Shown: positions 1 through 64,000 of the stretch, one piece after another
Layout: each line of letters starts with the position of its first letter
Numbering within the stretch: the first letter of the stretch is position 1
Virus record (IMG/VR): IMGVR_UViG_3300031994_000063
Length of the DNA stretch: 64,000 nucleotides
DNA from: a virus
Taxonomy: Duplodnaviria > Heunggongvirae > Uroviricota > Caudoviricetes
Direction: 5' to 3' (one strand)
Translations under genes and position numbers: made by a program
Notes under the pieces: model-generated
What the model was told of the DNA's origin: nothing
Databases searched by the model: none
The model's input: only the letters and a program-made list of their open reading frames with translations

Positions 1-7
1 AAGAATA

Positions 8-1381
8 ATGGGACGAGTGACTCCACCGCGTATTAAAAGACCTAAAAATATTATGGTTTGGCAAATAGTTGATAACAATATTTTAACTGAAAAGTTAACA
101 CCTACAGTTGGTGCTAAAAACACTATAGAGGATACAAATAGTAAAGAAAAAGTAGAGAAATTATACACTCAGCCTAAAAATCTATTTGAAGCTGTTGATT
201 TCACTAACTTAGGCGTTATTGACGAATCAGAGAAATTTTCCCCTAAATTTATTGAAGGGGAAAATTATTCTTTGAAAGGTGTTTCTTGTGATGGATTTGA
301 AATGGAGGAGAAAGTCTATAAGTTGGTAAAAGTTGTAGACGATTTTTACGGGACTAGTATTAACTCTGTGATTGTCAAGCAAATTTCTGGAGAACAAGGG
401 ATTATTTTTACTCTCTCTAAAAATGATTGTGATTATCATGGAATAGAGTATGAGAAAGGGTTACAATTATTCCCAAAAAATCTTCCTTGGACTAGGGTGA
501 AAGAAAAAATTCCGTTTGATAAAAATAATCTTTCCACAACACCAGTTAGTGATATTGATAACACAATTAGATTTATATTACTTAGACTAGATGGGTTTAA
601 AGATTATCTAGATGGGTATGTTTTAACGCCTAGTGGACATCTTATTACAGAGAAGCGTTTTATCGACACAATTAGAGTTACAAGTAAAGAGCCTATTGTA
701 TTCGGAAATGGTTTCGTTATCAACGATAAAACAAATCTTGATATTGAATTAGTATATCCTAAAAACTTATTGTTTAATCATGCTAATTTTATCTCTTCTG
801 AAGATACTATTTTTGTTATGATTAGGCTTAAAAGGGAATATGGAAATGCACAAGATGGCTATTATAATTCAATTGATAGGTGTTTTGGCGTAGAACCTAA
901 ATATTTAGAAGGTATTAACCCAACAGAATTTTTTGAAATTAGTTGGGATGAACTAGGGGCATACACTGTTGAGGAATATGAGGCTTTGAAGGCTGAAAAG
1001 GCTAGGAAAAAGGCTGAGAGAGCACGTAAACTTGAAGAAGAACGTAAACGTAAGATAGCCGAAGAAGAAAAACGCATAAAGGAACAGCGTATCCGTGCGG
1101 AGGCAGCAGTGGACAGAATGAGAGGGTATCATATGAAATTACCTTCATTTCCACCCATTCCCAATTTGGATTTTAATGGAAGCATAGGGTCTATTGATAT
1201 GATTGTCAATACATTAGACACCTATTTTGATTCATTGGATAATGCATTAACTATAATCAATGAAGATTTAAGCACAATGTCTAAACTTAGTGGTTTAGGC
1301 GATATACACAGAATTGTTTCCAATAAAGCGTATAGAAAAAGTATGGACGAGAACTTTAAAAAACTGTTAAATAATTTATAA
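8..1381 (+). CDS. hypothetical protein with C-terminal charged coiled-coil (KAEKARKKAERARKLEEERKRK)
   Basis: 457-aa intact ORF. Lys/Glu/Arg-rich helical segment near the C-terminus. No recognisable catalytic motifs. Confidence 0.6.
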   Translation: MGRVTPPRIKRPKNIMVWQIVDNNILTEKLTPTVGAKNTIEDTNSKEKVEKLYTQPKNLFEAVDFTNLGVIDESEKFSPKFIEGENYSLKGVSCDGFEMEEKVYKLVKVVDDFYGTSINSVIVKQISGEQGIIFTLSKNDCDYHGIEYEKGLQLFPKNLPWTRVKEKIPFDKNNLSTTPVSDIDNTIRFILLRLDGFKDYLDGYVLTPSGHLITEKRFIDTIRVTSKEPIVFGNGFVINDKTNLDIELVYPKNLLFNHANFISSEDTIFVMIRLKREYGNAQDGYYNSIDRCFGVEPKYLEGINPTEFFEISWDELGAYTVEEYEALKAEKARKKAERARKLEEERKRKIAEEEKRIKEQRIRAEAAVDRMRGYHMKLPSFPPIPNLDFNGSIGSIDMIVNTLDTYFDSLDNALTIINEDLSTMSKLSGLGDIHRIVSNKAYRKSMDENFKKLLNNL

Positions 1382-1385
1382 GTCA

Positions 1386-1832
1386 ATGAAAAAGATTGTA
1401 AATGAACCGAGAGAAATAGATGGAATGAGGGTTGTTCAAGACTCATGGGAAATAGCAGAAGCCTTGAAAAATGGCGAAACTGTTTTGCATTGGGAAGCTG
1501 GAACCTCTATGCAGCCATTGATAAACCACATGGAGTACTGCAAAATAACGCCTTGCGTTCCAATAGATGTGAAAAGAGGTGATGCGGTATTCTGTGTTTT
1601 GGATGATGGTATGGGTCATGAGTACCCAATGGTACATCAAGTATGGGAAATCTCTGACGCTAGCCACACAAATGAATTGTGGTTTAAGATTGGTAGCACA
1701 ATGTCTACTATTTTTGGATGGACTAAAAAAGTTTATGGCATTGCAAAGGGAACAAATATCTACCAAGAAATAACCCCAGAAATTAGGGCATCTTGGGAAG
1801 AGTATGAAGCAGTTCACGAAGAAAGAAAATAA
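1386..1832 (+). CDS. hypothetical protein, possible S24/S26-like peptidase fold
   Basis: 148-aa ORF. AGTSMQPLI resembles the Ser-Met nucleophile motif of S24/S26 peptidases. KRGDAVFCVL and VYGIAKG resemble the downstream beta-strand motifs. Weak. Confidence 0.45.
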   Translation: MKKIVNEPREIDGMRVVQDSWEIAEALKNGETVLHWEAGTSMQPLINHMEYCKITPCVPIDVKRGDAVFCVLDDGMGHEYPMVHQVWEISDASHTNELWFKIGSTMSTIFGWTKKVYGIAKGTNIYQEITPEIRASWEEYEAVHEERK

Positions 1833-2120
1833 TTTTTTTATTTTCTCTTGAAACTTTTTAAAAAACACATATATTTATAATAAACAACAAATTTTAATAA
1901 TAATATGATTACATTTAATCTACATATAGAACAGCCTTATGAACTTGGGTATGAATATCCAAGACTAGGAGGCGTGTGCGTAGGTTAAGTGTAGATTCGT
2001 ATCATATAATTATTATATATACCTTATTTAGCAAATAATGTTTATTATATAATATTGGGTGAACAATCTACGGAATGTTCACCCTTAGAGTGTTTAAATA
2101 TGTTAAAAGTTAGCGAAAAA

Positions 2121-2156
2121 TTTGGTTATTCCAATTTTTTTTCATATCTTTGCATC
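2121..2156 (+). promoter_or_regulatory. Bacteroidetes sigma-A type promoter (TTTG, spacer, TATCTTTGC), drives the tRNA cluster
   Basis: tttggttattccaattttttttcatatctttgcatcg matches the -33 TTTG / -7 TAnnTTTG consensus. About 27 similar copies in the window. Confidence 0.6.
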
Positions 2157-2263
2157 GTCCAAATGGATAGAGGTTAAATGTTAGACCGAATAAGCCCATC
2201 AATAGAACGGTGGCTACCTTATTGACAGTGTGGGTACAAACCACTCCATTTGGACAATTTAAT

Positions 2264-2337
2264 GTCGGTATAGGCGAAGTGGTTAAGCCGTAACCCCCTC
2301 AAGGTTAAGATTGTTGGTTCAAATCCAACTACCGATA
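2264..2337 (+). tRNA. tRNA-Glu(CTC)? hand-folded
   Basis: Acceptor gtcggta/taccgat (one G·U). T-arm gttgg-ttcaaat-ccaac. Anticodon stem taacc/ggtta with loop ccctcaa. Position 33 is C, which is atypical. Confidence 0.45.
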
Positions 2338-2344
2338 CATATAA

Positions 2345-2419
2345 GGCCCAATGGAGGAATTGGTTAACTCGTTGCCCTTTCAAGGCAAAGATTGCTCAGT
2401 TCGAATCTGGCTTGGGTCA
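2345..2419 (+). tRNA. tRNA-Glu(TTC)
   Basis: Acceptor ggcccaa/ttgggtc. Anticodon stem ttgcc/ggcaa with loop ctttcaa. T-loop ttcgaat. Confidence 0.55.
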
Positions 2420-2520
2420 CTCATAAAAGTCTTGATGGTGTGGTACGTAACACTTAATAAAACTTCGGTTGGTCATCATAGTTCGTGAGACATACGTTCA
2501 TCGTTCATAGCGAACACTAT

Positions 2521-2607
2521 GCCATCGTGGCGCAACTGGTTGAGACGCAACCGTTTAAGGGGCGGTAAACCGAGAGGTTTCTGTGGGTTCGACTCCCACC
2601 GATGGTA
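2521..2607 (+). tRNA. type II tRNA-Leu-like (anticodon AAG?, long variable arm)
   Basis: Acceptor gccatcg/cgatggt. Anticodon stem accgt/gcggt with loop ttaaggg. Variable-arm hairpin aaacc-gaga-ggttt. T-arm gtggg-ttcgact-cccac. Confidence 0.5.
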
Positions 2608-2613
2608 CTTAGT

Positions 2614-2689
2614 GGGAACACACAGCAAGTATTTTTGATTTAACAAGTAATTAAATTTGGGTTTTAAAAGTACAGTTAAAAATGTTCCC
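2614..2689 (+). ncRNA. hairpin-bounded repeat element (GGGAACA..CACAGCAAG .. UGUUCCC), copy a
   Basis: 5' gggaaca pairs with 3' tgttccc. Conserved ACAGCAA follows the 5' stem. Member of a family of 12 or more copies. Confidence 0.5.
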
Positions 2690-2696
2690 TTAAAAT

Positions 2697-2767
2697 TGGG
2701 GTATGGTGTAATGGTAACACTACAGATTCTGGTCCTGTCATTCTTGGTTCGAATCCGAGTACCCCAA
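2697..2767 (+). tRNA. tRNA-Gln(CTG)
   Basis: Perfect 7-bp acceptor tggggta/tacccca. D-arm gtgtaatggtaacac. Anticodon loop ttctggt. T-arm cttgg-ttcgaat-ccgag. Confidence 0.6.
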
Positions 2768-2769
2768 CG

Positions 2770-2840
2770 AATGGTGGTTCGACTCCACCTCGCTGACCGA
2801 GATTGTGGTAAATTCAACAAAGGGGTTCGAATCCCCTTCC
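2770..2840 (+). other. two isolated T-arm-like hairpins (tggtggttcgactccacc; aggggttcgaatcccctt), probable tRNA remnants
   Basis: Canonical GGTTCGANTCC T-loops flanked by 4-5 bp stems. No acceptor or anticodon arms around them. Confidence 0.35.
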
Positions 2841-2872
2841 TATTATTGGGTAGAGGGTAAGTTGAGGTCATT

Positions 2873-2997
2873 TCAGTCAATGGTGTAATGGTAGCACACC
2901 TAGTATTGGCCTAGGAGGTTTCAAGCTATAGTGCATATGGGAAGGCTTGATGGCGTTAGGAATAACGGTGGTAGTTCGAATCTATCTTGGCTGACAT
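2873..2997 (+). ncRNA. tRNA-like gene with ~50-nt insertion between anticodon arm and T-arm (anticodon region tattggc, Gln-like)
   Basis: Acceptor gtcagtc/ggctgac. D-arm tggtgtaatggtagcaca. Anticodon stem cctag/ctagg. T-arm ggtag-ttcgaat-ctatc. Total ~125 nt. Confidence 0.35.
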
Positions 2998-3189
2998 TGA
3001 GCTTATTAGTCCCTGAGAGTCGCAAAGCGTCACTCAAACTATGTAAGCCTTGTTGGGAAGCAAGTCTTTTGAGATACTAATCTAGAGTGGGAACTAGAAC
3101 GAGGAAAGATGATGTATTGCATGAGCTAGTTACCTTGTGCATTTGCTTAATTGAAACTACTTCCCTTTATTTAAAAAACATATGCCGTT

Positions 3190-3627
3190 ATGAATATAGA
3201 AAAAAGTTTCGATGCCGCATTCAAACGAATGAAAAAGCGTAATTGGGAGAAAATATACGTGCTTGTGGATATTCACGACACTGTATTTGAGGCTTGTTAT
3301 CACGAAAAAGAAGAGTATAAGTGGTATCCCTTTGCGAAGGAAGCATTGGATATTATGAGTCATGCTCAGCAGATTTCTCTCATACTATGGACATCAACAT
3401 ATGAAAATGTCATAAATGATTATGTTGAATATTTTAAAACTAATGGTATTAAGTTTGATTATATCAACCGAAACACTGAAACAGAAAACACATCACTGTC
3501 TTGCTTTGATGAGAAAACATATTTCAATGTAGGTATTGATGACAAGTTTGGGTTTGAGGCAGAAACAGATTGGGTAGTAATTTATCACTATCTTGTAGAA
3601 GGCATAAGGTTAGGGAAATTTAAATGA
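3190..3627 (+). CDS. hypothetical protein (possible HAD-like, VLVDIHDTVFE)
   Basis: 145-aa ORF. DxHDT-like segment is suggestive only. Confidence 0.45.
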   Translation: MNIEKSFDAAFKRMKKRNWEKIYVLVDIHDTVFEACYHEKEEYKWYPFAKEALDIMSHAQQISLILWTSTYENVINDYVEYFKTNGIKFDYINRNTETENTSLSCFDEKTYFNVGIDDKFGFEAETDWVVIYHYLVEGIRLGKFK

Positions 3628-3840
3628 GTGTTATGGATGAATATAATGAAAGATGGAAAAAACGTTGTGACGCATGTTCTTGTAACCCTTGTGATGGGCG
3701 TGATAGAATACTAAGGGTAAAATGCCCATATCCGTGTTGTTATGACGATAAATAAAAAAATTAAATAAGCATAAAAGCATACACAGTTCGCCACTGTGGT
3801 CAATTCGAAAGGATTGTGGTTTAGAAACCTATGCTTAATT

Positions 3841-3934
3841 CGAGGGGTAACGGCAGCGGTCTGTAAAACCGCCCTGCATTAACAAATTGTCGTAGTGGAC
3901 TCGCAGTAAGTGTGTTCAAGTCACACCCCCTCGA
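3841..3934 (+). tRNA. tRNA-Tyr(GTA)-like with 37-nt variable region
   Basis: Acceptor cgagggg/cccctcg. Anticodon stem gcggt/accgc with loop ctgtaaa. T-arm gtgtg-ttcaagt-cacac. Confidence 0.5.
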
Positions 3935-3963
3935 CAAAAAGGAATCTAACAGCAATTGATATA

Positions 3964-4045
3964 GACTTCAGACGGTTAGCTTAGTGGCTTAAAGCCTTGG
4001 ATTTTACCAAGAGAACGTAGGTTCGAATCCTGCACCACCTTAGTT
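3964..4045 (+). tRNA. tRNA-like (D-arm gctt-agtggctta-aagc, T-arm gtagg-ttcgaat-cctgc); anticodon unresolved
   Basis: Canonical D- and T-arms are visible. Acceptor pairing and anticodon loop could not be resolved by eye. Confidence 0.3.
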
Positions 4046-4132
4046 TTAATGATTCCGACATATACTTGGAAGCGTGACCTTGAAAAGCCAAGCCCAATCC
4101 ATCAGTGGCGGTAAATTGTCCAAGTTTTTAAT

Positions 4133-4214
4133 TCAGGCGGAAACGGCACATACAGTCTGCAACTAAGCCGTGTTTGATATAGCAGAGTTCGTTGGTTTGA
4201 ATCCAGCCCGCCTG
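4133..4214 (+). tRNA. tRNA-like (acceptor caggcgg/ccgcctg, T-loop tttgaat)
   Basis: 7-bp acceptor complementarity. T-arm gttgg-tttgaat-ccagc. Internal arms non-canonical. Confidence 0.35.
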
Positions 4215-4412
4215 ACGCATTGGGGGATTGTAGTCACCGCTTTGGACAATGCTAGGAAGTCTACATAGAAGAACAGACTTGATAAGAAGTAGGCAAATAA
4301 TAGTCATATAATAGTAGTACTGTAAAAATGATAACGATATGCTGAGGTAATTGATAGTAACTAGTAATGGTATCTGCTCGTAATGGTATATACTACTGTT
4401 CAATTTTTTAAA

Positions 4413-4490
4413 TGGGATAGTTGGCCGAGCGATTTAGGCGCAAGTTTGTGGCACTTGTTTAGGTTGGTTTGACTCCAACACTACCCCCAT
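4413..4490 (+). tRNA. tRNA-like with Ser/Leu-type D-region (ttggccgagcg), anticodon loop ttgtggc (GTG?)
   Basis: D-region matches TGGCCGAGCGG of class II tRNAs. Anticodon stem caagt/acttg. T-arm gttgg-tttgact-ccaac. Acceptor has one mismatch. Confidence 0.35.
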
Positions 4491-4507
4491 AATTTATTTA
4501 TAATATT

Positions 4508-5446
4508 ATGACAAATCTTAAATTGCTTACATATAACGTTGATGGACTTCCAGAAACATTGGATTTGAATGACCTCCCTTGGTTGTTTAAACCCTTTGTA
4601 TGGATATATAAGCTAATAAAGGGTACAACTGTCATTACGATTAATGATAACGTAAATAAAAAAGAGAATAATGATAAAATTGCCAAATATTTAAATTCCT
4701 CTGATGCTGACATCATTGCGGTTCAAGAGGATTTTAACTACCATGACAACTTAATCTCTAAGTTGGATAAGAAATATAATTGCGGTACTTATCTCGGTGG
4801 TTTTGACCTTTCCAAGATATTCTCAAACACTGAGTGGTTAACATATTTCCCACTTCCTAGATTTAAATGTGATGGTCTTAACTTGCTAACCAAAAAAGAA
4901 AAAGTTACCACAATTAATGAAACCATTATATCATGGAAAAAGAATTGTGGGTATTTCAGCAACGCCAACGATGCATTAACTCATAAGGGGTATAGGTTTT
5001 ATGAAATTATGAAAGAAAACGTGAAAATTGGTGTGTATGTGATTCATATGGATGCCAATTACTATACCGCTGATACTACAGAGGCTCCAAAAGACATCAA
5101 GGCTAGAGAAGCACAATTGAAGCAATTGGCAAAAGACGTAATAGAAAATTCAAAGGGGAATAACCCATTGACAATAATCATAGGTGATACAAACAGTTAT
5201 AATCAATATTCTTGGGATGTAGATAACCTTAAAAAGAATTTAATTGAACCAATTGAATCAACATATAACTTAACAATACAAGAGGTTGTGCCACAGAATT
5301 TTGCAGACTGTGATAGAATATATACAATAAGTAATGTGGGATTACTGAAAACCTTGAATATCAAGAGTTGTTATTTTGATAAGGAAATGGAGGGGGTTTC
5401 TGACCACTTACCATTGGTTTGCGAAATAGAATTTGAAAAAAAATAG
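4508..5446 (+). CDS. endonuclease/exonuclease/phosphatase (EEP) family protein
   Basis: 312 aa. N-terminal LTYNVDG and IAVQE. C-terminal SDHLPL, the EEP SDHxP catalytic motif. Confidence 0.65.
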   Translation: MTNLKLLTYNVDGLPETLDLNDLPWLFKPFVWIYKLIKGTTVITINDNVNKKENNDKIAKYLNSSDADIIAVQEDFNYHDNLISKLDKKYNCGTYLGGFDLSKIFSNTEWLTYFPLPRFKCDGLNLLTKKEKVTTINETIISWKKNCGYFSNANDALTHKGYRFYEIMKENVKIGVYVIHMDANYYTADTTEAPKDIKAREAQLKQLAKDVIENSKGNNPLTIIIGDTNSYNQYSWDVDNLKKNLIEPIESTYNLTIQEVVPQNFADCDRIYTISNVGLLKTLNIKSCYFDKEMEGVSDHLPLVCEIEFEKK

Positions 5447-5505
5447 TTAAAATATTTGGAGTTTTCAATTATTTTTTATATTTTTGCATCGTTAAAATAA
5501 AATAA

Positions 5506-5647
5506 GGAAACATACAGCAAACATCTATTGATAGCATTTGACTGATAATCAAAGGGTCGTGAGTTCGAGTCTCACCCTCCCCACAAAAGGGAATAAAACT
5601 TGGGGAGGTAGCTCAGTTGGTAGAGAAAAATCAAAAAAATGTTTCCG
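5506..5647 (+). ncRNA. hairpin-bounded element copy b enclosing a circularly permuted tRNA-Ile(GAT)-like unit
   Basis: Closing helix ggaaacat/atgtttcc. Inside: anticodon stem tttga/tcaaa with loop ctgataa, variable gggtc, T-arm gtgag-ttcgagt-ctcac, 3' acceptor cctcccc. After a 17-nt linker comes the 5' acceptor ggggagg plus D-arm tagctcagttggtagag. Confidence 0.5.
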
Positions 5648-5748
5648 AAAATCATAGGGTAGGAATGGAGTTTGGTAACGCAGGAAGTATCCAAGGTTCT
5701 CCACGTTAAATAAAAAAACTGCGAGGTTTATCACTTGCATCGTTTTAT

Positions 5749-5821
5749 CTAGGTGTAGTTCAGTTGGTAGAATGCGTCATTTGGGATGATGTGGTCGGTG
5801 GTTCGAGTCCACTTACCTAGA
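5749..5821 (+). tRNA. tRNA-Pro(TGG)
   Basis: Acceptor ctaggtg/tacctag. Anticodon stem cgtca/tgatg with loop tttggga. T-arm ggtgg-ttcgagt-ccact. Confidence 0.6.
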
Positions 5822-5957
5822 CAAATTGGTGGTTCAGTAAGAGGATTGCGCAAGGCGGTACTAAAAGAAACTAGAGAGTAGTGAATCCTATGGATAGGTG
5901 AATAAATTCTGTAGGAACGCAGCCTATCGGCAACGTGGGTTCGAATCCCACACCATC

Positions 5958-6075
5958 AACTAAGGATACTTACAGCAAATGTAACTTTGTTACAATTTCT
6001 TGGTTCGAATCCAAGCTAAACCTATGGTTTAAGCACCCATTCGTGGGTATTGGTATATTAAAACAAAAGTATCCG
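5958..6075 (+). ncRNA. hairpin-bounded element copy c (ggatact..tacagcaa..agtatcc) with internal T-arm and UUCG hairpin
   Basis: Closing helix ggatact/agtatcc. Internal cttgg-ttcgaat-ccaag and ccca-ttcg-tggg. Confidence 0.45.
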
Positions 6076-6096
6076 TTTTTTTTTTATGATAATATT

Positions 6097-6411
6097 ATGG
6101 GAGAATATAAAAAAATAACAAAAGAAGATATTGACTTTCCTAATTATTGTTTCTTTTTCATCAAAGAAATAAATGAAAGTTTGGAAGAGAACGATATTAC
6201 AAATCCAGGAGACGAATTATCATTGGAGTTGGAAACTTCAGAGCATCCTTATTGTTATGATGCTTTTGAGTTGATTGTTAGAACATTTGAGAGAAAAGGT
6301 TTTAGCACTAGAATTCCAACTTTTCATCTAGTGAAAAAAGATGGGGTGAAAATATATACTTATAATTGGAAACTCATTAAACTCCCAAAGGCAAATGATT
6401 TACCATTTTAG
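6097..6411 (+). CDS. hypothetical protein (start trimmed to avoid tRNA-like sequence)
   Basis: The table ORF 5935-6411 begins inside tRNA-like sequence. First in-frame ATG downstream of that sequence is at 6097. Confidence 0.5.
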   Translation: MGEYKKITKEDIDFPNYCFFFIKEINESLEENDITNPGDELSLELETSEHPYCYDAFELIVRTFERKGFSTRIPTFHLVKKDGVKIYTYNWKLIKLPKANDLPF

Positions 6412-6464
6412 ATAAAAATTTGATTTTAATTCATATTTTAAAATAATAGTAAATAAAAAAAGTT

Positions 6465-7493
6465 ATGAAGAAGATTTTTTTAATGTTGGCACTTGTTTGT
6501 GCCGTTGTGAGTGCAAATGCACAGATTGCAACAGAGAACAGTAATGCTTTCGATAACGTTGGGGTTGGTGTTACTGCTGGTGTATCTACACCGCTTGATT
6601 TCAACTCCGTGTTCCCTTTGAACACAAACGTTGGCTTGAAGATTACTAAGGATATTACACCAGTAATCGGATTCCAGATTGAGGGTCTTGCCGTACTCAA
6701 CGACAATCATTTCAGTGACCTTAAGACCGCTGTGAAGGCAACTAATGTCGGACTTAATGGCGCATTGAATTTGTCAAACCTTTTTTGGGGCTACAAGGGT
6801 ACTCCGCGAGTGTTTGAGGTTAGCACCGTTACGGGTCTTGGATGGCTTCATACATGGAACACATCTAAGAATAATCTGACCGCAAAGACTGGTCTTGACC
6901 TTGCGTTTAACATTGGCAAGAATAAGGCACATAGTTTGGTATTGACACCAGCGGTGTATTGGAACTTGAATAAGATTGACGCAATTCAGTTCAATAAGAA
7001 GGGCGCACAGTTGGCACTTAACTTGACTTATGTGTATCATTTTAAGACTAGCAACGGAACACATCATTTCAAGACATACGATGTTGGTGCAATGACCAAC
7101 GAGATTAATTATCTGCGTGGAAAACTTGATGAGTGTGAGAAACGTGAGCCGAAGGTTGTTGAGAAGATTGTTGAGGTTAAAACTCCAACTACTGATGCAG
7201 CAGTAGTGAAGAATGGAAATAACTCTTGGGTTGTTACATTTGCTACAGCAAGTTCAGTATTGACAAATGAGGCTAAGTTCATTCTTAACCAAGTTGGGGA
7301 TAATGCAGTTGTAGATGTTACTGCAACAGCAAGTCCTGATGGCTCAAGAGAGTTTAACCAGCGTCTCTCTGAGAAGAGAGCGGCAGTTGTTGCCGATTAC
7401 CTATCAAAGCGTGGAGTGAAAGTTAATAGTTTCGCTGGCAAGGGCGTAAGTGCCGAGAGTGGTAGGTCTGCTGTTGTTAAGACAGTTCAGTAA
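6465..7493 (+). CDS. OmpA-family outer-membrane protein (signal peptide, beta-barrel-like N-domain, OmpA-like C-domain)
   Basis: MKKIFLMLALVCAVVSANAQ signal peptide. C-terminal SPDGSREFNQRLSEKRAAVVADYL is OmpA-like. Visibly higher GC than surrounding genes. Confidence 0.6.
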   Translation: MKKIFLMLALVCAVVSANAQIATENSNAFDNVGVGVTAGVSTPLDFNSVFPLNTNVGLKITKDITPVIGFQIEGLAVLNDNHFSDLKTAVKATNVGLNGALNLSNLFWGYKGTPRVFEVSTVTGLGWLHTWNTSKNNLTAKTGLDLAFNIGKNKAHSLVLTPAVYWNLNKIDAIQFNKKGAQLALNLTYVYHFKTSNGTHHFKTYDVGAMTNEINYLRGKLDECEKREPKVVEKIVEVKTPTTDAAVVKNGNNSWVVTFATASSVLTNEAKFILNQVGDNAVVDVTATASPDGSREFNQRLSEKRAAVVADYLSKRGVKVNSFAGKGVSAESGRSAVVKTVQ

Positions 7494-7744
7494 CAACTCA
7501 ACTAAGGAGAATTACAAACGATTAGCGTTGGCGGTGATTCTACGTCCAAAACCGCAAGTTTATCGGTCATCAAATATTTGTCTACATTCTCCTTATTTTC
7601 AATTCTATAGGTGATTAGATAAACGGTTGCTGCGATAAGGTAAACAGCTCAAGGACTAATACCAAACCAGATGTTCTTGCCCTTTTTCATTAAATATATG
7701 TGTTCATAAAATATATTTGGAACATCAGTAAGTTAGTTCACCAT

Positions 7745-7816
7745 GCGAGTGTAGTTCAATGGTTAGAATGGGACCCTTCCAAGGTTCATATGACGGTTCG
7801 ATTCCGTTCACTCGCT
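7745..7816 (+). tRNA. tRNA-Gly(TCC)
   Basis: Perfect acceptor gcgagtg/cactcgc. Anticodon loop cttccaa. T-arm gacgg-ttcgatt-ccgtt. Confidence 0.65.
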
Positions 7817-7822
7817 CAACGT

Positions 7823-7971
7823 GGAAACGTACAGCAATGTATATCGTTTTAAAAAGCATTCCAAGCTAGGGGTCGCAGGTTCGAGTCCTGTCCGCCACTC
7901 AATTTTATAAACTATAATGTGGCGGTAGCTCAGTTGGATTAGAGCACTAAAAATAAACAACAAACGTTTCC
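7823..7971 (+). ncRNA. hairpin-bounded element copy d enclosing a permuted tRNA-like unit (3' half then 5' half)
   Basis: Closing helix ggaaacg/cgtttcc. Inside: T-arm gcagg-ttcgagt-cctgt plus 3' acceptor ccgccac, then a 21-nt linker, then 5' acceptor gtggcgg plus D-arm tagctcagttggattagagc. Confidence 0.5.
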
Positions 7972-7988
7972 TTTTTAAAACAATAAAA

Positions 7989-8183
7989 ATGGATAAAAAG
8001 AATACCATTAAAAAGATTTTTTTAAGGCTGATAATAATAATTTTATTTGTACCATTAACGTTATTATTGCCTTTACAAGTTATCTATTTTGGCCTCAGAT
8101 ATGCAGTGTGTGGTAATTTTGTTTGCGATAACCCTTTACCGTTTTTATTTGCAGAGTGGCTAACGGAGAAATATAACTTGTAA
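7989..8183 (+). CDS. small hydrophobic protein
   Basis: 64 aa, strongly hydrophobic (LIIIILFVPLTLLLPLQVIYFGL). Confidence 0.4.
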   Translation: MDKKNTIKKIFLRLIIIILFVPLTLLLPLQVIYFGLRYAVCGNFVCDNPLPFLFAEWLTEKYNL

Positions 8184-8191
8184 TAATTAAT

Positions 8192-8264
8192 GCAGACGTA
8201 TATCAATTGGTAGATAGCCATCTTGCCAAGATGGAGGTTGGGGAATCGTACTCCCTCGTCTGCT
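8192..8264 (+). tRNA. tRNA-Gly(GCC)
   Basis: Acceptor gcagacg/cgtctgc. Anticodon stem ccatc/gatgg with loop ttgccaa. Non-canonical T-loop. Confidence 0.55.
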
Positions 8265-8288
8265 CTTTTCAGTAAGAAACTTAACAAT

Positions 8289-8492
8289 ATGGAAAAATGT
8301 ATGCGTTGTAAGCATGAGATAATTCTAGAAGGAAACTTTATGCTTAGTGAAATCAACGGAGAAGAATTGAATGAAGATGATGATACGATGGTGACTTATG
8401 CACATTGCCCTTATTGTGGCGCAAGGTATGAGTTGACAGATACACCAGAATCTGAAAAGAGGAATTATCCATATTGGAAGATTGGGGTGTAG
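8289..8492 (+). CDS. small zinc-ribbon protein (CxxC ... CxxC)
   Basis: Trimmed from table ORF 8223-8492, which starts inside tRNA-Gly. MEKCMRCKHE ... HCPYCGARY. Confidence 0.5.
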   Translation: MEKCMRCKHEIILEGNFMLSEINGEELNEDDDTMVTYAHCPYCGARYELTDTPESEKRNYPYWKIGV

Positions 8493-8573
8493 CTTAGACA
8501 GTAAAAGCACATGCCTTATAAGCATGAGATAGTGGGAGCATTACCCATCGCCCCTACAATCTTTTTTTACAAA

Positions 8574-8701
8574 GGAAGCAAACAGCAATATTTGTTTAAA
8601 ACAGCTAATCGTAATTGATTTCGTGGGTTCGAATCCCACACTTTCCTAGATGAAAGTTGGTGGAGTGGGTAAACACGGCAGTCCAAAAACAATTGTTTCC
8701 G
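8574..8701 (+). ncRNA. hairpin-bounded element copy e (ggaagcaa..acagcaa .. ttgtttcc) with internal T-arm gtgggttcgaatcccac
   Basis: Terminal complementarity with one G·U. Internal T-arm plus acceptor-like helix actttc/gaaagt. Confidence 0.45.
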
Positions 8702-9270
8702 ATTATGCGCCTATGGGGGAATTAGTAGACCCGTTAGTCTTAGGAACTAATGTTGAAATATACGTATCAGTGCAAGTCTGATTAGGCGTACAAAAGGTGC
8801 TACGACAAGACTGAGGAAGCCAATTTGATAGTGGCGAGTTCGTATAACGCTGTAGTTAAATGGTATTTGAGTAACAGCCTTTATTAATAGGTATAGGTCA
8901 GTAGGCTTGGAAGCAGCCATCTGTTAAAGAGTGACAGTACTCAGTAAGTGGTGAGGTAATATGTTTTATGGGTTTACACCTCGTGCAAAAACCCTAGGTG
9001 CATCTAGATAATTTGGGAGTTGCAAATCCCTAACTGGCGAGAGACGAGAGGTCGAAGTCGGAGAGTCTGGAATATAAGACCGAATGAGGCTCGTGAAGTC
9101 AAGCTAGAGAACCTTTAAAGCCGCTGCTGGACTCTTGGACGAAACAGTAAACGTAAATCGTGAGGCGTAAAGTTAACTGCGCTGTCTTTGGCGTAACAGC
9201 ACACCTGTAACTATTTATTTTTAGTTGATATTTATTATTATTAAATAATAGGTATCAACTTTTTAATATT

Positions 9271-9510
9271 ATGAAACTTTCAGAAAATAGAATAAGACAA
9301 ATCATTAGAGAAACAATTGAAGAAGCAACTTTTGGTAATGTAGACCAGTTTACTCCTTATACACCAGAGGAAAGAGAACAGAACTTTAAAGGATTAGGAA
9401 GGATGGGTAATCCATCCTACGATGCATTTAAGGCTTGGAGAGAAGAGGGATTGAAGAGAGGCATTCCTTCAATACAACTTTCTTGGAACAATTACATCAA
9501 GCAAAAATAA
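9271..9510 (+). CDS. hypothetical protein
   Basis: 79-aa ORF on the coding strand. No motifs recognised. Confidence 0.5.
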   Translation: MKLSENRIRQIIRETIEEATFGNVDQFTPYTPEEREQNFKGLGRMGNPSYDAFKAWREEGLKRGIPSIQLSWNNYIKQK

Positions 9511-9532
9511 TTCTCTAAAAAATGTGAAATAA

Positions 9533-9568
9533 TTTGGCTATTCCAATTTTTTTTCATATATTTGCATT
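9533..9568 (+). promoter_or_regulatory. Bacteroidetes-type promoter upstream of small membrane peptide gene
   Basis: tttggctattccaattttttttcatatatttgcattg. Confidence 0.6.
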
Positions 9569-9586
9569 GTTAAAACGAAAAAACAA

Positions 9587-9757
9587 ATGGGAAGATTACT
9601 ATTTTTCATGTTCGCTACATTAATCATGACACTTATATTTATGACGGTGTTTAGTTTCCTAAGTAGAAAAGGCAATAAGGTTTCAAAAAAAGAAAGTAGA
9701 GAAGCCTTTGAAAAGGATATTGATGATTTAGCTAACAAAATAAAAAATAAACAATAA
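9587..9757 (+). CDS. small membrane peptide (56 aa, one TM helix)
   Basis: MGRLLFFMFATLIMTLIFMTVFSFL... lies directly after the promoter. Below the 60-aa ORF-table cutoff. Confidence 0.5.
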   Translation: MGRLLFFMFATLIMTLIFMTVFSFLSRKGNKVSKKESREAFEKDIDDLANKIKNKQ

Positions 9758-9966
9758 TAAGGTATATCTAATCTGAGAGTAAGTGGGCGATTAGTAGGAA
9801 AAGAATGCGGATGGCGTGAAATAATTAGTTGCGCAACACACGTTGTCTTATAGGTTCTGACTGAAAGTCGCATAGGAATGGGCAAATAGATTGGGTTGGT
9901 ATCGAGTTTGCCAAATGGAAAGAGTTATGCCACCTAAAGTAACTCTTGTGTATCAGATTAAAAAAT

Positions 9967-10621
9967 GCATCCGTAGCTCAATTGGACAGAGCAACGGCCT
10001 TCTATTTAAATTGGATGCATAGGCGAGAAATCCCTATGTAGAATCTCCCTAAAACGGTGGAAGTCCTAGTTAAAATTGAAGACCCTTAGTACTTATAAAG
10101 GAAAGTGGAATACGGTTTCAATGGCTTGCAGCAAACGTAAACTGCATCTGAAACAATAAGGAAGGATAATACCGTGCTAAATTGAATGTAGAGGCGAAAA
10201 AATCTCTAATGAGAATGAAAATACGCTTCAGAAAAGTTAATGATTAAGTATGCTACATTCATAAATGTGTAGAGAGTATATAGGAGATATGAGGGAAATA
10301 CATTGAATACCCTCACATTCTATTCAGATGTATCTGATAAGAATGCCTAAGTTGAAATTAAAGATGGTAGTCCAAACAGGTTAGAATGCGAAGATAAAAG
10401 TAGTATTACTATGGAAGTAGAACGCCAATCTGACTTGCAAGAATTTCAATATGGTAATAATGTATTCCAGACCACAATAAAATTATCAGATTCAAGAAGC
10501 AAATAACCGTGAAATTCGGTCGCGTGTGTATAATCAAAGCTCGCGGAAAAGATGATTTTAGCTATGGTAACATAGTGTGACAGGAAGCCGTAGGTTCTGG
10601 GTTCGAGTCCCAGCGGATGTA
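9967..10621 (+). tRNA. split tRNA-Arg(TCT) interrupted by a ~580-nt intervening sequence (group I-like intron candidate)
   Basis: 5' exon 9967-10003: acceptor gcatccg, D-arm tagctcaattggacagagc, anticodon 5' stem acggc, loop start cttct. 3' exon 10585-10621: aa, anticodon 3' stem gccgt, variable aggtt, T-arm ctggg-ttcgagt-cccag, 3' acceptor cggatgt. All stems complementary. Upstream exon ends in U, intron ends in G. aagatggtagtcc at 10361-10373 resembles the group I S element. Confidence 0.5.
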
Positions 10622-10627
10622 CTAATT

Positions 10628-10716
10628 GACCCTATAAAACGTAATTGGATGACCGTCACTGTCCTCTAAACAGTTCTACCGAGAGGTAGTTGGGGGTTCG
10701 AATCCCTCTAGGGCCA
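10628..10716 (+). tRNA. tRNA-Arg(TCT)-like with long variable arm
   Basis: Acceptor gacccta/tagggcc (6 of 7 bp). Anticodon stem actgt/acagt with loop cctctaa. Variable hairpin ctacc-gag-aggtag. T-arm ggggg-ttcgaat-ccctc. Shares 5' region aaaacgtaattggatgaccgtc with the 11109 gene. Confidence 0.4.
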
Positions 10717-10760
10717 CAACGTATCTAGGAAGCCCAGTTGCGCCTAGCTGCATGTTAGTA

Positions 10761-10913
10761 GGAACGTACAGCAGTTTGATTTAAATTTACAAAACATTTT
10801 TAATTATTAATCAGACTAGACGAAGATAAGAGAAGCGTTAAATAATCATTGCGAGGCACTTATCTATGCTCTTCGGAGCGAATGCCGAGTCAAGGCAGTA
10901 AATTGACCGTTCC
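10761..10913 (+). ncRNA. hairpin-bounded element copy f (ggaacgtacagcag .. cgttcc)
   Basis: Terminal helix. Internal UUCG hairpin gctc-ttcg-gagc. T-tract after the 3' stem. Confidence 0.45.
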
Positions 10914-10946
10914 TTTTTCTTTGAACGCAATTGACACAAAATAAAT

Positions 10947-11101
10947 GGAAACGTACAGCAGTTGACGAATCAAATTACATATTCAACTTAAAATCTCCAT
11001 GATTTTAATTAGGCAAAGGGTCGCATACCGCATTATAATAGCGAATAATAGTAACTAATTGTGATGGTCTGAATAAATGACTAGAATAAACCTACGTTTC
11101 C
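10947..11101 (+). ncRNA. hairpin-bounded element copy g (ggaaacgta cagcag .. tacgtttcc)
   Basis: 9-bp terminal complementarity. T-tract follows. Confidence 0.45.
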
Positions 11102-11108
11102 TTTTTAT

Positions 11109-11197
11109 GTAGAGGTAAAACGTAACTGGATGACCGTCCTAGTCTACGAAACTAGTGTATCGAAAGGTACTTGTGGGTTCGAATCCCACCCTCTATA
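11109..11197 (+). tRNA. tRNA-Arg(ACG)-like with long variable arm
   Basis: Acceptor gtagagg/cctctat. Anticodon stem ctagt/actag with loop ctacgaa. T-arm gtggg-ttcgaat-cccac. Confidence 0.45.
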
Positions 11198-11216
11198 CAA
11201 AATCAAATTTCCAAAT

Positions 11217-11549
11217 ATGATAATAAAAGTAAATACTGACATAGAAATCAATATAACTGAAACATATTTGATAGTTAAAGACAAAAAACTCTATAACACT
11301 GTCACTAAAAAATATGAAGGAGTAGAAGGTGATATTGTTAGTTTTAACTACATCAAAGAAGATGGCAGAAAAAGTGGCTACAAAGGATATGTTGATGGGT
11401 ATACCAATGGAGAAAATATAAAAATAAGAGGTATAAACCAAGTTTTTACACAAATTGGAGATAAAAACGTTGAACATATTTCTAGTGTTACTAGTTATAG
11501 TGATATAACTGATGAAGAAAGAGATATATTAATTGCAGAATCTGCATAA
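11217..11549 (+). CDS. hypothetical protein (start trimmed)
   Basis: Table ORF 11130-11549 begins inside the tRNA. ATG at 11217 (MIIKVNTD...). Confidence 0.5.
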   Translation: MIIKVNTDIEINITETYLIVKDKKLYNTVTKKYEGVEGDIVSFNYIKEDGRKSGYKGYVDGYTNGENIKIRGINQVFTQIGDKNVEHISSVTSYSDITDEERDILIAESA

Positions 11550-11627
11550 TTTTTTTCACTAAAAATTTGGAAATTAAAAAAATTATTTATATATTTGCAT
11601 TGTGAAACTCAATAAACAACGGATACA

Positions 11628-12062
11628 ATGGAAACCTATAGTCCTATTAAGGTAGAAGGTACTGCTTTCTATAAAAACATAAAAAGCATACTTTTCATAC
11701 CAATGAGAAAAATAGAGGAAATGAAAGTTGCTGTTCCGAGAGGAAAATGGTTTTTTTGGAAACTTTTTGGCTTAATTCCATTGATTCCAAAACGTGCAAA
11801 AGAAGACTTGTATAAAGTTGGTTGGGGAGAGGCTTTAATTAGGTTTCAACCACTTAAAAAAGCATATGAACTGAATAATGGATATTGGGAAAGCTTTTTG
11901 AATGAGAACGAGAAAACAGTCTATGCTAAAGCAAAGGTGGTAATCTCTTGTTTGGATTATAGAAATAATGAAACAAAATATTTCACAACAAATCAAGAAG
12001 CAAAAAAATACTTTGATGGCGTTAAAAACAAGTGTAAAGAGTGTGGAAACGGCTTAAAGTAA
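11628..12062 (+). CDS. hypothetical protein
   Basis: 144 aa. Promoter tttggaaattaaaaaaattatttatatatttgcattg upstream. C-terminal CKECGNG. Confidence 0.5.
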   Translation: METYSPIKVEGTAFYKNIKSILFIPMRKIEEMKVAVPRGKWFFWKLFGLIPLIPKRAKEDLYKVGWGEALIRFQPLKKAYELNNGYWESFLNENEKTVYAKAKVVISCLDYRNNETKYFTTNQEAKKYFDGVKNKCKECGNGLK

Positions 12063-12400
12063 AAAAAAAAATAAAAAAAAAAAATACAAAAAATAGAACT
12101 TTTTGAGAGTTAAATAATAATTATAGAAAAATCAATTAAACTTTTATATTATGAATACAACTATTAAAAATATCGTTAATACAATTTCTAATTCATTTGC
12201 GGATAGTAAATGGAACGATACAGTTGTGTTTAACTCAAAGGTTCTAGAACAGCTAGAAGGTGATATGGAGGTTTGAAAGATTATGTAAATAGGCACTTAC
12301 TTCACTATATATTTCCCAAGCTGTTGATGAACTCCAAAAAAAGTAATCAGCAGCTTTTTTATATATTATGGGTTAATGAAAGTTAATTTATTTACAAAAA

Positions 12401-12436
12401 TTTGGATATTAAAAAAATTTTTCGTATCTTTGCAAA
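12401..12436 (+). promoter_or_regulatory. promoter driving tRNA-Phe region
   Basis: tttggatattaaaaaaatttttcgtatctttgcaaaa. The tRNA-like 5' end starts ~12 nt downstream. Confidence 0.55.
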
Positions 12437-12494
12437 AAAGTAAATATTGGGGCTGTAGCTCAAGAGGCTTAAAATATAATGGGCAATAGAATAG

Positions 12495-12570
12495 GTGGGA
12501 GTAGCTGAGACGGTTTAGCGCTGGGTTGAAGCCCCAGGTCTTAACGGTGGTTCGATTCCACCCTCCCACA
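12495..12570 (+). tRNA. tRNA-Phe(GAA)
   Basis: Perfect acceptor gtgggag/ctcccac. Anticodon stem ctggg/cccag with loop ttgaagc. T-arm ggtgg-ttcgatt-ccacc. Confidence 0.65.
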
Positions 12571-12657
12571 CTAGAAATTTCAAAAAAAGTTGGTTCAACT
12601 CTTGAATTTTCCACTTTCTTTTACTATTTATTATATAGATAGTGATTAGAAAAAAAA

Positions 12658-13809
12658 ATGGAAAAAAAAGAAATTGATTTATCAACAGAAGAAAAAAAGA
12701 AAGAGTTTTTTGACATTCTTAATAGTTTTAAAAGTAAAACAAGCGCATGTAAATATCTTGGCGTCCATCACAATCAATATGGATTCGCATATTTAAAAAG
12801 TCTTTCAGAAAAAGTTGGTTTTGACTTAAATTTTTATTCTGAAACTAGAAAAGTTAATAGTAAGATATGTTTACATTGTGGTAAAGAATTTATTCCTAAA
12901 GATAAAATTCAAAAATTTTGTTCGCAATCATGTAGTGCTTCTTATAACAATAAGAGAAGAAATATAGAAAATACAGAATCTAGAAGAAAGCAAAGCGAAA
13001 GTCTAAAAAAATATTATAAAGAGCATCCAAAAGAGGCAAAAAATGGTTTTCGATGGATAGATGGCAAAAAGACAAGAATAGAGCCTAAAAGATGCCCAAT
13101 ATGTGGAAGTATTGATTGCGAAAGAAGGGGTATATGCAAGCATATGAAAAAGTTCTTTGAAAATCTTGTGTATTTTGGATTCGATGTCAAATGTTTAGGC
13201 ACAAATAAGGTATTTGAAGAATACGAAAGAATAAAGAAGTTATTAGAAGAAGAATATTTCAATAATCATTTATCTCCTTCAGATTTAAAAGAAAAATACC
13301 ATTACCCCAAAACATTTGAGAATATAACTCAATTGTTAAAAACAATGGGGTTTAAAACTAGAAATCTTTCAACTTGTCAAACAAATGCTATTCTAGTTGG
13401 AAAGCATATTTTACCAACATCTGAACATGAACTTAAGATGGGATTCAAACAAGGATGGCACACGACATGGGATGGTAAAAAGATATTCTATAGAAGTGGT
13501 GCAGAACTGAAATATGCTGAATTACTTGATGAAAGTAAAACGCCATATGAAGTGGAGGAATTAAGAATTGAATATTATGATACTGTGAAGGGATGCAATA
13601 GAGTGGCGATACCAGATTTTTTATTAACTGATACTAATGAAATTATTGAGGTTAAGTCAAGAATAACATTCTGCAAGCAGAATATGATAGACAAGTTCCA
13701 AAAATATAAAGAATTAGGATATAAACCTAAGTTATTATATGAAGGAATAATGTACAATGAAGAAGAAATGAAAAGTATTAAAGAATTTGATTTCCTTATA
13801 TCTCATTAA
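12658..13809 (+). CDS. zinc-finger protein with C-terminal Vsr/DUF559-like PD-(D/E)xK nuclease domain (homing-endonuclease-like)
   Basis: N-terminal CLHCGKEF..CSQSC and CPICGSIDCERRGICKHM. C-terminal VAIPDFLLTDTNEIIEVKS ... LGYKPKLLY matches the D..E.K nuclease core. Confidence 0.5.
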   Translation: MEKKEIDLSTEEKKKEFFDILNSFKSKTSACKYLGVHHNQYGFAYLKSLSEKVGFDLNFYSETRKVNSKICLHCGKEFIPKDKIQKFCSQSCSASYNNKRRNIENTESRRKQSESLKKYYKEHPKEAKNGFRWIDGKKTRIEPKRCPICGSIDCERRGICKHMKKFFENLVYFGFDVKCLGTNKVFEEYERIKKLLEEEYFNNHLSPSDLKEKYHYPKTFENITQLLKTMGFKTRNLSTCQTNAILVGKHILPTSEHELKMGFKQGWHTTWDGKKIFYRSGAELKYAELLDESKTPYEVEELRIEYYDTVKGCNRVAIPDFLLTDTNEIIEVKSRITFCKQNMIDKFQKYKELGYKPKLLYEGIMYNEEEMKSIKEFDFLISH

Positions 13810-14047
13810 AACCAAAGACCCTTGTTCAACTCAAGGTCGCGGAACGAAAATGAATATAAAATAAAAAACTAGGTAATAACAATGCGTGAATTTGGTTTTT
13901 AAAAGGTCATTTGAATAGCAAACGCTGAGTTTCTGTGACTCCATTTCTAGAATGGAAGAGATTAATTGCTAAGACCGTTGCAACGCCAATATTTAGCAAG
14001 CAACTCTGTGCGTAACTTCCGATAAGAGCGGAGACCTAGTTTAATAA

Positions 14048-14120
14048 TGCCGTGTTAGCTCAGTTGGTAGAGCGTCACCCTTGTAATGTGAATGTCGTGG
14101 GTTCGAATCCCTCACACGGC
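14048..14120 (+). tRNA. tRNA-Thr(TGT)
   Basis: Acceptor gccgtgt/acacggc. D-arm tagctcagttggtagagc. Anticodon loop cttgtaa. T-loop ttcgaat. Confidence 0.55.
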
Positions 14121-14223
14121 TCAAAAAATATGGTCTATTCGTTCAAAAGTTAGGATGTGGCCCTGTCACGGCCAAGAAAACGGGGCAGTACCGTTATAGA
14201 CCGCCATAACTAGTAAATTATAA

Positions 14224-14335
14224 ATGGATGCGTGTAAGGACTCCTCTGGGGAGTGACCATCTGAGTTGCGCGATGGGGGGCGTTACACCCATGACGATGG
14301 TAATTAAATCATAGGTTCGAATCCTATTGCATCCA
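14224..14335 (+). ncRNA. tRNA-like with ~40-nt internal insertion
   Basis: Acceptor tggatgc/gcatcca. T-arm atagg-ttcgaat-cctat. Total 112 nt. Confidence 0.35.
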
Positions 14336-14637
14336 CAAATGCTTGAAAATGAGTTTGGAGCAGTTAAAAAGGTGTGTGAAGCTCTAAATTAGTAGTTAGG
14401 TGGTGTTATGTATGTGCTCTCGAAAGATTGAGCTGACTTAAAATTGGTTAATGAATATGAAACAATTTCTCATTTTACTAGCATCAATAAAAGGTGTTCA
14501 AAAAAACGTAGTTCGAAATGCGTTGAAGTAGATTAAATGTGGAAAGTCGTACCCTTCCGAGCAGACGTGTTTTCCACGCCTAGTTTGGGTTAAAGTGGGC
14601 GAGAGATTTACGCCTCCAACACAGCATCTTTTTTATA

Positions 14638-14714
14638 CTGGGATGAAGCTTAAGTAGTATACAGCATCGGCCTGTTAAGCCGAGGACAGTGGGTGCAAGT
14701 CCCACCATCCCAGC
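14638..14714 (+). tRNA. tRNA-Asn(GTT)
   Basis: Acceptor ctgggat/atcccag. Anticodon stem tcggc/gccga with loop ctgttaa. T-arm gtggg-tgcaagt-cccac. Confidence 0.55.
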
Positions 14715-14982
14715 AATGCGTACCCAGACGTGGGACTAAAACAACATCCAAAGATGTACATATGGGTGACTAGGGTTGTTAAACTGTGAAGTGGGACGAA
14801 GTAACCCACAACGTTAACCATACGTCCGTTCAAGGTAGCAGTCATTTTACCTAGTCGTGTGCAAGCCTTTCATCTACGATAGTGATGAGGCAGTAGGGGT
14901 TGCATGTTCCAAGGCTGGCGATGGACCTTTGCAAGGTTCGTGGGAGAGTTCGATTCTCTTCAGCTCCACAAGGTAGAAAAAT

Positions 14983-15070
14983 GGAAGGGTGGCAGAGTGA
15001 TTTATTGCACAGCTCTTGAAAAGCTGCGAACGTGATGAGCGTTCCGAGGGTTTGAATCCCTCTCCTTCCT
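14983..15070 (+). tRNA. tRNA-Ser(TGA), class II
   Basis: Acceptor ggaaggg/tccttcc. Anticodon stem cagct/agctg with loop cttgaaa. Long variable hairpin gaacg..cgttc. T-arm gaggg-tttgaat-ccctc. Confidence 0.65.
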
Positions 15071-15103
15071 CGACAACGGTATTATAAAAAAAAATGAAAT
15101 GTT

Positions 15104-15535
15104 ATGCTTGAAGATAGAAGTAGTTTATTTGTAATAGTATCGTTTGGTGATTGTGGTACTAGGTTCTTTCACGCATACGAGCCCAAAAATGGGGTGCATC
15201 TTGGCAGAGTTATAGTTGACACTAAAAATGTTGAGTATGAAAGATACAAGCATTTATGTAACGGAAACAAACTAGCCAAAATCGTCAGAGTTGAAACAAA
15301 TCGTGAATATTGCGGTTTGGGTGTTGCAACAGAACTACTGAAAGAGGTGATTAGGGTATATAAAGACTATAATCTCTATCTTTTATGCCATCCAATGCCT
15401 AGAGGGCATTATGACGAATCACATAAGACGGTAAAAGATTTAAGGCAATTCTATGGTAAGTTGGGGTTTGTTCCTTGTGGGGAATTATTGCCGACAATGA
15501 TAAGAAAAGCATCCCTTCCAACATTAGGGGAGTAA
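15104..15535 (+). CDS. GNAT family N-acetyltransferase
   Basis: REYCGLGVATELLKEV matches GNAT motif A (R/Q-x-x-G-x-G/A). FYGKLGFVPCGE matches motif B. Confidence 0.6.
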   Translation: MLEDRSSLFVIVSFGDCGTRFFHAYEPKNGVHLGRVIVDTKNVEYERYKHLCNGNKLAKIVRVETNREYCGLGVATELLKEVIRVYKDYNLYLLCHPMPRGHYDESHKTVKDLRQFYGKLGFVPCGELLPTMIRKASLPTLGE

Positions 15536-15564
15536 CAAATATAGTTGGTGGCGGTTGATATAAA

Positions 15565-15876
15565 ATGACTAAAAAACAATTTGATTGGTTAAGGAATCAT
15601 CAACCATTTGAGGTAAGGTATGTTGAACGTTATGATGGCACGTGGGTTGGTGGATGCCATATTCGTAGTGCAAGTTTTATTGGTGAATATCTTGAAGTCA
15701 AAGGTGTAAGCCATTACTATGACACACACGAAAGTAGTGGGTTTAAAGAAAAGATGATAGAATCAAAAGTTCATCGTAAAGACATACGTAAAATAAAATA
15801 TTACAAAGGAATACTAACGGAGTATTATAATACCGAAGGAAACAGCAAGGGTAATAGCTTGAAAAAGTTATCGTAG
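15565..15876 (+). CDS. hypothetical protein
   Basis: 103-aa ORF. No motifs recognised. Confidence 0.45.
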   Translation: MTKKQFDWLRNHQPFEVRYVERYDGTWVGGCHIRSASFIGEYLEVKGVSHYYDTHESSGFKEKMIESKVHRKDIRKIKYYKGILTEYYNTEGNSKGNSLKKLS

Positions 15877-15963
15877 GCAACCACAAGTCGATAATTAAAG
15901 AGTGGGATGTTAAAGACGCTCCTTGTAGAGTTGTACGAGATAGTGGAATGTAGGTATTTAAAT

Positions 15964-16037
15964 AGTGGTGTATATCAGTTGGTCAGATTGTCATCCTGAT
16001 AAGATGAAGGTCGTAGGTTCAAGTCCTACCATCACTA
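15964..16037 (+). tRNA. tRNA-Ile(GAT)
   Basis: Acceptor agtggtg/catcact. Anticodon stem tcatc/gatga with loop ctgataa. T-arm gtagg-ttcaagt-cctac. Confidence 0.6.
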
Positions 16038-16049
16038 CTACAATAATAA

Positions 16050-16136
16050 GGAGGGTTGGGTGAGTGGCTTATACCGCCTCTCTGCTAAAGAGGTGTACCT
16101 TCAATGGTACCAGTGGTTCGAATCCACTACCCTCCG
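16050..16136 (+). tRNA. tRNA-Ser(GCT), class II
   Basis: Acceptor ggagggt/accctcc. Anticodon stem cctct/agagg with loop ctgctaa. Variable hairpin gtacc..ggtac. T-arm agtgg-ttcgaat-ccact. Confidence 0.65.
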
Positions 16137-16458
16137 CATTTCCCAGTTAGTTCTCTGGGCTGTTCTTAATTGAGCGAACAAAAGACGTAGATGTTGGTCC
16201 TATCGAGGAAGAAAAAAGGAAATGTGAAGGGCTGAAAGGGCGGTACTAATTCACCTTCTAGTAAAATAGAGATTGGGAGCGAGTATAATGCGTGTAGGTA
16301 GGCAACATCTTATTTATTTAATTTCGTTAAAACAAGGAGGTAGAGTATGACAGAAGTATTATTGACTGGGCTTCTCTTCTGCGTATATAGGAGAGTAGAA
16401 AATAAATTGGATAAAATTGACGGAGTGTAACTTGGCATAAAAAATATATGTCAATTAT

Positions 16459-16854
16459 TTGGGAAAGCGGAATCCTAACATATTTAATGAGTTTAATGTT
16501 ATGAGTACAGCATTGGGTTGGATTTTTTGGATTTTTTGGGCTATTGGTATTATTGATATATACTTGGGTCTATATTTTGTTTGGGCAAAAAAATACCAAG
16601 ATAATCATAGAAAAATATTAATGGGTTGGCTATTAATGATAATAGGATTAATGTTTAATAGCATTGCTGCATTAATAGAATTTAAATGGTTTGTTTTTGC
16701 TTTAAGTATTGTTGCTATTTTACTTGATTATGATGTATATAAAACAAAGAAAAAAGAATTTGGCGTGAAAGAGAATGATATGAGAGAGTTATTTCTTAAT
16801 GAAATTGCCGAATACAAATTTAAATTAGATAGAAAAAGATTTAAAATAATATGA
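16459..16854 (+). CDS. multi-pass membrane protein
   Basis: 131 aa. Several hydrophobic helices (WIFWIFWAIGIIDIYLGLYFVW; LLMIIGLMFNSIAALI; FVFALSIVAILL). Confidence 0.5.
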   Translation: MGKRNPNIFNEFNVMSTALGWIFWIFWAIGIIDIYLGLYFVWAKKYQDNHRKILMGWLLMIIGLMFNSIAALIEFKWFVFALSIVAILLDYDVYKTKKKEFGVKENDMRELFLNEIAEYKFKLDRKRFKII

Positions 16855-17096
16855 TTTTGAATGATATTAAGCCTTTGGTAAAAGGTATTGCTCAATTGCA
16901 GTATATTATGGCTGGCGGTATTGCCGTATATCACATCACTGATGTGGATGGTAACAAATATCAACTAGAGATTGACCTTTCTGACAAGAAAGATGTTGGC
17001 GAAACCGCTGCATTTAAACCAACTGAGAAAGGATTACTCCTTATGAGGTGGATTAGAAGGGCAAACGAAAATGACACACTAATCAAAATTAAGTAA
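16851..17096 (+). CDS. hypothetical protein
   Basis: 81 aa. Start overlaps the stop of the upstream gene (ATGA). Confidence 0.45.
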   Translation: MILNDIKPLVKGIAQLQYIMAGGIAVYHITDVDGNKYQLEIDLSDKKDVGETAAFKPTEKGLLLMRWIRRANENDTLIKIK

Positions 17097-17154
17097 TATG
17101 GCTGACGGAATATGATAAAAATATTGGCAACTATATACAATTAGACCCACAATT

Positions 17155-17397
17155 ATGATTAATTATTTTATAGCATTTAATGAATTATCACATGATGTAA
17201 GAGAACCATTAGGGGCTTGGGCATCTGCTATGGGTTATTACCATAATTCTAATTCAGCAAAAATCAGAGCAAAAGAGTTAGAACAAATAGGATATAAAAA
17301 TGTAACTGTATTTAAACATGATGGATATAACCCTTATGATAAAGTAATGACTCGTTGCGTGAGTTGGGATTATGTTTTAAAAAATAAGGTCAAATAA
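17155..17397 (+). CDS. hypothetical protein
   Basis: 80-aa ORF. No motifs recognised. Confidence 0.45.
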   Translation: MINYFIAFNELSHDVREPLGAWASAMGYYHNSNSAKIRAKELEQIGYKNVTVFKHDGYNPYDKVMTRCVSWDYVLKNKVK

Positions 17398-17616
17398 TAT
17401 ATAATTACCAAAATATTTACTCTAGAAGAAGATTTAAAAAAATAAATAAACGTATGAGAAAGATAAAGTGCATAAAACGTAAGAAACAGATGTAACGCTC
17501 TGTTTGCAACCAACACCGTTGGGCAAGGAGCGTTATGGATAAGATATAGAAATGCTCCTATAGCTTAATGGTAGAGCTGTGGCCTCTTTTAACTATAGGT
17601 AAAAATAGTAGAAATT

Positions 17617-17688
17617 GCGCTCATAGCTCAGAAGTAGAGCACTAGTCTTTTAAACTAGGAGTCGAGGTGGCGGAATCCTCTGGGCGCA
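17617..17688 (+). tRNA. tRNA-Lys(TTT) (non-canonical T-loop)
   Basis: Acceptor gcgctca/tgggcgc. D-arm tagctcagaagtagagc. Anticodon stem ctagt/actag with loop cttttaa. Confidence 0.5.
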
Positions 17689-17696
17689 CAATATTT

Positions 17697-17771
17697 GCGT
17701 TTGTGGCAGAGTGGTTTTATGCACCAGACTTTTAATCTGCGACTACGTGGGTTCGATTCCCACCAGACGCA
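17697..17771 (+). tRNA. tRNA-Lys(TTT)-like
   Basis: Acceptor gcgtttg/cagacgc. Anticodon stem ccaga/tctgc with loop cttttaa. T-arm gtggg-ttcgatt-cccac. Confidence 0.45.
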
Positions 17772-17777
17772 CTTAAT

Positions 17778-17849
17778 TCCCTCATAGCTCAGAAGTAGAG
17801 CACGTGTCTCTTAAACATGGGGTCGAGATTGCAAAATTCTCTGGGGGAA
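17778..17849 (+). tRNA. tRNA-Lys(CTT)
   Basis: Acceptor tccctca/tggggga. Anticodon stem cgtgt/acatg with loop ctcttaa. Confidence 0.5.
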
Positions 17850-17864
17850 CAAAAACATAACGTT

Positions 17865-18284
17865 ATGAAATATGAAATTGGAAAAACAGTAGATTTCAAT
17901 TGGGAGATATGGGAATATTACTGTAATACTGATTTACAGTATGAAGGAACTGAACGTCTTACTGGTAAGATAGAATCTTATGATGAAGAAAAACAATCTT
18001 ATTCAATAAGAGTTGGAGGGATTTTATACGAGGGCGTGAAAGAGCATGATATTATTAATAAAGCCGCTGAGTTCAAACATAATCTCATAGATAAGAAAAT
18101 TGAGATTGCCAATGCAGCATTGAAAATGAGGGATGCACTGTGGGGTATGGACCATCCAGCGCATAGGAAAGAATGCTCTGAAGAGTATGGCAAATACCGT
18201 GAAAAAATATATGACCTTATGTTTGAGTATGATGATTTAGAAGATAAATATATTATGCTTGGTGGAGAAAAAGAAACCTATTGA
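17865..18284 (+). CDS. hypothetical protein (start trimmed out of tRNA)
   Basis: ATG at 17865 (MKYEIGK...). The table ORF start at 17817 lies inside tRNA-Lys. Confidence 0.5.
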   Translation: MKYEIGKTVDFNWEIWEYYCNTDLQYEGTERLTGKIESYDEEKQSYSIRVGGILYEGVKEHDIINKAAEFKHNLIDKKIEIANAALKMRDALWGMDHPAHRKECSEEYGKYREKIYDLMFEYDDLEDKYIMLGGEKETY

Positions 18285-18295
18285 TATAACGCCTA

Positions 18296-18369
18296 TTTAG
18301 TATATCGGTTATTACACATGGTTCGTAATCTTGAGAGAGTGGTTCGATTCCACTAGTAGGCTCGATACT
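18296..18369 (+). tRNA. tRNA-Thr(CGT)?
   Basis: Acceptor gcctatt/agtaggc. T-arm agtgg-ttcgatt-ccact. Anticodon loop ttcgtaa with one stem mismatch. Confidence 0.4.
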
Positions 18370-18704
18370 AGGAGAAGCCGCATATTAGGTATACAGATGC
18401 ATTTTTATACGGTGAGGAATCTAGAACAGAACGCATTAGTCTGTAATAATGTGCCAAAGGTTCGATGTCAGGGAAGGTTACTTTGGAAATATATTTAGTG
18501 GGTACACACAGCAAAATTATTTTTTCAAACAAACTGTTAATTTGTGTAAAACGTAGGTTCGATTCCTACCCCATCCGCATTTTTAACTATAACATTTGGA
18601 TGGGTTGAAATGTTGGTTTTATGTACCCTTTTTCTAAAAAAAAGTTAATGAATTTGGCCGTTTCAATTTTTTTTCGTATATTTGCGCCATAAAAGTATAA
18701 AAAA

Positions 18705-19061
18705 ATGGAAAAAAATTTTGATAAAAACTCAGCTATATATTGGGCTGAACTAAATCGAATGAAAGAAGAAAAAAAATTGCGCGACAAAGGCAATTTAATT
18801 ATTGACTTTTTGAAAAAAACATATGAGGATGAGATAAAAAAAGTATTATCCAAAAATTATGATGAGCGAAAAGTTGAGATTGTAATACCAAAGCATCTTA
18901 GAGTTTATGGAGAAAAACAAGTTAAAATTATTGAATCTATGATTAAAGAAGAATTCAATGCGCTTGGTTTTTATATAAATTTACATGACGAAACTTGTGG
19001 GTGTATATTTGATTGCTTTTGCAATAGAAATGGTTACAAAGTAATAATCGCTTGGCATTAA
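18705..19061 (+). CDS. hypothetical protein
   Basis: 118 aa. Promoter tttggccgtttcaattttttttcgtatatttgcg upstream. Confidence 0.5.
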   Translation: MEKNFDKNSAIYWAELNRMKEEKKLRDKGNLIIDFLKKTYEDEIKKVLSKNYDERKVEIVIPKHLRVYGEKQVKIIESMIKEEFNALGFYINLHDETCGCIFDCFCNRNGYKVIIAWH

Positions 19062-19128
19062 TTATTGTCCGTTGCCATTGAAAAGAAATTTTTATGGGTT
19101 GAAAAAAAGATATAGAAACAACACTAAA

Positions 19129-19776
19129 ATGATTATTGCGTTTGATACATATTATTACGATGGGTATTCGTATACCGTTGGTGGGGTGTTTGAAAGTTGG
19201 ACAGATACCAAAGTAAAATATTTCGTCACAAGTAAAAGAGAAACAATTGATGCAAAGTACAAACCAGGAGAATTATATAAACGTGAACTACCATGTATTA
19301 TGCAGTGTTTAAAAATGATAGACCTAGATGATGTTGACACAATTATCGTTGATGGATTTGTTTGGTTGTCTGAAAACGGAAAAGATAGAACTCTTGGAAT
19401 TGGTATGCGTTTGGCGAACGCTTTAATGGTAGAATACAACAGACCAGATATATCAATTGTTGGGATTGCTAAAAATCCATACCATTGTGAGATACCAGAT
19501 TGTGTTGAAATTTTACGTGGTAACTCAAACACACCTTTATGGATAACATGCTCTGAGTATCATTTCACTAATAATTATGCATCGTTAATAAAACAAATGG
19601 TTGGTAATTATAGAATACCAGATATTATCAAATCCGTTGATTCTAAAACAAGAGACATTAAATCAGTAGGCGATAAAAAACAGCCGAAACACAAGACATA
19701 TCATATTATGACTCACGATGAATGGGTTGAATTGGGTAAACCTCAATATTGTGGTGTGTATGTAGAAGATAAATAA
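19129..19776 (+). CDS. nfi: endonuclease V (Nfi) family protein
   Basis: AFDTYYYDGYSYTVGGVF, KYKPGELYKRELPC, IIVDGFVWLSENGKDRTLGIGMRLANAL and ISIVGIAKNPY align with the EndoV blocks (DV.Y, PYiPGlLafRE, DGqG..HPRr.G.A.H.G, PtiGvAK). Confidence 0.65.
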   Translation: MIIAFDTYYYDGYSYTVGGVFESWTDTKVKYFVTSKRETIDAKYKPGELYKRELPCIMQCLKMIDLDDVDTIIVDGFVWLSENGKDRTLGIGMRLANALMVEYNRPDISIVGIAKNPYHCEIPDCVEILRGNSNTPLWITCSEYHFTNNYASLIKQMVGNYRIPDIIKSVDSKTRDIKSVGDKKQPKHKTYHIMTHDEWVELGKPQYCGVYVEDK

Positions 19777-19831
19777 TATGCTAGTAAATAAATTTACAAA
19801 CCAAAGTGGCTAGGTTTTTTAGCCACAATAC

Positions 19832-19917
19832 ATACAGGTGGGGGAGTGGTTTAACCCAGCAATCTCCAAAATTGCCGTAGTTTTGTGCTACCGTAGGTTC
19901 GAATCCTACCCTGTATG
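19832..19917 (+). tRNA. tRNA-Trp(CCA) with extended variable hairpin
   Basis: Acceptor atacagg/cctgtat. Anticodon stem gcaat/attgc with loop ctccaaa. T-arm gtagg-ttcgaat-cctac. Confidence 0.5.
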
Positions 19918-20034
19918 CTATAATCCTTATCGGTGTTTACGGTGTAACAGAGCACTGCGCTTGGTCTATTAGTACCTTGAACTAACAAAAACCGTTAACT
20001 GTCGTGGTAGGTAGAGGAAGCCTACTATATTGTT

Positions 20035-20241
20035 ATGAGTATTGGATGTATTATTACTATTTTGTATTTTGTAATCGGAACATCGCTAGCATTTATGTGG
20101 TGGAATGATGAGTATAAGGCAGAATACGAGTATGAAAAAGAATGTGGTGAAGCAGAAGACCCTATGGCAATATTACTGCTTTTACTTTTCATATTTTTCT
20201 GGCCTTTTAAAGCCGTTAGAAATTGTTTTGACAATGAATAA
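20035..20241 (+). CDS. small membrane protein (two TM helices)
   Basis: MSIGCIITILYFVIGTSLAFMWW ... ILLLLLFIFFWPF. Confidence 0.4.
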   Translation: MSIGCIITILYFVIGTSLAFMWWNDEYKAEYEYEKECGEAEDPMAILLLLLFIFFWPFKAVRNCFDNE

Positions 20242-20857
20242 TAAGATAACTGAAAAGAAAAAAATACTATTCAGTAATTGTGAGGTTATTGTTGAAAAAT
20301 ACGATAATCACACAATAGATTCATATTCAATCACTCATGGCGAATCTTTTTTTCATGTTGGTGAACGTAAGGAGATTATAAATGGTGATAGAATTGTATC
20401 TAAAGAAGGTAAATGGCACAATAGGATAAAATGTAAATCGCCTTTGGGTTTTTATTATTATAAAGGAGAAAGCGATATACGTTATAAAACGTCTTATGAT
20501 GAATGCGGTAGGAGGAAAATATATATTATCACTTTTGACGGTGGTAGGTATGAAATAAAATATCTTGTTTCGTACAATAATACCTCAATATGCCATGAGA
20601 CGAGACCTTGGGATTTAAGTGGCAATGGAATGCCAGACCATTTTATCAAGGATTTGGAAAAGGTTCTGAATGATATTGTTGATTTCATGTATGGAACAAA
20701 ACTATATGATAAAGAAAAGATTTCAGAATTTAAAAATGACGTGTTCACAGATTTGTTTGGCTTTCCAGATGGAATGAAATCCCAAACAAATGAAGGAAAA
20801 ATTCTTTCTCACGGTTTTGATTTAAAAATGTCGTTTAGAAAAAGAAAAGAAGCATGA
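20234..20857 (+). CDS. hypothetical protein with C-terminal tail SHGFDLKMSFRKRK
   Basis: Start moved to the ATG at 20234 to avoid overlap with the 20035 ORF. C-terminal motif shared with ORF 44434-45072. Confidence 0.5.
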   Translation: MNNKITEKKKILFSNCEVIVEKYDNHTIDSYSITHGESFFHVGERKEIINGDRIVSKEGKWHNRIKCKSPLGFYYYKGESDIRYKTSYDECGRRKIYIITFDGGRYEIKYLVSYNNTSICHETRPWDLSGNGMPDHFIKDLEKVLNDIVDFMYGTKLYDKEKISEFKNDVFTDLFGFPDGMKSQTNEGKILSHGFDLKMSFRKRKEA

Positions 20858-21441
20858 AAAATCATACCAAACGATTTATGGTCATTTTCTCTATGTGGGG
20901 AAAGTCACTGTCTGCAAGAGATATGAGGGGGCTATTCAATCTTAAAGAATATGCCCATTCTGAAACCGAATTTGATACCGAATCAGAATGGAAAGAGGAA
21001 GTAGGGTTAATTGAAGATGTGTATGCAGATACCCCCAAACCGTATAAAGTAGAGATAGAGGGTTCTAAATACCATGAGAAAACATGGGAATTTGAAGTAA
21101 ACAGTAGATTTTGGGGCTACCTTGTCCTTGATTTTGATAAAGAAAGAGTTATTAAGGTTGGTGGTGACGGAATCTATAAATATCATAAAAATGGTATAGG
21201 AAGTTGGAGGTCAGAACTAGTAAGCCTTAGAATGCTTGATGAATTCTTTAGGGGTAAAGACGAAATACCTAAAGACTATGTTTTCGATACTGGCGAATAT
21301 GAAGGATGGCTTCAATATCGTTGGGGTGATAGGAAAAACGCTATAACTCGTGATAATAGAAAAGTACGCACGAAGAAAGTAGTCAAAGGAAAACATGCAC
21401 CATTAACAGATGAGGAACGTGAATATATTTTATCTGAATAA
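20854..21441 (+). CDS. hypothetical protein
   Basis: 195 aa. ATGA overlap with the upstream gene. Confidence 0.5.
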   Translation: MKNHTKRFMVIFSMWGKSLSARDMRGLFNLKEYAHSETEFDTESEWKEEVGLIEDVYADTPKPYKVEIEGSKYHEKTWEFEVNSRFWGYLVLDFDKERVIKVGGDGIYKYHKNGIGSWRSELVSLRMLDEFFRGKDEIPKDYVFDTGEYEGWLQYRWGDRKNAITRDNRKVRTKKVVKGKHAPLTDEEREYILSE

Positions 21442-21657
21442 AAACATATTTTAACTGTTAATATTTGGAACTTTCAAAAACTTTATATATCTTTGCATTG
21501 TTAATTAATTGTCTAACTAAATAAATTACGATTATGATTGAGTTTATCATTGGTGGCGTTGTAGGTTGGTTTGCTTATAAGTATAAAGGCAAGATTGGTC
21601 TCTAATAGGCTGATAACTTACGAAAAAGGCACTGAGTTTGTCTAACAGTGCCAAACT

Positions 21658-21728
21658 AGGGCATTCGTTCATCGGAAGGACATTAGGCTTACATCCTAAG
21701 AAGGGCGGTTCGATTCCGTCATGCCCTA
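21658..21728 (+). tRNA. tRNA-Val(TAC)
   Basis: Acceptor agggcat/atgccct. Anticodon stem ttagg/cctaa with loop cttacat. T-arm ggcgg-ttcgatt-ccgtc. Confidence 0.55.
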
Positions 21729-21812
21729 CTTTTTTCTAAAAAAAACGTTAAAATATTTGGCTATTTCAATTTTTTTTTCATATCTTTGCATTACAAAAAA
21801 AAAATAAATGTC

Positions 21813-21938
21813 ATGGAGGTAAAATGTGTAAAATGTGGAAATCATATCAAAATTGACATTTCCAATGCGATTGACGAGAATGGTGAGGTGTTTTTATGCC
21901 CTCATTGTGGTTTTCATTTTAGATATACCGAAAAATAA
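21813..21938 (+). CDS. small zinc-ribbon protein (41 aa)
   Basis: MEVKCVKCGNH...CPHCGF directly after a consensus promoter. Confidence 0.45.
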   Translation: MEVKCVKCGNHIKIDISNAIDENGEVFLCPHCGFHFRYTEK

Positions 21939-22177
21939 CCTTTTGCACGTTAAAGGCTTATCAGCAGGACAGCAACAGTGAATATCTATAACGTGCTCGT
22001 AAGCATACTTTAGATTAAGAATGCCGTATATTGGTCTTAACTACGTTAATGCAAGACAAGTCTGCGATGGCTCGAAGGGGTACAGTAGGCGAAACATGCT
22101 TGAGGGGTGATATATTGGAAGACACACGCCATCTTATAGTGGGGTACAGTAGGTTCAAATCCTATCACAAGCACTAA

Positions 22178-22250
22178 GGAAACATACAGCAAGTATTAAG
22201 AATTTTTAAGAGCAAAACTTTTAATTTTGATTTCTAAAAACATGTTTCCG
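22178..22250 (+). ncRNA. hairpin-bounded element copy h
   Basis: ggaaacat acagcaag ... atgtttcc. Confidence 0.45.
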
Positions 22251-22277
22251 TATTTTTAACATAAAACAATATTTATA

Positions 22278-22838
22278 ATGGCAGTAGGTGTTATCATTGC
22301 AAGAATACAGCCCATACATAAAGGGCATCTTGAGTTAATACGGCAAGCACTAAACGAGAATGAAAATGTTCTTCTGCTCGTTGGTTCTGCCGATAAACTC
22401 AATAAAAGGAATCCAATACCAATTGCTATGAGATTGGAACTCGCTAATAAGGCGATAGAAGAGGCATTTAAAGAGGACTCTAAAAGGGTTAGAATACAAC
22501 CATTAGCAGACCTTACAGATGAATCGGACAACTCTCATGATTGGGGCTTTTATCTCTATAGTCACATTGTTGGGTTTACAAAATCTCCAGAGTTTACAAT
22601 ATATTACTCTGATGGTTTTGAGATAATTATGCAGTGGTTTCCACCTTTCATTACGAGAGATTTCGTATCATTCAAACTTAATGCAAGGGGAACTATCCAC
22701 AATAGTCTGTCTGCTACGAAAGTAAGGGAAATGATTCTTAAAGAGGATATTGAAAGCCTTAGAGAAGCAGTTCCAACTTGCGTTATAGAAAATGCAATGA
22801 TTTTGAAACATTTTATTGAAGCGTTTAAAGACGTATAA
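22278..22838 (+). CDS. nicotinamide/nicotinate mononucleotide adenylyltransferase (NadM-type)
   Basis: GVIIARIQPIHKGHLELIRQA matches the GRFQPxHxGH nucleotidyltransferase motif of archaeal-type NMNAT. Confidence 0.7.
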   Translation: MAVGVIIARIQPIHKGHLELIRQALNENENVLLLVGSADKLNKRNPIPIAMRLELANKAIEEAFKEDSKRVRIQPLADLTDESDNSHDWGFYLYSHIVGFTKSPEFTIYYSDGFEIIMQWFPPFITRDFVSFKLNARGTIHNSLSATKVREMILKEDIESLREAVPTCVIENAMILKHFIEAFKDV

Positions 22839-22979
22839 TAAAAATATAGCTAGTTCCGCAGTACGATAAATAAATTGGCAAGCGTATAACGTTGGTATCC
22901 TATAACGGACTCATATAACATTAGGAGGTCTAGTGAAACTTGTGTGGTGAAAAATCGGAAATCCACAAACTAGCTTTAT

Positions 22980-23053
22980 CGAGGGGTATATCAGTTGGTT
23001 AGATTGTCATCCTGATAAGATGAAGGTCGCAAGTTCAAGTCTTGCCCTCTCGA
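22980..23053 (+). tRNA. tRNA-Ile(GAT) second copy
   Basis: Acceptor cgagggg/cctctcg. Anticodon arm identical to the 15964 copy. T-arm gcaag-ttcaagt-cttgc. Confidence 0.55.
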
Positions 23054-23500
23054 CAATTTTTTATCATGGGCTTGTAATGGATTTGACAGCAATGCATTTG
23101 GTAAGAAACAAGCAGTGGGCATACACTTGAAATAGCAAAAAAAATATAAACGGCGAGAATGTTAATTCTCCTGCTTACGAGTACGCTATTGCAGCGTAAG
23201 TAAGCCGAGAGGCTAGGCTCTTAGGAACAGAACATCCTAGCATTCTTTCTTTAGTCATCTTTTAGTTTTCCTTGTTTTCACAAAACAAGGTGGTCTCAAA
23301 GGCGGTGTCTTCGGACACTTTGGGGAAGCTTGTATAATTTCTTATGGAATGGTTGTTTGGACCGCAGTTCGACTCTGCGCAAGTCCACTTAACTACTTGA
23401 AAATCAAACGCTTAACAAAATTTAAGAAAAAACTTCTTGAAAATTTTGGAACTTTCAAAAATTTTATATATCTTTGCATTGTTAAACAAAAAGACATACA

Positions 23501-23782
23501 ATGAGTAAAATTTTAGATAAAGATTTCAGAAACGAACTATATAAAAGCCTTCAAGAGGCTGGTTATAGCAAAGGAGAGGCTACTAATATTGTTAGTGTAA
23601 AATATTGTGAGGCTCTTAAAATCAATTTAGTTGATAAACTTAGAGAACAAGCAGATAATATTGAGCATGGCAAAGAGGAACTATTGCTTAGTGTTGATGA
23701 ATATAGTAGTATCCTTTCAGAATTGGCTAAACTCAAAGAGTTTTTCGACAAAAAAGAAGAAAAAAATGCAAATAAATCTTAA
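23501..23782 (+). CDS. hypothetical protein
   Basis: 93 aa. Promoter ttttggaactttcaaaaattttatatatctttgcattg upstream. Confidence 0.5.
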   Translation: MSKILDKDFRNELYKSLQEAGYSKGEATNIVSVKYCEALKINLVDKLREQADNIEHGKEELLLSVDEYSSILSELAKLKEFFDKKEEKNANKS

Positions 23783-23841
23783 AAAATTTGGATATTAAAA
23801 ATATTTTTCATATCTTTGCATTGTTGATTTGAAAATAGCAA

Positions 23842-23906
23842 GGAAACTTACAGCAAATTATTCTTAACATCAAATTGTCACTTTGAAACGTTTAGAAAAG
23901 GTTTCC
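23842..23906 (+). ncRNA. hairpin-bounded element copy i
   Basis: ggaaac ttacagcaa ... ggtttcc. Confidence 0.45.
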
Positions 23907-23924
23907 GATTTAAATACATAATAT

Positions 23925-24009
23925 CGTGGGATAGTGTAATGGTAACATGCAAGGCTCATAACCTTGAGACGGAACTCGCATCGTGTTGGTTCGAATCCAA
24001 CTCCCGCAA
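23925..24009 (+). tRNA. tRNA-Met(CAT)-like with C1·A72 and 18-nt variable region
   Basis: Anticodon stem caagg/ccttg with loop ctcataa. T-arm gttgg-ttcgaat-ccaac. 3' end tcccgcaa resembles bacterial initiator tRNA. Confidence 0.45.
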
Positions 24010-24012
24010 CTA

Positions 24013-24170
24013 ATTTTGTGGTGGACAAATCAAAAAACCACCTTTTGGAAGATACCAGAGGAGAACGTCAGTAATGACGATGTAGACAAATGGGCATTAA
24101 GTTCGTGCTTAATGTGTCACTTCGGTGGCTTCGCTAGTGCAAATCTAGCTCTACCAACAAATGTAGTATA
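24013..24170 (+). ncRNA. structured small RNA, copy 1 of a ~160-nt duplicated element
   Basis: Hairpins ggtgg..ccacc, acgtca-GUAA-tgacgt (GNRA), cattaag-ttcgtg-cttaatg, tcac-UUCG-gtgg, gctag-tgcaaat-ctagc. Second copy at 24316 carries compensatory changes in three helices. Confidence 0.6.
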
Positions 24171-24315
24171 AACGCTCAGGTGCAATCGGCAGTAAAGGTT
24201 GGCGAGGAAAGTGAGGTTGCGACAAACACACAACTGTATGAAACATAGCAGATGTCCTTTACCATTAAATTAGTTCTGCAAAATGAATTAGCCTTTACAA
24301 TACTATAATTATATC

Positions 24316-24474
24316 TTGTGGTGGACAAGTTAAAAAACCACCTTTTGGTTAGTACCAGAGGAGAACGTCAGCAATGACGATGTAGACAAATGGGCATCAA
24401 GTTCGTGCTTGATGTGCTTCTTCGGAAGCTTCAGCAGTGCAAATCTGCTCTAACCAACTAGATATGCCTTTTCG
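24316..24474 (+). ncRNA. structured small RNA, copy 2 of the duplicated element
   Basis: ~88% identical to copy 1. Helices catcaag/cttgatg, cttc-UUCG-gaag and agcag/ctgct preserve pairing through double substitutions. GCAA replaces GUAA in the tetraloop. Confidence 0.6.
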
Positions 24475-25588
24475 TGCCGTAGACAACGGTAAAAATGGGT
24501 TTTATGTGGTTAAACAATCCATATCTATGGTAACTTCGGGAGCCATAATTCTAGAGAACGTGTACTAGAAAAAAATGAATTGGGGAAGGTATTCTATAAT
24601 GGTGTAAAGAATTGGAGCTTGGGATAGAAGCCCACCTCGTAAGAGGAAGCAGTTTACTGATTATAATAATCCAAAATGGAAATAATACCCAAAAGAATAA
24701 GCCGATTCTAAGAGGAAATATCTTGTGAAAGATATAAGGCTGATGGCTAGCTTTCGTAGCCAGATAGAAGGATAATCCAGTGATGGGATAAATGAGACGG
24801 ACATTGACAACTAAGCCGACTCAGATGCTCTGGTTTCCCAGAGCATTTCACTGAAAAGCATATGGTACGGTATGTCGTTCGGTAGGTAAACTGTGGGACA
24901 TACTACCTAGGTTAACCGCTTAGGTTGAGTAGTGATACAATAGATTACCATATGGAACTCGATACAATAGTCACCAGTTGGCGTGTTGGGTTCAAGTAAA
25001 CATTCGTCTTAACGTGAAAGGCGTGGTCTATAAGCGTTAAGAACCGTAAGGCTGAGAATGGGTATTAGTGCTACAGACCTGTGGTGGGTTTGGCATAGGA
25101 AGGCGATTTAGTGGGCTGTGTTCAAAAGACACGGATGCTAAGGGTCGCACCTCGTCTTCCATTAGTTGTGAGTTGTAGCTCAAGTGGTAGAGCAGCCGAC
25201 TTGAAATCAGCGTGTTACAGGTTCGATTCCTGTCGATTCTAATAATAGAATTATAGAAGCAAAAGTGTGCGACACTGAGCAGATAAAATGCACTTATCTC
25301 TCCTGCAATATGGAGGCATCGGTGACTCGCAAGGAATCCGATGAACGAGTAAAAGTAGTCATCTGAGTTAACAGGAGGCATCCTGTGAATCCGCAAGAGC
25401 TTGGTGGTGAAATGAATGTTATGATTCTGTACCGAGAGGTTTAAATCAGTAAGAGTTTGGTAGTTTTCGCAAAACTATCGTGCATGATGTCTACGTCTGC
25501 CGTAAGGTAGCGTGTGAAGAGCAAGTTCCAACGCTTGTATAAAGGCATCAACAATAAGGTCAAATTCTCAGCCTTTTTGTATTTATAT

Positions 25589-25713
25589 AGGGATTTAGCT
25601 TAATTGGCAAGAGTAATTTGTTGCGACTTAAGGAATAAAGCACTCTCGACTTCGGAACAGAGTGTGCCTTTAACTGTTAATAAACGATGGCGGTTCGAGT
25701 CCGTCAGTCCCTG
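25589..25713 (+). ncRNA. tRNA-like with ~50-nt insertion (contains repeat tctcgacttcggaacaga)
   Basis: Perfect acceptor agggatt/agtccct. D-arm tagcttaattggcaagag. T-arm ggcgg-ttcgagt-ccgtc. Total 125 nt. Confidence 0.35.
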
Positions 25714-25856
25714 CAATAAGTAATTCTCATGGGGTATAAACACGTTGGGTGGTGACCTGCTGGTCGGTTTCATGCATAAGAAGACCATACGAGAGGCGGT
25801 AAATATAAGACCTCTTGGAGTTCGAATCTCCAATACTCCACTTAAACAATTAACAT

Positions 25857-26183
25857 ATGAGAGAATTTACTTATAGCGGTTTCGAAAATCAAGAAACTTG
25901 CAATCACCTCAGAGGAGGTGAGACGTGTAAAGTAACTGGTATTGGAAATTCTATGACCCCTATTCTTAAATCAAGACAAGCGGTTATATGTGAACCAGTA
26001 AAAGATGATACAAAACTAGAAAAGAAAGATATTGTTCTTTGCAAAGTTAGAGGTCATCATTATCTGCACCTAATCCATGCAATTAAAAATGATAGTGAAT
26101 ATCTTATTGGTAGCAATAGAGGGCATATGAACGGATGGGTAGGTAGAAACCAAATCTACGGAAAAGTAGTAGAGATTCTTTAA
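25857..26183 (+). CDS. S24-family (LexA/UmuD-like) peptidase domain protein
   Basis: VTGIGNSMTPIL (GDSM-like Ser motif), KKDIVLCKV, HLIHAIKNDSEYLIGSN and IYGKVVEIL follow the S24 C-terminal domain pattern. Confidence 0.55.
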   Translation: MREFTYSGFENQETCNHLRGGETCKVTGIGNSMTPILKSRQAVICEPVKDDTKLEKKDIVLCKVRGHHYLHLIHAIKNDSEYLIGSNRGHMNGWVGRNQIYGKVVEIL

Positions 26184-26230
26184 GGTCAAATGGTTGTAAT
26201 GAAGGTTCGATTCCTTCTGACTAACAAACG

Positions 26231-26302
26231 GGGGTATAGGCTAACAGGCTAAACTGATAGCTTTGCAAGCTATATTTGAGAGTTCGAGTCTCTCTACCTC
26301 CA
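26231..26302 (+). tRNA. tRNA-Ala(TGC)
   Basis: Acceptor gggggta/tacctcc. Anticodon stem atagc/gctat with loop tttgcaa. T-arm gagag-ttcgagt-ctctc. Confidence 0.6.
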
Positions 26303-26385
26303 CTAAGGTATTGGATAATGCTACGATGAGTAGGTAAAGAGTTTCGTAGTGTGGCTTTACCGTTTCCAATTCCTTAACCAATAGT

Positions 26386-26458
26386 GGGAACTTACAGCAA
26401 TGACTATATGGAATTTGCTTGAAACGAATACAACCGAAAAAAGTTCCCTTCAGCACAA
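26386..26458 (+). ncRNA. hairpin-bounded element copy j
   Basis: gggaactt acagcaatg ... aagttccc. Confidence 0.45.
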
Positions 26459-26684
26459 AACTTACGATAGAGGCGTAGGGGTACAAGCGTGGGCTAACGT
26501 TAACTGAATTAACAGCTACTGAGGGTGTGAGTAATTACATCTAGGCGTAATGGTGGACACTTAGTAATAGCCTTATTGGTGTGCCGAAGTGCTCAATGTC
26601 AAGTCCTTATGGGATAAAAGAAATCTTGGCGGTTGAGAATAACGAGATTCCAGATGAAAGTACCTCCGTAAGTTTTATTAATCA

Positions 26685-26768
26685 TGGGGTGATGTAGTGG
26701 TAACATGACGGTCTCATAAGCCGTATACGCTTGAAACGCTTGCGTTGGTTCGAATCCAACCCCCTTGA
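26685..26768 (+). tRNA. tRNA(CAT)-like with long variable region
   Basis: Anticodon stem acggt/gccgt with loop ctcataa. T-arm gttgg-ttcgaat-ccaac. Acceptor pairing imperfect. Confidence 0.4.
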
Positions 26769-26773
26769 CATAA

Positions 26774-26839
26774 GGAAGCATACAGCAATGTTTTAATAGG
26801 ACTTGATTTGTAATCAAATATTCTAGAAAAATGTTTCCG
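26774..26839 (+). ncRNA. hairpin-bounded element copy k
   Basis: ggaagcat acagcaatg ... atgtttccg followed by a T-tract. Confidence 0.45.
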
Positions 26840-27023
26840 TTTTTATTAACTAATTAAAATAAAAATAATTATTATGAAGAAAAACAGTTTTTGGTAGGTT
26901 TTCAGCCAATTTTGGTAGCTGAATCGTGTTCGTGGTACTCCTAAAATTAATTCGTTAGGGGAAAAAAGTGAAGTAAAGTTTTTAACATTTAAAGAATATA
27001 ACGAATTAATAATAGGAAAAAAT

Positions 27024-27335
27024 ATGAATACAAAAATTTTTACAAACAACGCAACCACTAAAGAACAGTATCTTAAATTTAAGGAGTATATCAAAAGTAG
27101 AGAGCATTCTCATTGGACTTACGTAGCATATTACATTTTTAAGCATCGTATTGAAGGCGAGGAACGTGATAAGTATCTTGATGAAGAGGTTAAGACTCGT
27201 TGCCATAAAGGTCTCTACAGTGGTAGACTAGTTGGTAGTGGTGGTGATATGACTGAGAATTATGCAATTCCACTTTTTAAAAATTACGTTATCGAGGAGT
27301 ATAACAAATTTGCATCCGCAGAAAGCAATGACTAA
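27024..27335 (+). CDS. hypothetical protein
   Basis: 103-aa ORF. No motifs recognised. Confidence 0.45.
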   Translation: MNTKIFTNNATTKEQYLKFKEYIKSREHSHWTYVAYYIFKHRIEGEERDKYLDEEVKTRCHKGLYSGRLVGSGGDMTENYAIPLFKNYVIEEYNKFASAESND

Positions 27336-27627
27336 AAAGAAGTTATACATACTCGTAGATAGAGCGTTAAAACCAGTATATGGTTGTGTTCAAGGCGGTC
27401 ATGCAGTGGCTCAATGGATGATTGAGCATCCTAATAGCCTTGAATGGAGTAACGATTATTTGATTTATCTATATGCTGACGTAGATAAGTGGAAAAGAAG
27501 GCTTGAAGGGTATGGCATTGACTACACCGAGTTTAAAGAACCAGATTTAAACTATAAAACAACAGCCTTGGCGGTTTTCGGACACGAAGAGCTATTTAAA
27601 AATTTGAAAACAGTAACCGAAGACTGA
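27328..27627 (+). CDS. peptidyl-tRNA hydrolase PTH2-like protein (tentative)
   Basis: KKKLYILVDRALKPVYGCVQGGHAVAQ and C-terminal KTTALAVFG follow the PTH2 pattern (K..lVvR.DL.m..GK.aaQ..HA ... TvvalGP). Start set at the ATG at 27328. Confidence 0.45.
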   Translation: MTKKKLYILVDRALKPVYGCVQGGHAVAQWMIEHPNSLEWSNDYLIYLYADVDKWKRRLEGYGIDYTEFKEPDLNYKTTALAVFGHEELFKNLKTVTED

Positions 27628-27727
27628 TGCGATATAAAAGCACTATAGGCTCTTGCTTATGGTGCTTTTTTCGTAAAAAATTCTTAAAAAATTTTGATAA
27701 TTCAATTTTTTTTAGTATCTTTGCAAT

Positions 27728-28045
27728 ATGAAAAAAGCAGCAAGTTTAAATATTGGCGATACTGCCATATACATAAATGGCTACGATGTTATAGAATCAA
27801 AAGTAGTCAAAGAGCCTATTAACGATGGTAAAACTAGACCAAGTTTCAAAATCGGTAGAACTGACCTTGAAAATGGTGAATATCTCGTTAATGGGCAGCT
27901 TGTGTATGATAGCGAAGAAGAAGCCAAAAAAGTGGCAATAGAGAGGTTAAAAGAAGCAATCAAGAGGCATACCGATGAAAAGCTCATTGCTGAAGGTATG
28001 CTGCTTGTTCTGAACAATAAGTTGAAAAAATTATCTGAATCTTAA
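27728..28045 (+). CDS. hypothetical protein
   Basis: 105 aa. Promoter ttttgataattcaattttttttagtatctttgcaatATG immediately upstream. Confidence 0.5.
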   Translation: MKKAASLNIGDTAIYINGYDVIESKVVKEPINDGKTRPSFKIGRTDLENGEYLVNGQLVYDSEEEAKKVAIERLKEAIKRHTDEKLIAEGMLLVLNNKLKKLSES

Positions 28046-28054
28046 TATTTAACT

Positions 28055-28145
28055 GGGCATATGGCAGAGTGGTTTAATGTGCTGAACTCTAAATTCAGTA
28101 TGGGCTTGAGAAAGTTCATCGTGGGTTCGAATCCTACTATGCTCG
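28055..28145 (+). tRNA. class II tRNA with anticodon CTA (putative amber suppressor)
   Basis: Acceptor gggcata/tatgctc. D-region tggcagagtggtttaatgt. Anticodon stem ctgaa/ttcag with loop ctctaaa. Long variable arm. T-arm gtggg-ttcgaat-cctac. Confidence 0.5.
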
Positions 28146-28244
28146 CTACAGCTAGTACAAAGTTAAAAATTGTTAAAGTTGAACTGATTATTTGGTTAGT
28201 TCACCTTTTTTTCGTACCTTTGCATCAATAAAACAATAAACAGC

Positions 28245-28703
28245 ATGAAAAAAATTTTATTTACAATGTTAGCCGCACTCTGTTTGGCTGCTTGTAGCGG
28301 CTTCAGTAAAAAAGACAAAGCATTATTCAGAGTTGATTTCATGGATGCATGTTGTAACTATGAAGTTGCAAAAGGTGAAGTGGTTAGAAGTTATATGAGT
28401 CTAGGTATACAAGAAGGTAAATATATACCTGACACAGTAAAAATTAAAACTGAATTAGACTCGTGTATTCGTGTGTTAATGTCAGAATCATTCGATTCTA
28501 TTTTCATAAACTACAGCGAAGATTTTTTGAAAGATAGAATTATCGGTTATAAATCTAAAGAGGAATTTTATCAAAAATGGGTAGATGAAGGTGTTGAAGA
28601 AGTTATGTCCGTAATTAAGCGTGAAATAAATTACCGTAAAATTATGAATCCAACAGAAGATGATAAAATTGAATTTCTAAAAGAATGTGGACTAATACAA
28701 TAA
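28245..28703 (+). CDS. lipoprotein
   Basis: MKKILFTMLAALCLAACSG signal peptide with lipobox. Confidence 0.55.
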   Translation: MKKILFTMLAALCLAACSGFSKKDKALFRVDFMDACCNYEVAKGEVVRSYMSLGIQEGKYIPDTVKIKTELDSCIRVLMSESFDSIFINYSEDFLKDRIIGYKSKEEFYQKWVDEGVEEVMSVIKREINYRKIMNPTEDDKIEFLKECGLIQ

Positions 28704-28798
28704 TGTTAAATAAGATTAAAGTTGAGGAAGATGGTTGTCTTTCTCAATTTTTTTTTATATTTTTGCAATAAAGTAAAAAATAATTTATAATAAAAGCA

Positions 28799-29215
28799 AT
28801 GGTATTTAATGACTTAAAACAATTAAACGGACAAATAATTCAGTATTATGAGGTGTGTGGAAACAAAGTCACCCCTAGAACTGCACAAGTTAGATATAAT
28901 AGCTACAATAACGTCATCATATTAACGAAATATGATAAACTAGGTAGGCGTACTAAGCCTGGTACCGCTATATTTTTGTCTCACTTCATATTGCCTAATG
29001 GTAATACTACACCATCATCTACAATAAGCACTAATAAATTAGTTGGAGAATCTTCGATGGCTAAAATCCATATCTGGTATAGTTGTAGAACAGATATATA
29101 CATTTACCTTCAAAAAGAGGATGCATATAATAGAGCCATCAATAAATTAAGGGAAGAACGTAGAAATGTTGACAAAAAAATGCTTGCTCTCCAAAAAGAA
29201 TTGTACAAAAAATAA
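28799..29215 (+). CDS. hypothetical protein
   Basis: 138 aa. Promoter upstream. Confidence 0.5.
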   Translation: MVFNDLKQLNGQIIQYYEVCGNKVTPRTAQVRYNSYNNVIILTKYDKLGRRTKPGTAIFLSHFILPNGNTTPSSTISTNKLVGESSMAKIHIWYSCRTDIYIYLQKEDAYNRAINKLREERRNVDKKMLALQKELYKK

Positions 29216-29220
29216 AATAT

Positions 29221-29721
29221 ATGAAAGATAAATTAAGAATATTGGGTGTAGAATTACTCAATTCAAATTTGACGATTGGCACAGTAGAACATTGCACTAG
29301 TGGTTTACTTGGCGCATCCATATCAAGTATGTGTGGACTAGATACAGTTTATTGCGGAACAATAGTTGTTGTTGACCAACCCCATATGGAGAAACTATTA
29401 GATGTATCGCCTAACGCAATAAAAAACAATGGGCTTGTAAGTTCCCAAGTGGCTTGCCAAATGGCTCTAAATGGTCTTTATAAGTTAAATACAGATATTT
29501 GTGTTGCGGTGGTTGGTAATGTATTGCCTACGGAAGACTTTAATGAGGATACTTATAATGTCGTTTGGATTTGTATTGCGACAATGACAGATAAAAAAGT
29601 AGATTTTAAATATAGCAAAATACAAGTAGATGGATTACGAGGCCAAAACATTGAAACTGTAATTGAGTCTGCTTTAGAAACTCTTATAGTTGAAATTAAA
29701 CACATTACTGTTGAAAAATAA
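29221..29721 (+). CDS. pncC: CinA-C/PncC-like NMN deamidase
   Basis: LTIGTVEHCTSGLLGASIS matches the CinA C-terminal domain motif (lT.A.AESCTGG). Confidence 0.6.
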   Translation: MKDKLRILGVELLNSNLTIGTVEHCTSGLLGASISSMCGLDTVYCGTIVVVDQPHMEKLLDVSPNAIKNNGLVSSQVACQMALNGLYKLNTDICVAVVGNVLPTEDFNEDTYNVVWICIATMTDKKVDFKYSKIQVDGLRGQNIETVIESALETLIVEIKHITVEK

Positions 29722-30089
29722 TGGACTGTGTATTTTGTGACATCCAAAAGGATAGGATAATCTATCAAGATTCTTTATGGATTGCTATTTTAGATGGTTA
29801 TCCAGTTTCGGAAGGGCATACCCTATTAATTCCCAAAAGGCATTGCGAAACCTATTTTGATTTAAACCAAGTGGAATTGGGCACTCTTATTGGTGCAATT
29901 GACCGCGTTAAAGAAATACTTGATTCTAAATACAAGCCAAATGGGTATAACATAGGGGTGAATTGTGGCGAGGCTGCTGGGCAAACCGTTATGCATTGCC
30001 ATATACACGTTATACCTAGATATAACGGTGATTGTGAAGACCCAAGAGGGGGTGTGAGGGGTGTCATTCAATCTAAACAAAAATATTAA
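29721..30089 (+). CDS. HIT-family hydrolase
   Basis: HCHIHVIPR histidine-triad motif. Overlapping start (ATG A) with the pncC-like gene. Confidence 0.75.
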   Translation: MDCVFCDIQKDRIIYQDSLWIAILDGYPVSEGHTLLIPKRHCETYFDLNQVELGTLIGAIDRVKEILDSKYKPNGYNIGVNCGEAAGQTVMHCHIHVIPRYNGDCEDPRGGVRGVIQSKQKY

Positions 30090-30510
30090 TATGATTACTG
30101 TGAGAAAATTTTGGACTATTGTATTCATAACAATTGCGTTGTCATTTTCTTTATTAGCCTATGCTGATACCTATTATTTCCAAGGTGTAAAGAAAAAAGA
30201 TACAAATGGCAAAGAATATCTTATTTTTAACGATGGACGAGTTGATATTGGTCTCAAGATAGATGAGAATGACAAATTGCAGTTAATTCCTATAATACCT
30301 AAAACCGACTCCATAGCGAAACAGAAAAAAAAAGACGAAAAAATGGAAAAAGAAAAAAAGAGTGTTGCAAACATTCAAAATTTTGTGAATAATATTTTGA
30401 AACTATCTGTCACCCTTATTGGAATGATAATTATTTTCCTTGTTGTTTCTGTTTTATGCGGCATAATTTGGATAATTGTTGGGATACTTACAATTTATAA
30501 AAAAAGTTAA
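30061..30510 (+). CDS. membrane protein (N- and C-terminal TM helices)
   Basis: FWTIVFITIALSFSLLAYA and LIGMIIIFLVVSVLCGIIWIIVGIL. Confidence 0.5.
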   Translation: MSFNLNKNINMITVRKFWTIVFITIALSFSLLAYADTYYFQGVKKKDTNGKEYLIFNDGRVDIGLKIDENDKLQLIPIIPKTDSIAKQKKKDEKMEKEKKSVANIQNFVNNILKLSVTLIGMIIIFLVVSVLCGIIWIIVGILTIYKKS

Positions 30511-30574
30511 TAAATTTGGCTATTCCAATGTTTTTTCATATCTTTGCATTGTGAAACAAAAAACATTATAAGTT

Positions 30575-30727
30575 ATGATTAACGAATATGACGATTATTT
30601 AGATGAATCCCTTTACGAGGATTACGATGAAGACTATGATGATGACCCCATTTTTGATGACGAATTTGACGATGATTGGGACTATTTTAATTTCCTCAAC
30701 TGCTTCAATAGGAGCTTCTACAATTAA
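30575..30727 (+). CDS. highly acidic small protein (50 aa, ~50% Asp/Glu)
   Basis: MINEYDDYLDESLYEDYDEDYDDDPIFDDEFDDDWDYF... directly after a consensus promoter. Confidence 0.5.
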   Translation: MINEYDDYLDESLYEDYDEDYDDDPIFDDEFDDDWDYFNFLNCFNRSFYN

Positions 30728-30870
30728 ATAAAGATATAGCCAAAGAGAGTCTAACGTAGGATTCGTATATGCGCTGAAACGGAAAGAAATTGGCTTAAAT
30801 GTGTTAGAGTCTAGGCGTAAAACACGGCATATGCGATAGAATTAAATTGAAAGTTCCTTTGGCAATTTGG

Positions 30871-30944
30871 GGGCCTTTAGCTTAGTTGGTTAAAGCAAAA
30901 CACTCATAATGTTGAGACCGCAGGTTCAAGTCCTGCAAGGCCCA
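30871..30944 (+). tRNA. tRNA-Met/Ile(CAT)
   Basis: Acceptor gggcctt/aaggccc. D-arm tagcttagttggttaaagc. Loop ctcataa. T-arm gcagg-ttcaagt-cctgc. Confidence 0.55.
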
Positions 30945-31050
30945 CGATGGCATCAGAGTCATTAGGTGACAGGCCATTACCTTTTGAAAGTTCGATACCA
31001 TTCTAGGTACTTAGGTCTTTGCTATAATAGACGATATAAACAGATAGCGC

Positions 31051-31124
31051 CGCAGAGTGGAGCAGTTGGTTAGCTTGCCCCACGCATAATGGGGAGGTCG
31101 GTAGTTCGAATCTATCCTCTGCAA
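31051..31124 (+). tRNA. initiator-like tRNA-fMet(CAT)
   Basis: C1·A72 mismatch with otherwise paired acceptor cgcagag/ctctgca. Anticodon stem cccca/tgggg (G-C rich next to the loop). Loop cgcataa. Confidence 0.5.
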
Positions 31125-31142
31125 CTAAGAAATATATAGTGT

Positions 31143-31502
31143 ATGGATAAAGAATTAACATTTAAAGACGTATATATGCCACCATTTTATATTGGTGGAT
31201 TCAAAATTTATGGCTTCAGCAAGAACGGAACTAAAACATTTACAGCGTTTGGGGATGTTGCGCAATCGCATATGTTTAACATTGTGGGCATTCTCAATGG
31301 TGAGTCATCTGAAAAATACAATAAAAAAGATGTAACTGTAGAGAAAGACAAACTATACATCAATGGTAATCTGATTATGGTTCGTGGTTGGGGAAAACTC
31401 ACTGGAACTGGGGAAGGGTGTTATCATCTTAACCACACGGATGCAGCAAAACTCCAAGATAAATTTATCCAATGGGTTGTAGATACGATTACTGAGGATT
31501 AA
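31143..31502 (+). CDS. hypothetical protein
   Basis: 119-aa ORF. No motifs recognised. Confidence 0.5.
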   Translation: MDKELTFKDVYMPPFYIGGFKIYGFSKNGTKTFTAFGDVAQSHMFNIVGILNGESSEKYNKKDVTVEKDKLYINGNLIMVRGWGKLTGTGEGCYHLNHTDAAKLQDKFIQWVVDTITED

Positions 31503-31592
31503 TTATTAAATGATGTTAACAAATTTGGTTAAACCATTTTTTTTTTCATATCTTTGCATCGAATTTCAAACAACTAATTTAAATATTAAAAC

Positions 31593-32414
31593 ATGAAGAA
31601 ATTTTTAGTAGCATTTTCGCTTGCCGTTGTAGCAATGGCAAGTATGACAAGTTGTCATGGTGTACGTCCAGAGGCTGATGAAGAGGCGGTTCTCGTTGAT
31701 AAACCTTGGTTTTTGGGGCATGGCGGCATTAACATGACTCCAGTACAGACTGGTTTGTCATGGGTTTGGTGGAGCACGTCTTCTGAGACATTTAAGATTG
31801 TTCCGTTCAAGCATCAAGTGGATATGGACGATTTGTTCTCTGATGACAACACACCGTTGGATTTTCATACCATTATCATCACACAGATTGAGAAGGGTAA
31901 GTCTCCTATTCTGTTGCAGAATTATGGTGTAGATTGGTTCAATACTAACTTGTATAACTATTACTGTAACTTGGTACGTGACCATATTTCTCAGCATAGT
32001 CCTTTTGACCTTATGAGTAATCGTGCAATCCTCAATGAAATTGACACAAAGGTACTTAAGCAGATGCAAGATTATGTGGCAAAGTTGTCCAAGGAGAAAG
32101 AGTTTCCAGTTGTCATAAAACAAGTTACCATTGGTAAGGCTATGCCTAATAAGGAGCAGTTGGCCGAAATGAACAATACGGCAAAGGCTGTGCAAGCAAA
32201 GCAGACTCAAGAGCGTGAGGCAGAGGTACAGTTAGCTCGTGAAAAGGCTGAACGTCAGAGGGCAATTGCTGATAAGGCATATATGTCAGCACTGAACCTT
32301 ACAGTTCCTCAATACATTGAACTGCGTAAGTGGGAAGTCATTGAAAAGAAGAATGGTGCTAACATTGACGTAGTTGTCGGTGGAGGTACAGCAATGATGT
32401 ATCCAGTAAAATGA
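31593..32414 (+). CDS. lipoprotein, possible SPFH/band-7-like C-terminal region
   Basis: MKKFLVAFSLAVVAMASMTSC lipobox. C-terminal Ala/Glu/Gln-rich helical segment. Higher GC than neighbours. Confidence 0.45.
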   Translation: MKKFLVAFSLAVVAMASMTSCHGVRPEADEEAVLVDKPWFLGHGGINMTPVQTGLSWVWWSTSSETFKIVPFKHQVDMDDLFSDDNTPLDFHTIIITQIEKGKSPILLQNYGVDWFNTNLYNYYCNLVRDHISQHSPFDLMSNRAILNEIDTKVLKQMQDYVAKLSKEKEFPVVIKQVTIGKAMPNKEQLAEMNNTAKAVQAKQTQEREAEVQLAREKAERQRAIADKAYMSALNLTVPQYIELRKWEVIEKKNGANIDVVVGGGTAMMYPVK

Positions 32415-32613
32415 CGAACTAAGGGTATACAACCTTCCCTTTTCTATCGCGTAATGGTGTGACGCATAAGGTTGTGGAGTGGTTGCCCTCAAGCAACTGA
32501 CTGGGTTGTCGGAATTCGAGTCTGTGTGGGTTTTAAACCGTCTCGTTGGTTGAGTACAACTGTTGCCTTTAGGTGGAATGAGCAACGCTAGCAAAATCAA
32601 TCCACCGCTATAC

Positions 32614-32690
32614 TCCCTTCGTCTAATGGCTAGGACAACAATAGCGCGACGCTGGAGAACGAGGTTCGATTCCTTGAGGGGGTACAAACA
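32614..32690 (+). tRNA. tRNA-like (acceptor actccct/agggggt, D-arm gtctaatggctaggac, T-arm cgagg-ttcgatt-ccttg); anticodon arm aberrant
   Basis: Acceptor, D- and T-arms are good. No canonical 7-nt anticodon loop. Confidence 0.35.
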
Positions 32691-32699
32691 TTTAGGAAT

Positions 32700-33089
32700 A
32701 TGGATAAAAAAGTTGTAAGTGTTGTGGTGGATGGGGTTGAAAAAGAAAAAATCACCATTGGTGAAGCCAATGAAAGAAAAAAAACATTTTCCCCACTTTT
32801 AGTAAATAACATTTGTTATGAGGAATTACGGGATGCGAGGAAAAAGGTGAAAACGACTAATTATGGCACAAGTTTTGACCTTGAAAATTTAATTAAATAC
32901 TTACAAGAAATACATTCTAAATTTGGTAATATGGATGTATTATATTATAATGGAAAAACTGAATGTTTTACTCGTCCATCTTTATCAGATATAGATGTGG
33001 TCAAAAAATATTTTACTATTTCTGGAAACATGGAAACAAAAAATATGGAAATAAAAAATGATAAAGCTTTATCATTTTTTCATTCATGA
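32700..33089 (+). CDS. hypothetical protein
   Basis: 129-aa ORF. No motifs recognised. Confidence 0.5.
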   Translation: MDKKVVSVVVDGVEKEKITIGEANERKKTFSPLLVNNICYEELRDARKKVKTTNYGTSFDLENLIKYLQEIHSKFGNMDVLYYNGKTECFTRPSLSDIDVVKKYFTISGNMETKNMEIKNDKALSFFHS

Positions 33090-33126
33090 AATAATAAATA
33101 CTGCACACTAATCAATAATTTTTTAT

Positions 33127-34113
33127 ATGGCAAATAAACCATCTTTAACAGACATATTCAGTGGCATGAGTGCCAATGAGACAATTGTTAAAGCGAAAGA
33201 GCAGAAAGACCCTAAGAAACTTTGGAAAGAGTTTTGGTTTGAAAATGAGGTCTGTTGCCTTTTTGCTGACGCAAATGTCGGTAAGAGTATTCTTGCCGTT
33301 CAGATTGGTAATGCCATTGCTGAAAAAGTGAAAAACGGTGAGACTGTTTTATACTATGACTTTGAGTTGAGTAAAAAGCAGTTTGAACTTAGATATACTG
33401 ACGAAAAAACAAAGGATACATTTAATTTCAGTGATAAATTCATTAGAGTGGAACTTGATTCAGATGCGGTCAAAGATTATTGTGACGCGACAAAAGAGAG
33501 TTTCGATGATGTTCTTATTGGAGGAATTGAGGCTAACATTAACAAATATAATTCAAGAATTATAATTGTTGATAACCTTAGTTGGCTTGTCAATATGAAA
33601 GATACTGCAACTACTGCTGGAAAACTTATGAAAAATCTCTGTACGTTAAAGAAAAAATACGGAATGAGTATTCTAGTTCTCTCGCACACGCCAAAAAGGA
33701 ATTTGGGTTCTCCACTTACGCAGAACAGCCTAAGTGGTAGTAAAAAACTAACCAATTTCTTTGATGCAATGTTTGCAGTCGGTATGAGTCTTAAAGACCA
33801 AACGCTGAGATACGTTAAGCAGATTAAAGTTCGTACTGGCGAGTTCAAGTATGGTGCTAACCATGTTGAGATTTGTAAGATTGAGAAGAACGGCTCATTC
33901 CTAGGATTCACACACATTGGATATGCAACTGAGGCTGAACACTTGCAACCGCCAAAAAAGAAAGAGATTGTTAAAACTGTTTCTAGTGGTGGAAAGAAGA
34001 GAAAAGGCAGACGTACAATGAGTGGAAGAATGTTTAGGAGCGAATTAGCGGCATACCAGATAGATATGATTTCACAATTGGTTGATGATGCATTTGAAAC
34101 ATTTACTAAATAG
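33127..34113 (+). CDS. RecA/KaiC/DnaB-like P-loop ATPase (Sak4-like candidate)
   Basis: Walker A FADANVGKSI. Walker B IIIVDNLSWL. Basic C-terminal tail. Confidence 0.5.
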   Translation: MANKPSLTDIFSGMSANETIVKAKEQKDPKKLWKEFWFENEVCCLFADANVGKSILAVQIGNAIAEKVKNGETVLYYDFELSKKQFELRYTDEKTKDTFNFSDKFIRVELDSDAVKDYCDATKESFDDVLIGGIEANINKYNSRIIIVDNLSWLVNMKDTATTAGKLMKNLCTLKKKYGMSILVLSHTPKRNLGSPLTQNSLSGSKKLTNFFDAMFAVGMSLKDQTLRYVKQIKVRTGEFKYGANHVEICKIEKNGSFLGFTHIGYATEAEHLQPPKKKEIVKTVSSGGKKRKGRRTMSGRMFRSELAAYQIDMISQLVDDAFETFTK

Positions 34114-34121
34114 ATTAATAT

Positions 34122-34739
34122 ATGAAGAAAGTGACATTATCAAGTTGTATCACCAAACTCTTTTTAGGAGTTGTGATAGTGATGGGATTCATTTGGGTGT
34201 TCTCTAAGCTATTTCCTAGAGCATATGATACATTAGAAGCCAAGGCGTTAGGAATCGAAAAGGACACGGCTACAGTGATTCAGATTACCAAATCGGATAC
34301 AATACCGAAGACTGAAACCACAAAGGTTTTGAAGCAAGTTCCAAATGACTTTAAACTAGCGGTCAAACTACAACATGAGGATAATTGCTACCTTGTTCCC
34401 ACTAAAATCAACGGAATACCGATGATGATGACATTGGATACAGGTGCTACCGACATTTCTATTTCTGTTGTTGAGTATATGTTCTTGAAAAAGCAAAAAT
34501 TACTCAATGATTCAACTCTAGAAAGTGGCCAATGTAGGATTGCCAATGGAGATACGGTAAAGTCTTATACAATCATTATAAATGAGGTAGAAGTGGGAGG
34601 TATAAAGGTTAATAACATACCTTGCGTTGTTATGGAACAGCAAGATGCTCCTTTACTATTAGGTATGAGTGTTTTAAAGAAATTAGGTGATGATATTTCC
34701 ATTGATTACAAACGTAACCTTTTAATATTAAGGAAATAG
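34122..34739 (+). CDS. retropepsin-like aspartic protease with N-terminal TM segment
   Basis: MMMTLDTGATDISIS carries the D-T-G-A active-site motif. GMSVLKKLG near the C-terminus. Confidence 0.55.
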   Translation: MKKVTLSSCITKLFLGVVIVMGFIWVFSKLFPRAYDTLEAKALGIEKDTATVIQITKSDTIPKTETTKVLKQVPNDFKLAVKLQHEDNCYLVPTKINGIPMMMTLDTGATDISISVVEYMFLKKQKLLNDSTLESGQCRIANGDTVKSYTIIINEVEVGGIKVNNIPCVVMEQQDAPLLLGMSVLKKLGDDISIDYKRNLLILRK

Positions 34740-34753
34740 TTAAAACATTAACA

Positions 34754-34810
34754 GTTTTTAACACGAAAAAATTTGGAAATTACAAATAAAATTTATATCT
34801 TTGCAATGTG
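34754..34810 (+). promoter_or_regulatory. promoter, copy 1 of a 57-nt tandem duplicated unit
   Basis: gtttttaacacgaaaaaatttggaaattacaaataaaatttatatctttgcaatgt. Repeated at 34854 with period 100. Confidence 0.55.
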
Positions 34811-34853
34811 ATTCGGAAACGAAAACAATATACAAAATGAGGTTTAAATTTTA

Positions 34854-34910
34854 AATGTTTTTAACACGAAAAAATTTGGAAATTACAAATAAAATTTATA
34901 TCTTTGCAAT
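34854..34910 (+). promoter_or_regulatory. promoter, copy 2 of the tandem duplicated unit
   Basis: Identical 57-mer to copy 1. Confidence 0.55.
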
Positions 34911-34996
34911 GTAAAACAAAAACAAACTAGCAACGAAAGTTGCAAACAAATATTTCACAATTCACAATTTTTTATTAACTTTAAAACTTAAACAAA

Positions 34997-35344
34997 ATGG
35001 GAAAGTTTTTACAGATGATGAGTCAGAATGACTCGAAGGCTCTTGTAGCACGTGCGTCACAAATTAACACTCAGGCAAAGATTGCCCAGGAGGAGATTAT
35101 CCACAAGCTCAAGATTGAGAAGACTAACGTGGAAATGCAGATTCAGGGTCTGACTGACTTCGCTCCAGACACCACTGATTCTCTGCGCCCTGGTGTAAAG
35201 GGTTGGAATCCTAACAAGTGGGCTGCTGACCTGCAGGATGCTAAGACTCGTCTCTACGAGCTTGGTGTTGAACTGAAGATTGCTCAGTCAACCTATGACG
35301 AGTTCTTCGGTGGTGACGATGAGGATGCGGCTGATGCCAAGTAA
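34997..35344 (+). CDS. hypothetical protein (GC-rich moron)
   Basis: 115 aa. Markedly higher GC. Followed by an intrinsic terminator. Confidence 0.5.
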   Translation: MGKFLQMMSQNDSKALVARASQINTQAKIAQEEIIHKLKIEKTNVEMQIQGLTDFAPDTTDSLRPGVKGWNPNKWAADLQDAKTRLYELGVELKIAQSTYDEFFGGDDEDAADAK

Positions 35345-35364
35345 TCAGAGACACCTCTAACCTA

Positions 35365-35401
35365 GGTGGGTAGCCACCAAAATGGCTACTCACCTTTTTT
35401 C
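35365..35401 (+). terminator. rho-independent terminator
   Basis: ggtgggtagcca-ccaaaa-tggctactcacc followed by tttttt. Confidence 0.6.
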
Positions 35402-35432
35402 AAAGTATTAACTTAAAAAGACAAGAGACTTT

Positions 35433-36017
35433 ATGTGGAAATTCGTAAAACTTCATTCTGACAACAGCCCTATGGCTGAGATTTTGTCACAGTGCAGCGA
35501 CAAGTCTAATCTCCGTCTCGTTATCTATCACCTCTCTGAGAATCATGTAGAGTGTGCAACTGTCAGCCCTAACGAGGTTCGTCAGCTTACTCTCACTAGT
35601 GAAGAGGCACGTACAATCCGCAATGAGGCACGTAATGGTGTACATGCGATTCTTGCCTTTGACTGTGGTAGTGGACACGTTTACTTGATTGACAGTACTC
35701 CAGAGCTTCAAGTTGCTTCGGCTGTGTTGCTTTGCGTTGTTACTGAATTGCTGAATGGCTGCGTACAGCCAAGGCAGAATCAGTGTGGTAGACCAGAGGT
35801 ACGTATGGCACGTCCTAGCATCGAGAAAGTTGCTGAAGCCAACTATCGTGCAATGCAGCAGTTCGAGCAAGAGGTTGCAAGACGTGACGCTCACGGACGC
35901 TTTGTCCGCAAGGCAGATTCGCTTGTTGCTCATCCAAACGAGCCTTGGAAGAATCCTCCATTGGCAGAGAGTGCTGATACCGTTATGAATCGTAGGTTCA
36001 GACTCGGTAGACACTAA
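35433..36017 (+). CDS. hypothetical protein (GC-rich moron)
   Basis: 194 aa. Plus strand chosen over the fully overlapping minus ORF because all other genes here are plus-strand. A terminator follows. Confidence 0.45.
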   Translation: MWKFVKLHSDNSPMAEILSQCSDKSNLRLVIYHLSENHVECATVSPNEVRQLTLTSEEARTIRNEARNGVHAILAFDCGSGHVYLIDSTPELQVASAVLLCVVTELLNGCVQPRQNQCGRPEVRMARPSIEKVAEANYRAMQQFEQEVARRDAHGRFVRKADSLVAHPNEPWKNPPLAESADTVMNRRFRLGRH

Positions 36018-36024
36018 ACAAACT

Positions 36025-36066
36025 AAGGCTTATCATTTAGGAGAATGGATGATAAGCCTTTTTTAT
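36025..36066 (+). terminator. rho-independent terminator
   Basis: aaggcttatcat ... atgataagcctt followed by tttta. Confidence 0.55.
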
Positions 36067-36069
36067 TAA

Positions 36070-36142
36070 GGTGGGGTGGCTGAACGAATTAGGCACGGAC
36101 CTCCTAAGTCCGACAATATGGGTTTGACTCCCATCCCCATCA
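36070..36142 (+). tRNA. tRNA-Arg(CCT)
   Basis: Acceptor ggtgggg/ccccatc (one G·U). Anticodon stem cggac/gtccg with loop ctcctaa. T-arm atggg-tttgact-cccat. Confidence 0.55.
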
Positions 36143-36372
36143 CAAATACATAATAAATATGAAATACGAAAAAGATTTCCAAACATATTTGTTTAATATG
36201 CATTCCAATGGCGATATATTCGCTGAATATTGGAGGCCATTCACCTATGAGGAATGGGTTAAAAATGGAAAACCGATTCATGATGGTGGTGTTAAATTAG
36301 ATGATAATACGGAGCATCTAACCACTTTCAGATATTAAATTATTTTTTGTACGTATTAGAATATTTATAATC

Positions 36373-36660
36373 ATGAAAACTAGGGATAAAGCATATAGAA
36401 GGTGGAAAGACCGCATGAAATATGTATCTAGGCTGAAAAAGGTTCTATATTATTGGGGTGTTGAAGATAAAAATGCCCCTAACAAATGGAGAAAGGCGAA
36501 AAACTGGAAAGAGTTAGATACTCCAGATAGTAAAGCTAAACAGTATAAGACTGTTACTAGAAAATGGTCTTATATGTATGATAAAATAGAATCGCATATA
36601 AGGAATAAAAAACAACGAAAAGAAGGAAAAGATATTTCAAATAATTTTCTTAAAACATAG
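36373..36660 (+). CDS. hypothetical basic protein
   Basis: 95 aa. Lys/Arg-rich. Confidence 0.5.
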   Translation: MKTRDKAYRRWKDRMKYVSRLKKVLYYWGVEDKNAPNKWRKAKNWKELDTPDSKAKQYKTVTRKWSYMYDKIESHIRNKKQRKEGKDISNNFLKT

Positions 36661-37319
36661 TATTTATGATACCATGTAATGAAAAATGTCAATTATATTT
36701 TAGGTGCGAATTTGCAAGTCGCAGACCTAGATGTATTTTCGATATGGGGATATATGTTGAAGAAGAAGATGAAGATGAATTTCTTGAAAAATTAACTTAT
36801 TAAAATAAGAATAAATTATGATGATGCCAAAAGATAAAGAAATGCAAGATTTTTTCCGTAAGAAATTGAGGATAGCTTTACTTGGTGAAACATCATTAAT
36901 GACGCACAATCAAGTGAGCGAATTATGTAGGAAATTCTTTGAATACGGCATAGAATACGCTAAAAAGTCTTAAGGAAAGTTTTGTTAGGCAATTAAATAG
37001 AATAATTATGCAAGTACTTTAAATAGAACTATAATATAATTATGGATTATATATTAATAGAAAATTATGCTTGTGGTTTAACAGACTTATATTTGTATCA
37101 CCTAGCCAGCACGTGAGGCAGATTGGGATGCAAGGGCTTTCAAGGTTAATCCAACTAGCAATGGCGTAGCTAACTATTGCATAGGGGTTAACTTTTTTGT
37201 TTTTTAACGGTAGTAGTACATTGTACGAGAATGTTGACCTAGGCGGCAGTGGTGCAAATCCATAACTACCGACATTAGTTATAATAATTTAATTAAAAAA
37301 TTTAGAAAATTAAGTAAAG

Positions 37320-38681
37320 ATGAAGAAGTTATTGTTGATGGGTTTTGTAGCCCTTGCTTTCGCAAGTTGCGTAAGTGACAAATCAGTTGCCCCACAGACT
37401 CATAACCAAAAGTACGATGCTGCTTTTGAGAATCTTGTGGGTGGTAAAGTTAACGCCAATGTAAATTGGGGCTTCACTGATATGAATACCAATGTGGTAA
37501 AGGATAAAGATGATGCAAGTGTCTCTCGCCGTGCGCATAATGTAAATCGTAATGAGTGGGGTACTTCTTCTTGTGCTGTTAAAGTTCCTGTAAACGTTAC
37601 TCCCAATGAAAGACAGTTAGTTTATGACTATTTCAATGCAAAACGTGAGGGAGCTGTTAACAAGAATAACGTCATTTGGACTGACTACTTCATTTCTGAG
37701 GTATGGAAAGGTACGTCTACTTCTAAAGATGGAAATGGAAATGATGTATTAGGTTCTGACAAGATGAATCACTTGCAAGTTCTTAAGGGTGATGGCAGCA
37801 TTAACTCTGATGGTGCTTTAGTAGGAAACTGGGAGCACGCAAACGACTTCAATAACGGTAGCCACAACTCTTCATTTGGTACTATAGAAGGACATACATT
37901 TATGTATAATAGTGGTACATACGATTTTGCTTATCATAATACAGTGGATTCTAAATACCATAATGAATATATAATTATTCCTGGTTCTGAAATTGACCCC
38001 TCTTTAGCAGAATATTACTATGTTGGTTTCGATTTCTATGCTACACATCCAACAGGACAAGAGAATAATAAGAACATGGATGTTGAGCGCGACTGGTTCT
38101 TTACTGACTGGATTGTACGTATCAGTCCTGCGGAATATATGGATACTCAGCGTATTATGGTCGAAGACTTGATTGACAGCAATCTTAACAATGTTAATAT
38201 CAGTGACTGGGACTTTAACGATGCAGTATTCGATGTAGCTTTTACTACTAATTATGACGGCGAAAAAAAGAAGAATCTAGATTATGCTGTTATCACTCTG
38301 TGGGCAGCAGGTGGTACTAAGGCTCTGACTATAGGTGGTAGGGAAGTACACGAGTTGTTTGGCCAGTCAGTTTCTACCATGATTAACACCAATGCTAATG
38401 GTGGTGTAGATGGCTTGGCTCCTGTTCAATTCCGTATACTTCTTGGCGAGTCAACTTACGCTCCACATAATGCCCTTGAGGTTGTAACAAAGGTTAATTC
38501 TACAGAATTGGTAGCCAAGCAGGGTGAGTCAACTCAGAAATTTGCTGTTCCTGTTGGTACTCGTTGGATGAAAGAACGCAAATTAATAACAGTTACATAT
38601 ACAGAATTCTCTAATTATGTAAAGAATAATTCTCCGTTAGAGTGGTACAACACCGTTACCAATGCAAGCCTTCTGTATTAA
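37320..38681 (+). CDS. lipoprotein (453 aa)
   Basis: MKKLLLMGFVALAFASC lipobox. Asn/Gly-rich. Higher GC. Confidence 0.55.
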   Translation: MKKLLLMGFVALAFASCVSDKSVAPQTHNQKYDAAFENLVGGKVNANVNWGFTDMNTNVVKDKDDASVSRRAHNVNRNEWGTSSCAVKVPVNVTPNERQLVYDYFNAKREGAVNKNNVIWTDYFISEVWKGTSTSKDGNGNDVLGSDKMNHLQVLKGDGSINSDGALVGNWEHANDFNNGSHNSSFGTIEGHTFMYNSGTYDFAYHNTVDSKYHNEYIIIPGSEIDPSLAEYYYVGFDFYATHPTGQENNKNMDVERDWFFTDWIVRISPAEYMDTQRIMVEDLIDSNLNNVNISDWDFNDAVFDVAFTTNYDGEKKKNLDYAVITLWAAGGTKALTIGGREVHELFGQSVSTMINTNANGGVDGLAPVQFRILLGESTYAPHNALEVVTKVNSTELVAKQGESTQKFAVPVGTRWMKERKLITVTYTEFSNYVKNNSPLEWYNTVTNASLLY

Positions 38682-38780
38682 TTTGAGCCCATCAAATGCA
38701 ATCATAAACAATTTTTTCAAAATAGGGAAATATTTATTATATATTAAGAAAATAATATATTTTAATAGTGTAAGTAAGTA

Positions 38781-39368
38781 ATGTTTATAGGGTCTAATAA
38801 TTCATTAACATACCTTAGACCATCTACATGGTGGTCTAAGGCTTTCAAATGGTTTGGAAAATGCCAATCAGCAGACTACAAAGAGCAATATACATATTGT
38901 GGCGTGAGATTTTTTGATTTTCATCTATATGCTGATAATCATTGCCATGTCATTATAAAAAACGGAAAATATAAATATAATTTGTTTTCATTCTATGAAA
39001 CACTCAAATATCTCAATGATAAAGGTGATGTAACTCTTAATGTAGTTTTTGAAGCATCTTTATCTGATAAAGATAATGATACAGAATACAAAAGAATTGA
39101 AAAAAAATTCTCTGAAATATGTGGAATAATGGAAGTCATATACCCAAATATTAAATATATAGGTGGGTATAGGAAATATGATGGGGAAAAATTATATACC
39201 TTTAAGTATGAAGCGGAAAACGGAACTCCTAACATTATTGATATGAGCAATAACATTTGGCTTTACCGTTTTCTTCCAATCCTATCTAGTTTCAGAAATA
39301 GATACTACATCAAGAAATATGAGAATGAAAATGGTTTTCTTCTTTTAAATTTCGTTGATAGAAGATAA
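38781..39368 (+). CDS. hypothetical protein
   Basis: 195-aa ORF. No motifs recognised. Confidence 0.5.
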   Translation: MFIGSNNSLTYLRPSTWWSKAFKWFGKCQSADYKEQYTYCGVRFFDFHLYADNHCHVIIKNGKYKYNLFSFYETLKYLNDKGDVTLNVVFEASLSDKDNDTEYKRIEKKFSEICGIMEVIYPNIKYIGGYRKYDGEKLYTFKYEAENGTPNIIDMSNNIWLYRFLPILSSFRNRYYIKKYENENGFLLLNFVDRR

Positions 39369-39380
39369 AATCTCATAAAT

Positions 39381-39463
39381 AGTGGTATGGTAGAGTGGTC
39401 AATTGCGCTTCTCTCATAAGGAAGTTGGGAAACCTATCGCTGATTCGAATTCAGCTACCACTA
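39381..39463 (+). tRNA. tRNA(CAT) with long variable arm
   Basis: Acceptor agtggta/taccact. Anticodon stem cttct/ggaag with loop ctcataa. T-arm gctga-ttcgaat-tcagc. Confidence 0.5.
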
Positions 39464-39468
39464 CAAAG

Positions 39469-39560
39469 AAGCATACAGCAAGTATCTCTGTGGAGGAATG
39501 GTATACTCAATAGTCTGCAAAACTATTTTTTGTGGGTTCGAATCCCACCTTTAATGCTTC
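39469..39560 (+). ncRNA. hairpin-bounded element copy l with internal T-arm gtgggttcgaatcccac
   Basis: gaagcat acagcaag ... atgcttc. A terminator-like hairpin follows at 39574-39604. Confidence 0.45.
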
Positions 39561-40312
39561 TTGTTTTATATCAAAGCACTCAGAAATGGGTGCTTTTTTT
39601 CATTTTTAGATATTCATTAAGAACTGATTTATATCAATTAAAAGTGTAAAAATAACAATTTTACTTTGGAAATTTTGGGTATTAATTATATTTTTCATAT
39701 CTTTGCAATGTTGTAAATGATTAGTGTGTTCGCACACATATGATTGATTTACATCAAAATTAAGGGCATTTTTTGAAAATGGGTAAATGAAATGATTGTT
39801 TTTAAAAAATTATATAATATATATTATAGGAAGTGAGTGAATAATTGTTGATATAGAAAACTTGAAATTTAATCTTGGTTATGTAATCACTAGAAAGCAA
39901 AGAACAGTGAGTAACTTGAAAAAATAATAGGAAGAAGTGCAAAAGAAAGTTTCTCATCTGTAGGATTTATAAAGCTAGGGTATTATAAATGGTCTAAGTT
40001 GAATTTGGCTAATGAGTATTACAAAAACCTATATTGTTATTTTTCATATCTATATCAGATTGTTAAATTTAAATTGAAAGGGAAATAATTATGAAGAAGA
40101 TAGCAAATTTTCTACATGCTTGGCTTAACAACTATGCTAGCATGACTCCCACTGGAATGATTCCATTGGTGTAATGACAGCTTGGGAAGTTTTGCCCTAG
40201 CCAAACGAAAGCAACAGTAAGTGCAGCGGAATTGTTAGGGGTTTAGACCCTTTAACAGTTCCTAAAAAAAAAAGAAGTAAGTAAATAAGTAAGTGTAAAA
40301 AGGGAAATAATT

Positions 40313-40702
40313 ATGAAGAAGTTTTTTTTAATGATGGTGATGATGTTCACCATGAGTGTGTATTCATTTGCAGAGGATAACAATGCAACTAAGTTAACAA
40401 ATACTGAAAAGTATGAGTTGAAAGTAAATCATCGTAGATTGGCATGTGTGCTAGATATGTCAAAAGACCAGATGGAAATGTCGGATGAAATAATCTCAGA
40501 ACTTGAGAGAGATATGGTTTTTGCATCTTGCATGGATACAGAAGAAAGCAGTGAGAAAATCGTTGCAAACGCAGTTAAGAAGAATATCAGATATATGTCT
40601 TATATCTTGAATGATAAGCAATATCGTAAGTATTTGATGCTTCTTAATCTTACATTAGAGCATAGAGGTTTTGATGTTTATAATATAAACAAAATTAAGT
40701 AA
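40313..40702 (+). CDS. secreted small protein
   Basis: MKKFFLMMVMMFTMSVYSFA signal peptide. Preceded by the leader aagggaaataattATGAAGAAG, which is shared by two neighbouring micro-ORFs. Confidence 0.5.
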   Translation: MKKFFLMMVMMFTMSVYSFAEDNNATKLTNTEKYELKVNHRRLACVLDMSKDQMEMSDEIISELERDMVFASCMDTEESSEKIVANAVKKNIRYMSYILNDKQYRKYLMLLNLTLEHRGFDVYNINKIK

Positions 40703-40926
40703 GTGAAGAAAGGGAAATAATTATGAAAACAATTGGTAATTTAGCTAAGAAAGCAATTAAATGGTATTTTGACAAGTATGCACAGTGTTATAACGAAAGT
40801 TATTATAAATATGCATATAGACTCTATTAATAAATTGAATAAAAGTTGGTGCTTCTGCATCAACTTTTTGTTTTTTTAACGGTTTTATTTTGGATATTCA
40901 ATTTTTTTTTAGTATCTTTGCATTGT

Positions 40927-41427
40927 ATGGGAAAATTAAAATGGCATGGAAATGTACGCAAGAAGTTAACAGAAAATGATAAAATTGAGTTTTTAACGAA
41001 ACAACTTATTCTTGCGAATAACAAAAAGTTTAAATTGTCTCATTTTTATGTTGAAAAAAAATGGTACGCTTTCTTAAAAAAAAGAAAATTATTCCAAAAA
41101 TACGTCAATATAATAAATGAAATGTGCCAAAGAAGGGGGTTTAGCAGTAGTTATTTTGGTTTAGCATACGCTGGCAAAATCAAAAAAATATGCCGATGCA
41201 TAGATGAATTCATAAGTGGTAATGTAGCATATCGTTGGTGGCAAAACTTATATGATGATTTTATGTTTGAAGAAAATAAAATAAATATAAACCATATTAT
41301 GAGTGCTAGGCTGTATATGACTGATAAAAAAGAGGAACGTCATTCTACATACATAGGAAGCAGTAAACTAGAGAAAAGTATATATGATACGTTAGTGGAC
41401 GGTTTCTTTAAACTATTTACGAGATAA
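40927..41427 (+). CDS. hypothetical protein (start set after promoter)
   Basis: Promoter ttttggatattcaatttttttttagtatctttgcattg lies inside the table ORF. ATG at 40927 (MGKLKWH...). Confidence 0.5.
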   Translation: MGKLKWHGNVRKKLTENDKIEFLTKQLILANNKKFKLSHFYVEKKWYAFLKKRKLFQKYVNIINEMCQRRGFSSSYFGLAYAGKIKKICRCIDEFISGNVAYRWWQNLYDDFMFEENKININHIMSARLYMTDKKEERHSTYIGSSKLEKSIYDTLVDGFFKLFTR

Positions 41428-41900
41428 TGGAATACCCAGAATTATATTTAGATTGGATAGAATATCTGCATGAAAAAAAAATATATGGAGCATGGAAAAA
41501 CGACTTATCGTTATGTGCGTATGCATGTAAAAACGCTCCTAATCCAAGGCGCTATATTTTTGGCTTATGCGGAAAATCTGACTACATAGACACAATTATC
41601 AATTCATTTGGCGTAGCAAACGATAAAGGTCTTAGATATATAATAGATAGTATTGTTCGTGATTTAAAATGGACTATTGCTTATTACAGTTCATCAAAAA
41701 TAGATTGGTTTCAAATATATCATAATTTTTATACTTTAAGGCATCCACCAATTACATTATCTAGAAAGTTATCCAAAAAACTTTATAGGGCTAACAACAA
41801 AATAAGCAGTTGCTATCACTCAAGAGAAAAAGAAGAACAACCTTGGTATGATAAAAGCTACGAAAAAAATAAATATAATAAAAAAGCATGGAGAAAATGA
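41427..41900 (+). CDS. hypothetical protein
   Basis: 157 aa. ATGA overlap with the upstream gene. Confidence 0.5.
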   Translation: MEYPELYLDWIEYLHEKKIYGAWKNDLSLCAYACKNAPNPRRYIFGLCGKSDYIDTIINSFGVANDKGLRYIIDSIVRDLKWTIAYYSSSKIDWFQIYHNFYTLRHPPITLSRKLSKKLYRANNKISSCYHSREKEEQPWYDKSYEKNKYNKKAWRK

Positions 41901-42481
41901 CAAATCGTCCTTGTCTGGACATGAATAAACTTATCGAAGGTATAAGAGAAATTTGTGAAAATAGCGGTATTAATGAAGAAGCGTTCTTGGAACTTATCAA
42001 TAAATGTTTTATTGGTTGGTTTAGCCGTTCAATGGCAACAGCTCTATTTGCATTTTGTAAGGATGAAGAAGGCGATTGGTGCGTCCTAGCATCAGAGCGT
42101 GGAGAAGAGGCTGCTGATTTCAGAGGTATGTGGAATTGCACTTGTGGTTATCTTGATTATGATGAAACCACCAAAGAATGTGCTGTGCGTGAGTGTTTTG
42201 AGGAAACTGGAGTTAAACTCCCAATTGAAAGCCTCATTTTTATTGGATATGAGGACGACCCAGTTAAAGCAAATAGGCAGAACGTTACTTTCCGTTTTGC
42301 TGCCAAAATAGAAGACCGCATTACATCTGATTTTAAATTCTCTAAAGAACATAATGAAGGTAAAGAGGTGGGCAAGATTGCTTGGGTTAAGGTCAAGGAC
42401 ATTGATAATTATGAATGGGCTTTTAATCATAAGAATCGTATAGTAGAAATTTTCAATCAAGTGATAAATGAACATAATTAA
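41888..42481 (+). CDS. NUDIX hydrolase
   Basis: GGYLDYDETTKECAVRECFEETGV matches the Nudix box Gx5Ex7REUxEExGU. Confidence 0.75.
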   Translation: MEKMTNRPCLDMNKLIEGIREICENSGINEEAFLELINKCFIGWFSRSMATALFAFCKDEEGDWCVLASERGEEAADFRGMWNCTCGYLDYDETTKECAVRECFEETGVKLPIESLIFIGYEDDPVKANRQNVTFRFAAKIEDRITSDFKFSKEHNEGKEVGKIAWVKVKDIDNYEWAFNHKNRIVEIFNQVINEHN

Positions 42482-42803
42482 CTTACTGAATAATTCAACT
42501 AGTAAAAATAAGCCAAAAAGCGTTAGCAAATTCTATAAAAAATGGTTACATTGGCTTAAGACTCATAAACTATTCGATGAATATATGATTTATATGGATA
42601 ATGTGTTTATGAATAGAGAAACATATCCAGTGGCTGACGATTATGATACGTTGTACAATTTGACTAAGAGTTTGCAAGACTATGGAAGAATATATGTTGG
42701 CAATACTAGCATAAGTATAATGTGGTATATTGAATTCATCAGTTTTGTGCGTGATACTGTACGTTGGTGGGATTTTTGCACAAAATTGAAATTTCTAGCG
42801 TAA
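42468..42803 (+). CDS. hypothetical protein
   Basis: 111-aa ORF. No motifs recognised. Confidence 0.45.
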   Translation: MNIINLLNNSTSKNKPKSVSKFYKKWLHWLKTHKLFDEYMIYMDNVFMNRETYPVADDYDTLYNLTKSLQDYGRIYVGNTSISIMWYIEFISFVRDTVRWWDFCTKLKFLA

Positions 42804-42907
42804 AAATTTGGATAATAAAAAAAATATTTATATCTTTGCACAAATTTCAAAAAGATGATATTTATTTTAATTAAATAATAATTTTAAAAATTAAAAAAAA
42901 ATTAGAA

Positions 42908-43087
42908 ATGAAAAAGTTAGTATTTTTTGTTATGGCTAGCGTTGCCATGACATTTGCAGCTTGCGGTGGTCAGACTGCATCAGAACAGAATGCAAATGAC
43001 TCTGACAGTGTTGCAGTAGTTGACTCACTTGCTGGTGACAGCCTTGTAGTTGATTCGCTTGTACCTGACAGTGCAGTTGCAGAGTAA
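42908..43087 (+). CDS. small lipoprotein (59 aa)
   Basis: MKKLVFFVMASVAMTFAACGG. Consensus promoter upstream and terminator downstream. Confidence 0.5.
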   Translation: MKKLVFFVMASVAMTFAACGGQTASEQNANDSDSVAVVDSLAGDSLVVDSLVPDSAVAE

Positions 43088-43112
43088 ACTAAAAAACAGT
43101 TTAGTAAGTAAC

Positions 43113-43166
43113 AACGCTAGATGATAATTTCCGTAACTATCCATCTAGCGTTTATTTTTTTTTTTA
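43113..43166 (+). terminator. rho-independent terminator
   Basis: aacgctagatg ... catctagcgtt followed by a ~13-nt T-tract. Confidence 0.6.
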
Positions 43167-43262
43167 TGCATTATGAAAATTATTTGCAAACGTGGAGAAA
43201 AGGATTATTAATATTTATATTTTTCATAGTAATCTGATATTTATAATAAAATATTCATTATT

Positions 43263-44450
43263 ATGAAAAAATTAACGACATATGAGTTTATTGAAAAAGC
43301 CAAGAAAGTCCACGGAGATAAATATGATTATTCAAAAGTTGAATATGTTAACAGTAGAACAAAAATTTGCATTATTTGCCCACAACACGGAGAGTTTTGG
43401 CAAACCCCAAATGCGCATTTAATGAAAGAAGGGTGTCCTAAATGTAAGGGCGAAAACGTATCAAAAGAAAATAGATGCACAACAAATGAATTTATTGAGA
43501 AAGCAAAAAAGGTTCATGGAGATAAGTATGATTACTCAAAGGTAGATTACAAAAATAATAGTACAAAGGTTTGCATTATATGCCCTATTCATGGCGAGTT
43601 TTGGCAAACACCAAACTCGCATTTAAATGGGTGCGGATGCCCAAAATGCGGTATAGAAACAATAAGGAAAAATAACATTGGGAAGAAAAGAAATGGCGGT
43701 AAAACAGCATTAAGCATTGATAGTTTTATTGAGAAAGCAAAAAAGGTTCATGGAGATAAGTATGATTACTCAAAAGTGAAATATACCAACAACAAAACCA
43801 AAGTTTGCATAGTTTGTCCCATTCATGGCGAGTTTTGGCAAACCCCAAATGCACACTTATTGGGTTTTGGGTGCTATAGATGTGGTCGTGAATCTATGTC
43901 CACAAAGCAGACAAAAAACACTGAAATTTTTATAGAAGAGGCAAAAAAGGTTCATGGGAATAAATATGATTATTCAAAAGTGAAATATACAATTGGAAAT
44001 AAAAAAGTGACCATTATATGTCCTATTCACGGTGAGTATTTTCAAAGACCATATAATCACCTACGAGGTCAAGGATGTCCTTACTGTAATGAAAGCAGCT
44101 TAGAAAAAGAAATTAATGACATTTTATGCGAACACAATATAAACTTCATAAAACAATGTAAAAAAGATACTTTTGGGTGGTTAGGTAAACAAAGTTTGGA
44201 TTTTTATTTACCAGAATATAATATTGCTATTGAATGCCAAGGGGTACAGCATTTCGGACCGTATGCTTTTTTTGGTGGCGATAAAGGATTTTATAAACAA
44301 ATTGAAAGAGATTATAAAAAATTAAAAAAATGTATTGAGCATAATATAAAAGTATTGTATTATACAAATCCATCATTTGACACATTATATGAAGTTATAA
44401 CAGATAAAGAAGAATTAATAAAAATAATAACAAATGAAAATTATAAGTAA
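43263..44450 (+). CDS. homing-endonuclease-like protein: 4 tandem Zn-binding modules plus Vsr/DUF559-like PD-(D/E)xK nuclease domain
   Basis: Four ~75-aa repeats (KVHGDKYDYSKV..ICPIHGEFWQTPN.HL.GCPKC). C-terminal LDFYLPEYNIAIECQGVQHF ... DYKKLKKCIEHNIKVLYY matches the DUF559/Vsr core. Confidence 0.55.
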   Translation: MKKLTTYEFIEKAKKVHGDKYDYSKVEYVNSRTKICIICPQHGEFWQTPNAHLMKEGCPKCKGENVSKENRCTTNEFIEKAKKVHGDKYDYSKVDYKNNSTKVCIICPIHGEFWQTPNSHLNGCGCPKCGIETIRKNNIGKKRNGGKTALSIDSFIEKAKKVHGDKYDYSKVKYTNNKTKVCIVCPIHGEFWQTPNAHLLGFGCYRCGRESMSTKQTKNTEIFIEEAKKVHGNKYDYSKVKYTIGNKKVTIICPIHGEYFQRPYNHLRGQGCPYCNESSLEKEINDILCEHNINFIKQCKKDTFGWLGKQSLDFYLPEYNIAIECQGVQHFGPYAFFGGDKGFYKQIERDYKKLKKCIEHNIKVLYYTNPSFDTLYEVITDKEELIKIITNENYK

Positions 44451-45072
44451 AATTCGTGATTATTATGATTATCTCCAAAATTATTTTGGTATTGATGAAT
44501 TAGTTGTATATGACAGAAGGAAATCATATCCAATTGATTTGAATAATTTTTATATTGGTTACGGTCTTGATAACATTTTCAAAAAAGAAAAAGATAAGGC
44601 ATATGATATAAAGCGTAGATTGGTTAAAGGGTATGGAATCAAAGTTCCAGTTATGGAAGGAAGAATTTTTTATTTTGTTGTAGAAAGTGGGTATTATCAT
44701 TATTTTTTTAAGATTGAACGGTATCTTGATGATAATGATAAAGTGATTTTAGAGCCGCAACTAATCGAAAAAAAGAAAATTGGCAAAGAACAGAGATTAA
44801 GTGATTGCCCTTTATCTATTTGCACTGATGTGTTATATGCTAGATATAGAGGCACTTTTTCTGTTAGTAAAGATTCAAGAAATGTTGTTGAAAATCCGAT
44901 ATTAAAAAATACATATATTCCTAAATTCATTGATGCAAGAGAAATGTGGAATAATCTTTATGAATACATATCTTCTCTAAGAGATAAAGAATTTGAAGAT
45001 ACAAGAACTAACGACCAACACATAGAATCGCATGGCTTCGACAAAAAAATCAGTTTCAGACATAGAAAATAG
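44434..45072 (+). CDS. hypothetical protein with C-terminal tail SHGFDKKISFRHRK
   Basis: 212 aa. C-terminal motif shared with ORF 20234-20857. Confidence 0.5.
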   Translation: MKIISKIRDYYDYLQNYFGIDELVVYDRRKSYPIDLNNFYIGYGLDNIFKKEKDKAYDIKRRLVKGYGIKVPVMEGRIFYFVVESGYYHYFFKIERYLDDNDKVILEPQLIEKKKIGKEQRLSDCPLSICTDVLYARYRGTFSVSKDSRNVVENPILKNTYIPKFIDAREMWNNLYEYISSLRDKEFEDTRTNDQHIESHGFDKKISFRHRK

Positions 45073-45799
45073 AATCGGGACCACGGAATCAGGTGAAATC
45101 GCTTATAACCTAGATGCTTTTGATAGATTGTATAAAGGTAATATAATCATCACAAAAAGGTTAACCGATAAATTGATAGAAAAACTTATCGAGTATAAAG
45201 ATAAGATAATATTACATTGCTGCGTAACTGGCATGGGTTCAACTCGTATTGAGCCGTTTGTTCCTAATCCGCAAGCAACTCTAGAAAAGTTACAAAAATT
45301 GATTGATGGCGGCTTTCCAACAGACCACATAGTATTAAGGGTTGACCCAATAGTTCCAACTATTAAAGGGTTAAACACTGCTACAAGCGTTTTAAGGCTC
45401 TTTAGAGGGCTTGGGATTAAAAGGGTAAGGATTTCCTTCTTGGACAATTATAAACACGTCAGAGAGCGTTTTAAAGAAATTGGGGTCGAATTATATAATG
45501 GTGAATTTCATGCCCCACTAAAAGAAAGACTCAAATATTTGACTGCTATCAAATATTGTGCTGAAGAATGCGGTTATGAATCTGTTGAAGCTTGTGGCGA
45601 ACCTGGAATTGAAAGTATACCTTGTCTTTCTCAGAAAGATATTGATATTTTAGGTCTTACTGATGAAATTGTGCTAGAAGGAAGTAAAGGACAACGAAAC
45701 AGTTGTCATTGTCCTAGTAATAAAAAAGAATTATTAAAAATAAAGCCGCGTAAATGCAACAATGGCTGTTTATATTGCTACTGGAAAGATGAAAATTGA
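45032..45799 (+). CDS. hypothetical protein with C-terminal CxxxCxxC cysteine cluster
   Basis: 255 aa. RKCNNGCLYCYWK at the extreme C-terminus. HCCVTGMG earlier. Confidence 0.45.
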   Translation: MASTKKSVSDIENRIGTTESGEIAYNLDAFDRLYKGNIIITKRLTDKLIEKLIEYKDKIILHCCVTGMGSTRIEPFVPNPQATLEKLQKLIDGGFPTDHIVLRVDPIVPTIKGLNTATSVLRLFRGLGIKRVRISFLDNYKHVRERFKEIGVELYNGEFHAPLKERLKYLTAIKYCAEECGYESVEACGEPGIESIPCLSQKDIDILGLTDEIVLEGSKGQRNSCHCPSNKKELLKIKPRKCNNGCLYCYWKDEN

Positions 45800-46094
45800 A
45801 ATTGAATTAGAAGATTGGAAATGCGAAGAAATTATTGCAATGAATCATTTTGCCGTTGAAGAGGTTACTGCGTATTATTCATATGATATAAATCCATATG
45901 GAAATATCTCTACGAGCGATAACTTGAAGCCAATAAAAATAAAAATTGCATATCCAATTGATGAAAAACCAATAGAATTGGAAAAAAAATATCCAATGTT
46001 AGCAAATTTGGAGAAACATAAATATGAAAAAGTTGTAAACAAACTTTTTAGCAAAATGTTATGGTATACGATTTTAGATGTTAAAATACATTAA
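45762..46094 (+). CDS. hypothetical protein
   Basis: 110-aa ORF. No motifs recognised. Confidence 0.45.
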   Translation: MAVYIATGKMKIEIELEDWKCEEIIAMNHFAVEEVTAYYSYDINPYGNISTSDNLKPIKIKIAYPIDEKPIELEKKYPMLANLEKHKYEKVVNKLFSKMLWYTILDVKIH

Positions 46095-46168
46095 AATGTG
46101 GGTTCATTATTTGAACTCTCATTTTTTTTTTATACCTTTGCACCAAATTACTTAATTTATTAAGACTT

Positions 46169-46678
46169 ATGTTTAAAATAATTGCATGTATTAACCAAAA
46201 AAGAGCATTGGGAAAGGATGGAAAACTTCTTTACCACATTGGCAATGACCTTGCTAATTTCAAACGTATGACAGTTGGTAATGTTGTCATTATGGGTAGA
46301 AAAACTTTCGAATCCCTTCCCAATGGTGAGCCTCTGAAGGATAGAATAAACATTATTCTTACGACTTCTAGAGATTTTGGAGTAAGTGGGGAATATGATA
46401 ACGTATACATTGTAAACTCAATTGATGACGTTATCGAATTATGTGACGCTTTTTTCTCTGACAAAGAGTTATTTGTAATTGGTGGTGGAGAGATATACCG
46501 TCAGTTTATGGAGAGAAACCTTATCAATGAGTTAAGACTAACTATTGTGGAAGATGACAATGATGGAGATACAATCTTTCCAGAGTTTGACGAAAAAGAA
46601 TGGAGAACCTATTACAAATCAATGTTGCAAGGTAATGGAACTCAATTCTGCTTTCATGTTTTAAAGAAGAACGACTAA
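46169..46678 (+). CDS. folA: dihydrofolate reductase
   Basis: IIACINQKRALGKDGKLLYHIGNDLANFKRMTVGNVVIMGRKTFESL and FVIGGGEIYRQF align with the DHFR signature. Confidence 0.85.
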   Translation: MFKIIACINQKRALGKDGKLLYHIGNDLANFKRMTVGNVVIMGRKTFESLPNGEPLKDRINIILTTSRDFGVSGEYDNVYIVNSIDDVIELCDAFFSDKELFVIGGGEIYRQFMERNLINELRLTIVEDDNDGDTIFPEFDEKEWRTYYKSMLQGNGTQFCFHVLKKND

Positions 46679-46680
46679 AA

Positions 46681-47043
46681 ATGAATGAAAATGAAAACGT
46701 CAGTAATATTCTATCTCATACAATAATAGAGAGAAAAGCATGTGATAAGTGGAACTCAAAAACCATACAAGAAAGAATACACGCAAGTTATAAGTATAAA
46801 CACATTTTTGTAAAATACAATCTGCCATCTAATGATTGGACTAATAAATTTGACGAATTAACAAATCATCAGAGGAATATTTTGCTTAAAGGTGAATTAA
46901 TTAGGACTTATGACTCTTTGCCAAATATAGATAAAACCAAAATCAAACGTGAATTTGGTTTGTCTCATTTTTCAAGTAAATGGTTTAAGCTTTCTCCGCG
47001 TGATAAAAAGAAACTTCTAAATTCTGTATTACACAATGCGTAA
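46681..47043 (+). CDS. hypothetical protein
   Basis: 120-aa ORF. No motifs recognised. Confidence 0.45.
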   Translation: MNENENVSNILSHTIIERKACDKWNSKTIQERIHASYKYKHIFVKYNLPSNDWTNKFDELTNHQRNILLKGELIRTYDSLPNIDKTKIKREFGLSHFSSKWFKLSPRDKKKLLNSVLHNA

Positions 47044-47281
47044 GAAAGTAAAAAATGTAAATAGAGATATTAGAGACATTTGTTATTTTATTACCCATGT
47101 CAAAGAGATTGATTTCAGAATTAGTCTCATTAAAGAACTTGGGTATAAGATAGGCGTTAATGTTGCCACTGAAGACTGTAAAGAAAAGGATATTACAATT
47201 GGTAAAAGAAAAGAAACAAGAATTCAGATTGAGCCTAAAATCAAACATTCGCCGCTAGTAAGATGTGCGATAGTAGAGTAA
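47036..47281 (+). CDS. hypothetical protein
   Basis: 81-aa ORF. No motifs recognised. Confidence 0.4.
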   Translation: MRKKVKNVNRDIRDICYFITHVKEIDFRISLIKELGYKIGVNVATEDCKEKDITIGKRKETRIQIEPKIKHSPLVRCAIVE

Positions 47282-47345
47282 TTCTGAGTTAAAAAAAGTT
47301 AAAGTATATATTAATAATTTGTTTAATTAAAAAATTTTTATATCT

Positions 47346-48803
47346 TTGCGAAAACTTATTAAATTAATAATAGAAATGGCTGACTCAAACACTTTAAATG
47401 AGAATGGCAATGTTGTTGCCAACACACCTTCTGAGGAAAATATTCCTACGCAAGAGGTAAAGACAAAAGAAAATGACTCTAACGAGAATGTAGAGAATAA
47501 AGATGAAAACAAAACATCTTCTAACACTGTTGCTACTGACAACAATGCTAATTCTTCAACTGAGTCAAAGTCCAATGAGAATGTAGAGGAGACACTTCCA
47601 GAAGACCCAAGGGATGATGATATGAAACTCCTTTACTTGGATAAAGAATTCGTATACGAGTGCATGGCTGTACCAACTCATTCTAAGAAAGAGTATCGTA
47701 TGGTTACATTCATTATGCTATGGGCTAGAAAGAATAACATTACCTATGAGTTTGATGACTTCGGTAACATCTACCTCACAAAGGGTGAACTTGCAGAGGG
47801 AGAATTTTATCCTTGTGTAACTTCTCACTTGGACACTGTTCAAGATAGGCAAGACCCATATATCTATGCTGGCGTTCCTCTTGATATTAAAACAGAGAGA
47901 ACTAAGGATGGAGACCATAAAATTAGTGTTGACTCGAATGGTGGAGCATCTATTGGTATTGGCGCTGATGACAAAGGTGGTGTCTGCATCTGTTTGACTA
48001 TGTTCAATTATGTAGATAAACTCAAGGCTTGTTTCTTCTTGGATGAGGAAACTGGATGCCACGGCTCTGACAATTTGGATGCAGAATGGTTTGAAAATGT
48101 CGGTTACGTTATTGGATTCGACTCTCCAGAACTTTATCGTGCTGCTTGGGCATGTAGCGGTGTCAAACTCTTTAGTTATGATTTCTACGCAAAGCATATG
48201 AAAGACGTATGTGACCGTTGGGGTCTTACTAAAGGATGTTTCTTCTCTGAGCCTTATACCGATGTGAAGAATATTCGGGAGAAAACGGATATTATCTGTA
48301 TGAATTTTGGTAACGGTGGCTATAATCCTCACTCTCCTACAGAGTATACAATTATAGAGGATATGGATAGTGCTTGCGGTATGGGTATTGACCTTGTTGA
48401 TAACATTGGCTGCACACAGCATAAACTCAAGAGTACTAGCAGTTGGACTAACCATACAAATAACACATACAAGCGCAACGCTGATGGTACATACAAGTGT
48501 ATCACAACTGATGACACTGAATTGCTTCGAGACCTTGGGGATAACTGCCGTAAAAGCAATTATGGATTTAGTAGCCAAACTACTCGTACAACCAACACAA
48601 CCACTACAGCCACTACAAAGAAAGAAGATGAACTCAAGTTTGAAACAGTCAAGTATATTGTCAATCGCTATGATTCACATATCCTTGGCATCAAAGAAGA
48701 TGTTCTTGAGGCGGTTAAGGCTTTGTGCGAAAAGTCTAAAGTAGAATTCAGTGAATTCGAAAAGGTTATTAATGATAAATTTAGTAACGAAATTAAATTC
48801 TAA
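47346..48803 (+). CDS. M20/M42-type metallopeptidase-like protein with low-complexity N-terminus
   Basis: CVTSHLDTVQ (HxD), GADDKGGV (GxxDDKxG) and FFLDEETGCHGS (catalytic EE) motifs. Asn/Ser/Glu-rich first ~90 aa. Confidence 0.55.
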   Translation: MRKLIKLIIEMADSNTLNENGNVVANTPSEENIPTQEVKTKENDSNENVENKDENKTSSNTVATDNNANSSTESKSNENVEETLPEDPRDDDMKLLYLDKEFVYECMAVPTHSKKEYRMVTFIMLWARKNNITYEFDDFGNIYLTKGELAEGEFYPCVTSHLDTVQDRQDPYIYAGVPLDIKTERTKDGDHKISVDSNGGASIGIGADDKGGVCICLTMFNYVDKLKACFFLDEETGCHGSDNLDAEWFENVGYVIGFDSPELYRAAWACSGVKLFSYDFYAKHMKDVCDRWGLTKGCFFSEPYTDVKNIREKTDIICMNFGNGGYNPHSPTEYTIIEDMDSACGMGIDLVDNIGCTQHKLKSTSSWTNHTNNTYKRNADGTYKCITTDDTELLRDLGDNCRKSNYGFSSQTTRTTNTTTTATTKKEDELKFETVKYIVNRYDSHILGIKEDVLEAVKALCEKSKVEFSEFEKVINDKFSNEIKF

Positions 48804-48814
48804 CAAAACGATTT

Positions 48815-51301
48815 ATGATAGGTACTAATATAAGAGGAATCAGACACTTGTTTAGGGTGTCTGATTACTCTCTTAGAAAGATTTTAGTTAGGGCTGGAGA
48901 ACATGGTTTTGACATTTGTGAGGTTTTAAAGACAAACCCAAATTCACAGATTGGTGAAAAACTGTTCATTTTCAATAATTGGTTTAATAGTCACAACTTC
49001 GGAACGTCAACCTTGGCTAGTCTTTCGAAAGAGATTGCGAATGATTTACAATCCATTAGCCATCCTAGGTTACTAGAGGTTAGTAAAGCATCAACTGGGT
49101 TTGGCGATTATGCTAGTATTCTGACTGAAATCACTCTGTTGCCAGAATCTTTCGATAAAGATTATCAAGCATTTTTGAAGGAAAATGCAAAAATGATTAG
49201 AAGCCTCTCAGATAAGTATGGTTTAAACCCAAATGATATACAATGCAAGAGATTGTATATATATACCGATGGCTCTAAGAATTTTTTCCAATGGGCTGTT
49301 GATGTATATTACAAGGCACATTGTTCTATGAGAACTATACACAATATCTTGTTATGGAATGAATATTATAAACAGTTGACAAAAAAACTTTCCAAGGGTA
49401 CAATAACTGCATATACTACACAGAGTAGCATAAACGACCTTATGGAAGAGTTGTCAATATTAAGGAACGAGAAAAGAGTTAATGACGCGATTAACGAATT
49501 TAACACAGTCCAGAAAAAATTGTTGAGAAACAACGAATTATCTGATACCGATAAAAAGACCCTTGCAAGATTCTCTAAACTTTCAGAGATAAAGAAAATA
49601 AACTTTATCAAGAAAGTGTCTACGATTGATGATTTCAATGAACTTATGCGTCAGATGAGGCATGTGACAAGTGTTCATTTTGACTGGAACAAAGACTCCT
49701 TTATGGATTTCATCAATAATGTTGAGGGAATTAATTACAAGGTAATATTTGAAAACGATTATGTAGTCTTGGTTAAAGTTGATGACTACGACACGATAAA
49801 ACAATTGGGTAAGACCACTAACTGGTGTATTTCTAAAAACAAAACATATTGGAATCAATATGTCGGTAACACTCATGGTAAATCTACCCAGTATATGATA
49901 TTTGATTTCTCAAAGTTAGAGGATGATAAACTATCCATTATTGGATTTACAACCACTCACAACAAAGGCATTACATCAGCGCATAATTTCATTAACGACA
50001 ATCTAATGGATGTTGGCCACAATCCTAACGCAACTATGCTCAAATCATATTTGGCTAGATTTGATGGTAGGAATAGCATATATAGTGTGCTGCAAAATTG
50101 TGGTATTGACATAACACTTGTTGCACATTATGATAGACCTCAATATCAGTGGGATTATGACCATTTCATGTCGTACCTTTACGAATGCGTAGATAAAAAC
50201 AATGTTGACATAATCAAACACGATGGAGATAAACTAGTACTCTCTGTCCGTGATGAGAACATCAAATATTTGTTAGGTGATGCCTACATGGATAATATTT
50301 CGTCAGATGATTATGAGTTACAGCACATCATATTTGCAGATTTTTCTATCAGCCAATATGATTCAAATAAATTGATGTTTGCCATAATATATGACGGTGG
50401 TTGTGGGGAAGATTATCCAAGCAACGTATTCAATGAGTCATCTACCCAGACACGTGCCAATTTCGATGGCAAACTGATTGAGTTTGGCGTACCTTACGAT
50501 ATTATCAGAAGGACTGATGATATTGACAAAAAAGTAAGGAATGCTTACGCATCGTTTAACACTGAGGTTTTAAAGGAATGCATAAAAGTTGACAAAAAAT
50601 GCTTGCATAGAGCAATGCATGAGTATTTTGACCAAGGCGATAATTATTCCTTCATCAATTCATCACTCGTAGATTATTTGTCTTTCGATTATCTAGATTT
50701 GGTATATGACAATGGCCATTATCTTGGAGAGTATATGGATTCCTCATATATTGCTGAAATACTGAAGAACTTGTTTAACCTTCTGAAAGGTGCTTCTAGA
50801 CAATTGTATAGGAATGCAATTCTTGAAAAACCTAGTGAAGAGAGAATACATTTGTTCTATGACGAAAAGATACCTAATCGTGATGATGTTATGTATGTTG
50901 GCTACTATCTTTTAATAAAACGTATCTTGGTCAGTGAAAACAACAGTAACAAAGTGAATTTCAATACAGCCTATGTAAAATTATTGAGTAACATTTTCAA
51001 CTCAAGCCTTAAGGGAGACCTTATAAAAGAGTTTATGTTTATGATGCTTAATAATTTGGATATGTCTAGTAAAAGGGAATCACCGTCATATATCGTTAAC
51101 TATTTCATTAGATATGGTGATGAAGAAATGCAAGAAGCAATTAAAAAACTTGCTGATAGGTATGAATGGATAAAACCAGTTTATGAAAATGCTTTGAAAT
51201 CAAAGAAAGAGCGTGAAGATTTCATTTCTCGCAATTCTGGCGCATTTGTAACCATTCCAAACATTACAGTATCAAGATTTGTAGATGACGCACCATTCTA
51301 A
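48815..51301 (+). CDS. large hypothetical protein (828 aa), paralog of the 51635 gene
   Basis: Shares block TNWCISKNKTYWNQYV..QYMIFDFSKLEDDKLSIIGFTTTHNKGITSAHNF with GWCIAREESYFKSYV..QYFLFDFSRKESDAFAHIGFTVEGGTGIVEAQTCHNY in the next gene. Confidence 0.55.
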   Translation: MIGTNIRGIRHLFRVSDYSLRKILVRAGEHGFDICEVLKTNPNSQIGEKLFIFNNWFNSHNFGTSTLASLSKEIANDLQSISHPRLLEVSKASTGFGDYASILTEITLLPESFDKDYQAFLKENAKMIRSLSDKYGLNPNDIQCKRLYIYTDGSKNFFQWAVDVYYKAHCSMRTIHNILLWNEYYKQLTKKLSKGTITAYTTQSSINDLMEELSILRNEKRVNDAINEFNTVQKKLLRNNELSDTDKKTLARFSKLSEIKKINFIKKVSTIDDFNELMRQMRHVTSVHFDWNKDSFMDFINNVEGINYKVIFENDYVVLVKVDDYDTIKQLGKTTNWCISKNKTYWNQYVGNTHGKSTQYMIFDFSKLEDDKLSIIGFTTTHNKGITSAHNFINDNLMDVGHNPNATMLKSYLARFDGRNSIYSVLQNCGIDITLVAHYDRPQYQWDYDHFMSYLYECVDKNNVDIIKHDGDKLVLSVRDENIKYLLGDAYMDNISSDDYELQHIIFADFSISQYDSNKLMFAIIYDGGCGEDYPSNVFNESSTQTRANFDGKLIEFGVPYDIIRRTDDIDKKVRNAYASFNTEVLKECIKVDKKCLHRAMHEYFDQGDNYSFINSSLVDYLSFDYLDLVYDNGHYLGEYMDSSYIAEILKNLFNLLKGASRQLYRNAILEKPSEERIHLFYDEKIPNRDDVMYVGYYLLIKRILVSENNSNKVNFNTAYVKLLSNIFNSSLKGDLIKEFMFMMLNNLDMSSKRESPSYIVNYFIRYGDEEMQEAIKKLADRYEWIKPVYENALKSKKEREDFISRNSGAFVTIPNITVSRFVDDAPF

Positions 51302-51310
51302 AAAAATAAA

Positions 51311-51343
51311 TGGTGTGTAAGGTATTTACACACCACATTTTTA
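51311..51343 (+). terminator. rho-independent terminator
   Basis: tggtgtgtaa-ggtattta-cacacca followed by ttttt. Confidence 0.5.
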
Positions 51344-51634
51344 ATCCACTTTGATTATGAAAACATTTACGTTGTTTATTGCTATTGCATTTACCGTTTT
51401 TTTTATAAACGATAAATTCAGTAAAGCAGTCAGGGTTATCGCCTTCAACGAAGATGAAACAAAACATAGTGCAATTTATTCATTTATAATGATGATGATA
51501 ATCATTATCTCATGGACAATATATTTTTCTTTCTTTTAATTTTTATTAACATAAAAAATTTTGTAGAGTAGAAAAATTATTATATCTTTGCACAAACAAA
51601 CGGAAAAAAAACAAATTTAATTCTTTTATTAAAC

Positions 51635-53695
51635 ATGACTTATAATAAAAAACAGATGCAGCCTTTGATTGATAAGTATGGCATCAATCCAGAGACTAAC
51701 AAATTGTTTATTAAAGTATGTGAAATGTTCGATGGTCAGTCAAACTACCAGATTTGGGCTGTTAGAATGATATTCTCTCAGTCAATGACCTTTGAAGAGT
51801 TGGAAACCATTCACACTTGGATTACTACCAACAGTAACATGATTAACAAACTCGAAAAGCAGAATGTTGTATCATACTCTAATAAAAGTGGAGTTGCCCA
51901 GTTACTTAAAGAGATTAAGGGTCTTGAACGTATTGCTTTTGTTAAGAATATTATCTCTCATTTCAATACTGAGCAGAAAAAGATTCTGACTGAATCTATT
52001 TTGGGTAAGGAATACACTCCAATTGAGGCGTATGAGAATGCAAACCTTAAAAAATGGTATGACGTTTTCAAGACGTTCAATAAAAAACCTATGAATATTA
52101 AGAACAAGTTCTACAGCAGTAGTTCTGCTCTTAAAAACGCTGCATCACTCCATCAAGCAATTCTAGATTGTCTCAACCAAACTTATGATTGGAAAGAGGG
52201 CAAAGAAGACCTTCTTGCTTACATTGAACACAATGCAAAAGACTGCGAAGTGGTTTTCAATGAAGGACCATGCGTGGTAGTTTATGTTCCGTCATTCCAA
52301 TCTAGTCATAATTTGTGTGGTAACGGACGTACTGGTTGGTGCATCGCTCGTGAAGAGTCCTATTTTAAAAGTTATGTGACAAGTAAATCGAACCGTAGTC
52401 AATATTTCTTGTTCGATTTTAGCAGAAAAGAAAGTGATGCATTTGCACACATTGGTTTTACTGTTGAGGGTGGAACTGGCATTGTTGAAGCACAAACTTG
52501 CCATAACTATCCAATGATTAATCCTTACACACAAGGCAACGAAAGTCTAAGCATTTATAATGTATTCGATAAGTTCGGCATTAAAATGAGCACTTTCATG
52601 CGTTTGCCTAAAGAACTAGGATTCACTTGGAATATTACCGATATTATAGCGATGGTCAAAAAATCTCCAGAATCATTTGCTATTGCATATGAGCGCGATG
52701 GACGTTTGATTATAAATGTCCTTAACTCTAGAGTGTTCAATGATTTTGTTAAGAAAACTTTTATCAAAACCAACAATTTTAACGCCATTGACAATAACAA
52801 CAAAACCTATTTGTTTATGGATTTTAACCTTCCGATAAACAATGAAAGGTCACTGATTGCAATGCAATATCGCAAAGATATGTATGGGTCGTTGTCTTTG
52901 TCTAGGATGTATGACATTTTTGGTGCTGATATTTCAAAAGAAGGATATTTATCAAAAATTGGTATTTCTACAGATGAGTATCTAAATCGTGAGGCAATTG
53001 ACCCATCAATCCTTCTTCACAAACTCATTGATGAGAACGATGAGATTGGGGCCATCAAGTTGATTGAGAAAGAACGTGGTAAAATAAATGTTAACTATGA
53101 ATTTAACCAGAGAATTCCTATTTTCTCAGCAATAACTAACAAAATGTTCAAACTTTTTGACACTATTGTTAATTGTGAAGGATTTAACTCACAAATTGAG
53201 GATGGTTTTGGCGAAACTTTGCTTCAGTCATTAATCTATTTGCATGGAAGCGATGAGGTTGCAAGTTCAGAAGAGGATAACAAGATATTGACTAATATGA
53301 TTAAGTCAATCCTTTCTAGTAAAAACTTTAATCTTGCGGCAAAAGACATCAATAACGATTGCGCTCTTAATACTGCTTGTGAGTATACAAATGAGGTCTG
53401 GATTGTAAAAGAACTAGTTTCCAATAAAAGTGTTGATGTAAACGTTGTTAACGAATTTGATTGCACGGCTGTCGGTAATTGTATCAGAAACAACAACCTT
53501 GAGGCGCTTAAAGTTCTTGGACAACGACCAGATTTGAAAATAAGAAAAGAGGATAAAAGTTTGGCAAAAGAATTCGGTATTAATTTGGACGAATACATAA
53601 AGCCAACTGACTCAATATTCGGAAAGTATACTACTGAAAAAGTAGGTGCTTTCGCTGAAGAAGAGGAATTGGAACTAGAGCTAACAAGAGCATAA
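51635..53695 (+). CDS. large hypothetical protein (686 aa) with C-terminal ankyrin-like repeats, paralog of the 48815 gene
   Basis: Shared ~80-aa block (see 48815). C-terminal DGFGETLLQSLIYLHGSDEV ... DCTAVGNCIRNNNLEALKVLG fits the ankyrin repeat pattern. Confidence 0.55.
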   Translation: MTYNKKQMQPLIDKYGINPETNKLFIKVCEMFDGQSNYQIWAVRMIFSQSMTFEELETIHTWITTNSNMINKLEKQNVVSYSNKSGVAQLLKEIKGLERIAFVKNIISHFNTEQKKILTESILGKEYTPIEAYENANLKKWYDVFKTFNKKPMNIKNKFYSSSSALKNAASLHQAILDCLNQTYDWKEGKEDLLAYIEHNAKDCEVVFNEGPCVVVYVPSFQSSHNLCGNGRTGWCIAREESYFKSYVTSKSNRSQYFLFDFSRKESDAFAHIGFTVEGGTGIVEAQTCHNYPMINPYTQGNESLSIYNVFDKFGIKMSTFMRLPKELGFTWNITDIIAMVKKSPESFAIAYERDGRLIINVLNSRVFNDFVKKTFIKTNNFNAIDNNNKTYLFMDFNLPINNERSLIAMQYRKDMYGSLSLSRMYDIFGADISKEGYLSKIGISTDEYLNREAIDPSILLHKLIDENDEIGAIKLIEKERGKINVNYEFNQRIPIFSAITNKMFKLFDTIVNCEGFNSQIEDGFGETLLQSLIYLHGSDEVASSEEDNKILTNMIKSILSSKNFNLAAKDINNDCALNTACEYTNEVWIVKELVSNKSVDVNVVNEFDCTAVGNCIRNNNLEALKVLGQRPDLKIRKEDKSLAKEFGINLDEYIKPTDSIFGKYTTEKVGAFAEEEELELELTRA

Positions 53696-53704
53696 TTAAC
53701 ATCA

Positions 53705-53751
53705 AATGAGTGATGAATAAAAAAAATAATTTCATCACTCATTTTTTTTTA
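53705..53751 (+). terminator. rho-independent terminator
   Basis: aatgagtgatgaa ... ttcatcactcatt followed by ttttttttt. Confidence 0.6.
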
Positions 53752-53834
53752 TCTTTTAATTTGTTTTTTAAGAAAAAAAAACATATCTTTGCAAAAAGAA
53801 AATTTTATGTTAAACAATTAAAACCTAATTTGTT

Positions 53835-55250
53835 ATGAAAATTTATGATTATGGTAAAATCAAGACTTGTTTAATATGCGGAAGCATTAATGGGAATGTT
53901 GACCATTTTGTTAAAATGATTGTTGGTAGTCTAACCGACATAAGAAAGTATAAAGTCGAGCAGCACCCAAAAGAAATAGAAAGACAAGAAAGGATTAGAA
54001 GAAAACAAGAAGAAGAGGCTCAAGTATTGGCTGATAGACGCGACCCATTTGGCATAGGTGGCGGCATTCCACACCCTCATGACCAGCATGGCAATACCAT
54101 TAGAAGGTATGCGAAGAAAATAAGCAAAATGCCGAGGTCTTGTGGCTATCTTTTAGATAACACTGTGTTAATTGTCAATGGCTCAAATACATTTGGTCAA
54201 AACGATTTGAAATATTATTATGACAAATTTAATATGCTAAATGATGTGTTAGCCGACAATAACACGCATATCCTATTTGTGAGAGGTAATGATGACCCTA
54301 AATATTTTACGGATGAATTACTTAATCTTAGTAATGTGAAAACTATTCAAGATTATTCTGTAATTAAACTAAGCAAGTTCAACTGTTTATGTATCGGTGG
54401 TCAAGTTTCATTGGACAGACTTTGGAAATCTGAGCAAGAAAAAAGAATAGGTAAGAAAATGTTTTGGGAAAATGAGAAGATGATGTTTGACGAAAATGCT
54501 ATAAACGAAATATTTTCCAAGCACAAAATATCTTGTATTGTTACACCTAGTTCCCCATCATTTGCATATCCAGGAACAAACGTTTTCAAGAAAAGCCCTT
54601 GGGTCGCAAAAGATAAATCTCTTTTAAATGACCTTAACGATGAAAGGGTAATGATGGATAGAATATATAATAAAATCATTGAAAGTAAAAGCAAGCCTTA
54701 TATGTGGGCTTACAGTAGGTTTGATACTTCTAATCAATCTATGATTAATGATATGTTATTTCAATCATTGTGTCCGTTTCAGTTTCTCAACTTTAATGAC
54801 ACAGCCGCAGAATTCTTTAACATCGACTTTTCTAAACAACTTAAAGAAAATGAATTTTCGTCAAATGGCGAAATGGTTAAAAAATCTTATACCATTTCAT
54901 CGTCAATAGGAGATTTTAGGAATGCCTTTAATGATGATGACATTTTTGGTGTAGCTGACGAAGAAATTGACGAAGATGACCATGCTGAAGAGGGTAATGA
55001 ACAAGAAGAAATGGGAGATTTTGAAATGGCAAATCCAAATATGGAAATGGCGCAAGTTGAGGCTGAAAATGTCAATGAAATGAATGGAGTACCGTATTTA
55101 GGTGATACGATACATTGGGAACCTGGACGCTATGCAATACTTGAAGATAATATAGCAGCACCAACTCTTGATATGGATGTGGCAACTGCTGAGAGAGCAG
55201 TGCCCTATGAAATATTTCGAGAAAGCGTTGACGTAGCATTAAGGCAATAA
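53835..55250 (+). CDS. metallophosphoesterase-like protein (degenerate motifs), acidic C-terminus
   Basis: ICGSINGNVDHF and HILFVRGNDDP loosely resemble calcineurin-like phosphoesterase motifs (GDxHG, GNH[DE]). C-terminal 100 aa very acidic. Confidence 0.3.
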   Translation: MKIYDYGKIKTCLICGSINGNVDHFVKMIVGSLTDIRKYKVEQHPKEIERQERIRRKQEEEAQVLADRRDPFGIGGGIPHPHDQHGNTIRRYAKKISKMPRSCGYLLDNTVLIVNGSNTFGQNDLKYYYDKFNMLNDVLADNNTHILFVRGNDDPKYFTDELLNLSNVKTIQDYSVIKLSKFNCLCIGGQVSLDRLWKSEQEKRIGKKMFWENEKMMFDENAINEIFSKHKISCIVTPSSPSFAYPGTNVFKKSPWVAKDKSLLNDLNDERVMMDRIYNKIIESKSKPYMWAYSRFDTSNQSMINDMLFQSLCPFQFLNFNDTAAEFFNIDFSKQLKENEFSSNGEMVKKSYTISSSIGDFRNAFNDDDIFGVADEEIDEDDHAEEGNEQEEMGDFEMANPNMEMAQVEAENVNEMNGVPYLGDTIHWEPGRYAILEDNIAAPTLDMDVATAERAVPYEIFRESVDVALRQ

Positions 55251-55265
55251 ATGTAGGAGGAGAAA

Positions 55266-56033
55266 ATGGCACAAACCAATAGCAAATTTTATTCGTTGAT
55301 GGTTGTCGGCGAAAACCCTAAAAGCATAGTGGAAAAATATGGTTCTGAATACAAAACAGAACCATATGTAAAATACAAATATCTAAATGCTAAAAAATAT
55401 CAAGATACAGCAATTAAAACACTTGATACTATGTTAGCAAATATTGACAAAATAGGTTTACCGCCAACAACCAAAGAGGCTTTGGAAAATAGGCTAGACA
55501 CCATCAAAAAACTATCTCCATTTGAATACTACAGAGAACTTACCGATGGTATGTACTATAATGAAAATGGGGATGCATTATCAGAAGAAAACCCAAACGT
55601 TAAGTATAATACTTGTAGGATAGGGCGCAATTTCTGTATACCATTGAAATTGAAAGATGGGTCAGAATCATATAGCGCACTTGCTAAAGACGTTGATTGG
55701 GATGCGATGAATGGCGCTAACAAAGAGGTATATGAATCTGCTTGGGAACTTGTGGTCGATGGTAGAGAGCCACAGAACGACCAAGAGAAGACCATTTACG
55801 AATCAATGAAGGATAGGGAAGCATACTTTGAGAACTTCAAGTCAAAAGAGTCTTACGTTACCTATAGCACAGCATACTGGAATTATGCCTACGCTGATAA
55901 GAATGGATGGGTTGATGTTGACGATGATGGAAATGAGGAAAGATGGATAAATGAATTCTATTCTAGATTCGTTGAAAAACTGAAACCAAATGACCTTGTA
56001 TCCATTTTTGAATGTTCAATCAATAATGGTTAA
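55266..56033 (+). CDS. hypothetical acidic protein
   Basis: 255-aa ORF. Terminator follows at 56047-56081. Confidence 0.5.
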   Translation: MAQTNSKFYSLMVVGENPKSIVEKYGSEYKTEPYVKYKYLNAKKYQDTAIKTLDTMLANIDKIGLPPTTKEALENRLDTIKKLSPFEYYRELTDGMYYNENGDALSEENPNVKYNTCRIGRNFCIPLKLKDGSESYSALAKDVDWDAMNGANKEVYESAWELVVDGREPQNDQEKTIYESMKDREAYFENFKSKESYVTYSTAYWNYAYADKNGWVDVDDDGNEERWINEFYSRFVEKLKPNDLVSIFECSINNG

Positions 56034-56046
56034 AAAAATTAAAAAA

Positions 56047-56081
56047 ACGTGAGATAATTTTGCTGTCTCACGTTTTTTTCA
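56047..56081 (+). terminator. rho-independent terminator
   Basis: acgtgagata ... tctcacgt followed by ttttttt. Confidence 0.55.
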
Positions 56082-56114
56082 TATATTTGCATTAACGTAA
56101 AATGTAAACTAATT

Positions 56115-57074
56115 ATGGCTGAAAATACACTGTTATTTAAACAATTTAGAAGTAAATTTGTCAAAGACTTCAATTTGCCCATCCAAGTTGTCCAATCGCC
56201 TTATTTTGACGAACATATAAAACTACTTGAGGATGATTGTGGGGCAAATACAAAATATCTCACCTTGTTAGAAACTGTTAGAGATAAATTTGACGGTAAT
56301 ATGCAGAAATTCCTTGAGTATCGGCATATCATTGAAGACCAAATATTAGCCTATATACTAAATTCTGAGGCTTACAAGGAGTTTAATAACGATAAGAACA
56401 CAATTCCCTCAGAAACACCAATTGTAGGCTCTAGAGAACTCTATACGAAAGAACAAGATGGATGCTTTTTCATATCCTATGATATGATTAAGGCAAATTT
56501 CCAAGCATTGAGGTATGCAAATCCAGCAATTGTAAGGGATTGCAACACATATGAAGAGTTTATTGGCAAGTTTACTGACATCGAATATTTTGCCCATGCA
56601 AAACAACTTAGGCAAGTAATATTCGGTAAACTAAATGGCAAAAGAACTGCTTCGATTGAGAAATTAATTTCAAATAGATTCGCAAAAGAATATAGTCAGA
56701 GATTAGGAATATATGGATTTGAACCATATTCAATTAAAACTGATGAAATTATCTTCAAGTTTGATTGTAGTGAATCAGAATTTGAATCTTTTCACTCTTC
56801 TGACATAGAATTCAGTGGATTTAAATTCCGTGTGAACAAATTTAAACTTATGTCTCAAGACTTCAAACGTGGAGTTTCTGACAGAATTGTCACGGCATAT
56901 ATTAAAGAAGATTATTTAAATGGCAGGAAACACACTTTACATTGCGTTCCTGACACTTATTACCCACAAGTGTATAAACTACTCAATGGGATGGAAATAA
57001 CGCCATCAGATTTAGTTTTCTACTATGAACACGAATTGGCTAAATTTATGTATCCGTTAGAAATGATAAAATAA
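56115..57074 (+). CDS. hypothetical protein
   Basis: 319 aa. Promoter cacgtttttttcatatatttgcattaacg upstream. Confidence 0.5.
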   Translation: MAENTLLFKQFRSKFVKDFNLPIQVVQSPYFDEHIKLLEDDCGANTKYLTLLETVRDKFDGNMQKFLEYRHIIEDQILAYILNSEAYKEFNNDKNTIPSETPIVGSRELYTKEQDGCFFISYDMIKANFQALRYANPAIVRDCNTYEEFIGKFTDIEYFAHAKQLRQVIFGKLNGKRTASIEKLISNRFAKEYSQRLGIYGFEPYSIKTDEIIFKFDCSESEFESFHSSDIEFSGFKFRVNKFKLMSQDFKRGVSDRIVTAYIKEDYLNGRKHTLHCVPDTYYPQVYKLLNGMEITPSDLVFYYEHELAKFMYPLEMIK

Positions 57075-57075
57075 A

Positions 57076-58482
57076 ATGAACGAACTATTATTTAAAAAAG
57101 TTGATGATAGAATCAAACACCTAGTTGACCTCATACAAGCGTCAATCAAAAACACCCATTTTGAAGGAAAGGTATATTTGGTTGGCGGTTGTGTGCGCGA
57201 TGCATTGTTAGGATTGCCCATTAAAGACATCGACATCGTTGTTGAAATGAAGAACGGGGGGATGCTGTTTGCTGGATATATGGCAATGAAACATCAATGC
57301 TATGTTCAGAATACTAATCCAGTGATATTTGAAAACTATGGAACTGCGAAGTTCCAATTATTCAAGAATGATGAATTCAAAGATATAGAGATTGAATGTG
57401 TCCAAACTAGAAAGGAACAGTACCACAAGGAAAGCAGAAACCCAGAAACTGTATTCGGAAGCCTTGAAGAAGACGCAAAGAGGCGTGACCTTACCATTAA
57501 TTCTCTATATTATAACATCAGTACAGAGAAAATACATGATTTTAACGGCTCTTTAGATGACTTGGTAAATCAAGTAATAAAGACTCCAACTGACCCAGAT
57601 GTTACATTCAATGATGACCCATTGAGAATTCTACGTGTAATTCGTTTTTCAACTAGATTCGGTTGGGATATTGAAAAAAACACTTGGTTAGGTATGGTTA
57701 AAAATGCGCACCGTATTCAAATTATTTCACAAGAAAGAATTAGTGATGAAATATCCAAGATTCTACTTTGTGAAAAACCAAGTATCGGTATTAGGAAAAT
57801 GTATTTCTGTGGCATTCTGCATAGAGTGATGCCCGATATTTATGATACAACCTACGCTTATGAGTCAAGGAATCCTATGGTTAGCACATTTGACCATACG
57901 ATGAACGTGCTAGATACTGTTCAGCCTTATTTAGAAAACAGATTAGCTGCTTTATTCCATGATGTTGGTAGAATCATAACAGAGAAGCGTAGGGATGTAA
58001 TGCCAGATAAGTTTAGTGCAGAAATTGCTGCAAGCGACTTGAAGGACATGAAATACCCTAATTACATCATTAAATCTGTTGAAACTGCTATTAAGCATCA
58101 TAGAGGTTTTGCAAGTTATGCTGATGGTATATTGCCTCCAGATAAGAAGATTAGGAAATTCATCAACTTAACTGGTGATGATTTAGGAGCAACTGTTGAC
58201 CTAATGAACGCCAATAATCTCTATTGTACTTTTGGTAAGAAGAAAAGACAAGTTCTTGATATTCTCAATAGAATTGAAGAAATGGAAGACGCTGAAAAAG
58301 CAGCAAATGTTAAACTTCCAATTTCTGGGAATGACATCATAAAAGAATTTAAAATCAAACCTTCTCCAACAATCGGCATATTGCTTGAGGCAGTCAAAGA
58401 TGCTTACTTTGAGAATCCTAATATGACTAAGGATGAAGCATTTGAGATTGTAGAGAACAAATTGAAGAGCCTAACAGTCTAA
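57076..58482 (+). CDS. cca: tRNA nucleotidyltransferase (CCA-adding enzyme) with HD domain
   Basis: YLVGGCVRDALLGLPIKDIDIVV is the class II polymerase-beta head motif. LAALFHDVGR is the HD motif. 468 aa is typical of bacterial CCA enzymes. Confidence 0.8.
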   Translation: MNELLFKKVDDRIKHLVDLIQASIKNTHFEGKVYLVGGCVRDALLGLPIKDIDIVVEMKNGGMLFAGYMAMKHQCYVQNTNPVIFENYGTAKFQLFKNDEFKDIEIECVQTRKEQYHKESRNPETVFGSLEEDAKRRDLTINSLYYNISTEKIHDFNGSLDDLVNQVIKTPTDPDVTFNDDPLRILRVIRFSTRFGWDIEKNTWLGMVKNAHRIQIISQERISDEISKILLCEKPSIGIRKMYFCGILHRVMPDIYDTTYAYESRNPMVSTFDHTMNVLDTVQPYLENRLAALFHDVGRIITEKRRDVMPDKFSAEIAASDLKDMKYPNYIIKSVETAIKHHRGFASYADGILPPDKKIRKFINLTGDDLGATVDLMNANNLYCTFGKKKRQVLDILNRIEEMEDAEKAANVKLPISGNDIIKEFKIKPSPTIGILLEAVKDAYFENPNMTKDEAFEIVENKLKSLTV

Positions 58483-58520
58483 TCTATTAGGCTCTTTAAG
58501 TAATATATAATGACAATAAC

Positions 58521-58829
58521 TTACTTATGCCTATTACGTGGATGGAGTGAATTCAAATATTGTCTTTCATCTTTATACCCCATGTCATTGAATGAACGCA
58601 TGTTTTTTTTATTTGGGCTAATATTACTTTGCTTTTCTGCATAGTCATCTGTGGCGATAAAATTTAAATCTCCTTTGGCTGATTGCCTTCCAGCTAATCT
58701 ACCAAGCATATATTGACCCTTTGGCGTATCACCAATTTCTTTCAAAATATTGTTCACAGATTCTCTAACAATTCTGTGAAGGTCACTTTCTGTTAGTCTA
58801 ATCAATTTCTTATTCATATTTAAATACAT
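58521..58829 (-). CDS. hypothetical protein (only convincing minus-strand gene)
   Basis: 102-aa ORF with no plus-strand ORF overlapping. Diverges from an AT-rich palindromic intergenic region at 58830-59020. Confidence 0.45.
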   Translation of the reverse strand: MYLNMNKKLIRLTESDLHRIVRESVNNILKEIGDTPKGQYMLGRLAGRQSAKGDLNFIATDDYAEKQSNISPNKKNMRSFNDMGYKDERQYLNSLHPRNRHK

Positions 58830-59023
58830 ATTTATTTGATTATTATCCTATATAAATATCAGCAAGCACAAAAAATACAGCCACTTCTAGCCACATTTTA
58901 CAAATCATTTGGGTCAACTGCTATATTATATTATTATTAATTAATATTAAAATATATTAATAATATATATTATATTTTTATATTTAAATTATTTTTAGTA
59001 TATTTGCGTAAAAAAGAAAAACT

Positions 59024-59386
59024 ATGGGTACACTATGTAAAAACTGTCCTTTCAAAGGCATTAAAACTGAAACGGATTCTTGTACTACTCTATTTGCAAA
59101 AAAATATCATAACTCTTGTGTTACGTATGATATTACTAGACATAAGGAGAAACAAGAAAGGGAAGAATTCATAAAGGAACTTGAGGAGTTTACTAATGAA
59201 AAGAAAACAGCGAAAACACTTGATGAAACTACTAAAGTTAAAAAGGTATCAAAACCAAGAAAATCAAGAAAGCCTAAAAAAGAAACAAACGATAAAGGTA
59301 TAGAAACAAAAGAAACTATTGCAGAAATTGTTGGCAGTATTGCTAATGCTGCTGTGGTTTGCGAAAATAATAATAAAACAGAATAA
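59024..59386 (+). CDS. hypothetical basic protein with N-terminal Cys cluster
   Basis: MGTLCKNCPFKG..SCTT..HNSC. Lys-rich C-terminal half. Confidence 0.45.
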   Translation: MGTLCKNCPFKGIKTETDSCTTLFAKKYHNSCVTYDITRHKEKQEREEFIKELEEFTNEKKTAKTLDETTKVKKVSKPRKSRKPKKETNDKGIETKETIAEIVGSIANAAVVCENNNKTE

Positions 59387-59393
59387 ATTATAT

Positions 59394-59969
59394 ATGAATA
59401 AAATCTTAATTTTAATAGATAGTCAATATGGCTTTCTAGAAGGTGGCAATCTTCCAGTGGAAGGCGCAACCCATAAAATGAATCGTCTTGCTGAATTTAT
59501 ACGTGAAAACGGTCCAGCATATGATAAGATATTTCTAACGGCAGATTGGCATCCGCATACGCATTGTTCATTCAAGGCAAACGGTGGGGTATGGCCAGAA
59601 CATTGCGTACAACATACGCATGATGCAGCAATCTATCAGCCAATTATTGATGCTTTGAACGCTATTAATAGTGACTACATTGTTTTGACTAAAGGGGTTG
59701 ATGAAGACCACGAGGAATATTCAGTGTTTAAGAATGAAAAGTCTAATGCATTGCTTACCAACATATGCGAAATGATGAAAGTGACTGATATTGACATTTG
59801 CGGTATCGCATTAGACGTATGTGTATTTGATTCTTTGAAAGATGGATTAAGGGCATTCCCAAATACTAATTTTCACCTTCTTATTGATTTTTGCCCAGCA
59901 ATAACAAAAGATGGGGAGGAAAAAGTTATAAACTTTATCAATAATTCAGAAAGAGTAAATATTGGATAA
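59394..59969 (+). CDS. pncA: nicotinamidase/pyrazinamidase
   Basis: LILIDSQYGF (catalytic Asp), DWHPHTHCSF and WPEHC (metal site), LTKG (Lys), DICGIALDVCV (catalytic Cys). Start set at MNKILIL. Confidence 0.8.
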   Translation: MNKILILIDSQYGFLEGGNLPVEGATHKMNRLAEFIRENGPAYDKIFLTADWHPHTHCSFKANGGVWPEHCVQHTHDAAIYQPIIDALNAINSDYIVLTKGVDEDHEEYSVFKNEKSNALLTNICEMMKVTDIDICGIALDVCVFDSLKDGLRAFPNTNFHLLIDFCPAITKDGEEKVINFINNSERVNIG

Positions 59970-59972
59970 TAA

Positions 59973-60227
59973 ATGAGTAGGATAGAAATACCGATGACGG
60001 AGTATAATGGTTTAAAAAATAAAATTAAATCATTAGAGCAAACTCTAGTTGATGTTTCAAAGGAAACAGCAATATATAAAGAGAAATTAAGCATCTTGGA
60101 AAGCCTTGTTATGGATTTGGAAGATGAAAAAGTCCTTAACAGAATCTTTAGTTGGAAAAACATCGTTAACCCATTTAAAGAAGTATTCAAAAAGGATGGT
60201 AAAAAGCAAGAAACTAAGACAACTTAG
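59973..60227 (+). CDS. hypothetical coiled-coil protein
   Basis: 84-aa ORF. Heptad-like pattern. Confidence 0.4.
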   Translation: MSRIEIPMTEYNGLKNKIKSLEQTLVDVSKETAIYKEKLSILESLVMDLEDEKVLNRIFSWKNIVNPFKEVFKKDGKKQETKTT

Positions 60228-60825
60228 AATAAAAAGAAAACTAAAAAAGGCTAAAAAGGTGGAAGAACAAATAAAAAAAAACCCATATGCTGATATTGAT
60301 TCTGAATTTTGTGGAATTAGTAAAAACCACCAACTAGTACGAGATTTTTGTAGGGCATTAAAAAACAAAAAAGTTTTTGGTTTATTCCGCATAAGATATT
60401 CGATAAAAGACGTTTCTCCTATAGAAAAAAGAAATGCGCTAAGAGTGTACTCTCCCATCCCTTTGAAAGACATCACACTGTATGAACAACTAGATAAATC
60501 TGATTTGATAAAAAGGCTTAGAGTGCTTTCTAAGATGTTTTATTTAAATCATTATGATGTTAATAAATGGGAAAAAATAAATAATACTAGTATATCTAGT
60601 TATTTAAAATTCTACGCTGAAGATTATTTGAGCAAAAAATCTTATCCGATAAAACACTCATTATTGTATTATCAATTTTTGTTCGGAATAGGCTCTGCTA
60701 TAGTTGGACTTGTTTTAATGTTTTGTCTTATATACTATATGTGGGGATATTCTGCATTAATGACAATGTTAGGGTTGTTGTTGGTATATAGTGCTATCGT
60801 GACAACAGAAATCTATAAAAGATAA
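60106..60825 (+). CDS. hypothetical protein, Lys-rich N-terminus and C-terminal TM helices (start uncertain)
   Basis: 239-aa ORF overlapping the previous ORF in another frame. C-terminal FLFGIGSAIVGLVLMFCLIYYMWGYSALMTMLGLLLVYSAIV. Confidence 0.4.
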   Translation: MLWIWKMKKSLTESLVGKTSLTHLKKYSKRMVKSKKLRQLRIKRKLKKAKKVEEQIKKNPYADIDSEFCGISKNHQLVRDFCRALKNKKVFGLFRIRYSIKDVSPIEKRNALRVYSPIPLKDITLYEQLDKSDLIKRLRVLSKMFYLNHYDVNKWEKINNTSISSYLKFYAEDYLSKKSYPIKHSLLYYQFLFGIGSAIVGLVLMFCLIYYMWGYSALMTMLGLLLVYSAIVTTEIYKR

Positions 60826-60844
60826 CGTTTTTTAACATGATTTA

Positions 60845-60880
60845 TTTGGGTATTTGAAATATTTTTCGTACCTTTGCACC
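60845..60880 (+). promoter_or_regulatory. promoter driving tRNA-like gene at 61086
   Basis: tttgggtatttgaaatatttttcgtacctttgcacc. Confidence 0.5.
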
Positions 60881-61085
60881 ATGAAGCTTCAAAACGGTAA
60901 CTGAAAGACGTGGTGAGGGCAGTCCTGCCACACGACATTGCTAAGATATAACAGTCTCGACTTCGGAACAGATTGACGCTTGCAATGGAGTTAGTTTGAC
61001 CGAGATTGTAAAACAGTCGGTTATCAAGCAATCACTTAGATGAGTGCGGAAGAAGGAAACGCTAGCCGCATGAAGATTGCGTTAA

Positions 61086-61170
61086 GGACAATAGCTCAGT
61101 TGGGAGAGCGCACAAGAAACGTGGAAACACAAAGTAAGGTGAGGTCTGTAGTTCGAGTCTACATTGTCCT
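61086..61170 (+). ncRNA. tRNA-like with ~25-nt insertion carrying a GGAAAC-motif fragment
   Basis: Perfect acceptor ggacaat/attgtcc. D-arm agctcagttgggagagc. T-arm tgtag-ttcgagt-ctaca. Insertion aagaaacgtggaaacacaaagtaagg. Confidence 0.4.
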
Positions 61171-61186
61171 ACTAATTAATAAAAAA

Positions 61187-61390
61187 ATGGCAACAGAAAC
61201 TTTAGGAGCACATCTTAGGAATTTATTAACCCCATATAAAACATTGTTGTCTCTTGTTGAGGACATCAATAATGGAGAAATTGAATTGGATGTTCTGAAA
61301 AAAATCAAATGTGATAACATTGACGAAATTATAGAATTTTCCCATTCCGACAAAATGGAAAATAATTTGTGGAGAGAAGAAACAGAATAA
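61187..61390 (+). CDS. hypothetical protein (start trimmed out of tRNA-like gene)
   Basis: ATG at 61187 (MATETLGAHL...). Confidence 0.45.
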   Translation: MATETLGAHLRNLLTPYKTLLSLVEDINNGEIELDVLKKIKCDNIDEIIEFSHSDKMENNLWREETE

Positions 61391-61408
61391 TCAATAAAAA
61401 TAAAATTT

Positions 61409-62317
61409 ATGAGTCTAGAAGTTTATCAAAAAATAAACACCTTGCATAAAAGGTATGTATTTGATGGCAATAAATGTCCAAACAAAAAGTGGCTTAAGTT
61501 CAAAAATAAAATAATCTTGGGCGAGTTTTCAAACATTGAGGCTAGTTACCTTTTCAATTGTCCTTGGGAGGCATATAGTAAGATAGATGGCACAAACTCT
61601 AAGATTGCATTTTTTCCATCTACCCAAGAGATTCGTATTGAGGGTAAAAACGAGGAATCAAGCTCTCAGCATGGACAGTTCGAAATGTTGCAAGAGATTG
61701 GTGAGCGTATCAAGCCACAACTTTGTGCAATGTTCCCAAAAGAGAGTGCTAGATTTACCCCAGTAAAGAACAAAGAAACCAATAAGGTTCAATATTACCT
61801 AGAGGCAGATGGTTCAGCCCTTATTGAGCCTAAAAATGGGTTTGTTGGTGTGGAACTTGAAGAGACTCCAGTTTATATCTACGGAGAGTATTTTGGTACT
61901 GGTATTCAGAAGTGCGGTTCTCGTTATATTCAGAATGGTAATGCATTCCGTGTGTTTGACATAAAACAGCAAGGTTGGTGGACACCAAAGGATGTAAGAG
62001 ACTCATTGTGTAAGGGTCTTGGACTAGACACTGTTCCTTTCTTGGGTATAATGACGCTCAAGGAAATCGAAGATAAGGTTAGGGGTGGCTTCACAACTCA
62101 GTTTGAGGGCGCTGCTGACCCAACTATGATTGAGGAGGGTATTGTTGCTCGTCCAGTGATTCCACTTTGCGATGGAAGCGGTAAGAGAATCATCGTAAAG
62201 GTTAAATACTGTGATTACATTGCGTATGACACTGTGCGTAAGGAGTTTTCAGACGAAGAGTTTGAAGAGTTTAACACATGGTATCACGAAAACATTGAAA
62301 ATATTAAAGTAGAGTGA
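61409..62317 (+). CDS. RNA ligase, Rnl2-like
   Basis: Motif I KIDGTN (compare KIHGTN of T4 Rnl2). Motif IV EGIVARP. Motif V IIVKVK. Size consistent. Confidence 0.65.
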   Translation: MSLEVYQKINTLHKRYVFDGNKCPNKKWLKFKNKIILGEFSNIEASYLFNCPWEAYSKIDGTNSKIAFFPSTQEIRIEGKNEESSSQHGQFEMLQEIGERIKPQLCAMFPKESARFTPVKNKETNKVQYYLEADGSALIEPKNGFVGVELEETPVYIYGEYFGTGIQKCGSRYIQNGNAFRVFDIKQQGWWTPKDVRDSLCKGLGLDTVPFLGIMTLKEIEDKVRGGFTTQFEGAADPTMIEEGIVARPVIPLCDGSGKRIIVKVKYCDYIAYDTVRKEFSDEEFEEFNTWYHENIENIKVE

Positions 62318-62550
62318 TGGCTAGAGACTTGTTTAGAAGTATAATCAGAATAATAATTGTGCTGTGCCTAATGGGTAGTTGTGTTGAGGGATGTTATTTT
62401 ATGAGTGAACTATCAAAAAACCAAACTGATAGGTATAACCCATATTATAACAACTCTAGGAGTTACCCATATGGTAACGTTGAAGAAGCAGAGGAAATAG
62501 ACTATGAGCCAATTAACACAGATACAATCAGTGAGACGTTCAAGCCCTAA
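62314..62550 (+). CDS. hypothetical protein
   Basis: 78 aa. ATGA overlap with the upstream gene. Confidence 0.4.
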   Translation: MMARDLFRSIIRIIIVLCLMGSCVEGCYFMSELSKNQTDRYNPYYNNSRSYPYGNVEEAEEIDYEPINTDTISETFKP

Positions 62551-62941
62551 AGCTAAAAAAGTGTTTATTTACCACAAGAATAGTGGGCGCACGGATTTTT
62601 TGCCTTTTAGGGTTGGCGATATTGTTCGTGTCATAGATTGGGGAGAATCTTATTCTACTTATAAAAAGGCATTTATTTATTTTACAAATAGTGCGGACAC
62701 ACCATACTATTGTGGGTTTACCTTAGAAACAGAAAAACGAAGAAAAGAAGATGGTGATAAACAATGTTTTAAGATAATAAATATTGCAGAGCATGGAGAT
62801 AATAATGGAAATATAGTTTGCTATATTCAAGATAGGGCTAAACATGGCGTAGTTATAGGGCCAGAAGGCTTAAAACTAGTAAAACAATTTCCTCTTAGAA
62901 AAAATGAAACAATTAACATATTATTAAAAAAAATAAAATGA
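62504..62941 (+). CDS. hypothetical protein
   Basis: 145-aa ORF. No motifs recognised. Confidence 0.45.
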   Translation: MSQLTQIQSVRRSSPKAKKVFIYHKNSGRTDFLPFRVGDIVRVIDWGESYSTYKKAFIYFTNSADTPYYCGFTLETEKRRKEDGDKQCFKIINIAEHGDNNGNIVCYIQDRAKHGVVIGPEGLKLVKQFPLRKNETINILLKKIK

Positions 62942-64000
62942 AACAGATTATTACACATTTTACTGACAATGACGCATATACCTTTACTTGCCAGTATTAC
63001 ATTCTTCACACATATCCTCGTGCAGAGGTGCGGTATTCATTTTTTGACCGCAACCACACACGTTATCCAAAAGGTTTTGGTGAACTGTTGCAAGAACAGA
63101 TTAATGGCATGAAAGATGTTGTGATTACAGAGGATGAAATAGATTTTATGAAAAGTCGTATTTACTTCCTTCCTGAATGGTATTACAACTTTCTACGTGG
63201 TTTTAGATTTAATCCCTCAGAGGTACATATTTTCCAAGACCTTGATGGGTATCTGTCCATTATGATTGAAGGCAAATGGTATTCTACAATTATGTGGGAA
63301 ATGCCTATTCTTTCAACAATATCTGAACTCATGCATATCATCAATGGTGATATTGAAAAATATGACACCAAAATAGAATGGGAGAAAGCATATGAGAAGG
63401 GTATGAAAGCATTGGAGGGTGGATTGCTGCTCTCAGATATGGGAACTAGACGTAGATTCTCGTTTGAGAACCAGTATAACGTTCTTCATGCGTTGAAAAA
63501 GGCATTTGTTGATTGTGACAAACTAGGTAAGTGCAACGGTAAACTAGTAGGTACATCTAACGTGTGGTTCGCAAAGGAGTTTGGTATGACACCAATCGGC
63601 ACGATGAGCCACCAAATATGCTCTTTTGAGGAATGCGTTAGTGGTGTATTTGAATGCAATCATCAAGTCATGACGAAATGGTCTGATGTCTATGACGGTG
63701 ACTTGGGCATTTATCTACCAGATTGCTTTGGCTCTAATGTATTTTTGTCAAATTTCTCCAAGAAAATGGCCAAGATGTTTGACGGAATCCGAATTGACAG
63801 CGGTGACGAAAAGGAAGAGACCGAGAAGATGATTGAGAAATATAACTCTCTTGGTATTGACCCTAAAACCAAGTCAATAGTATATTCCAATGCCCTTACA
63901 ATAGATAAGGCTATTGATTTACATAAGTGGCTTGATGGACGCATGAAGGATTCTTATGGCATAGGAACGCATCTTATGGCTGACGTTACCAACAGTGAAA
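62938..64000 (+). CDS. pncB: nicotinate phosphoribosyltransferase (partial, runs off window end)
   Basis: Translated by hand. FTDNDAYTFT, FLPEWYYNFLRGFRFNPSEV, IMWEMPILSTISELMH, DMGTRRRFSF, GTMSH and GIRIDSGD align closely with E. coli PncB blocks. Confidence 0.85.
   Translation, partial: MKQIITHFTDNDAYTFTCQYYILHTYPRAEVRYSFFDRNHTRYPKGFGELLQEQINGMKDVVITEDEIDFMKSRIYFLPEWYYNFLRGFRFNPSEVHIFQDLDGYLSIMIEGKWYSTIMWEMPILSTISELMHIINGDIEKYDTKIEWEKAYEKGMKALEGGLLLSDMGTRRRFSFENQYNVLHALKKAFVDCDKLGKCNGKLVGTSNVWFAKEFGMTPIGTMSHQICSFEECVSGVFECNHQVMTKWSDVYDGDLGIYLPDCFGSNVFLSNFSKKMAKMFDGIRIDSGDEKEETEKMIEKYNSLGIDPKTKSIVYSNALTIDKAIDLHKWLDGRMKDSYGIGTHLMADVTNSE

What the first reader, a model, noticed from the sequence alone, without database searches (positions are those of the whole stretch)
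5550..5630. Circularly permuted tRNA-Ile(GAU)-like gene: anticodon arm, T-arm and 3' acceptor precede the 5' acceptor and D-arm
Reading 5' to 3' on the plus strand, there is first an anticodon stem-loop (tttga-ctgataa-tcaaa), a variable loop gggtc and the T-arm gtgag-ttcgagt-ctcac. The 3' acceptor strand cctcccc follows. After a 17-nt linker come the 5' acceptor strand ggggagg (perfectly complementary) and the D-arm tagctcagttggtagag. The whole unit is enclosed by the ggaaacat/atgtttcc helix of element copy b and sits just downstream of a consensus promoter. This is the gene order of permuted tRNAs processed via a circular intermediate, which is known from Cyanidioschyzon and a few archaea. 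To my knowledge that has not been described in phages.
Basis: seen in the sequence. Interest (0 to 1): 0.8.

Follow-up and report, generated by a model that had tools for sequence, protein, structure and literature searches.

The report
Permuted tRNA mimic on phage scaffold
The permuted tRNA-Ile-like sequence is real and conserved, but it is one cargo of a many-copy, undescribed phage RNA scaffold that also carries bare anticodon arms and a ribosomal-RNA mimic, so it is more likely a tRNA look-alike than a gene for a working tRNA.

Summary
At 5537-5625 the order is anticodon arm, T arm, 3' acceptor strand, 18-nt loop, 5' acceptor strand, D arm. Re-joined in silico, ARAGORN calls a perfect tRNA-Ile(GAT). 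The unit at 7823-7971 gives tRNA-Gly(TCC).

The full unit is 5506-5646. It sits in a scaffold repeated at least 13 times in the window: a covarying 7-bp terminal stem (GGRAACN/NGTTYCC), one usually unpaired U, invariant ACAGCA(A/G), cargo, an A-rich strand.

I collected 160 distinct units from related jumbo-phage contigs. Cargo includes bare anticodon-like hairpins, normal-order tRNA-like domains, permuted tRNA-like domains and a 23S rRNA L1-stalk mimic.

Covariation supports the tRNA-like stems. Orthologues nevertheless change the anticodon, shrink the loop to 6 nt, vary the discriminator and the 1:72 pair, and move the junction from the D loop to the anticodon stem. No bulge-helix-bulge motif forms.

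The only Rfam similarity is sub-threshold YrlA, the known Y-RNA class with a permuted tRNA-like module.

Best reading: a new scaffolded tRNA-mimic RNA, processed like a tRNA within the array. A true permuted tRNA gene is not excluded, because the window encodes an RNA ligase and a CCA-adding enzyme.

The parts
5450..5495 (+). Bacteroidota-type promoter-like repeat (TTTG ... TAttTTTG) just upstream of the unit
   Evidence: Member of the 4-copy direct-repeat family D1 (2116, 5450, 9528, 11561). The motif was read from the sequence. Function is inferred.
5506..5512 (+). P1 5' strand GGAAACA: a 7-bp terminal, acceptor-like stem with 5640-5646
   Evidence: Pairs 1-7 covary across 153 units (GC/AT, AT/GC, AT/TA and others). 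13 of 26 ACAGCA[AG] sites are closed versus 3.2 expected.
5513..5520 (+). U + ACAGCAA, the conserved single-stranded motif of the scaffold
   Evidence: ACAGCAA occurs 26 times versus 9.4 expected and is strand-biased 26:5. Position 8 is 69% U and mostly unpaired.
5521..5534 (+). Leader spacer ACATCTATTGATAG, a degenerate copy of the 3' part of the D arm
   Evidence: It can pair with the D-arm region in the MFE fold, but that pairing is not conserved in orthologues.
5535..5536 (+). C25 and A26 of the tRNA-like domain; the junction lies just 5' of these
5537..5553 (+). Anticodon-like arm TTTGA-CTGATAA-TCAAA (GAU)
   Evidence: 4 of 5 stem pairs show compensatory changes. The loop triplet and loop length vary in orthologues.
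5554..5575 (+). Variable loop GGGTC and T arm GTGAG-TTCGAGT-CTCAC
   Evidence: 2 T-stem pairs with changes on both sides, 100% paired.
5576..5583 (+). 3' acceptor strand CCTCCCC plus discriminator-like A
5584..5601 (+). 18-nt loop closing the inner acceptor stem; ends in U at -1 relative to G1
   Evidence: Length is 8-22 nt in relatives.
5602..5625 (+). 5' acceptor strand GGGGAGG, U8 A9, D arm GCTC-AGTTGGTA-GAG
5626..5639 (+). A-rich trailer AAAAATCAAAAAAA, the 3' strand of the scaffold internal loop
   Evidence: The 3' profile of 153 units is 66-79% A at five of the six positions -13 to -8, counted from the unit's 3' end (39% at -11).
5640..5646 (+). P1 3' strand TGTTTCC, followed by G (discriminator-like)
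7823..7971 (+). Sister unit E5: same scaffold, permuted tRNA-Gly(TCC)-like cargo, junction in the anticodon stem (29/30)
18500..18628 (+). Sister unit E9: scaffold GGGTACAC ACAGCAA ... ATGTACCC, permuted Asn(GTT)-like cargo, junction about 25/26
   Evidence: Orthologues carry TTT or GTG loops.
8574..8700 (+). Sister unit E6: scaffold with T arm, closed acceptor hairpin and class-II-like D arm. In the L124 relative the scaffold replaces the anticodon loop.
   Evidence: (YrlA 18 bits).
2614..2689 (+). Minimal scaffold copy E1 (cargo is an anticodon-like hairpin, TGG). The other scaffold copies listed are 3941-4057, 5964-6074, 10760-10914, 10947-11101, 22178-22249, 23842-23906, 26386-26448, 26774-26838 and 39467-39561 (3941-4057 did not pass the stricter closure test).

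Best explanation
The unit at 5506-5646 is a gene for a ~141-nt non-coding RNA belonging to a multi-copy family in a Bacteroidota-infecting jumbo phage.

Shown:
- The RNA's two ends pair into a 7-bp acceptor-like stem.
- That stem is followed by a conserved internal loop, U-ACAGCAA opposite an A-rich strand.
- From this common handle projects a variable cargo domain.
- Here the cargo is a complete tRNA-shaped domain (anticodon arm, T arm, D arm) whose own acceptor stem is closed by an 18-nt loop. This is why the gene reads as a circularly permuted tRNA.

Inferred:
- The RNA is cut out of the tRNA-array transcript like a tRNA, because units occupy tRNA slots with tRNA-like spacing.
- It is not rearranged into a decoding tRNA. 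It acts as a tRNA mimic, as YrlA-type Y RNAs do.
- The handle provides common processing, stability or binding of a shared and still unknown protein.
- The tRNA-shaped cargo engages proteins that normally bind tRNA, for example anticodon-directed nucleases, modification enzymes or synthetases, as a decoy or tether.
- The inner acceptor stem has 7 bp, U at -1 and A73. RNase P and the phage's own CCA-adding enzyme may therefore open it, giving a two-piece RNA, as documented for Mycobacterium smegmatis YrlA.
For: - Scaffold: ACAGCAA is enriched (26 versus 9.4). 13 of 26 sites are closed by a complementary stem versus 3.2 expected. P1 pairs 1-7 covary across 153 units.
- Cargo diversity on the same scaffold: bare anticodon-like hairpins in the 62-76-nt units, normal-order tRNA-like domains with a conserved 6-nt loop, permuted tRNA-like domains (77 of 160 units), and an LSU rRNA 2131-2210 (L1 stalk) mimic at 53 bits, E 6e-15.
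- The tRNA-like fold is under selection: 96.7% of cells paired, 9 pairs changed on both sides, 0 of 500 shuffles as high. In the Gly class the split anticodon stem shows CTA/TAG changing to CTT/AAG.
- Decoding identity is not under selection. In the Ile class of 16 aligned sequences: GAT 9, 6-nt loop 4, and AAT, AGT and CGG once each. In the Gly class of 26: TCC 18 and seven other anticodon triplets in 8 sequences (six different triplets); discriminator A 14, T 7, G 5; the 1:72 pair is G-C, C-G or A-T.
- The junction slides between the D loop and 24/25 within one orthologous class, and lies at 29/30 or in the anticodon loop in paralogues.
- tRNA-like spacing: units start 4-5 nt after a tRNA and end 6-7 nt before the next.
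- The only Rfam similarity is YrlA, full-length at 33-35 bits, E about 1e-4 to 1e-6.
- A phage CCA-adding enzyme is encoded at 57076-58482.
Against: - Most orthologues do keep GAT (or TCC) together with U33 and a purine at 37.
- The cloverleaf is flawless, with G18G19, the T-loop and a G15:C48 pair.
- The inner acceptor is a 7-bp stem with U-1 and A73. All of this is what a functional tRNA would show.
- The window encodes an RNA ligase (PF09414, 61409-62317) and a CCA-adding enzyme, so a cut-and-seal pathway is conceivable.
- No partner protein for the scaffold was identified.
- No Ro60/TROVE gene was found among about 50 window ORFs.
- There are no expression or end-mapping data.
- The decoy or tether function is inference only.
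Confidence: 0.55

Rival explanations
1. True circularly permuted tRNA gene. Leader and trailer are removed precisely, the 24/25 (or 29/30) break is sealed by the phage RNA ligase, and RNase P plus 3' trimming and CCA addition open the linker to give a decoding tRNA-Ile.
For: - Perfect cloverleaf after permutation.
- GAT or TCC is retained in most orthologues, with U33 and R37.
- Inner acceptor of 7 bp with U-1 and A73.
- In E5 and in subtype I of E3 the break lies inside a helix, so flap removal would leave a duplex nick. That is the substrate of nick-sealing ligases, and a PF09414 / weakly DraRnl-like ligase and a CCA enzyme are encoded in the window.
- An EEP-family nuclease/phosphatase gene lies immediately upstream, at 4508-5446.
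Against: - No BHB motif, and no tRNA-splicing endonuclease or RtcB among about 50 ORFs.
- Junction position and its distance to the conserved motif both vary, so no fixed ruler exists.
- In subtype II the break is in the D loop, not in a duplex.
- 6-nt loops and anticodon switches occur on an unchanged body, including GCT on a class-I body lacking the long arm that bacterial SerRS needs (established knowledge).
- The window already has two canonical tRNA-Ile(GAT) and a canonical tRNA-Gly(TCC).
- The same scaffold carries non-tRNA cargo.
Confidence: 0.15
2. Processing, stability or termination cassette. The terminal stem plus ACAGCAA is a punctuation or terminator module of the tRNA-array transcripts, and the cargo, including the permuted tRNA, is structurally tolerated filler without a function of its own.
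For: - Units occupy tRNA slots with 4-7-nt spacing.
- Many are followed by T-runs.
- Some directly follow promoters.
- Cargo is very heterogeneous.
Against: - Cargo stems show compensatory substitutions, and tertiary-interaction nucleotides are invariant.
- Cargo repeatedly mimics specific translation RNAs: tRNA, anticodon arms with U33/R37, the L1 stalk.
- Filler would not be maintained this way.
Confidence: 0.15
3. Two-piece functional tRNA. RNase P and CCA addition open the inner acceptor. The two halves stay together through the scaffold stem, and the RNA is aminoacylated and used in translation, by analogy with two-piece tmRNA from permuted genes.
For: [quoted passage not shown]
- 7-bp acceptor, U-1, A73.
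- A phage CCA enzyme is present.
Against: - An extra helix with about 30 unpaired nucleotides would project from the D-stem/anticodon-stem junction, a region that contacts the ribosome (established structural knowledge, not tested here).
- Anticodon and discriminator drift.
Confidence: 0.08
4. Decaying scar of a tandem tRNA-Ile duplication with no function.
For: - The leader retains a degenerate copy of the D-arm 3' half.
- There is 2-5-nt microhomology at the junction, as expected if the arrangement arose from two tandem copies.
Against: - Conserved in at least 16 distinct sequences from many metagenomes, with compensatory changes in three stems and an intact scaffold.
- Several independent permuted classes exist.
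Confidence: 0.03

Closest known systems
YrlA (Rfam RF02553), bacterial and phage Y RNA-like RNAs bound by Ro60/Rsr
   Same: - A terminal stem is made by the RNA's 5' and 3' ends.
- It carries a tRNA-like module in the order T arm, acceptor stem closed by a loop, D arm, with tRNA tertiary nucleotides.
- Some members are cleaved by RNase P and receive CCA (PMC4201824).
- The Rfam YrlA model aligns full-length to 5531-5648 and 7851-7973.
   Different: - Scores are 33-35 bits against a gathering score of 69.
- The GNCGAAN0-1G Ro60 motif is absent and is replaced by U-ACAGCAA opposite an A-rich strand.
- No TROVE/Ro60 gene lies nearby.
- E3 keeps a full anticodon stem-loop, and the handle leaves from the D-arm side rather than replacing the anticodon arm.
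- There are more than 13 copies per genome, set inside a tRNA array, with many cargo types.
Circularly permuted tRNA genes of Cyanidioschyzon merolae, other algae and Thermofilum pendens (own knowledge: Soma et al. 2007; Chan et al. 2011)
   Same: - The 3' half precedes the 5' half on one strand with a short intervening sequence.
- The permuted product is a canonical cloverleaf.
- Leader and trailer pair with each other.
   Different: - In those systems leader and trailer form a bulge-helix-bulge motif cut by the tRNA splicing endonuclease, and a ligase makes a circular intermediate.
- Here there is no BHB, no such endonuclease was found, the junction is not fixed, tRNA identity is not conserved, and the setting is a bacterial virus.
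Two-piece tmRNA from permuted ssrA genes (Rfam RF04321 and relatives)
   Same: A permuted tRNA-like gene in bacteria whose acceptor linker is removed without religation, leaving a functional two-piece RNA.
   Different: - There is no tag reading frame or pseudoknots.
- Only local, sub-threshold matches over the T arm and acceptor (16-22 bits).
- The window has its own standard one-piece tmRNA at 23068-23390.
Viral or cellular tRNA-like processing handles (MHV68 vtRNAs, mascRNA, plant mitochondrial t-elements; own knowledge)
   Same: tRNA-shaped RNAs that are processed by RNase P/Z and sometimes CCA-added, but do not decode.
   Different: - Those are not permuted.
- They lack a shared non-tRNA scaffold motif.
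- None is from a phage tRNA array.

Membership tests
Circularly permuted tRNA gene (algal/archaeal type) | 3' half (anticodon/T arm/3' acceptor) upstream of the 5' half (5' acceptor/D arm) on the same strand with a short linker | tested here: met
   sequence. scan: score 13/13, linker 18-19 nt.
Circularly permuted tRNA gene (algal/archaeal type) | The re-joined sequence is a canonical cloverleaf recognised by a tRNA finder | tested here: met
   ARAGORN calls tRNA-Ile(gat) and tRNA-Gly(tcc) on the re-joined sequences.
Circularly permuted tRNA gene (algal/archaeal type) | Leader and trailer form a bulge-helix-bulge motif positioning both cleavage sites | tested here: not met
   Inspection of junction flanks in 16 + 26 orthologues shows flanks that are similar rather than complementary. 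Spacer lengths vary from 0 to 16 nt. The MFE fold shows no BHB.
Circularly permuted tRNA gene (algal/archaeal type) | Splicing endonuclease plus ligase available | tested here: inconclusive
   An RNA ligase (PF09414) is present at 61409-62317. No tRNA_int_endo or RtcB was found in about 50 window ORFs. The rest of the ~295-kb genome was not examined.
Circularly permuted tRNA gene (algal/archaeal type) | Anticodon and identity elements conserved among orthologues, as for a decoding tRNA | tested here: not met
   Ile class of 16: GAT 9, 6-nt loop 4, AAT 1, AGT 1, CGG 1. Gly class: 8 of 26 not TCC, discriminator A/T/G, 1:72 pair variable.
Circularly permuted tRNA gene (algal/archaeal type) | Circular RNA intermediate and mature linear tRNA detectable | not testable with these tools
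   No transcriptome data are available.
YrlA / Y RNA-like (RF02553) | Terminal stem from the 5'/3' ends carrying T arm, closed acceptor hairpin and D arm in that order | tested here: met
YrlA / Y RNA-like (RF02553) | Reaches the Rfam gathering score (69 bits) | tested here: not met
   33.3, 34.6 and 18.2 bits. The authors note that adjacent T and D arms of tRNAs can give false positives.
YrlA / Y RNA-like (RF02553) | GNCGAAN0-1G motif on the 5' strand (presumed Ro60 site) | tested here: not met
   The 5' strand is GGAAACAU-ACAGCAA. The profile of 153 units shows no such motif.
YrlA / Y RNA-like (RF02553) | Encoded within about 4 kb of a Ro60/TROVE gene on the same strand | tested here: not met
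   No TROVE hit in any + strand window ORF of 250 aa or more, or in about 50 ORFs overall. The genome outside the window was not examined.
tRNA (RF00005) | Contiguous match to the whole covariance model | tested here: not met
   Only model positions 14-71 match, truncated at the 5' end, 31.1 bits at 5480-5583. Not called.
Small self-cleaving ribozymes (HDV-like/theta, hammerhead, twister, hatchet, pistol) | Match to the family covariance model | tested here: not met
   No ribozyme family with E at or below 5-10 over 5450-8750 or 22100-27000.

The most novel reading that the evidence does not exclude
The scaffolded permuted units are genuine tRNA precursors. A phage-encoded nuclease trims the leader and trailer flaps, and the phage's nick-sealing RNA ligase joins D-stem or anticodon-stem positions 24/25 or 29/30. 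RNase P and the phage CCA-adding enzyme then open the linker. This would be the first permuted tRNA genes, and the first protein-catalysed RNA rearrangement of tRNAs, in a bacterial virus.
Probability: 0.13. Interest if true: 0.92.

Novelty: new variant of a known kind. Interest (0 to 1): 0.7.

Why it matters
If the reading is right, large gut and rumen phages of Bacteroidota carry more in their "tRNA arrays" than tRNAs. They also carry a family of more than a dozen designed look-alike RNAs. All share one handle: a 7-bp stem plus U-ACAGCAA opposite an A-rich loop. On that handle they display tRNA bodies, bare anticodon arms or an L1-stalk copy.

That would be a new class of phage non-coding RNA. 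It would extend the Y-RNA/YrlA principle of a tRNA mimic on a protein-binding stem to a Ro60-independent, multi-cargo system.

It would also give a concrete, testable handle on how phages interfere with, or protect themselves from, tRNA-directed host enzymes.

Finally, it warns that permuted or "orphan" tRNA halves in phage genomes should not be annotated as tRNA genes or pseudogenes without comparative checks.

Tried and rejected
- **Known ribozymes or other Rfam families for the scaffold.** No hits apart from sub-threshold YrlA.
- **Theta/HDV-like fold.** Threading by hand failed, because the 5' stem partner is at the very 3' end and nothing follows it to form P2. The paper was checked.
- **BHB motif at the junctions.** Absent.
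- **Similarity to Prevotella Lak megaphages.** This turned out to be an ordinary tRNA-Ile gene, and no scaffold is present there.
- **A 15-mer database scan.** It mostly returned chance matches, so I replaced it with a 23-base gapped pattern.
- **A non-permuted counterpart of the E3 tRNA in viral contigs.** No exact junction match. The hits sharing the 5' half are unrelated tRNAs, some with insertions.
- **Stop-codon recoding of the window.** No signal.
- **A conserved inner helix (P2) between leader and trailer.** TTGAT/ATCAA in E3 and GTTTA/TAAAC in E5 can pair. There is no covariation, and the pairing is broken in some orthologues, so I do not claim it.
- **ACAGC as a D-stem 5' strand, or pairing with the A-rich strand.** No consistent partner was found.
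- **PDB sequence search for the ligase and the EEP protein.** No hits.
Full report
**1. What is at the coordinates**

The + strand between 5506 and 5646 reads as follows:

- GGAAACAT, then ACAGCAA, then a 14-nt leader.
- C A, then TTTGA-CTGATAA-TCAAA.
- GGGTC, then GTGAG-TTCGAGT-CTCAC.
- CCTCCCC, then A, then an 18-nt loop.
- GGGGAGG, then TA, then GCTC-AGTTGGTA-GAG.
- A 13-nt A-rich trailer, then ATGTTTCC.

Three details need correcting. The linker is 18 nt rather than 17. The last D-stem base (C25) and A26 lie upstream at 5535-5536. The unit is wider than the reported span.

ARAGORN and Rfam's tRNA model do not call the locus as a full tRNA. When 5602-5625 is joined to 5535-5583, ARAGORN returns a flawless tRNA-Ile(gat). 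The unit at 7823-7971 gives tRNA-Gly(tcc) in the same way. A purpose-written scan for [quoted passage not shown] gave the maximum score only at these two places in the window.

**2. Setting**

The window is the tRNA-array region of a large phage.

- It contains 31 ARAGORN calls plus further Rfam tRNA hits and a tmRNA.
- A repeated promoter-like sequence has the Bacteroidota TTTG/TAnnTTTG look.
- Relatives found through the neighbouring ORF 4508-5446 are IMG/VR contigs of 88-295 kb.
- Pattern searches found the same units on contigs up to 412 kb and on a contig binned with Alistipes.
- ORF statistics give no sign of stop-codon recoding in this window.

**3. The unit is one copy of a repeated scaffold**

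ACAGCAA occurs 26 times in the window against 9.4 expected. Occurrences of ACAGCA[AG] are 26 on the + strand and 5 on the - strand. 13 of the 26 have the preceding 8-mer matched by a complementary 8-mer within 260 nt. Random positions give 3.2 on average and at most 9 in 200 trials.

I collected 160 distinct units from the window and about 65 related loci. A profile of 153 of them shows the following:

- A 7-bp terminal stem whose seven pairs all stay complementary (six of them vary, mostly through changes on both sides; pair 6 is invariant C-G): pair 1 GC/AT, pair 3 AT/GC, pair 4 AT/TA, pair 7 AT/TA/GC/CG.
- An eighth position that is mostly U and mostly unpaired.
- The invariant ACAGCA(A/G). 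Its invariance is partly by ascertainment, because I searched with it.
- On the 3' side, a run that is 66-79% A at most positions just before the closing strand.

Other phages carry a variant with TT-CAGCAA after a 7-bp stem. No Rfam family matches the minimal copies.

**4. What the scaffold carries**

- Minimal units of 62-76 nt hold only a hairpin. In 5 of 6 window copies it has the anticodon-arm format: 5-bp stem, 7-nt loop, U at loop position 2 and a purine at position 6. Shuffled sequences show this in about 0-10% of trials per unit.
- Other classes hold a normal-order tRNA-like domain. One (3941-4057 and its orthologues) has a conserved 6-nt "anticodon" loop.
- 77 of 160 units matched the permuted-cargo search (T arm, then a 7-nt strand, then its complement within 60 nt; a few of these matches look spurious).
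- Across classes the handle leaves the tRNA body at the D loop, at 24/25, at 25/26, at 29/30, or in place of the anticodon loop.
- One 220-nt unit (L135 345-564) carries a segment matching bacterial 23S rRNA model positions 2131-2210, the L1-stalk region, at 53 bits and E 6e-15.
- The cargo of 10760-10914 and 10947-11101 is unidentified.

**5. Comparative test of the tRNA-like fold**

An alignment of 16 distinct sequences of the Ile-type class was scored against the five helices:

- 96.7% of cells form standard pairs.
- 9 pairs show changes on both sides: 4 in the anticodon stem, 2 in the T stem, 3 in the inner acceptor stem.
- The covariation score is 0.209 against 0.078 in shuffles, with 0 of 500 shuffles reaching it.
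- Slid controls give at most 58% pairing.

In the 26-member Gly-type class the inner acceptor stem appears as GTGGCGG, CTGGCGG, GGCGTGG, AGCGTGG, ATGGCGG, AGCGGGG or GGCGGGG, always with a matching 3' strand. The split anticodon stem shows CTA/TAG changing to CTT/AAG. The domain therefore folds as a tRNA-like cloverleaf across the two gene pieces. It is not a decaying scar.

**6. Comparative test of tRNA identity**

The same alignments argue against a decoding tRNA.

- *Ile class, 16 distinct sequences:* GAT 9, a one-base deletion giving a 6-nt loop 4, and AAT, AGT and CGG once each.
- *Gly class, 26 sequences:* TCC 18, TTC 2, TAG 2, and GCT, TAC, TCG and TTG once each. The discriminator is A 14, T 7, G 5. 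The first acceptor pair is G-C, C-G or A-T.
- *Asn-type class:* window GTT, relatives TTT and GTG.

A class-I body with a GCT anticodon could not be charged by a bacterial seryl-tRNA synthetase, which needs the long variable arm. A 6-nt loop does not decode normally. Both points are established knowledge and were not tested here.

The window already has two canonical tRNA-Ile(GAT) genes and a canonical tRNA-Gly(TCC), and these are unrelated in sequence to the cargo.

**7. Junction geometry**

Within the Ile class there are two subtypes.

- In subtype II the D stem GCTA/TAGC is formed between the two gene pieces and the handle emerges from the D loop. Both pieces keep a GG.
- In subtype I, which includes the window, the downstream piece has its own D hairpin and the handle emerges between positions 24 and 25.

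Leader length after ACAGCAA and trailer length before the closing strand vary independently, the trailer from 0 to about 16 nt. The sequences flanking the two would-be cleavage sites are similar to each other, with 2-5 nt of microhomology, and not complementary.

So no bulge-helix-bulge motif forms, and there is no constant distance from the conserved motif. The leader of the window copy is a degenerate copy of the D-arm 3' half. That fits an origin by tandem duplication of a tRNA gene.

**8. Position in the array**

About a third of units begin 0-8 nt (mode 4-5) after an ARAGORN tRNA. About a quarter are followed 4-8 nt later (mode 6-7) by the next tRNA. This is the same tight spacing seen between adjacent tRNAs.

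Units begin with G and are followed by one G or T, and often by a T-run. I infer that the terminal stem is treated as an acceptor stem by RNase P and the 3'-end machinery. On that inference the units are released from the array transcripts like tRNAs. This step is inferred, not shown.

**9. Comparison with known families**

*YrlA.* The only Rfam similarity is YrlA (RF02553). It aligns full-length at 5531-5648 (33.3 bits), 7851-7973 (34.6 bits) and 8598-8702 (18.2 bits), against a gathering score of 69.

YrlA RNAs are Ro60-bound Y-RNA-like RNAs of bacteria and some phages. Their terminal stem carries a tRNA-like module in exactly this permuted order. M. smegmatis YrlA has a 7-bp acceptor stem and is cut by RNase P and CCA-tailed in vivo, with the two halves staying bound to Rsr (PMC4201824). 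The same paper warns that neighbouring T and D arms can produce false YrlA hits.

The defining GNCGAAN0-1G motif and the adjacent Ro60 gene are both missing here (19, 36, 37, 52, 53). The unit works like a YrlA in architecture but is not a member.

*Permuted tRNA genes.* Against the algal and archaeal permuted tRNA genes, the gene order and the cloverleaf are met. The BHB motif and conserved identity are not.

*Literature.* I found no paper describing permuted tRNA genes or this scaffold in phages.

**10. Enzymes in the window**

- A CCA-adding enzyme with an HD domain at 57076-58482.
- An RNA ligase of the PF09414 family, with a weak match to the DraRnl-type model, at 61409-62317.
- HIT, NUDIX, endonuclease V and NAD-salvage proteins.
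- An EEP-family protein encoded right upstream of the unit.

No TROVE, RtcB or tRNA-splicing endonuclease was seen. The ligase keeps the cut-and-seal hypothesis alive, particularly because in E5 and in subtype I the break lies within a helix. Such ligases are also common phage tRNA-repair enzymes (own knowledge).

**11. Verdict**

The best-supported explanation (about 0.55) is a new Ro60-independent, multi-cargo family of scaffolded mimic RNAs. On this reading 5506-5646 displays a tRNA-Ile-shaped domain with a closed acceptor end. RNase P and CCA addition may open that end, but the RNA is not rearranged into a decoding tRNA.

The specific role, as decoy or tether for tRNA-binding proteins, is inference.

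Rivals are a true permuted tRNA precursor (about 0.15), a processing, stability or terminator cassette with incidental cargo (about 0.15), a two-piece decoding tRNA (about 0.08) and a duplication scar (about 0.03).

**12. Limits**

- There are no expression data.
- The scaffold collection was seeded with the ACAGCA motif and a stem requirement, so conservation of those features is partly by construction. Enrichment, strand bias and covariation of stem positions are not.
- Orthologue counts are of distinct sequences, not independent lineages.
- Only 64 kb of a roughly 300-kb genome was screened for partner proteins.

Noticed in passing
L135 345-564 (minus strand): A 220-nt unit with the same scaffold (GGAAACGT ACAGCAG ... 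ACGTTTCC). Its cargo matches bacterial 23S rRNA model positions 2131-2210, the L1-stalk region, at 53 bits and E 6e-15.
   Followed up: partly
window 25098-25574: GOLLD-like RNA: full-length match to RF02032 at 82 bits (gathering score 150), E 7e-21. A tRNA (25169-25241) lies inside it and an insertion-bearing tRNA-like gene (25589-25714) follows directly.
   Followed up: no
window 23068-23390: Phage tmRNA with tag GENVNSPAYEYAIAA and a G3:U70 acceptor. Its 5' region GACAGCAAUGCAUUU resembles the scaffold motif ACAGCAAUGUAU. This may be coincidence or a shared origin.
   Followed up: partly
window 2874-2996, 5827-5961, 10503-10623, 25589-25714, 25731-25842, 61085-61173, 22098-22175: Many further tRNA-like genes have a good acceptor stem and T arm but 25-60-nt insertions or aberrant cores. 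Standard ARAGORN misses them, and relaxed ARAGORN calls them 'intron-containing'.
   Followed up: partly
window 28055-28146: tRNA with anticodon CTA (an amber suppressor, labelled Pyl by ARAGORN). ORF lengths and stop usage in this window show no evidence of TAG reassignment.
   Followed up: partly
window 57076-58482, 61409-62317, 29721-30089, 41888-42481, 22278-22838, 29221-29721, 59319-59969, 19072-19776: A set of RNA-repair and NAD-salvage genes (not contiguous, spread over 19-62 kb): CCA-adding enzyme with HD domain, RNA ligase (PF09414), HIT, NUDIX, NMNAT-like, CinA, isochorismatase/nicotinamidase-like and endonuclease V.
   Followed up: partly
L189 and L197 (coordinates: about 170 nt upstream of the GGGGAGG tRNA): A different phage group carries a variant scaffold: a 7-bp stem TAGATAG/CTATCTA followed by TT-CAGCAA, sitting 6 nt upstream of a tRNA. 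The family is therefore wider than the ACAGCAA pattern used here.
   Followed up: no
L188 8727, L189, L190, L195: tRNA genes starting GGGGAGGTAGCTCAGTTGGTAGAGCA that carry insertions of about 45 nt in the anticodon region, too short for group I introns.
   Followed up: no
window 10760-10914 and 10947-11101: Two adjacent 155-nt scaffold units (ACAGCAG variant) with conserved cargo of unknown nature, for example TAGGCAAAGGG...ACC and GAGAAGCGTTAAAT...GCGAGGCAC. No Rfam match.
   Followed up: partly

What the first reader, a model, noticed from the sequence alone, without database searches (positions are those of the whole stretch)
7856..7950. Second permuted tRNA-like unit: 3' half (T-arm plus ccgccac) upstream of 5' half (gtggcgg plus D-arm)
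T-arm gcagg-ttcgagt-cctgt and 3' acceptor ccgccac are followed after 21 nt by the complementary 5' acceptor gtggcgg and a canonical D-arm tagctcagttggattagagc. The unit is again enclosed by a GGAAACG / CGUUUCC helix (copy d), and it follows an intact tRNA-Gly(TCC). Two independent units with different acceptor sequences but the same topology argue against a random rearrangement. The anticodon arm is less clear here than in the 5550 unit.
Basis: seen in the sequence. Interest (0 to 1): 0.7.

Follow-up and report, generated by a model that had tools for sequence, protein, structure and literature searches.

The report
Permuted tRNA-like RNA in phage clamp
A huge gut or rumen phage encodes a complete tRNA sequence in swapped order (back half first), held inside a conserved RNA clamp. 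It belongs to a large phage-only family and most likely acts as a tRNA mimic rather than an ordinary decoding tRNA.

Summary
Window 7823-7971 (+) holds a 7-8 bp terminal helix (GGAAACGT/ACGTTTCC), an invariant ACAGCAA, then a tRNA 3' half, a 19-nt linker and a tRNA 5' half.

Rejoining the halves in silico gives a perfect cloverleaf, which ARAGORN calls tRNA-Gly(UCC). The "unclear" anticodon stem is split: CUA comes from the 5' half and GC from the 3' half.

I recovered 24 distinct orthologues from IMG/VR and JGI contigs. They keep the topology with compensatory changes in the acceptor, T and split anticodon stems. 20 of 24 sit 3-6 nt after a canonical tRNA-Gly.

The linker starts with C and ends with T, like true inter-tRNA spacers here, so RNase P and 3'-end processing are likely.

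Several results argue against a decoding tRNA. The anticodon triplet is labile between near-identical orthologues. The unit duplicates an adjacent normal tRNA-Gly(UCC). One lineage has deleted it. The same clamp wraps degenerate tRNA-likes, bare anticodon hairpins and non-tRNA cargo.

The closest known kind is the Y-RNA-like tRNA mimic YrlA (sub-threshold Rfam hit), but its Ro60-binding motif and a Ro60 gene are absent. There is no bulge-helix-bulge motif.

Best reading: a new phage tRNA-mimic small RNA (about 0.5). True splice-matured permuted tRNA: about 0.22.

The parts
7745..7817 (+). Canonical tRNA-Gly(UCC) directly upstream. Its 3' processing would create the 5' end of the unit, which begins after a 5-6 nt spacer.
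   Evidence: ARAGORN and Rfam tRNA at 64.8 bits. In 20 of 24 orthologous loci a canonical tRNA ends 3-6 nt before the unit; 19 of these are tRNA-Gly.
7823..7830 (+). P1 5' strand of the clamp, GGAAACGU.
   Evidence: It pairs with 7964-7971. In the window, 11 of 12 sites carrying the 5' motif have a matching 3' strand within 230 nt, against 9.5% in controls. Across 66 cassettes, pairs 3, 4, 5 and 7 covary (A-U/G-C/U-A), and G.U wobbles place the helix in the + strand RNA.
7831..7837 (+). Invariant single-stranded motif ACAGCAA, usually preceded by U. It is the signature of the clamp cassette.
   Evidence: 26 copies in the window against 9.4 expected, with 0 of 100 shuffles reaching that count. 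Present in all cassettes retrieved. It is also found in 20 of the 22 loci that were retrieved through the 3' tail only and are not cut off at the contig end; the other two carry the deletion.
7838..7855 (+). 5' joining strand (UGUAUAUCGUUUUAAAAA). GUUU(U)A can pair with UAAAC at 7953-7957 to form a helix P2.
   Evidence: AUCGUUUA is conserved in the Gly family. P2 is 91% paired but does not vary, so there is no covariation evidence for it.
7856..7869 (+). Anticodon hairpin of the 3' half: G30-C31, loop AUUCCAA (anticodon UCC), G39-C40, then U41-A42-G43.
   Evidence: Loop positions 32, 33, 34 and 38 are conserved; positions 35-37 vary among orthologues.
7870..7891 (+). Variable loop GGGUC and T-arm GCAGG-UUCGAGU-CCUGU.
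   Evidence: The T-stem is 100% paired, and 3 of its 5 pairs show changes on both sides.
7892..7899 (+). 3' acceptor strand CCGCCAC plus discriminator U.
   Evidence: Acceptor stem is 98.5% paired, and 4 of 7 pairs change on both sides. This is the only + strand CCGCCAC in the window.
7900..7918 (+). Linker CAAUUUUAUAAACUAUAAU. It has the make-up of an inter-tRNA spacer: trailer-like start (C74) and leader-like end (AAU, U at -1).
   Evidence: 29 of 31 canonical tRNAs of the window are followed by C, and 20 of 31 are preceded by T. All 24 Gly-family linkers start with C and end with T. Gly-family linkers run from 16 to about 94 nt, the longest in L306; other families have linkers as short as 5 nt. 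Sequence is otherwise free.
7919..7949 (+). tRNA 5' half: acceptor GUGGCGG, U8 A9, D-arm GCUC-AGUUGGAUUA-GAGC, A26, then C27-U28-A29 (first three nucleotides of the anticodon stem).
7950..7963 (+). A-rich 3' joining strand AAAAUAAACAACAA.
   Evidence: Nearly invariant in Gly-family units retrieved through the 5' motif. An A-rich stretch precedes P1' in cassettes generally, with 57-84% A at the last five positions.
7964..7971 (+). P1 3' strand ACGUUUCC, followed by a U-run (7972-7976).
   Evidence: The flank after P1' is T-rich and carries C at only 1% of cassettes at the first position, so P1 lacks the C74 signature of real acceptor ends.

Best explanation
The unit is a small structured phage RNA: a complete tRNA body written in circularly permuted order and carried inside a phage-specific clamp cassette.

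The cassette has three parts: a 7-8 bp terminal helix GGAAACN(U)/(A)NGUUUCC, an invariant (U)ACAGCAA on the 5' side, and an A-rich strand on the 3' side.

Proposed steps, each marked shown or inferred:

1. The unit is transcribed with the tRNA-Gly block. Its 5' end comes from 3' processing of the upstream tRNA-Gly, and its 3' end lies at the U-run after P1' (inferred).
2. It folds into a tRNA L-shape. The acceptor stem is closed by the linker. The anticodon stem is a three-way junction (C27-A29:U41-G43, G30-C31:G39-C40 plus loop, and the clamp arm) (structure shown by covariation).
3. The linker carries the same C74 and U(-1) signatures as genuine spacers between tRNAs in this genome. So RNase P and the 3'-end machinery, together with the phage CCA-adding enzyme, probably open the acceptor. 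This would leave a two-piece, CCA-ended tRNA look-alike held together by the clamp, as happens to Mycobacterium smegmatis YrlA (inferred).
4. It works as a tRNA mimic, not as a decoder. The clamp motif would be the handle for an unidentified protein. The tRNA-like body, with its evolutionarily changeable anticodon loop, would be the bait or tether for tRNA-directed proteins. My guess is host anticodon nucleases or RNA repair and quality-control factors (inferred, and the weakest step).
For: Structure and conservation:
- Rejoining gives 7/7 acceptor and 9/9 D plus anticodon-stem pairs.
- 96% of cells are paired with 9 doubly compensated pairs, against about 40% in slid controls.
- The minimum-free-energy fold recovers the arms.
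- There are 24 distinct orthologues.

Same topology as a known tRNA mimic:
- Rfam YrlA hits at 34.6, 33.3 and 18.2 bits on three units of the window.

Processing signature:
- C follows the discriminator in 29/31 canonical tRNAs and 24/24 Gly-family linkers. T precedes position 1 in 20/31 and 24/24.
- The linker tolerates about 94 nt.
- A CCA-adding enzyme is encoded at 57076-58482.

Not a decoder:
- Anticodon loops among the 24 orthologues are UCC in 16 (14 with the exact loop AUUCCAA and 2 with other loop changes), UUC x2, UAG x2, and UAC, UCG, UUG and ACGCUAU once each. One of the UCC loops has A33.
- L297 and L308 differ at 4 of 7 loop positions but at 1 of 139 other positions.
- The discriminator does not track the anticodon.
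- Canonical tRNA-Gly(UCC) is adjacent in the window, and a canonical tRNA directly precedes the unit in 20/24 loci.
- Canonical Ile(GAU), Asn(GUU) and Lys(UUU) tRNAs also duplicate other units of the window.
- The unit is precisely deleted in L289/L292.

Family context:
- 14 cassettes lie in the window. Their cargo ranges from perfect permuted tRNAs to degenerate ones (closed 3-6 nt acceptor loops, 6-nt anticodon loop), bare anticodon-like hairpins, and non-tRNA cargo.

Phage-restricted:
- Only 2 plausible hits in one genome each of 185,579 cellular species, both on short MAG contigs.
Against: - No binding protein is identified. No Ro60/TROVE gene was found among the 62 + strand ORFs of at least 90 aa in the window.
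- The YrlA motif GNCGAAN0-1G is absent.
- The rejoined sequence is a flawless tRNA with U33, a purine at 37 and all tertiary-pair nucleotides. That is more than a mimic strictly needs.
- UCC is still the anticodon in two thirds of the orthologues.
- The junction always falls inside a helix (D-stem after positions 21-24, or anticodon stem after 28-31). That is exactly what a nick-sealing ligase would need, and such a ligase family is encoded (61409-62317).
- The decoy or tether function is a guess with no direct evidence.
- No RNA data were available.
- The orthologue sets were retrieved with exact patterns from the clamp, so the invariance of the clamp is partly by construction.
Confidence: 0.5

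Rival explanations
1. It is a genuine circularly permuted tRNA gene that matures into a decoding tRNA-Gly(UCC). RNase P and 3' processing open the linker. The clamp arms are trimmed back by exo- or endonucleases to the duplex, leaving a nick between A29 and G30 inside the anticodon stem. The phage nick-sealing RNA ligase closes it. This would be a splicing route without a bulge-helix-bulge motif or a splicing endonuclease.
For: - 18 of 18 rejoined units are called tRNAs by ARAGORN, and 16 have 7/7 plus 9/9 pairing.
- The rejoined focal sequence aligns over most of its length to canonical tRNAs in 334 phage records.
- Junctions lie within helices in every family.
- The linker has tRNA trailer and leader signatures and can be about 94 nt long.
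- An RNA ligase of family PF09414 and a CCA-adding enzyme are encoded in the window.
- RlaP lies near cassettes in locus L156, and an RtcB domain was found in one of the 72 neighbouring ORFs (locus not identified).
- Loop positions 32, 33, 34 and 38 are conserved, and G37 accompanies G36 in four variants.
Against: - The anticodon switches among Gly, Glu, Val, Arg, Leu and Gln triplets on one body, with no matching change of discriminator or acceptor.
- The unit is redundant with the adjacent canonical tRNA and dispensable in one lineage.
- The invariant ACAGCAA and the strongly conserved tail would be discarded sequence under this model.
- Cassette relatives cannot yield tRNAs.
- No trimming nuclease is identified.
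- This ligase family and CCA-adding enzymes are generally enriched in Bacteroidota phages with tRNA arrays (PMC10879173), so they are not specific evidence.
- No contiguous version of this tRNA exists in IMG/VR.
Confidence: 0.22
2. It is a true Y RNA (a YrlA relative) that binds a Ro60/Rsr orthologue encoded elsewhere in the phage genome or by the host, and works in RNA quality control as in Deinococcus and Salmonella.
For: - Sub-threshold YrlA hits on three units.
- Same module order and paired termini.
- A conserved 5'-strand motif sits in the same place as GNCGAAN0-1G (PMC4201824).
- Some jumbo phages carry TROVE proteins with tRNA-like partners (PMC7824862).
Against: - The score of 34.6 is below the gathering score of 69.
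- The match comes from the tRNA-like part only, and the Ro-binding stems are not matched.
- GNCGAAN0-1G is absent.
- No TROVE domain appears among the 62 window ORFs scanned or among the 25 families shown (of 37 matched) for 72 neighbouring ORFs of related loci.
- There are 14 cassettes in one window, versus 1-4 Y RNAs next to rsr in known cases.
- YrlA has no anticodon loop.
Confidence: 0.08
3. The clamp cassette is only a processing, termination or stability device of the tRNA array. The terminal helix plus U-run would act as a terminator or a 3'-exonuclease block. The permuted tRNA inside would be an evolutionary by-product with no function of its own.
For: - Cassettes sit between tRNAs like array members.
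- P1' is followed by a T-rich run.
- The cargo is heterogeneous.
- The unit is lost in one lineage.
Against: - Compensatory changes keep the acceptor, T and split anticodon stems of the cargo intact across 24 orthologues.
- The D-stem and T-loop are invariant or nearly so.
- Anticodon-loop geometry is conserved.
- This is purifying selection on the tRNA fold itself.
Confidence: 0.08
4. It is a chance similarity or a decaying pseudogene produced by rearrangement of a tRNA gene.
For: tRNA arrays are recombination-prone, and some cassette cargos are degenerate.
Against: - Conservation with covariation in independent samples and contigs.
- The same topology in at least four families with different acceptors and junction positions.
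Confidence: 0.02

Closest known systems
YrlA, bacterial and mycobacteriophage Y-RNA-like tRNA mimics (Rfam RF02553; Chen et al. 2014, PMC4201824)
   Same: - The 5' and 3' ends pair in a terminal stem, with a conserved motif on its 5' strand.
- Inside is a tRNA-like domain in the order T-arm, closed acceptor-like stem, D-arm.
- The top of the anticodon stem is formed between the two ends of that domain.
- M. smegmatis YrlA has a 7-bp acceptor, is cut by RNase P and receives CCA in vivo. That is what the linker signatures predict here.
- The YrlA model hits three units of the window sub-threshold.
   Different: - A different terminal motif: (U)ACAGCAA on a GGAAAC helix instead of GNCGAAN0-1G.
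- No Ro60 gene nearby.
- A real 7-nt anticodon loop is present.
- The linker is a 16-94 nt spacer in this family rather than a small loop.
- A dozen or more cassettes per genome, sitting inside tRNA arrays.
- Restricted to phages.
Circularly permuted tRNA genes of Cyanidioschyzon merolae, some green algae and Thermofilum pendens (own knowledge; reviewed in PMC3400036 and PMC4238349, found)
   Same: - The 3' half lies upstream of the 5' half on one strand.
- The acceptor ends are joined by a short linker that RNase P and a 3' nuclease would remove.
- Rejoining gives a canonical cloverleaf.
- Junction positions differ between genes.
   Different: - Those use a bulge-helix-bulge motif at the termini, the splicing endonuclease and a circular intermediate.
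- Here the termini form a plain helix with a conserved single-stranded motif, and the junction is a three-way junction inside a stem.
- No endonuclease gene is present in the window.
- The anticodon is not conserved among orthologues.
Theta (minimal HDV-like) ribozymes next to tRNAs of Bacteroidota gut phages (PMC10879173)
   Same: - Small conserved RNA elements placed immediately 3' of phage tRNAs.
- Found in the same kind of phage, which is rich in CCA-adding enzyme and DRB0094-type RNA ligase genes.
   Different: - Theta ribozymes start within +/-5 nt of the tRNA 3' end, 77% of them within +/-1 nt, and fold as a nested double pseudoknot that continues past P1'.
- The cassette starts 3-6 nt downstream and ends at P1' plus a U-run.
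- No HDV-like Rfam hit at E up to 5.
Split tRNA genes of Nanoarchaeum equitans (own knowledge)
   Same: Two tRNA halves are brought together by an extra complementary helix outside the tRNA body.
   Different: There the halves are separate genes, joined at a bulge-helix-bulge motif by the splicing endonuclease and ligase. Here both halves are in one transcript, in permuted order.

Membership tests
YrlA / bacterial Y RNA (RF02553) | tRNA-like domain ordered T-arm, closed acceptor-like stem, D-arm, enclosed by pairing of the RNA's 5' and 3' ends | tested here: met
   cmscan alignment, covariation, minimum-free-energy fold.
YrlA / bacterial Y RNA (RF02553) | Score at or above the Rfam gathering threshold (69 bits) | tested here: not met
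   34.6 bits for 7851-7973, 33.3 for 5531-5648 and 18.2 for 8598-8702. The stems of the Ro-binding part are deleted or mismatched in the alignment.
YrlA / bacterial Y RNA (RF02553) | GNCGAAN0-1G motif near the 5' end (proposed Ro60 contact; PMC4201824) | tested here: not met
   The 5' region GGAAACGUACAGCAAUGUAUAUCGUUUUAAAAA contains no GNCGAA. The conserved motif is (U)ACAGCAA.
YrlA / bacterial Y RNA (RF02553) | Encoded within about 4 kb of a Ro60/Rsr (TROVE) gene on the same strand | tested here: not met
   No TROVE hit among 62 + strand ORFs of at least 90 aa in the 64-kb window, nor among the 25 families shown (of 37 matched) for 72 ORFs flanking related units. The rest of the genome was not available.
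YrlA / bacterial Y RNA (RF02553) | Bound by Ro60 in vivo | not testable with these tools
   Needs immunoprecipitation.
Permuted tRNA genes (Cyanidioschyzon / Thermofilum type) | 3' half upstream of 5' half on the same strand, and rejoining yields a canonical cloverleaf | tested here: met
   7/7 plus 9/9 pairs. ARAGORN calls tRNA-Gly(tcc) after rejoining. The rejoined sequence aligns to canonical tRNAs.
Permuted tRNA genes (Cyanidioschyzon / Thermofilum type) | Precursor termini form a bulge-helix-bulge motif (two 3-nt bulges flanking a 4-bp helix) at the junction | tested here: not met
   By reading the sequence, the junction is a three-way junction with two 4-5 nt A-rich linkers between the anticodon stem and P2/P1. 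No opposed 3-nt bulges are present.
Permuted tRNA genes (Cyanidioschyzon / Thermofilum type) | A tRNA splicing endonuclease is available | tested here: not met
   No tRNA_int_endo domain in the window ORFs. The faint Sen54/Rpp14 hits of ORF 43263-44450 (E 0.006-0.009) belong to an HNH homing endonuclease (phrog_559, E 8.6e-85).
Permuted tRNA genes (Cyanidioschyzon / Thermofilum type) | Orthologues keep the anticodon and act as the decoder for it | tested here: not met
   8 of 24 orthologues carry a different triplet and 2 more have other loop changes. Canonical tRNA-Gly(UCC) is adjacent in the window. The unit is deleted in L289/L292.
Permuted tRNA genes (Cyanidioschyzon / Thermofilum type) | Circular intermediate and mature contiguous tRNA detectable as RNA | not testable with these tools
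   No RNA data. No contiguous DNA copy exists in IMG/VR.
Theta / HDV-like ribozymes | Nested double pseudoknot with the cleavage site at G1 within +/-5 nt (mostly +/-1 nt) of the tRNA 3' end, and a catalytic C in J4/2 downstream of P1' | tested here: not met
   The cassette ends at P1' followed by a U-run. The proximal CGUUU gives only 5-6 pairs, with G1 unpaired (manual threading). No HDV-like Rfam hit at E up to 5.
Permuted (two-piece) tmRNA | tRNA-like domain in permuted order plus a tag reading frame | tested here: not met
   Only a 9.7-bit partial cyano_tmRNA hit on the T-arm and acceptor. No tag frame. The phage has an ordinary tmRNA at 23068-23390.
Retron non-coding RNA | Terminal inverted repeats with an AGC branching G, next to a reverse transcriptase gene | tested here: not met
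   P1 plus ACAGCAA resembles the a1/a2 repeats plus AGC superficially. But no RVT domain is present in the window, and there are 14 copies.

The most novel reading that the evidence does not exclude
These are the first circularly permuted tRNA genes of a bacterial virus, matured by a route unknown elsewhere. RNase P and 3' processing open the acceptor linker. The clamp arms are trimmed back to a nick inside the D or anticodon stem. A phage nick-sealing RNA ligase closes the nick. This would be tRNA splicing without a bulge-helix-bulge motif or a splicing endonuclease, and the easily exchanged anticodon would make the cassette a platform for evolving new decoders.
Probability: 0.2. Interest if true: 0.9.

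Novelty: new variant of a known kind. Interest (0 to 1): 0.75.

Why it matters
Permuted tRNA-like RNAs are known from two settings. One is algal and archaeal genes that need the splicing endonuclease. The other is Ro60-associated YrlA RNAs.

This locus belongs to neither. It is a phage-only family with its own invariant clamp motif. It is present many times per genome in huge Bacteroidota-type gut and rumen phages, and it has an anticodon loop that changes between near-identical relatives.

- If it is a mimic, it points to an unrecognised layer of RNA-based manipulation of tRNA-directed host proteins, for example anticodon nucleases. It also implies an unknown protein that reads the clamp.
- If it matures into tRNA, it reveals a new tRNA splicing chemistry in the bacterial world.

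Either way, standard tRNA finders miss these genes. Phage tRNA censuses, and the inferences about recoding and counter-defence built on them, are therefore incomplete.

Tried and rejected
1. Normal intron-containing gene with a downstream 3' half. Rejected: CCGCCAC occurs once on the + strand.
2. Close relatives in the annotated phage collection. None found. The only Lak-phage match is an ordinary tRNA-Ile without the clamp, and an 828-aa ORF has no match there.
3. Known RNA families. At Rfam gathering thresholds only tRNA and tmRNA are found. In E-value mode only sub-threshold YrlA appears at the units, and nothing at the bare-hairpin cassettes.
4. HDV-like or theta ribozyme threading of the cassette. 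It does not fit (and manual threading).
5. Hammerhead, twister, pistol, hatchet and hairpin cores. No motif and no Rfam hit.
6. Kink-turn reading of P1 plus ACA plus GC. It lacks the tandem G.A pairs.
7. Retron-like reading. No reverse transcriptase is present.
8. P1 as an outer acceptor stem (7 bp, then U8, A9). No D-stem partner for CAGC exists, and the P1' flank lacks the C74 signature.
9. Pairing between the upstream tRNA trailer and the conserved AUCGUUUA. The trailers vary without covariation.
10. Ro60, splicing endonuclease, RtcB or polynucleotide kinase in the window. None found. The faint Sen54/Rpp14 hits belong to a homing endonuclease.
11. Cellular origin of the cassette. Only two probable phage contigs among MAGs.
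12. A contiguous version of the tRNA in IMG/VR. None.
13. Solved-structure relatives of the ligase by sequence. None.
14. Literature searches for permuted tRNAs or tRNA mimics in bacteriophages. Only the YrlA work turned up.
15. One search contained a wrong T-loop pattern. Its output was discarded and redone.
Full report
**What is in the sequence**

The window is a phage-type tRNA array. ARAGORN finds 30 tRNAs and a tmRNA, all on the + strand. At gathering thresholds Rfam finds only tRNA and tmRNA.

- T-arm 7875-7891
- CCGCCAC 7892-7898
- discriminator U 7899
- 19-nt linker 7900-7918
- GUGGCGG 7919-7925
- D-arm 7928-7945

The whole unit is enclosed by GGAAACGU (7823-7830) paired with ACGUUUCC (7964-7971). 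The intact tRNA-Gly(UCC) lies at 7745-7817.

CCGCCAC occurs nowhere else on the + strand of the window. So the 5' half has no downstream partner and this is not a mis-read intron-containing gene. The minimum-free-energy fold of 7823-7971 recovers the terminal helix, T-arm, closed acceptor and D-arm by itself (z = -2.74).

**The anticodon arm**

The 5' half ends ...GAGC-A-CUA. The 3' half begins GC-AUUCCAA-GCUAG.

Joined, they give CUAGC/GCUAG, a 5-bp stem with a 7-nt loop (U33, anticodon UCC, A37). A systematic scan of every possible junction gave 7/7 acceptor pairs and 9/9 D plus anticodon-stem pairs, and only for a junction after position 28 or 29. The 5' half alone gives 7/9 and the 3' half alone gives 3/9.

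ARAGORN does not see the locus as it stands. It calls the rejoined sequence tRNA-Gly(tcc), and it does the same for 18 of 18 rejoined units from this and related contigs. The rejoined sequence aligns over at least 80% of its length to canonical tRNAs in 334 phage records at 75-80% identity. No contiguous DNA version of this particular tRNA exists in IMG/VR.

**Conservation**

Pattern scans of IMG/VR and of JGI metagenomes recovered 24 distinct orthologues of this unit. The contigs reach up to about 400 kb, and by my reading of their sample names most come from rumen and gut samples.

On ten orthologues the proposed structure is 96% paired. Nine pairs show changes on both sides: 4 in the acceptor, 3 in the T-stem and 2 in the split anticodon stem. 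No shuffle reaches the observed covariation score, and structures slid by 1-3 columns give about 40% pairing. The 27:43 pair, which spans the break, is C-G in most and G-C in L090.

Other families show the same topology with different acceptors and junction positions:
- an Ile(GAU) family, which includes window 5506-5646, with the junction after positions 21-24 inside the D-stem
- a Thr(UGU) family
- Cys(GCA) units

Chance and a decaying rearrangement are therefore excluded.

**The clamp is a cassette of its own**

ACAGCAA is over-represented: 26 copies against 9.4 expected. Wherever it follows a GGRANNNN word on the + strand, the complementary word lies downstream in 11 of 12 cases, against 9.5% in controls. 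Allowing one mismatch adds two more cassettes, giving 14 in the window.

Across 66 cassettes the helix is 7 bp. G1-C, G2-C and C6-G are nearly fixed, while pairs 3, 4, 5 and 7 covary. G.U wobbles place the helix in the + strand RNA. The helix is followed by (U)ACAGCAA, an A-rich strand precedes the 3' strand of the helix, and a T-rich run follows it.

The cargo varies widely:
- perfect permuted tRNAs
- degenerate ones, for example 5964-6074 and 8574-8700 with acceptor loops of 3-6 nt, and 3941-4050 with a 6-nt anticodon loop
- cassettes holding only an anticodon-like hairpin, at 22178, 23842, 26386 and 26774. Such hairpins occur in 50% of A-tailed cassettes against 19% of shuffles.
- non-tRNA cargo, at 10760-10914 and 10947-11101

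The cassette is essentially absent from one genome each of 185,579 cellular species. Of ten hits, only two look genuine, and both lie on short MAG contigs.

**Evidence that the acceptor linker is processed like a tRNA spacer**

In this window 29 of 31 canonical tRNAs are followed by C, mostly as CAA or CUA and never as CCA. 20 of 31 are preceded by T, mostly as AAT or TAT.

All 24 Gly-family linkers begin with C and end with T. The flank after P1' carries C in only 1% of cassettes at its first position.

Linker sequence is otherwise free. Its length runs from 16 nt to about 94 nt in L306, with the rest of the unit unchanged. The phage encodes a CCA-adding enzyme at 57076-58482.

I infer that RNase P and the 3'-end machinery open the acceptor. 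This is what happens to the 7-bp acceptor of M. smegmatis YrlA (PMC4201824).

**Evidence against an ordinary decoding role**

1. The anticodon loop is labile.
   - Among the 24 orthologues it is AUUCCAA in 14.
   - The others are AUUUCAA x2 and AUUAGGA x2, and AUUACAA, AUUCGGA, AUUUGGA, AUUCCGA, CUUCCAG, AAUCCAA and ACGCUAU once each.
   - Positions 32, 33, 34 and 38 are conserved, and positions 35-37 vary.
   - L297 and L308 differ at 4 of 7 loop positions and at 1 of 139 other positions. L298 and L301 differ only in the anticodon.
   - The discriminator and acceptor do not follow the anticodon.
   - An orthologous pair of bare-hairpin cassettes shows the same switch (GCA against GUA).
2. The unit is redundant. 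In 20 of 24 loci it starts 3-6 nt after a canonical tRNA, and 19 of those are tRNA-Gly, inside a Gly block. The window also has canonical Ile(GAU), Asn(GUU) and Lys(UUU) tRNAs that duplicate other units.
3. It is dispensable. In L289/L292 the unit is cleanly deleted, leaving only the tail after the tRNA-Gly.
4. An arm branching from the anticodon stem at 29/30 would clash with ribosomal contacts to that stem (established knowledge). So the unspliced form cannot decode.

**Comparison with known kinds**

The only Rfam family that responds is YrlA, the Ro60-associated tRNA mimic: 34.6, 33.3 and 18.2 bits on three units, against a gathering score of 69. The architecture is the same. The termini pair, a conserved motif sits on the 5' strand, and a tRNA-like domain follows in the order T-arm, closed acceptor, D-arm.

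But the defining features fail. GNCGAAN0-1G is absent. The Ro-binding stems are not matched. No TROVE protein is found among 62 ORFs of the window or among the families reported for 72 neighbouring ORFs of related loci.

The algal and archaeal permuted tRNA genes share the gene order. They rely, however, on a bulge-helix-bulge motif and a splicing endonuclease. Neither is present: the junction is a three-way junction with A-rich linkers, and the faint Sen54 hit belongs to a homing endonuclease.

Theta ribozymes occupy a similar place in similar phages, but they have a different fold. Literature searches found no description of permuted tRNA genes, or of this clamp, in bacteriophages.

**Verdict**

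The unit is one member of a large, phage-restricted family of clamp-cassette small RNAs, and its cargo is a complete, structurally conserved tRNA body in permuted order.

- I consider a tRNA-mimic role most likely (about 0.5). The RNA would be two-piece and CCA-ended after opening of the linker, with the clamp read by an unknown protein and the variable anticodon loop acting as a specificity element. The decoy or tether function is inferred, not shown.
- A real permuted tRNA gene, matured by trimming and nick sealing with the encoded PF09414 ligase, remains possible (about 0.22). It would be the more remarkable outcome.
- A classical Ro60 Y RNA is unlikely (about 0.08).
- A pure processing or terminator device is unlikely (about 0.08).
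- A pseudogene is very unlikely (about 0.02).

**Caveat**

Orthologues were retrieved with exact words from the clamp or the tail, so the apparent invariance of those parts is partly by construction. No RNA-level data could be consulted.

Noticed in passing
window 25098-25574 (+): Strong but sub-threshold match to GOLLD RNA (RF02032; 82.3 bits against a gathering score of 150, E 7.6e-21). A tRNA-Ser(UGA) is embedded at 25169-25241, and an odd 125-nt tRNA hit follows at 25589-25713.
   Followed up: no
window 2614-2689, 3941-4050, 5506-5646, 5964-6074, 8574-8700, 10760-10914, 10947-11101, 18500-18628, 22178-22249, 23842-23906, 26386-26448, 26774-26838, 39467-39561: Thirteen further P1-(U)ACAGCA(A/G) clamp cassettes with very different cargo: permuted tRNA-likes for Ile(GAU) and Asn(GUU), degenerate tRNA-likes, bare anticodon-like hairpins (Lys UUU, Asp GUC, Ser UGA, Thr UGU), a Cys(GCA) tRNA-like in normal order, and about 130 nt of non-tRNA structure. 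The cassette itself looks like an undescribed RNA motif.
   Followed up: partly
L289 7986-8006 and L292 5998-6018 (the same sequence in both loci): In one related phage lineage the permuted unit is precisely deleted. The tRNA-Gly trailer CA runs straight into AAAAUAAACAACAAACGUUUCC, leaving an orphan tail and P1' strand.
   Followed up: yes
L306, reverse strand, about 260 nt ending at position 856 of the reverse-complemented locus: An orthologue whose acceptor linker is expanded to about 94 nt, while the clamp, both halves and the C74/U(-1) ends are unchanged.
   Followed up: partly
window 28055-28146 (+): A 92-nt tRNA with anticodon CUA (called tRNA-Pyl by ARAGORN) and a long extra arm. It is a likely amber suppressor, which hints that the phage may reassign UAG.
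   Followed up: no
window 5829-5959 (+): A 131-nt tRNA-like element with a paired acceptor (UGGUGGU/ACCAUCA) and a normal T-arm, but about 60 extra nucleotides in the middle. It lies immediately upstream of cassette 5964-6074 and is not called by ARAGORN or Rfam.
   Followed up: no
window, 3' flanks of the 31 canonical tRNAs: 29 of 31 tRNAs are followed by C (CAA, CUA, CUU, CGA) and none by CCA. This is a genome-wide C74-only signature, alongside a phage-encoded CCA-adding enzyme.
   Followed up: partly
window 22278-22838, 29221-29721, 41888-42481, 59319-59969: A set of genes that look NAD-related: a cytidylyltransferase-like (possibly NMNAT-type) protein, CinA, NUDIX and isochorismatase/nicotinamidase. 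A HIT-domain protein lies at 29721-30089. My reading is a possible counter to NAD-depleting host defences.
   Followed up: no
window 6465-7493 and about 21 related loci: An OmpA-family protein of about 340 aa with an apparent signal peptide is syntenic with the Gly tRNA block in many related phages. TelA (8 ORFs) and TnpB/IS605 OrfB-like ORFs (4-6) also recur near cassettes. RlaP lies in L156 near four cassettes, and an RtcB domain was found in one neighbouring ORF whose locus was not identified.
   Followed up: partly
window 8795-9215 (+): A stretch of about 420 nt, richer in G+C than its surroundings, with no ORF and no Rfam hit. Its folding energy is no better than shuffles (z = +0.89), so its nature is unknown.
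   Followed up: partly
window 23086-23092 (+): The phage tmRNA carries GACAGCAA just after its D-loop analogue (GGAUUUGACAGCAAUGC). This resemblance to the clamp motif may be coincidental.
   Followed up: no

Follow-up and report, generated by a model that had tools for sequence, protein, structure and literature searches.

A predicted enlarged, ORF-less group I intron of the IC3 type in the anticodon loop of a phage tRNA-Arg(UCU) gene

Positions 10004-10584 of a caudoviricete DNA stretch of 64,000 nucleotides (IMG/VR record IMGVR_UViG_3300031994_000063; the whole stretch is called the window below) are identified here, by comparative sequence analysis, as an enlarged, ORF-less group I intron of the IC3 type, predicted to lie between U36 and A37 of a tRNA-Arg(UCU) gene. 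We regard the derivation of this insert from a group I intron as practically certain, and judging from its sequence, the copy in the window is very probably a working self-splicing intron. The original prediction had already placed a group I intron in this anticodon loop, and the placement is borne out by comparative evidence, namely the covariation within a family of related elements and the homology of these relatives to known introns. The family is probably a new subfamily of the IC3-type tRNA group I introns.

The two exons of the gene, when joined (9967-10003 and 10585-10621), rebuild a complete 74-nt cloverleaf with seven of seven acceptor stem pairs (one of them G·U), the anticodon stem ACGGC/GCCGT, and a loop in which CUUCU is followed by AA. 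ARAGORN calls the spliced sequence tRNA-Arg(tct), with 75 bases, and in its intron mode it places a tRNA-Arg in the window at [9967,10622], the anticodon being followed by an intron of 581 nt; the exon coordinates, stems, and loop given in the original prediction were thus exact. Both ARAGORN in its default mode and the Rfam tRNA model missed this split tRNA-Arg gene in the window. The agreement of the two halves is far beyond chance. A repeated A allows the junction to slide by one nucleotide, to 36/37 or 37/38, and only the 36/37 junction has both features that were first noticed here, a U just ahead of the intron and a G as its last base. The predicted exon junction then reads ...GGCCUUCU followed directly by AAGCCGUAGG..., and the predicted spliced string is GAGCAACGGCCTTCTAAGCCGTAGGTTCTG, as against GGCCTTCTATTTAAATTGG and GTGTGACAGGAAGCCG for the unspliced strings.

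An allele that has no insert also exists. A syntenic contig (L106, IMGVR_UViG_3300021255_003438) has an uninterrupted tRNA-Arg that reads ...CCTTCTAAGCC... across the predicted junction. This gene is identical to the tRNA of the window at 70 of 74 positions, the four mismatches all falling within the D loop, and the flanks of the two are 83-84% identical. The predicted ligated sequence, AACGGCCTTCTAAGCCGTAGGTT, is also common among uninterrupted viral tRNA-Arg genes. ARAGORN found no other tRNA-Arg(UCU) in the window, and AGA is its commonest Arg codon (46% of the Arg codons in 48 plus-strand ORFs); we infer that the phage needs this tRNA spliced. A gene for a CCA-adding enzyme, located 46 kb downstream of the split tRNA (Table 1), could complete the spliced product, which would come without an encoded CCA.

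More than 30 tRNA genes, all on one strand, form an array in the window, which further holds a tRNA(CUA), a tmRNA, and small ORFs; the tmRNA points to a bacterial setting. A tRNA-Asn gene of the window (25589-25714) has an insert as well, of 53 nt; it is not a group I intron and may be akin to the short tRNA introns of Lak and other jumbo phages. Searches of the INPHARED phages by blastn and tblastn gave no DNA or protein match to the window, and neither an IMG/VR search anchored on the neighbouring 383-aa gene nor one with the exact junction 22-mer gave a match. JGI contig Ga0247608_10000884 has a sequence identical to that of the window. Exact-protein matches were confined to the source contig and a single recombinant relative. 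Among the GTDB genomes, a motif scan matched only two records, RUG343 and ruminal_MAG_32, both of which are labelled as rumen MAGs, and we infer that the window comes from a huge phage of a rumen bacterium.

Table 1. Features of the split tRNA-Arg(UCU) gene, of the predicted intron and its modelled parts, and of other genes in the window
Feature	Position	Strand	Sequence and remarks
5' exon of tRNA-Arg(UCU)	9967-10003	+	GCATCCGTAGCTCAATTGGACAGAGCAACGGCCTTCT; acceptor 5' strand, D arm, anticodon stem 5' strand, and loop CUUCU; ends in U36 (U-1)
Predicted group I intron	10004-10584	+	581 nt
P10	10011-10012, 10585-10586		U10011-U10012 can pair with A10585-A10586
Internal guide sequence	10013-10015	+	GGA; pairs with exon UCU (10001-10003) as P1; U10003·G10013 wobble at the 5' splice site
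P2 hairpin	10018-10038	+	CAUAGG/CCUAUG; bulged C10024; G10025-C10032 and A10026-U10031; GAAA tetraloop 10027-10030
P3 5' strand	10043-10048	+	AUCUCC; partner 10283-10288
J3/4	10049-10053	+	A-rich
P4 5' strand	10054-10059	+	ACGGUG
J4/5	10060-10063	+	GAAG
P5 5' strand	10064-10067	+	UCCU
P5 peripheral extension	10068-10162	+	sequence and length vary among relatives (family alignment)
P5 3' strand	10163-10166	+	AGGA
J5/4	10167-10169	+	UAA
P4 3' strand	10170-10175	+	UACCGU
P6a	10183-10261	+	UGAAUGUAG (10183-10191)/CUACAUUCA (10253-10261); encloses a variable extension
P7 5' strand	10272-10280	+	GAGAGUAUA; G10272, bulged A10273, G10274; preceded by conserved GUGUA
P3 3' strand	10283-10288	+	GGAGAU; between both P7 strands
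Optional two-hairpin module	10289-10344	+	56 nt, between P3 3' strand and P8; in some relatives, exactly absent from others
P8 11-nt tetraloop-receptor motif	10346-10351, 10450-10454	+	CCUAAG ... UAUGG
P8 stem	10352-10359, 10442-10449	+	UUGAAAUU/AAUUUCAA
P8 variable extension	10360-10441	+	includes the S-like string of the original prediction
J8/7	10455-10460	+	UAAUAA
P7 3' strand	10461-10468	+	UGUAUUCC
P9.0-like helix	10471-10581	+	ACCAC (10471-10475)/GUGAC (10577-10581); encloses the variable P9 region and the terminal hairpin
Terminal hairpin	10562-10575		CUAUG-GUAA-CAUAG
Terminal (omega) G	10584	+	ninth nucleotide after the terminal hairpin
3' exon of tRNA-Arg(UCU)	10585-10621	+	AAGCCGTAGGTTCTGGGTTCGAGTCCCAGCGGATGTA; A37 and A38, anticodon stem 3' strand, variable loop, T arm, acceptor 3' strand, and discriminator A; no encoded CCA
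tmRNA	23068-23390
HNH endonuclease gene	43263-44450
CCA-adding enzyme gene	57076-58482	+	Pfam PolyA_pol (89 bits), PolyA_pol_RNAbd, and HD

The insert has a G+C content of 35%, equal to that of the window, and it starts with AUUUAA. It folds somewhat better than shuffled sequences do, and more so on the plus strand (z = -2.56) than on the minus strand (z = -1.67). The longest ORF within it has 42-43 aa, in agreement with the earlier statement that no ORF of 60 aa or more is present and that the element carries no homing endonuclease gene. A group II intron was also considered; no group II Rfam model matched at E <= 10, and the 5' end is not GUGYG. Self-comparison revealed that about 40 nt of the intron start (10007-10046) recur at 10178-10215, as a second copy of the guide-P2-like module that lies in the P6a extension and has compensating changes in its hairpin. 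A three-fold tandem layout with a unit of 170 nt was tried and rejected, because only this module of about 40 nt repeats and the other segment pairs stay within the scores of shuffled sequences.

The motif common to these two copies, written as a degenerate pattern, was used to search IMG/VR for relatives. The first scan gave 20 loci and a second core motif gave 62, and in total about 69 homologous elements were located in huge-phage contigs; for 49 of these, the conserved 3' end lay no more than 2.5 kb away. The elements are mostly in loci that gave rumen-labelled MAG matches as well. When compared with the window intron by nhmmer, the relatives match at E = 1e-14 to 1e-74. ARAGORN in its intron mode assigns them to anticodon loops of tRNA-Arg(UCU), Leu(UAA), Ser(UGA), Tyr(GUA), Met(CAU), Lys(UUU), Thr, and further tRNAs. 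Nearly all of them follow a U and close with a G, and in nearly all full-length relatives this G is the ninth nucleotide past the terminal hairpin. The ORF-less relatives are 391-620 nt in length, the shortest being L046 (about 391 nt).

The 5' exon has been lost in several relatives (L002, L017/L025, L018b, and L012a), which indicates that copies can decay. L002, L017/L025, and L018b keep the element and the 3' tRNA half and adjoin an intact tRNA-Arg(UCU). Such an arrangement would fit an insert that is no intron at all, but a structured RNA gene in its own right or a scar left by recombination between tRNA halves. We consider that very improbable, since for more than 30 elements the halves on either side add up to complete tRNAs of different kinds, the empty-site allele described above exists, and a full group I core is present in the element.

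For the structure of this intron, the relatives were arranged in a family alignment with six conserved blocks, four variable regions, and one optional module of 56 nt, and the trimmed alignment (A3) comprises 42 sequences and 250 columns, with 66 pairs in the named structure. The P1-P10 model with the P3/P7 pseudoknot has 94.3% of its cells paired, as against 36-46% when the partners are slid by 1-3 columns; because the helices were read off the same sequences on which they were tested, the model is favoured over the slid controls in this comparison. Among the 42 sequences, both partners have changed in 29 of the 66 pairs. The score for covariation reaches 0.238, compared with 0.04-0.06 for the slid controls and 0.092 for shuffled alignments, none of 500 of which reaches 0.238, although the 42 sequences are related, so that shuffle counts are not to be read as probabilities. 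RNAalifold independently gives P2 (inner pairs and GAAA loop), P3, P4, P5, P6a, P8, P9.0, and the terminal hairpin. The foldability of a P3-P7-P9 core, which had been proposed as a check, is thus confirmed, with covariation across the 42 relatives.

The support is strong for P1, P2, P6a, P7, and P9.0. P2 is paired in 99.6% of its cells, with four of its six stem pairs changing on both sides; eight of the nine P6a pairs, four P7 pairs, and three of the five P9.0 pairs do likewise. For the closing pair of P4, 23 sequences have A-U and 19 have U-A. P3 is also 99.6% paired, but apart from one compensatory change (L024) it is invariant, so covariation says little about this helix; since its 3' strand is placed between both P7 strands, P3 makes up the group I pseudoknot together with P7. 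P8 is 99% paired and mostly invariant, the CCUAAG/UAUGG motif being invariant in the family, and the terminal hairpin is almost so in the 42 sequences. At the modelled guanosine site of P7, G10272-C10468 and G10274-C10467 stand on either side of the bulged A10273; G-C pairs are kept in 41 of 42 and 40 of 41 sequences, and the bulged A is invariant. G10274-C10467 is the presumed guanosine-binding pair. The model consensus has P4 as ACGGU/ACCGU, P7 as G-[A]-GAGUAUA/UGUAUUCC, and the P9.0-like helix as ACCAC/GUGGU.

An S element, that is, the P7 3' strand of group I introns, had earlier been proposed at 10361-10373, and this assignment does not stand. The string AAGATGGTAGTCC is present there but matches by chance, within the variable extension of P8, and the real P7 3' strand is at 10461-10468 (Table 1). 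A P7 at the proposed place would have no upstream GACUA partner and would fall in an unconserved stretch of the family alignment. The S-like pattern arises in 10 of 100 shuffles of the window, and among 76 loci the string is confined to the source contig and a relative that is 99.5% identical to it.

An observation that bears on splicing is the agreement between the exons and the guide. In this analysis, the 3' splice site was fixed as the ninth nucleotide after the invariant terminal hairpin, the 5' site was set only by the anticodon arm (a 5-bp stem, a 7-nt loop, U33, and a purine at 37), and the guide triplet was taken as the three nucleotides lying 2 nt upstream of P2. A brute-force run of ARAGORN on all junction pairs was too permissive, and the strict anticodon-arm rule was used instead. 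Of the roughly 31 cases that could be resolved under this rule, 29 show a guide that pairs with the final three exon bases and has U·G at the junction. As exon triplet and guide, UCU and GGA occur in 10 cases (Arg at 36/37, the window included), CUU and GAG in 17 (at 34/35 of Leu, Ser, Arg, Lys, and others), UGU and GCA in one (Tyr at 35/36), and ACU and GGU in two (Leu at 33/34); by eye, CAU and GUG were also seen in three Met(CAU) genes. Three identical Thr(CGU) cases apparently have a C at -1, a type likewise reported by Williams (10.1101/2020.01.27.920355). In other words, the same intron is found at 33/34, 34/35, 35/36, and 36/37 in relatives, and its site moves with the position of the U in the loop. 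In the family alignment, P1 is paired in 95.6% of its cells, two of its three pairs are changed on both sides (in 11 sequences each), and its U·G wobble is found in 28 of 30 cells.

Other candidates for guide pairing were rejected. GGAAG (10059-10063) and GGAAGG (10160-10165) do not covary with the exons and belong to J4/5 and P5. A pairing of UUGGAUGC with the acceptor strand GCAUCC, suggested by cmscan, is coincidental to this exon: the acceptor stems vary, whereas the string in the intron does not.

The same observations bear on whether the insert might be removed by a protein endonuclease and a ligase, as in introns of the bulge-helix-bulge type. The repeated A does let the junction be written at the canonical 37/38, and the Rfam group I model RF00028 does not match. 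On the other hand, the sites that range from 33/34 to 36/37, the U that nearly always precedes the insert, the G at its end, and a guide that tracks the exon together are the group I rule; the tmRNA indicates a bacterial setting; and a non-exhaustive scan of the window proteins yielded no gene for a splicing endonuclease. Protein-dependent removal is therefore extremely improbable in our view, and splicing as a group I intron is the reading retained.

The lack of a match to RF00028, which had been put forward as the test of the group I reading, requires comment. The model gave no match in the window at the gathering score, none at E <= 10 on positions 9900-10700, and none on five relatives. 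With L046 it gave 9.8 bits (E = 8.4); P3-J3/4-P4-J4/5-P5-P4' were placed as in our model and the rest was misplaced. The check thus turned out negative though the group I reading holds. None of the RF00028 seeds is bacterial (Williams, 10.1101/2020.01.27.920355), and the model is reported to miss divergent or bona fide tRNA group I introns (PMC13011429; 10.1101/2020.01.27.920355).

A profile HMM was therefore taken from known introns, namely 13 curated IC3-type bacterial tRNA introns of 208-261 nt (gpI.sto, Williams 2020). On the untrimmed window, nhmmer with this profile gave no match, because of the long insertions. When these were trimmed, the cores of 14 relatives scored 30-47.5 bits over nearly the whole model, whereas the best of 2000 shuffles reached 1.8 bits. 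The trimmed core of the window itself scored 1.9 bits, because the window belongs to a more diverged subtype (AAAACGGUG..., GAGAGUAUAUAGGAGAU), and its membership consequently rests on homology to the relatives and on structural features in common with them. The window is homologous to the profile-matching relatives at E = 1e-18 or better (nhmmer).

The closest known introns are the IC3 bacterial tRNA introns, such as those of Azoarcus tRNA-Ile, the Agrobacterium-type tRNA-Arg ("Arg.5Ug"), and the cyanobacterial and plastid tRNA-Leu(UAA) ("Leu.3Ug") (10.1101/2020.01.27.920355). The family shares with them (i) insertion in the anticodon loop, at the classical Arg site 36/37 in the window and at the Leu(UAA) site 34/35 in relatives; (ii) a short P1 of 3 bp with the U·G wobble, a terminal G, and a P7 of the form G-[A]-GAC/GU.../...GUCC; (iii) a P2 with a GAAA loop, predicted to dock on the CCUAAG...UAUGG receptor in P8; and (iv) a 3' end of the form ...CCAG-ACCAC...[GNRA hairpin]-GUGGU-A(A/U)G. 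The layout in gpI.sto, ...GGU-GUAGAGACU(A/G)-GA-C-[P3']-[P8, with CCUAAG...UAUGG in Azoarcus]-AAGGGA(U/C)AGUCCAG-ACCAC-AAA...[GNRA hairpin]...GUGGU-A(A/U)G, is the layout of the family as well, partly with the same letters. Strings such as GUGUAGAGACUG and CAGUCCAGACCACAA are common to relatives and the IC3 introns, and the P7 3' strand of the window, UGUAUUCC, corresponds to AAGGGAUAGUCC of the known tRNA group I introns.

There are also clear differences. The compact size of IC3 introns (about 200-260 nt, free of large peripheral domains) is not seen in the family, where ORF-less introns of 470-620 nt stand against it; the window intron is two to three times larger than the known ones. Extensions in P5, P6a, P8, and P9 and the optional 56-nt module after the P3 3' strand make up five peripheral additions, and in the window the P6a extension repeats the guide-P2 module. 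The window subtype has diverged from IC3 in J3/4-P4 and P7 (AAAACGGUG, GAGAGUAUA). Unlike the IC3 introns, which are housed in bacterial chromosomes, the family is housed in phage tRNA arrays.

From these data, a route of splicing can be modelled on established group I chemistry, in which catalysis, the tertiary contacts, and CCA addition are predicted steps. In the precursor, the exon UCU would pair with the guide GGA to form P1 with its U·G wobble, and the P3-P9 core would fold round the P3/P7 pseudoknot. The GAAA loop of L2 would probably dock on the 11-nt receptor of P8, and the GUAA loop of L9 on C-C:G-G pairs of P5. A free guanosine bound at the G-C site of P7 with its bulged A would attack after U10003; G10584 would then replace this guanosine, and the freed 3' OH of U36 would join A10585. 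The product would be the 74-nt tRNA, to be finished by CCA addition.

It might be argued that the insert, although derived from a group I intron, no longer splices, so that the tRNA-Arg(UCU) gene is a pseudogene and the phage relies on the host tRNA. Some observations agree with this. The window copy is of the subtype most divergent from known introns (the 1.9 bits given above); its P9.0 has three standard pairs and A10476-U10576 but also two mismatches, for which a shifted register is needed; its short P6 has one U·U mismatch; and deletion of the 5' exon in some relatives is evidence that decay occurs. We nevertheless think it unlikely. The window keeps all invariant core positions of the 42-sequence alignment, and P1, P2, P3, P4, P5, P6a, P7, and P8 are fully paired in it. 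Its exons are intact, and no second tRNA-Arg(UCU) was found in the window, where AGA is the main Arg codon. A self-splicing intron is the reading that these features favour.

Some members of the family carry genes associated with mobility. A 1160-nt intron in tRNA-Leu(UAA) (L038) has an internal LAGLIDADG_2 ORF (79 bits), and a LAGLIDADG_2 ORF is also inside the intron of L076 (62 bits). The first copy in L016 has an ORF whose final domain, NUMOD1, lies just upstream of the P7 3' block, and in L002 an HNH_3-like ORF (842-1456) adjoins the element (23.8 bits, just below the cut-off). The copy in the window lacks an endonuclease gene; within this mobile family it is therefore probably a non-autonomous member or one kept by vertical descent.

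The phage introns known by 2014 were all in protein-coding genes, despite the many tRNA genes of phages (PMC3984707). The group I introns of T4 (td, nrdB, and sunY), Twort, and SPO1 are self-splicing and often carry LAGLIDADG, GIY-YIG, or HNH endonucleases, and copies without an endonuclease are common, as here; they differ from the present family in that they interrupt protein-coding genes and are mostly of subgroup IA (PMC3984707). The tRNA introns of the Lak megaphages were called "enigmatic" and were left unclassified by Rfam (Devoto et al., 10.1101/356790), and a survey of jumbo phages in 2026 merely noted intronic tRNA sequences (PMC13037316). These introns, which are known here by description, resemble the present ones in that they interrupt tRNA genes, tRNA-Tyr(GTA) among them, in gut and rumen phages of very large size; they differ in that they were left unclassified, and some were described as possibly encoding another tRNA. 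A literature search of incomplete coverage turned up no publication in which introns of phage tRNA genes are identified as group I.

It is conceivable, though we think it doubtful, that the family is more than a parasite and is used by the phage, or that the copies without a 5' exon are functional as stand-alone ribozyme or tRNA-half RNAs. The introns could keep the tRNA precursors uncleavable by host anticodon nucleases, or regulated splicing could time the maturation of tRNAs and hence the decoding of AGA and other codons. The presence of the introns in the anticodon loops of many tRNAs, the conserved extra domains, and the duplication of the guide-P2 module could reflect such a use.

These observations suggest that at least one large class of the inserts in huge-phage tRNA genes consists of IC3-type group I introns, with about 69 copies in at least seven tRNA types. 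Since default tRNA finders and RF00028 miss such genes, the tRNA repertoires of huge phages, and the arguments on codon usage that are built on them, would have been undercounted; in the window, the only tRNA found for the commonest Arg codon is a split gene. The family may also serve as a natural series, in which one ribozyme core bears modular peripheral additions.

The group I intron of tRNA-Arg(UCU) carries a module consisting of its internal guide sequence and the P2 hairpin at 10007-10046, and a second copy of this module lies at 10178-10215, within the P6a extension of the intron. The 24-nt cores of the two copies are 83% identical, the changes in their stems are compensated, and these two are the only occurrences of the motif in the window (0.01 expected elsewhere). 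Immediately 3' of the split tRNA is an unannotated tRNA-like sequence (10636-10707) with a long variable arm and 79% identity to tRNA-Arg(ACG) at 11109-11198. Its anticodon loop, CCUCUAA, contains the anticodon UCU, and U33 is replaced by C. It was called by neither ARAGORN nor Rfam, and its counterpart is missing from the syntenic phage contig L106.

A tRNA-Asn(GUU) at 25589-25714 was detected in the intron mode of ARAGORN, with its anticodon loop interrupted by a 53-nt insertion that contains a hairpin; the Rfam tRNA match scores 36.2 bits across 125 nt. An insertion of this length is too small for a group I intron, and it may belong to the “enigmatic” short tRNA introns of Lak megaphages (10.1101/356790). 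The window also encodes a tmRNA (23068-23390; 73.4 bits; tag GENVNSPAYEYAIAA), a 92-nt tRNA with the anticodon CUA (28055-28146), and, within the tRNA-rich region, a free-standing HNH homing-endonuclease-like gene (43263-44450; PHROG 559, 287 bits). Because TAG terminates just four of the 48 long ORFs, recoding of TAG is possible.

Among the relatives of the intron in other huge-phage loci, the tRNA-Thr(CGU) introns of L037, L061, and L071 follow an exon that apparently ends in C rather than U, with CUC pairing with the guide GAG, and their terminal G is displaced. This exon end resembles the C(-1) class reported by Williams for Leu.3Cg (10.1101/2020.01.27.920355). No recognisable tRNA halves flank the elements of L039, L047, L064, L065, L068, L034, L035, L050, L049, and L076, the first five of which have the 5' flank GUCAGCCCCUAACAA... 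These elements may reside in protein-coding or other RNA genes, and after several of them comes a conserved ORF some 320 aa long (MYSTKTAITMSL...).

Intron relatives without recognisable tRNA flanks or without the 5' exon
Type	Locus	Position	Strand
No recognisable tRNA flanks	L049	about 5130-5760	(-)
No recognisable tRNA flanks	L076	3100-4500	
5'-exon-less copy	L002	660-2130	
5'-exon-less copy	L017	about 810-1560	(-)
5'-exon-less copy	L025	10640-11380	
5'-exon-less copy	L018	775-1500	(-)
5'-exon-less copy	L026		
5'-exon-less copy	L012	5243-5848	

In six loci, the intron and the 3' tRNA half are present and the 5' exon is missing. Upstream of these copies lies an intact tRNA-Arg(UCU) that has no intron, followed by ACATCCG and about 14 nt; at the guide site, GGAUG could form a helix with the ACAUCC in which C-G replaces the U.G pair. 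The L002 copy has extra inserts, a second tRNA-Arg and an HNH ORF. Elsewhere in L012 (550-609), a contig from a related huge phage, there is a sub-threshold match to the twister-P1 ribozyme (52.9 bits, E = 3e-9; gathering score, 67.2). The 5'-exon-less copies may have arisen by decay, through rearrangement driven by an endonuclease, or they may be something functional.
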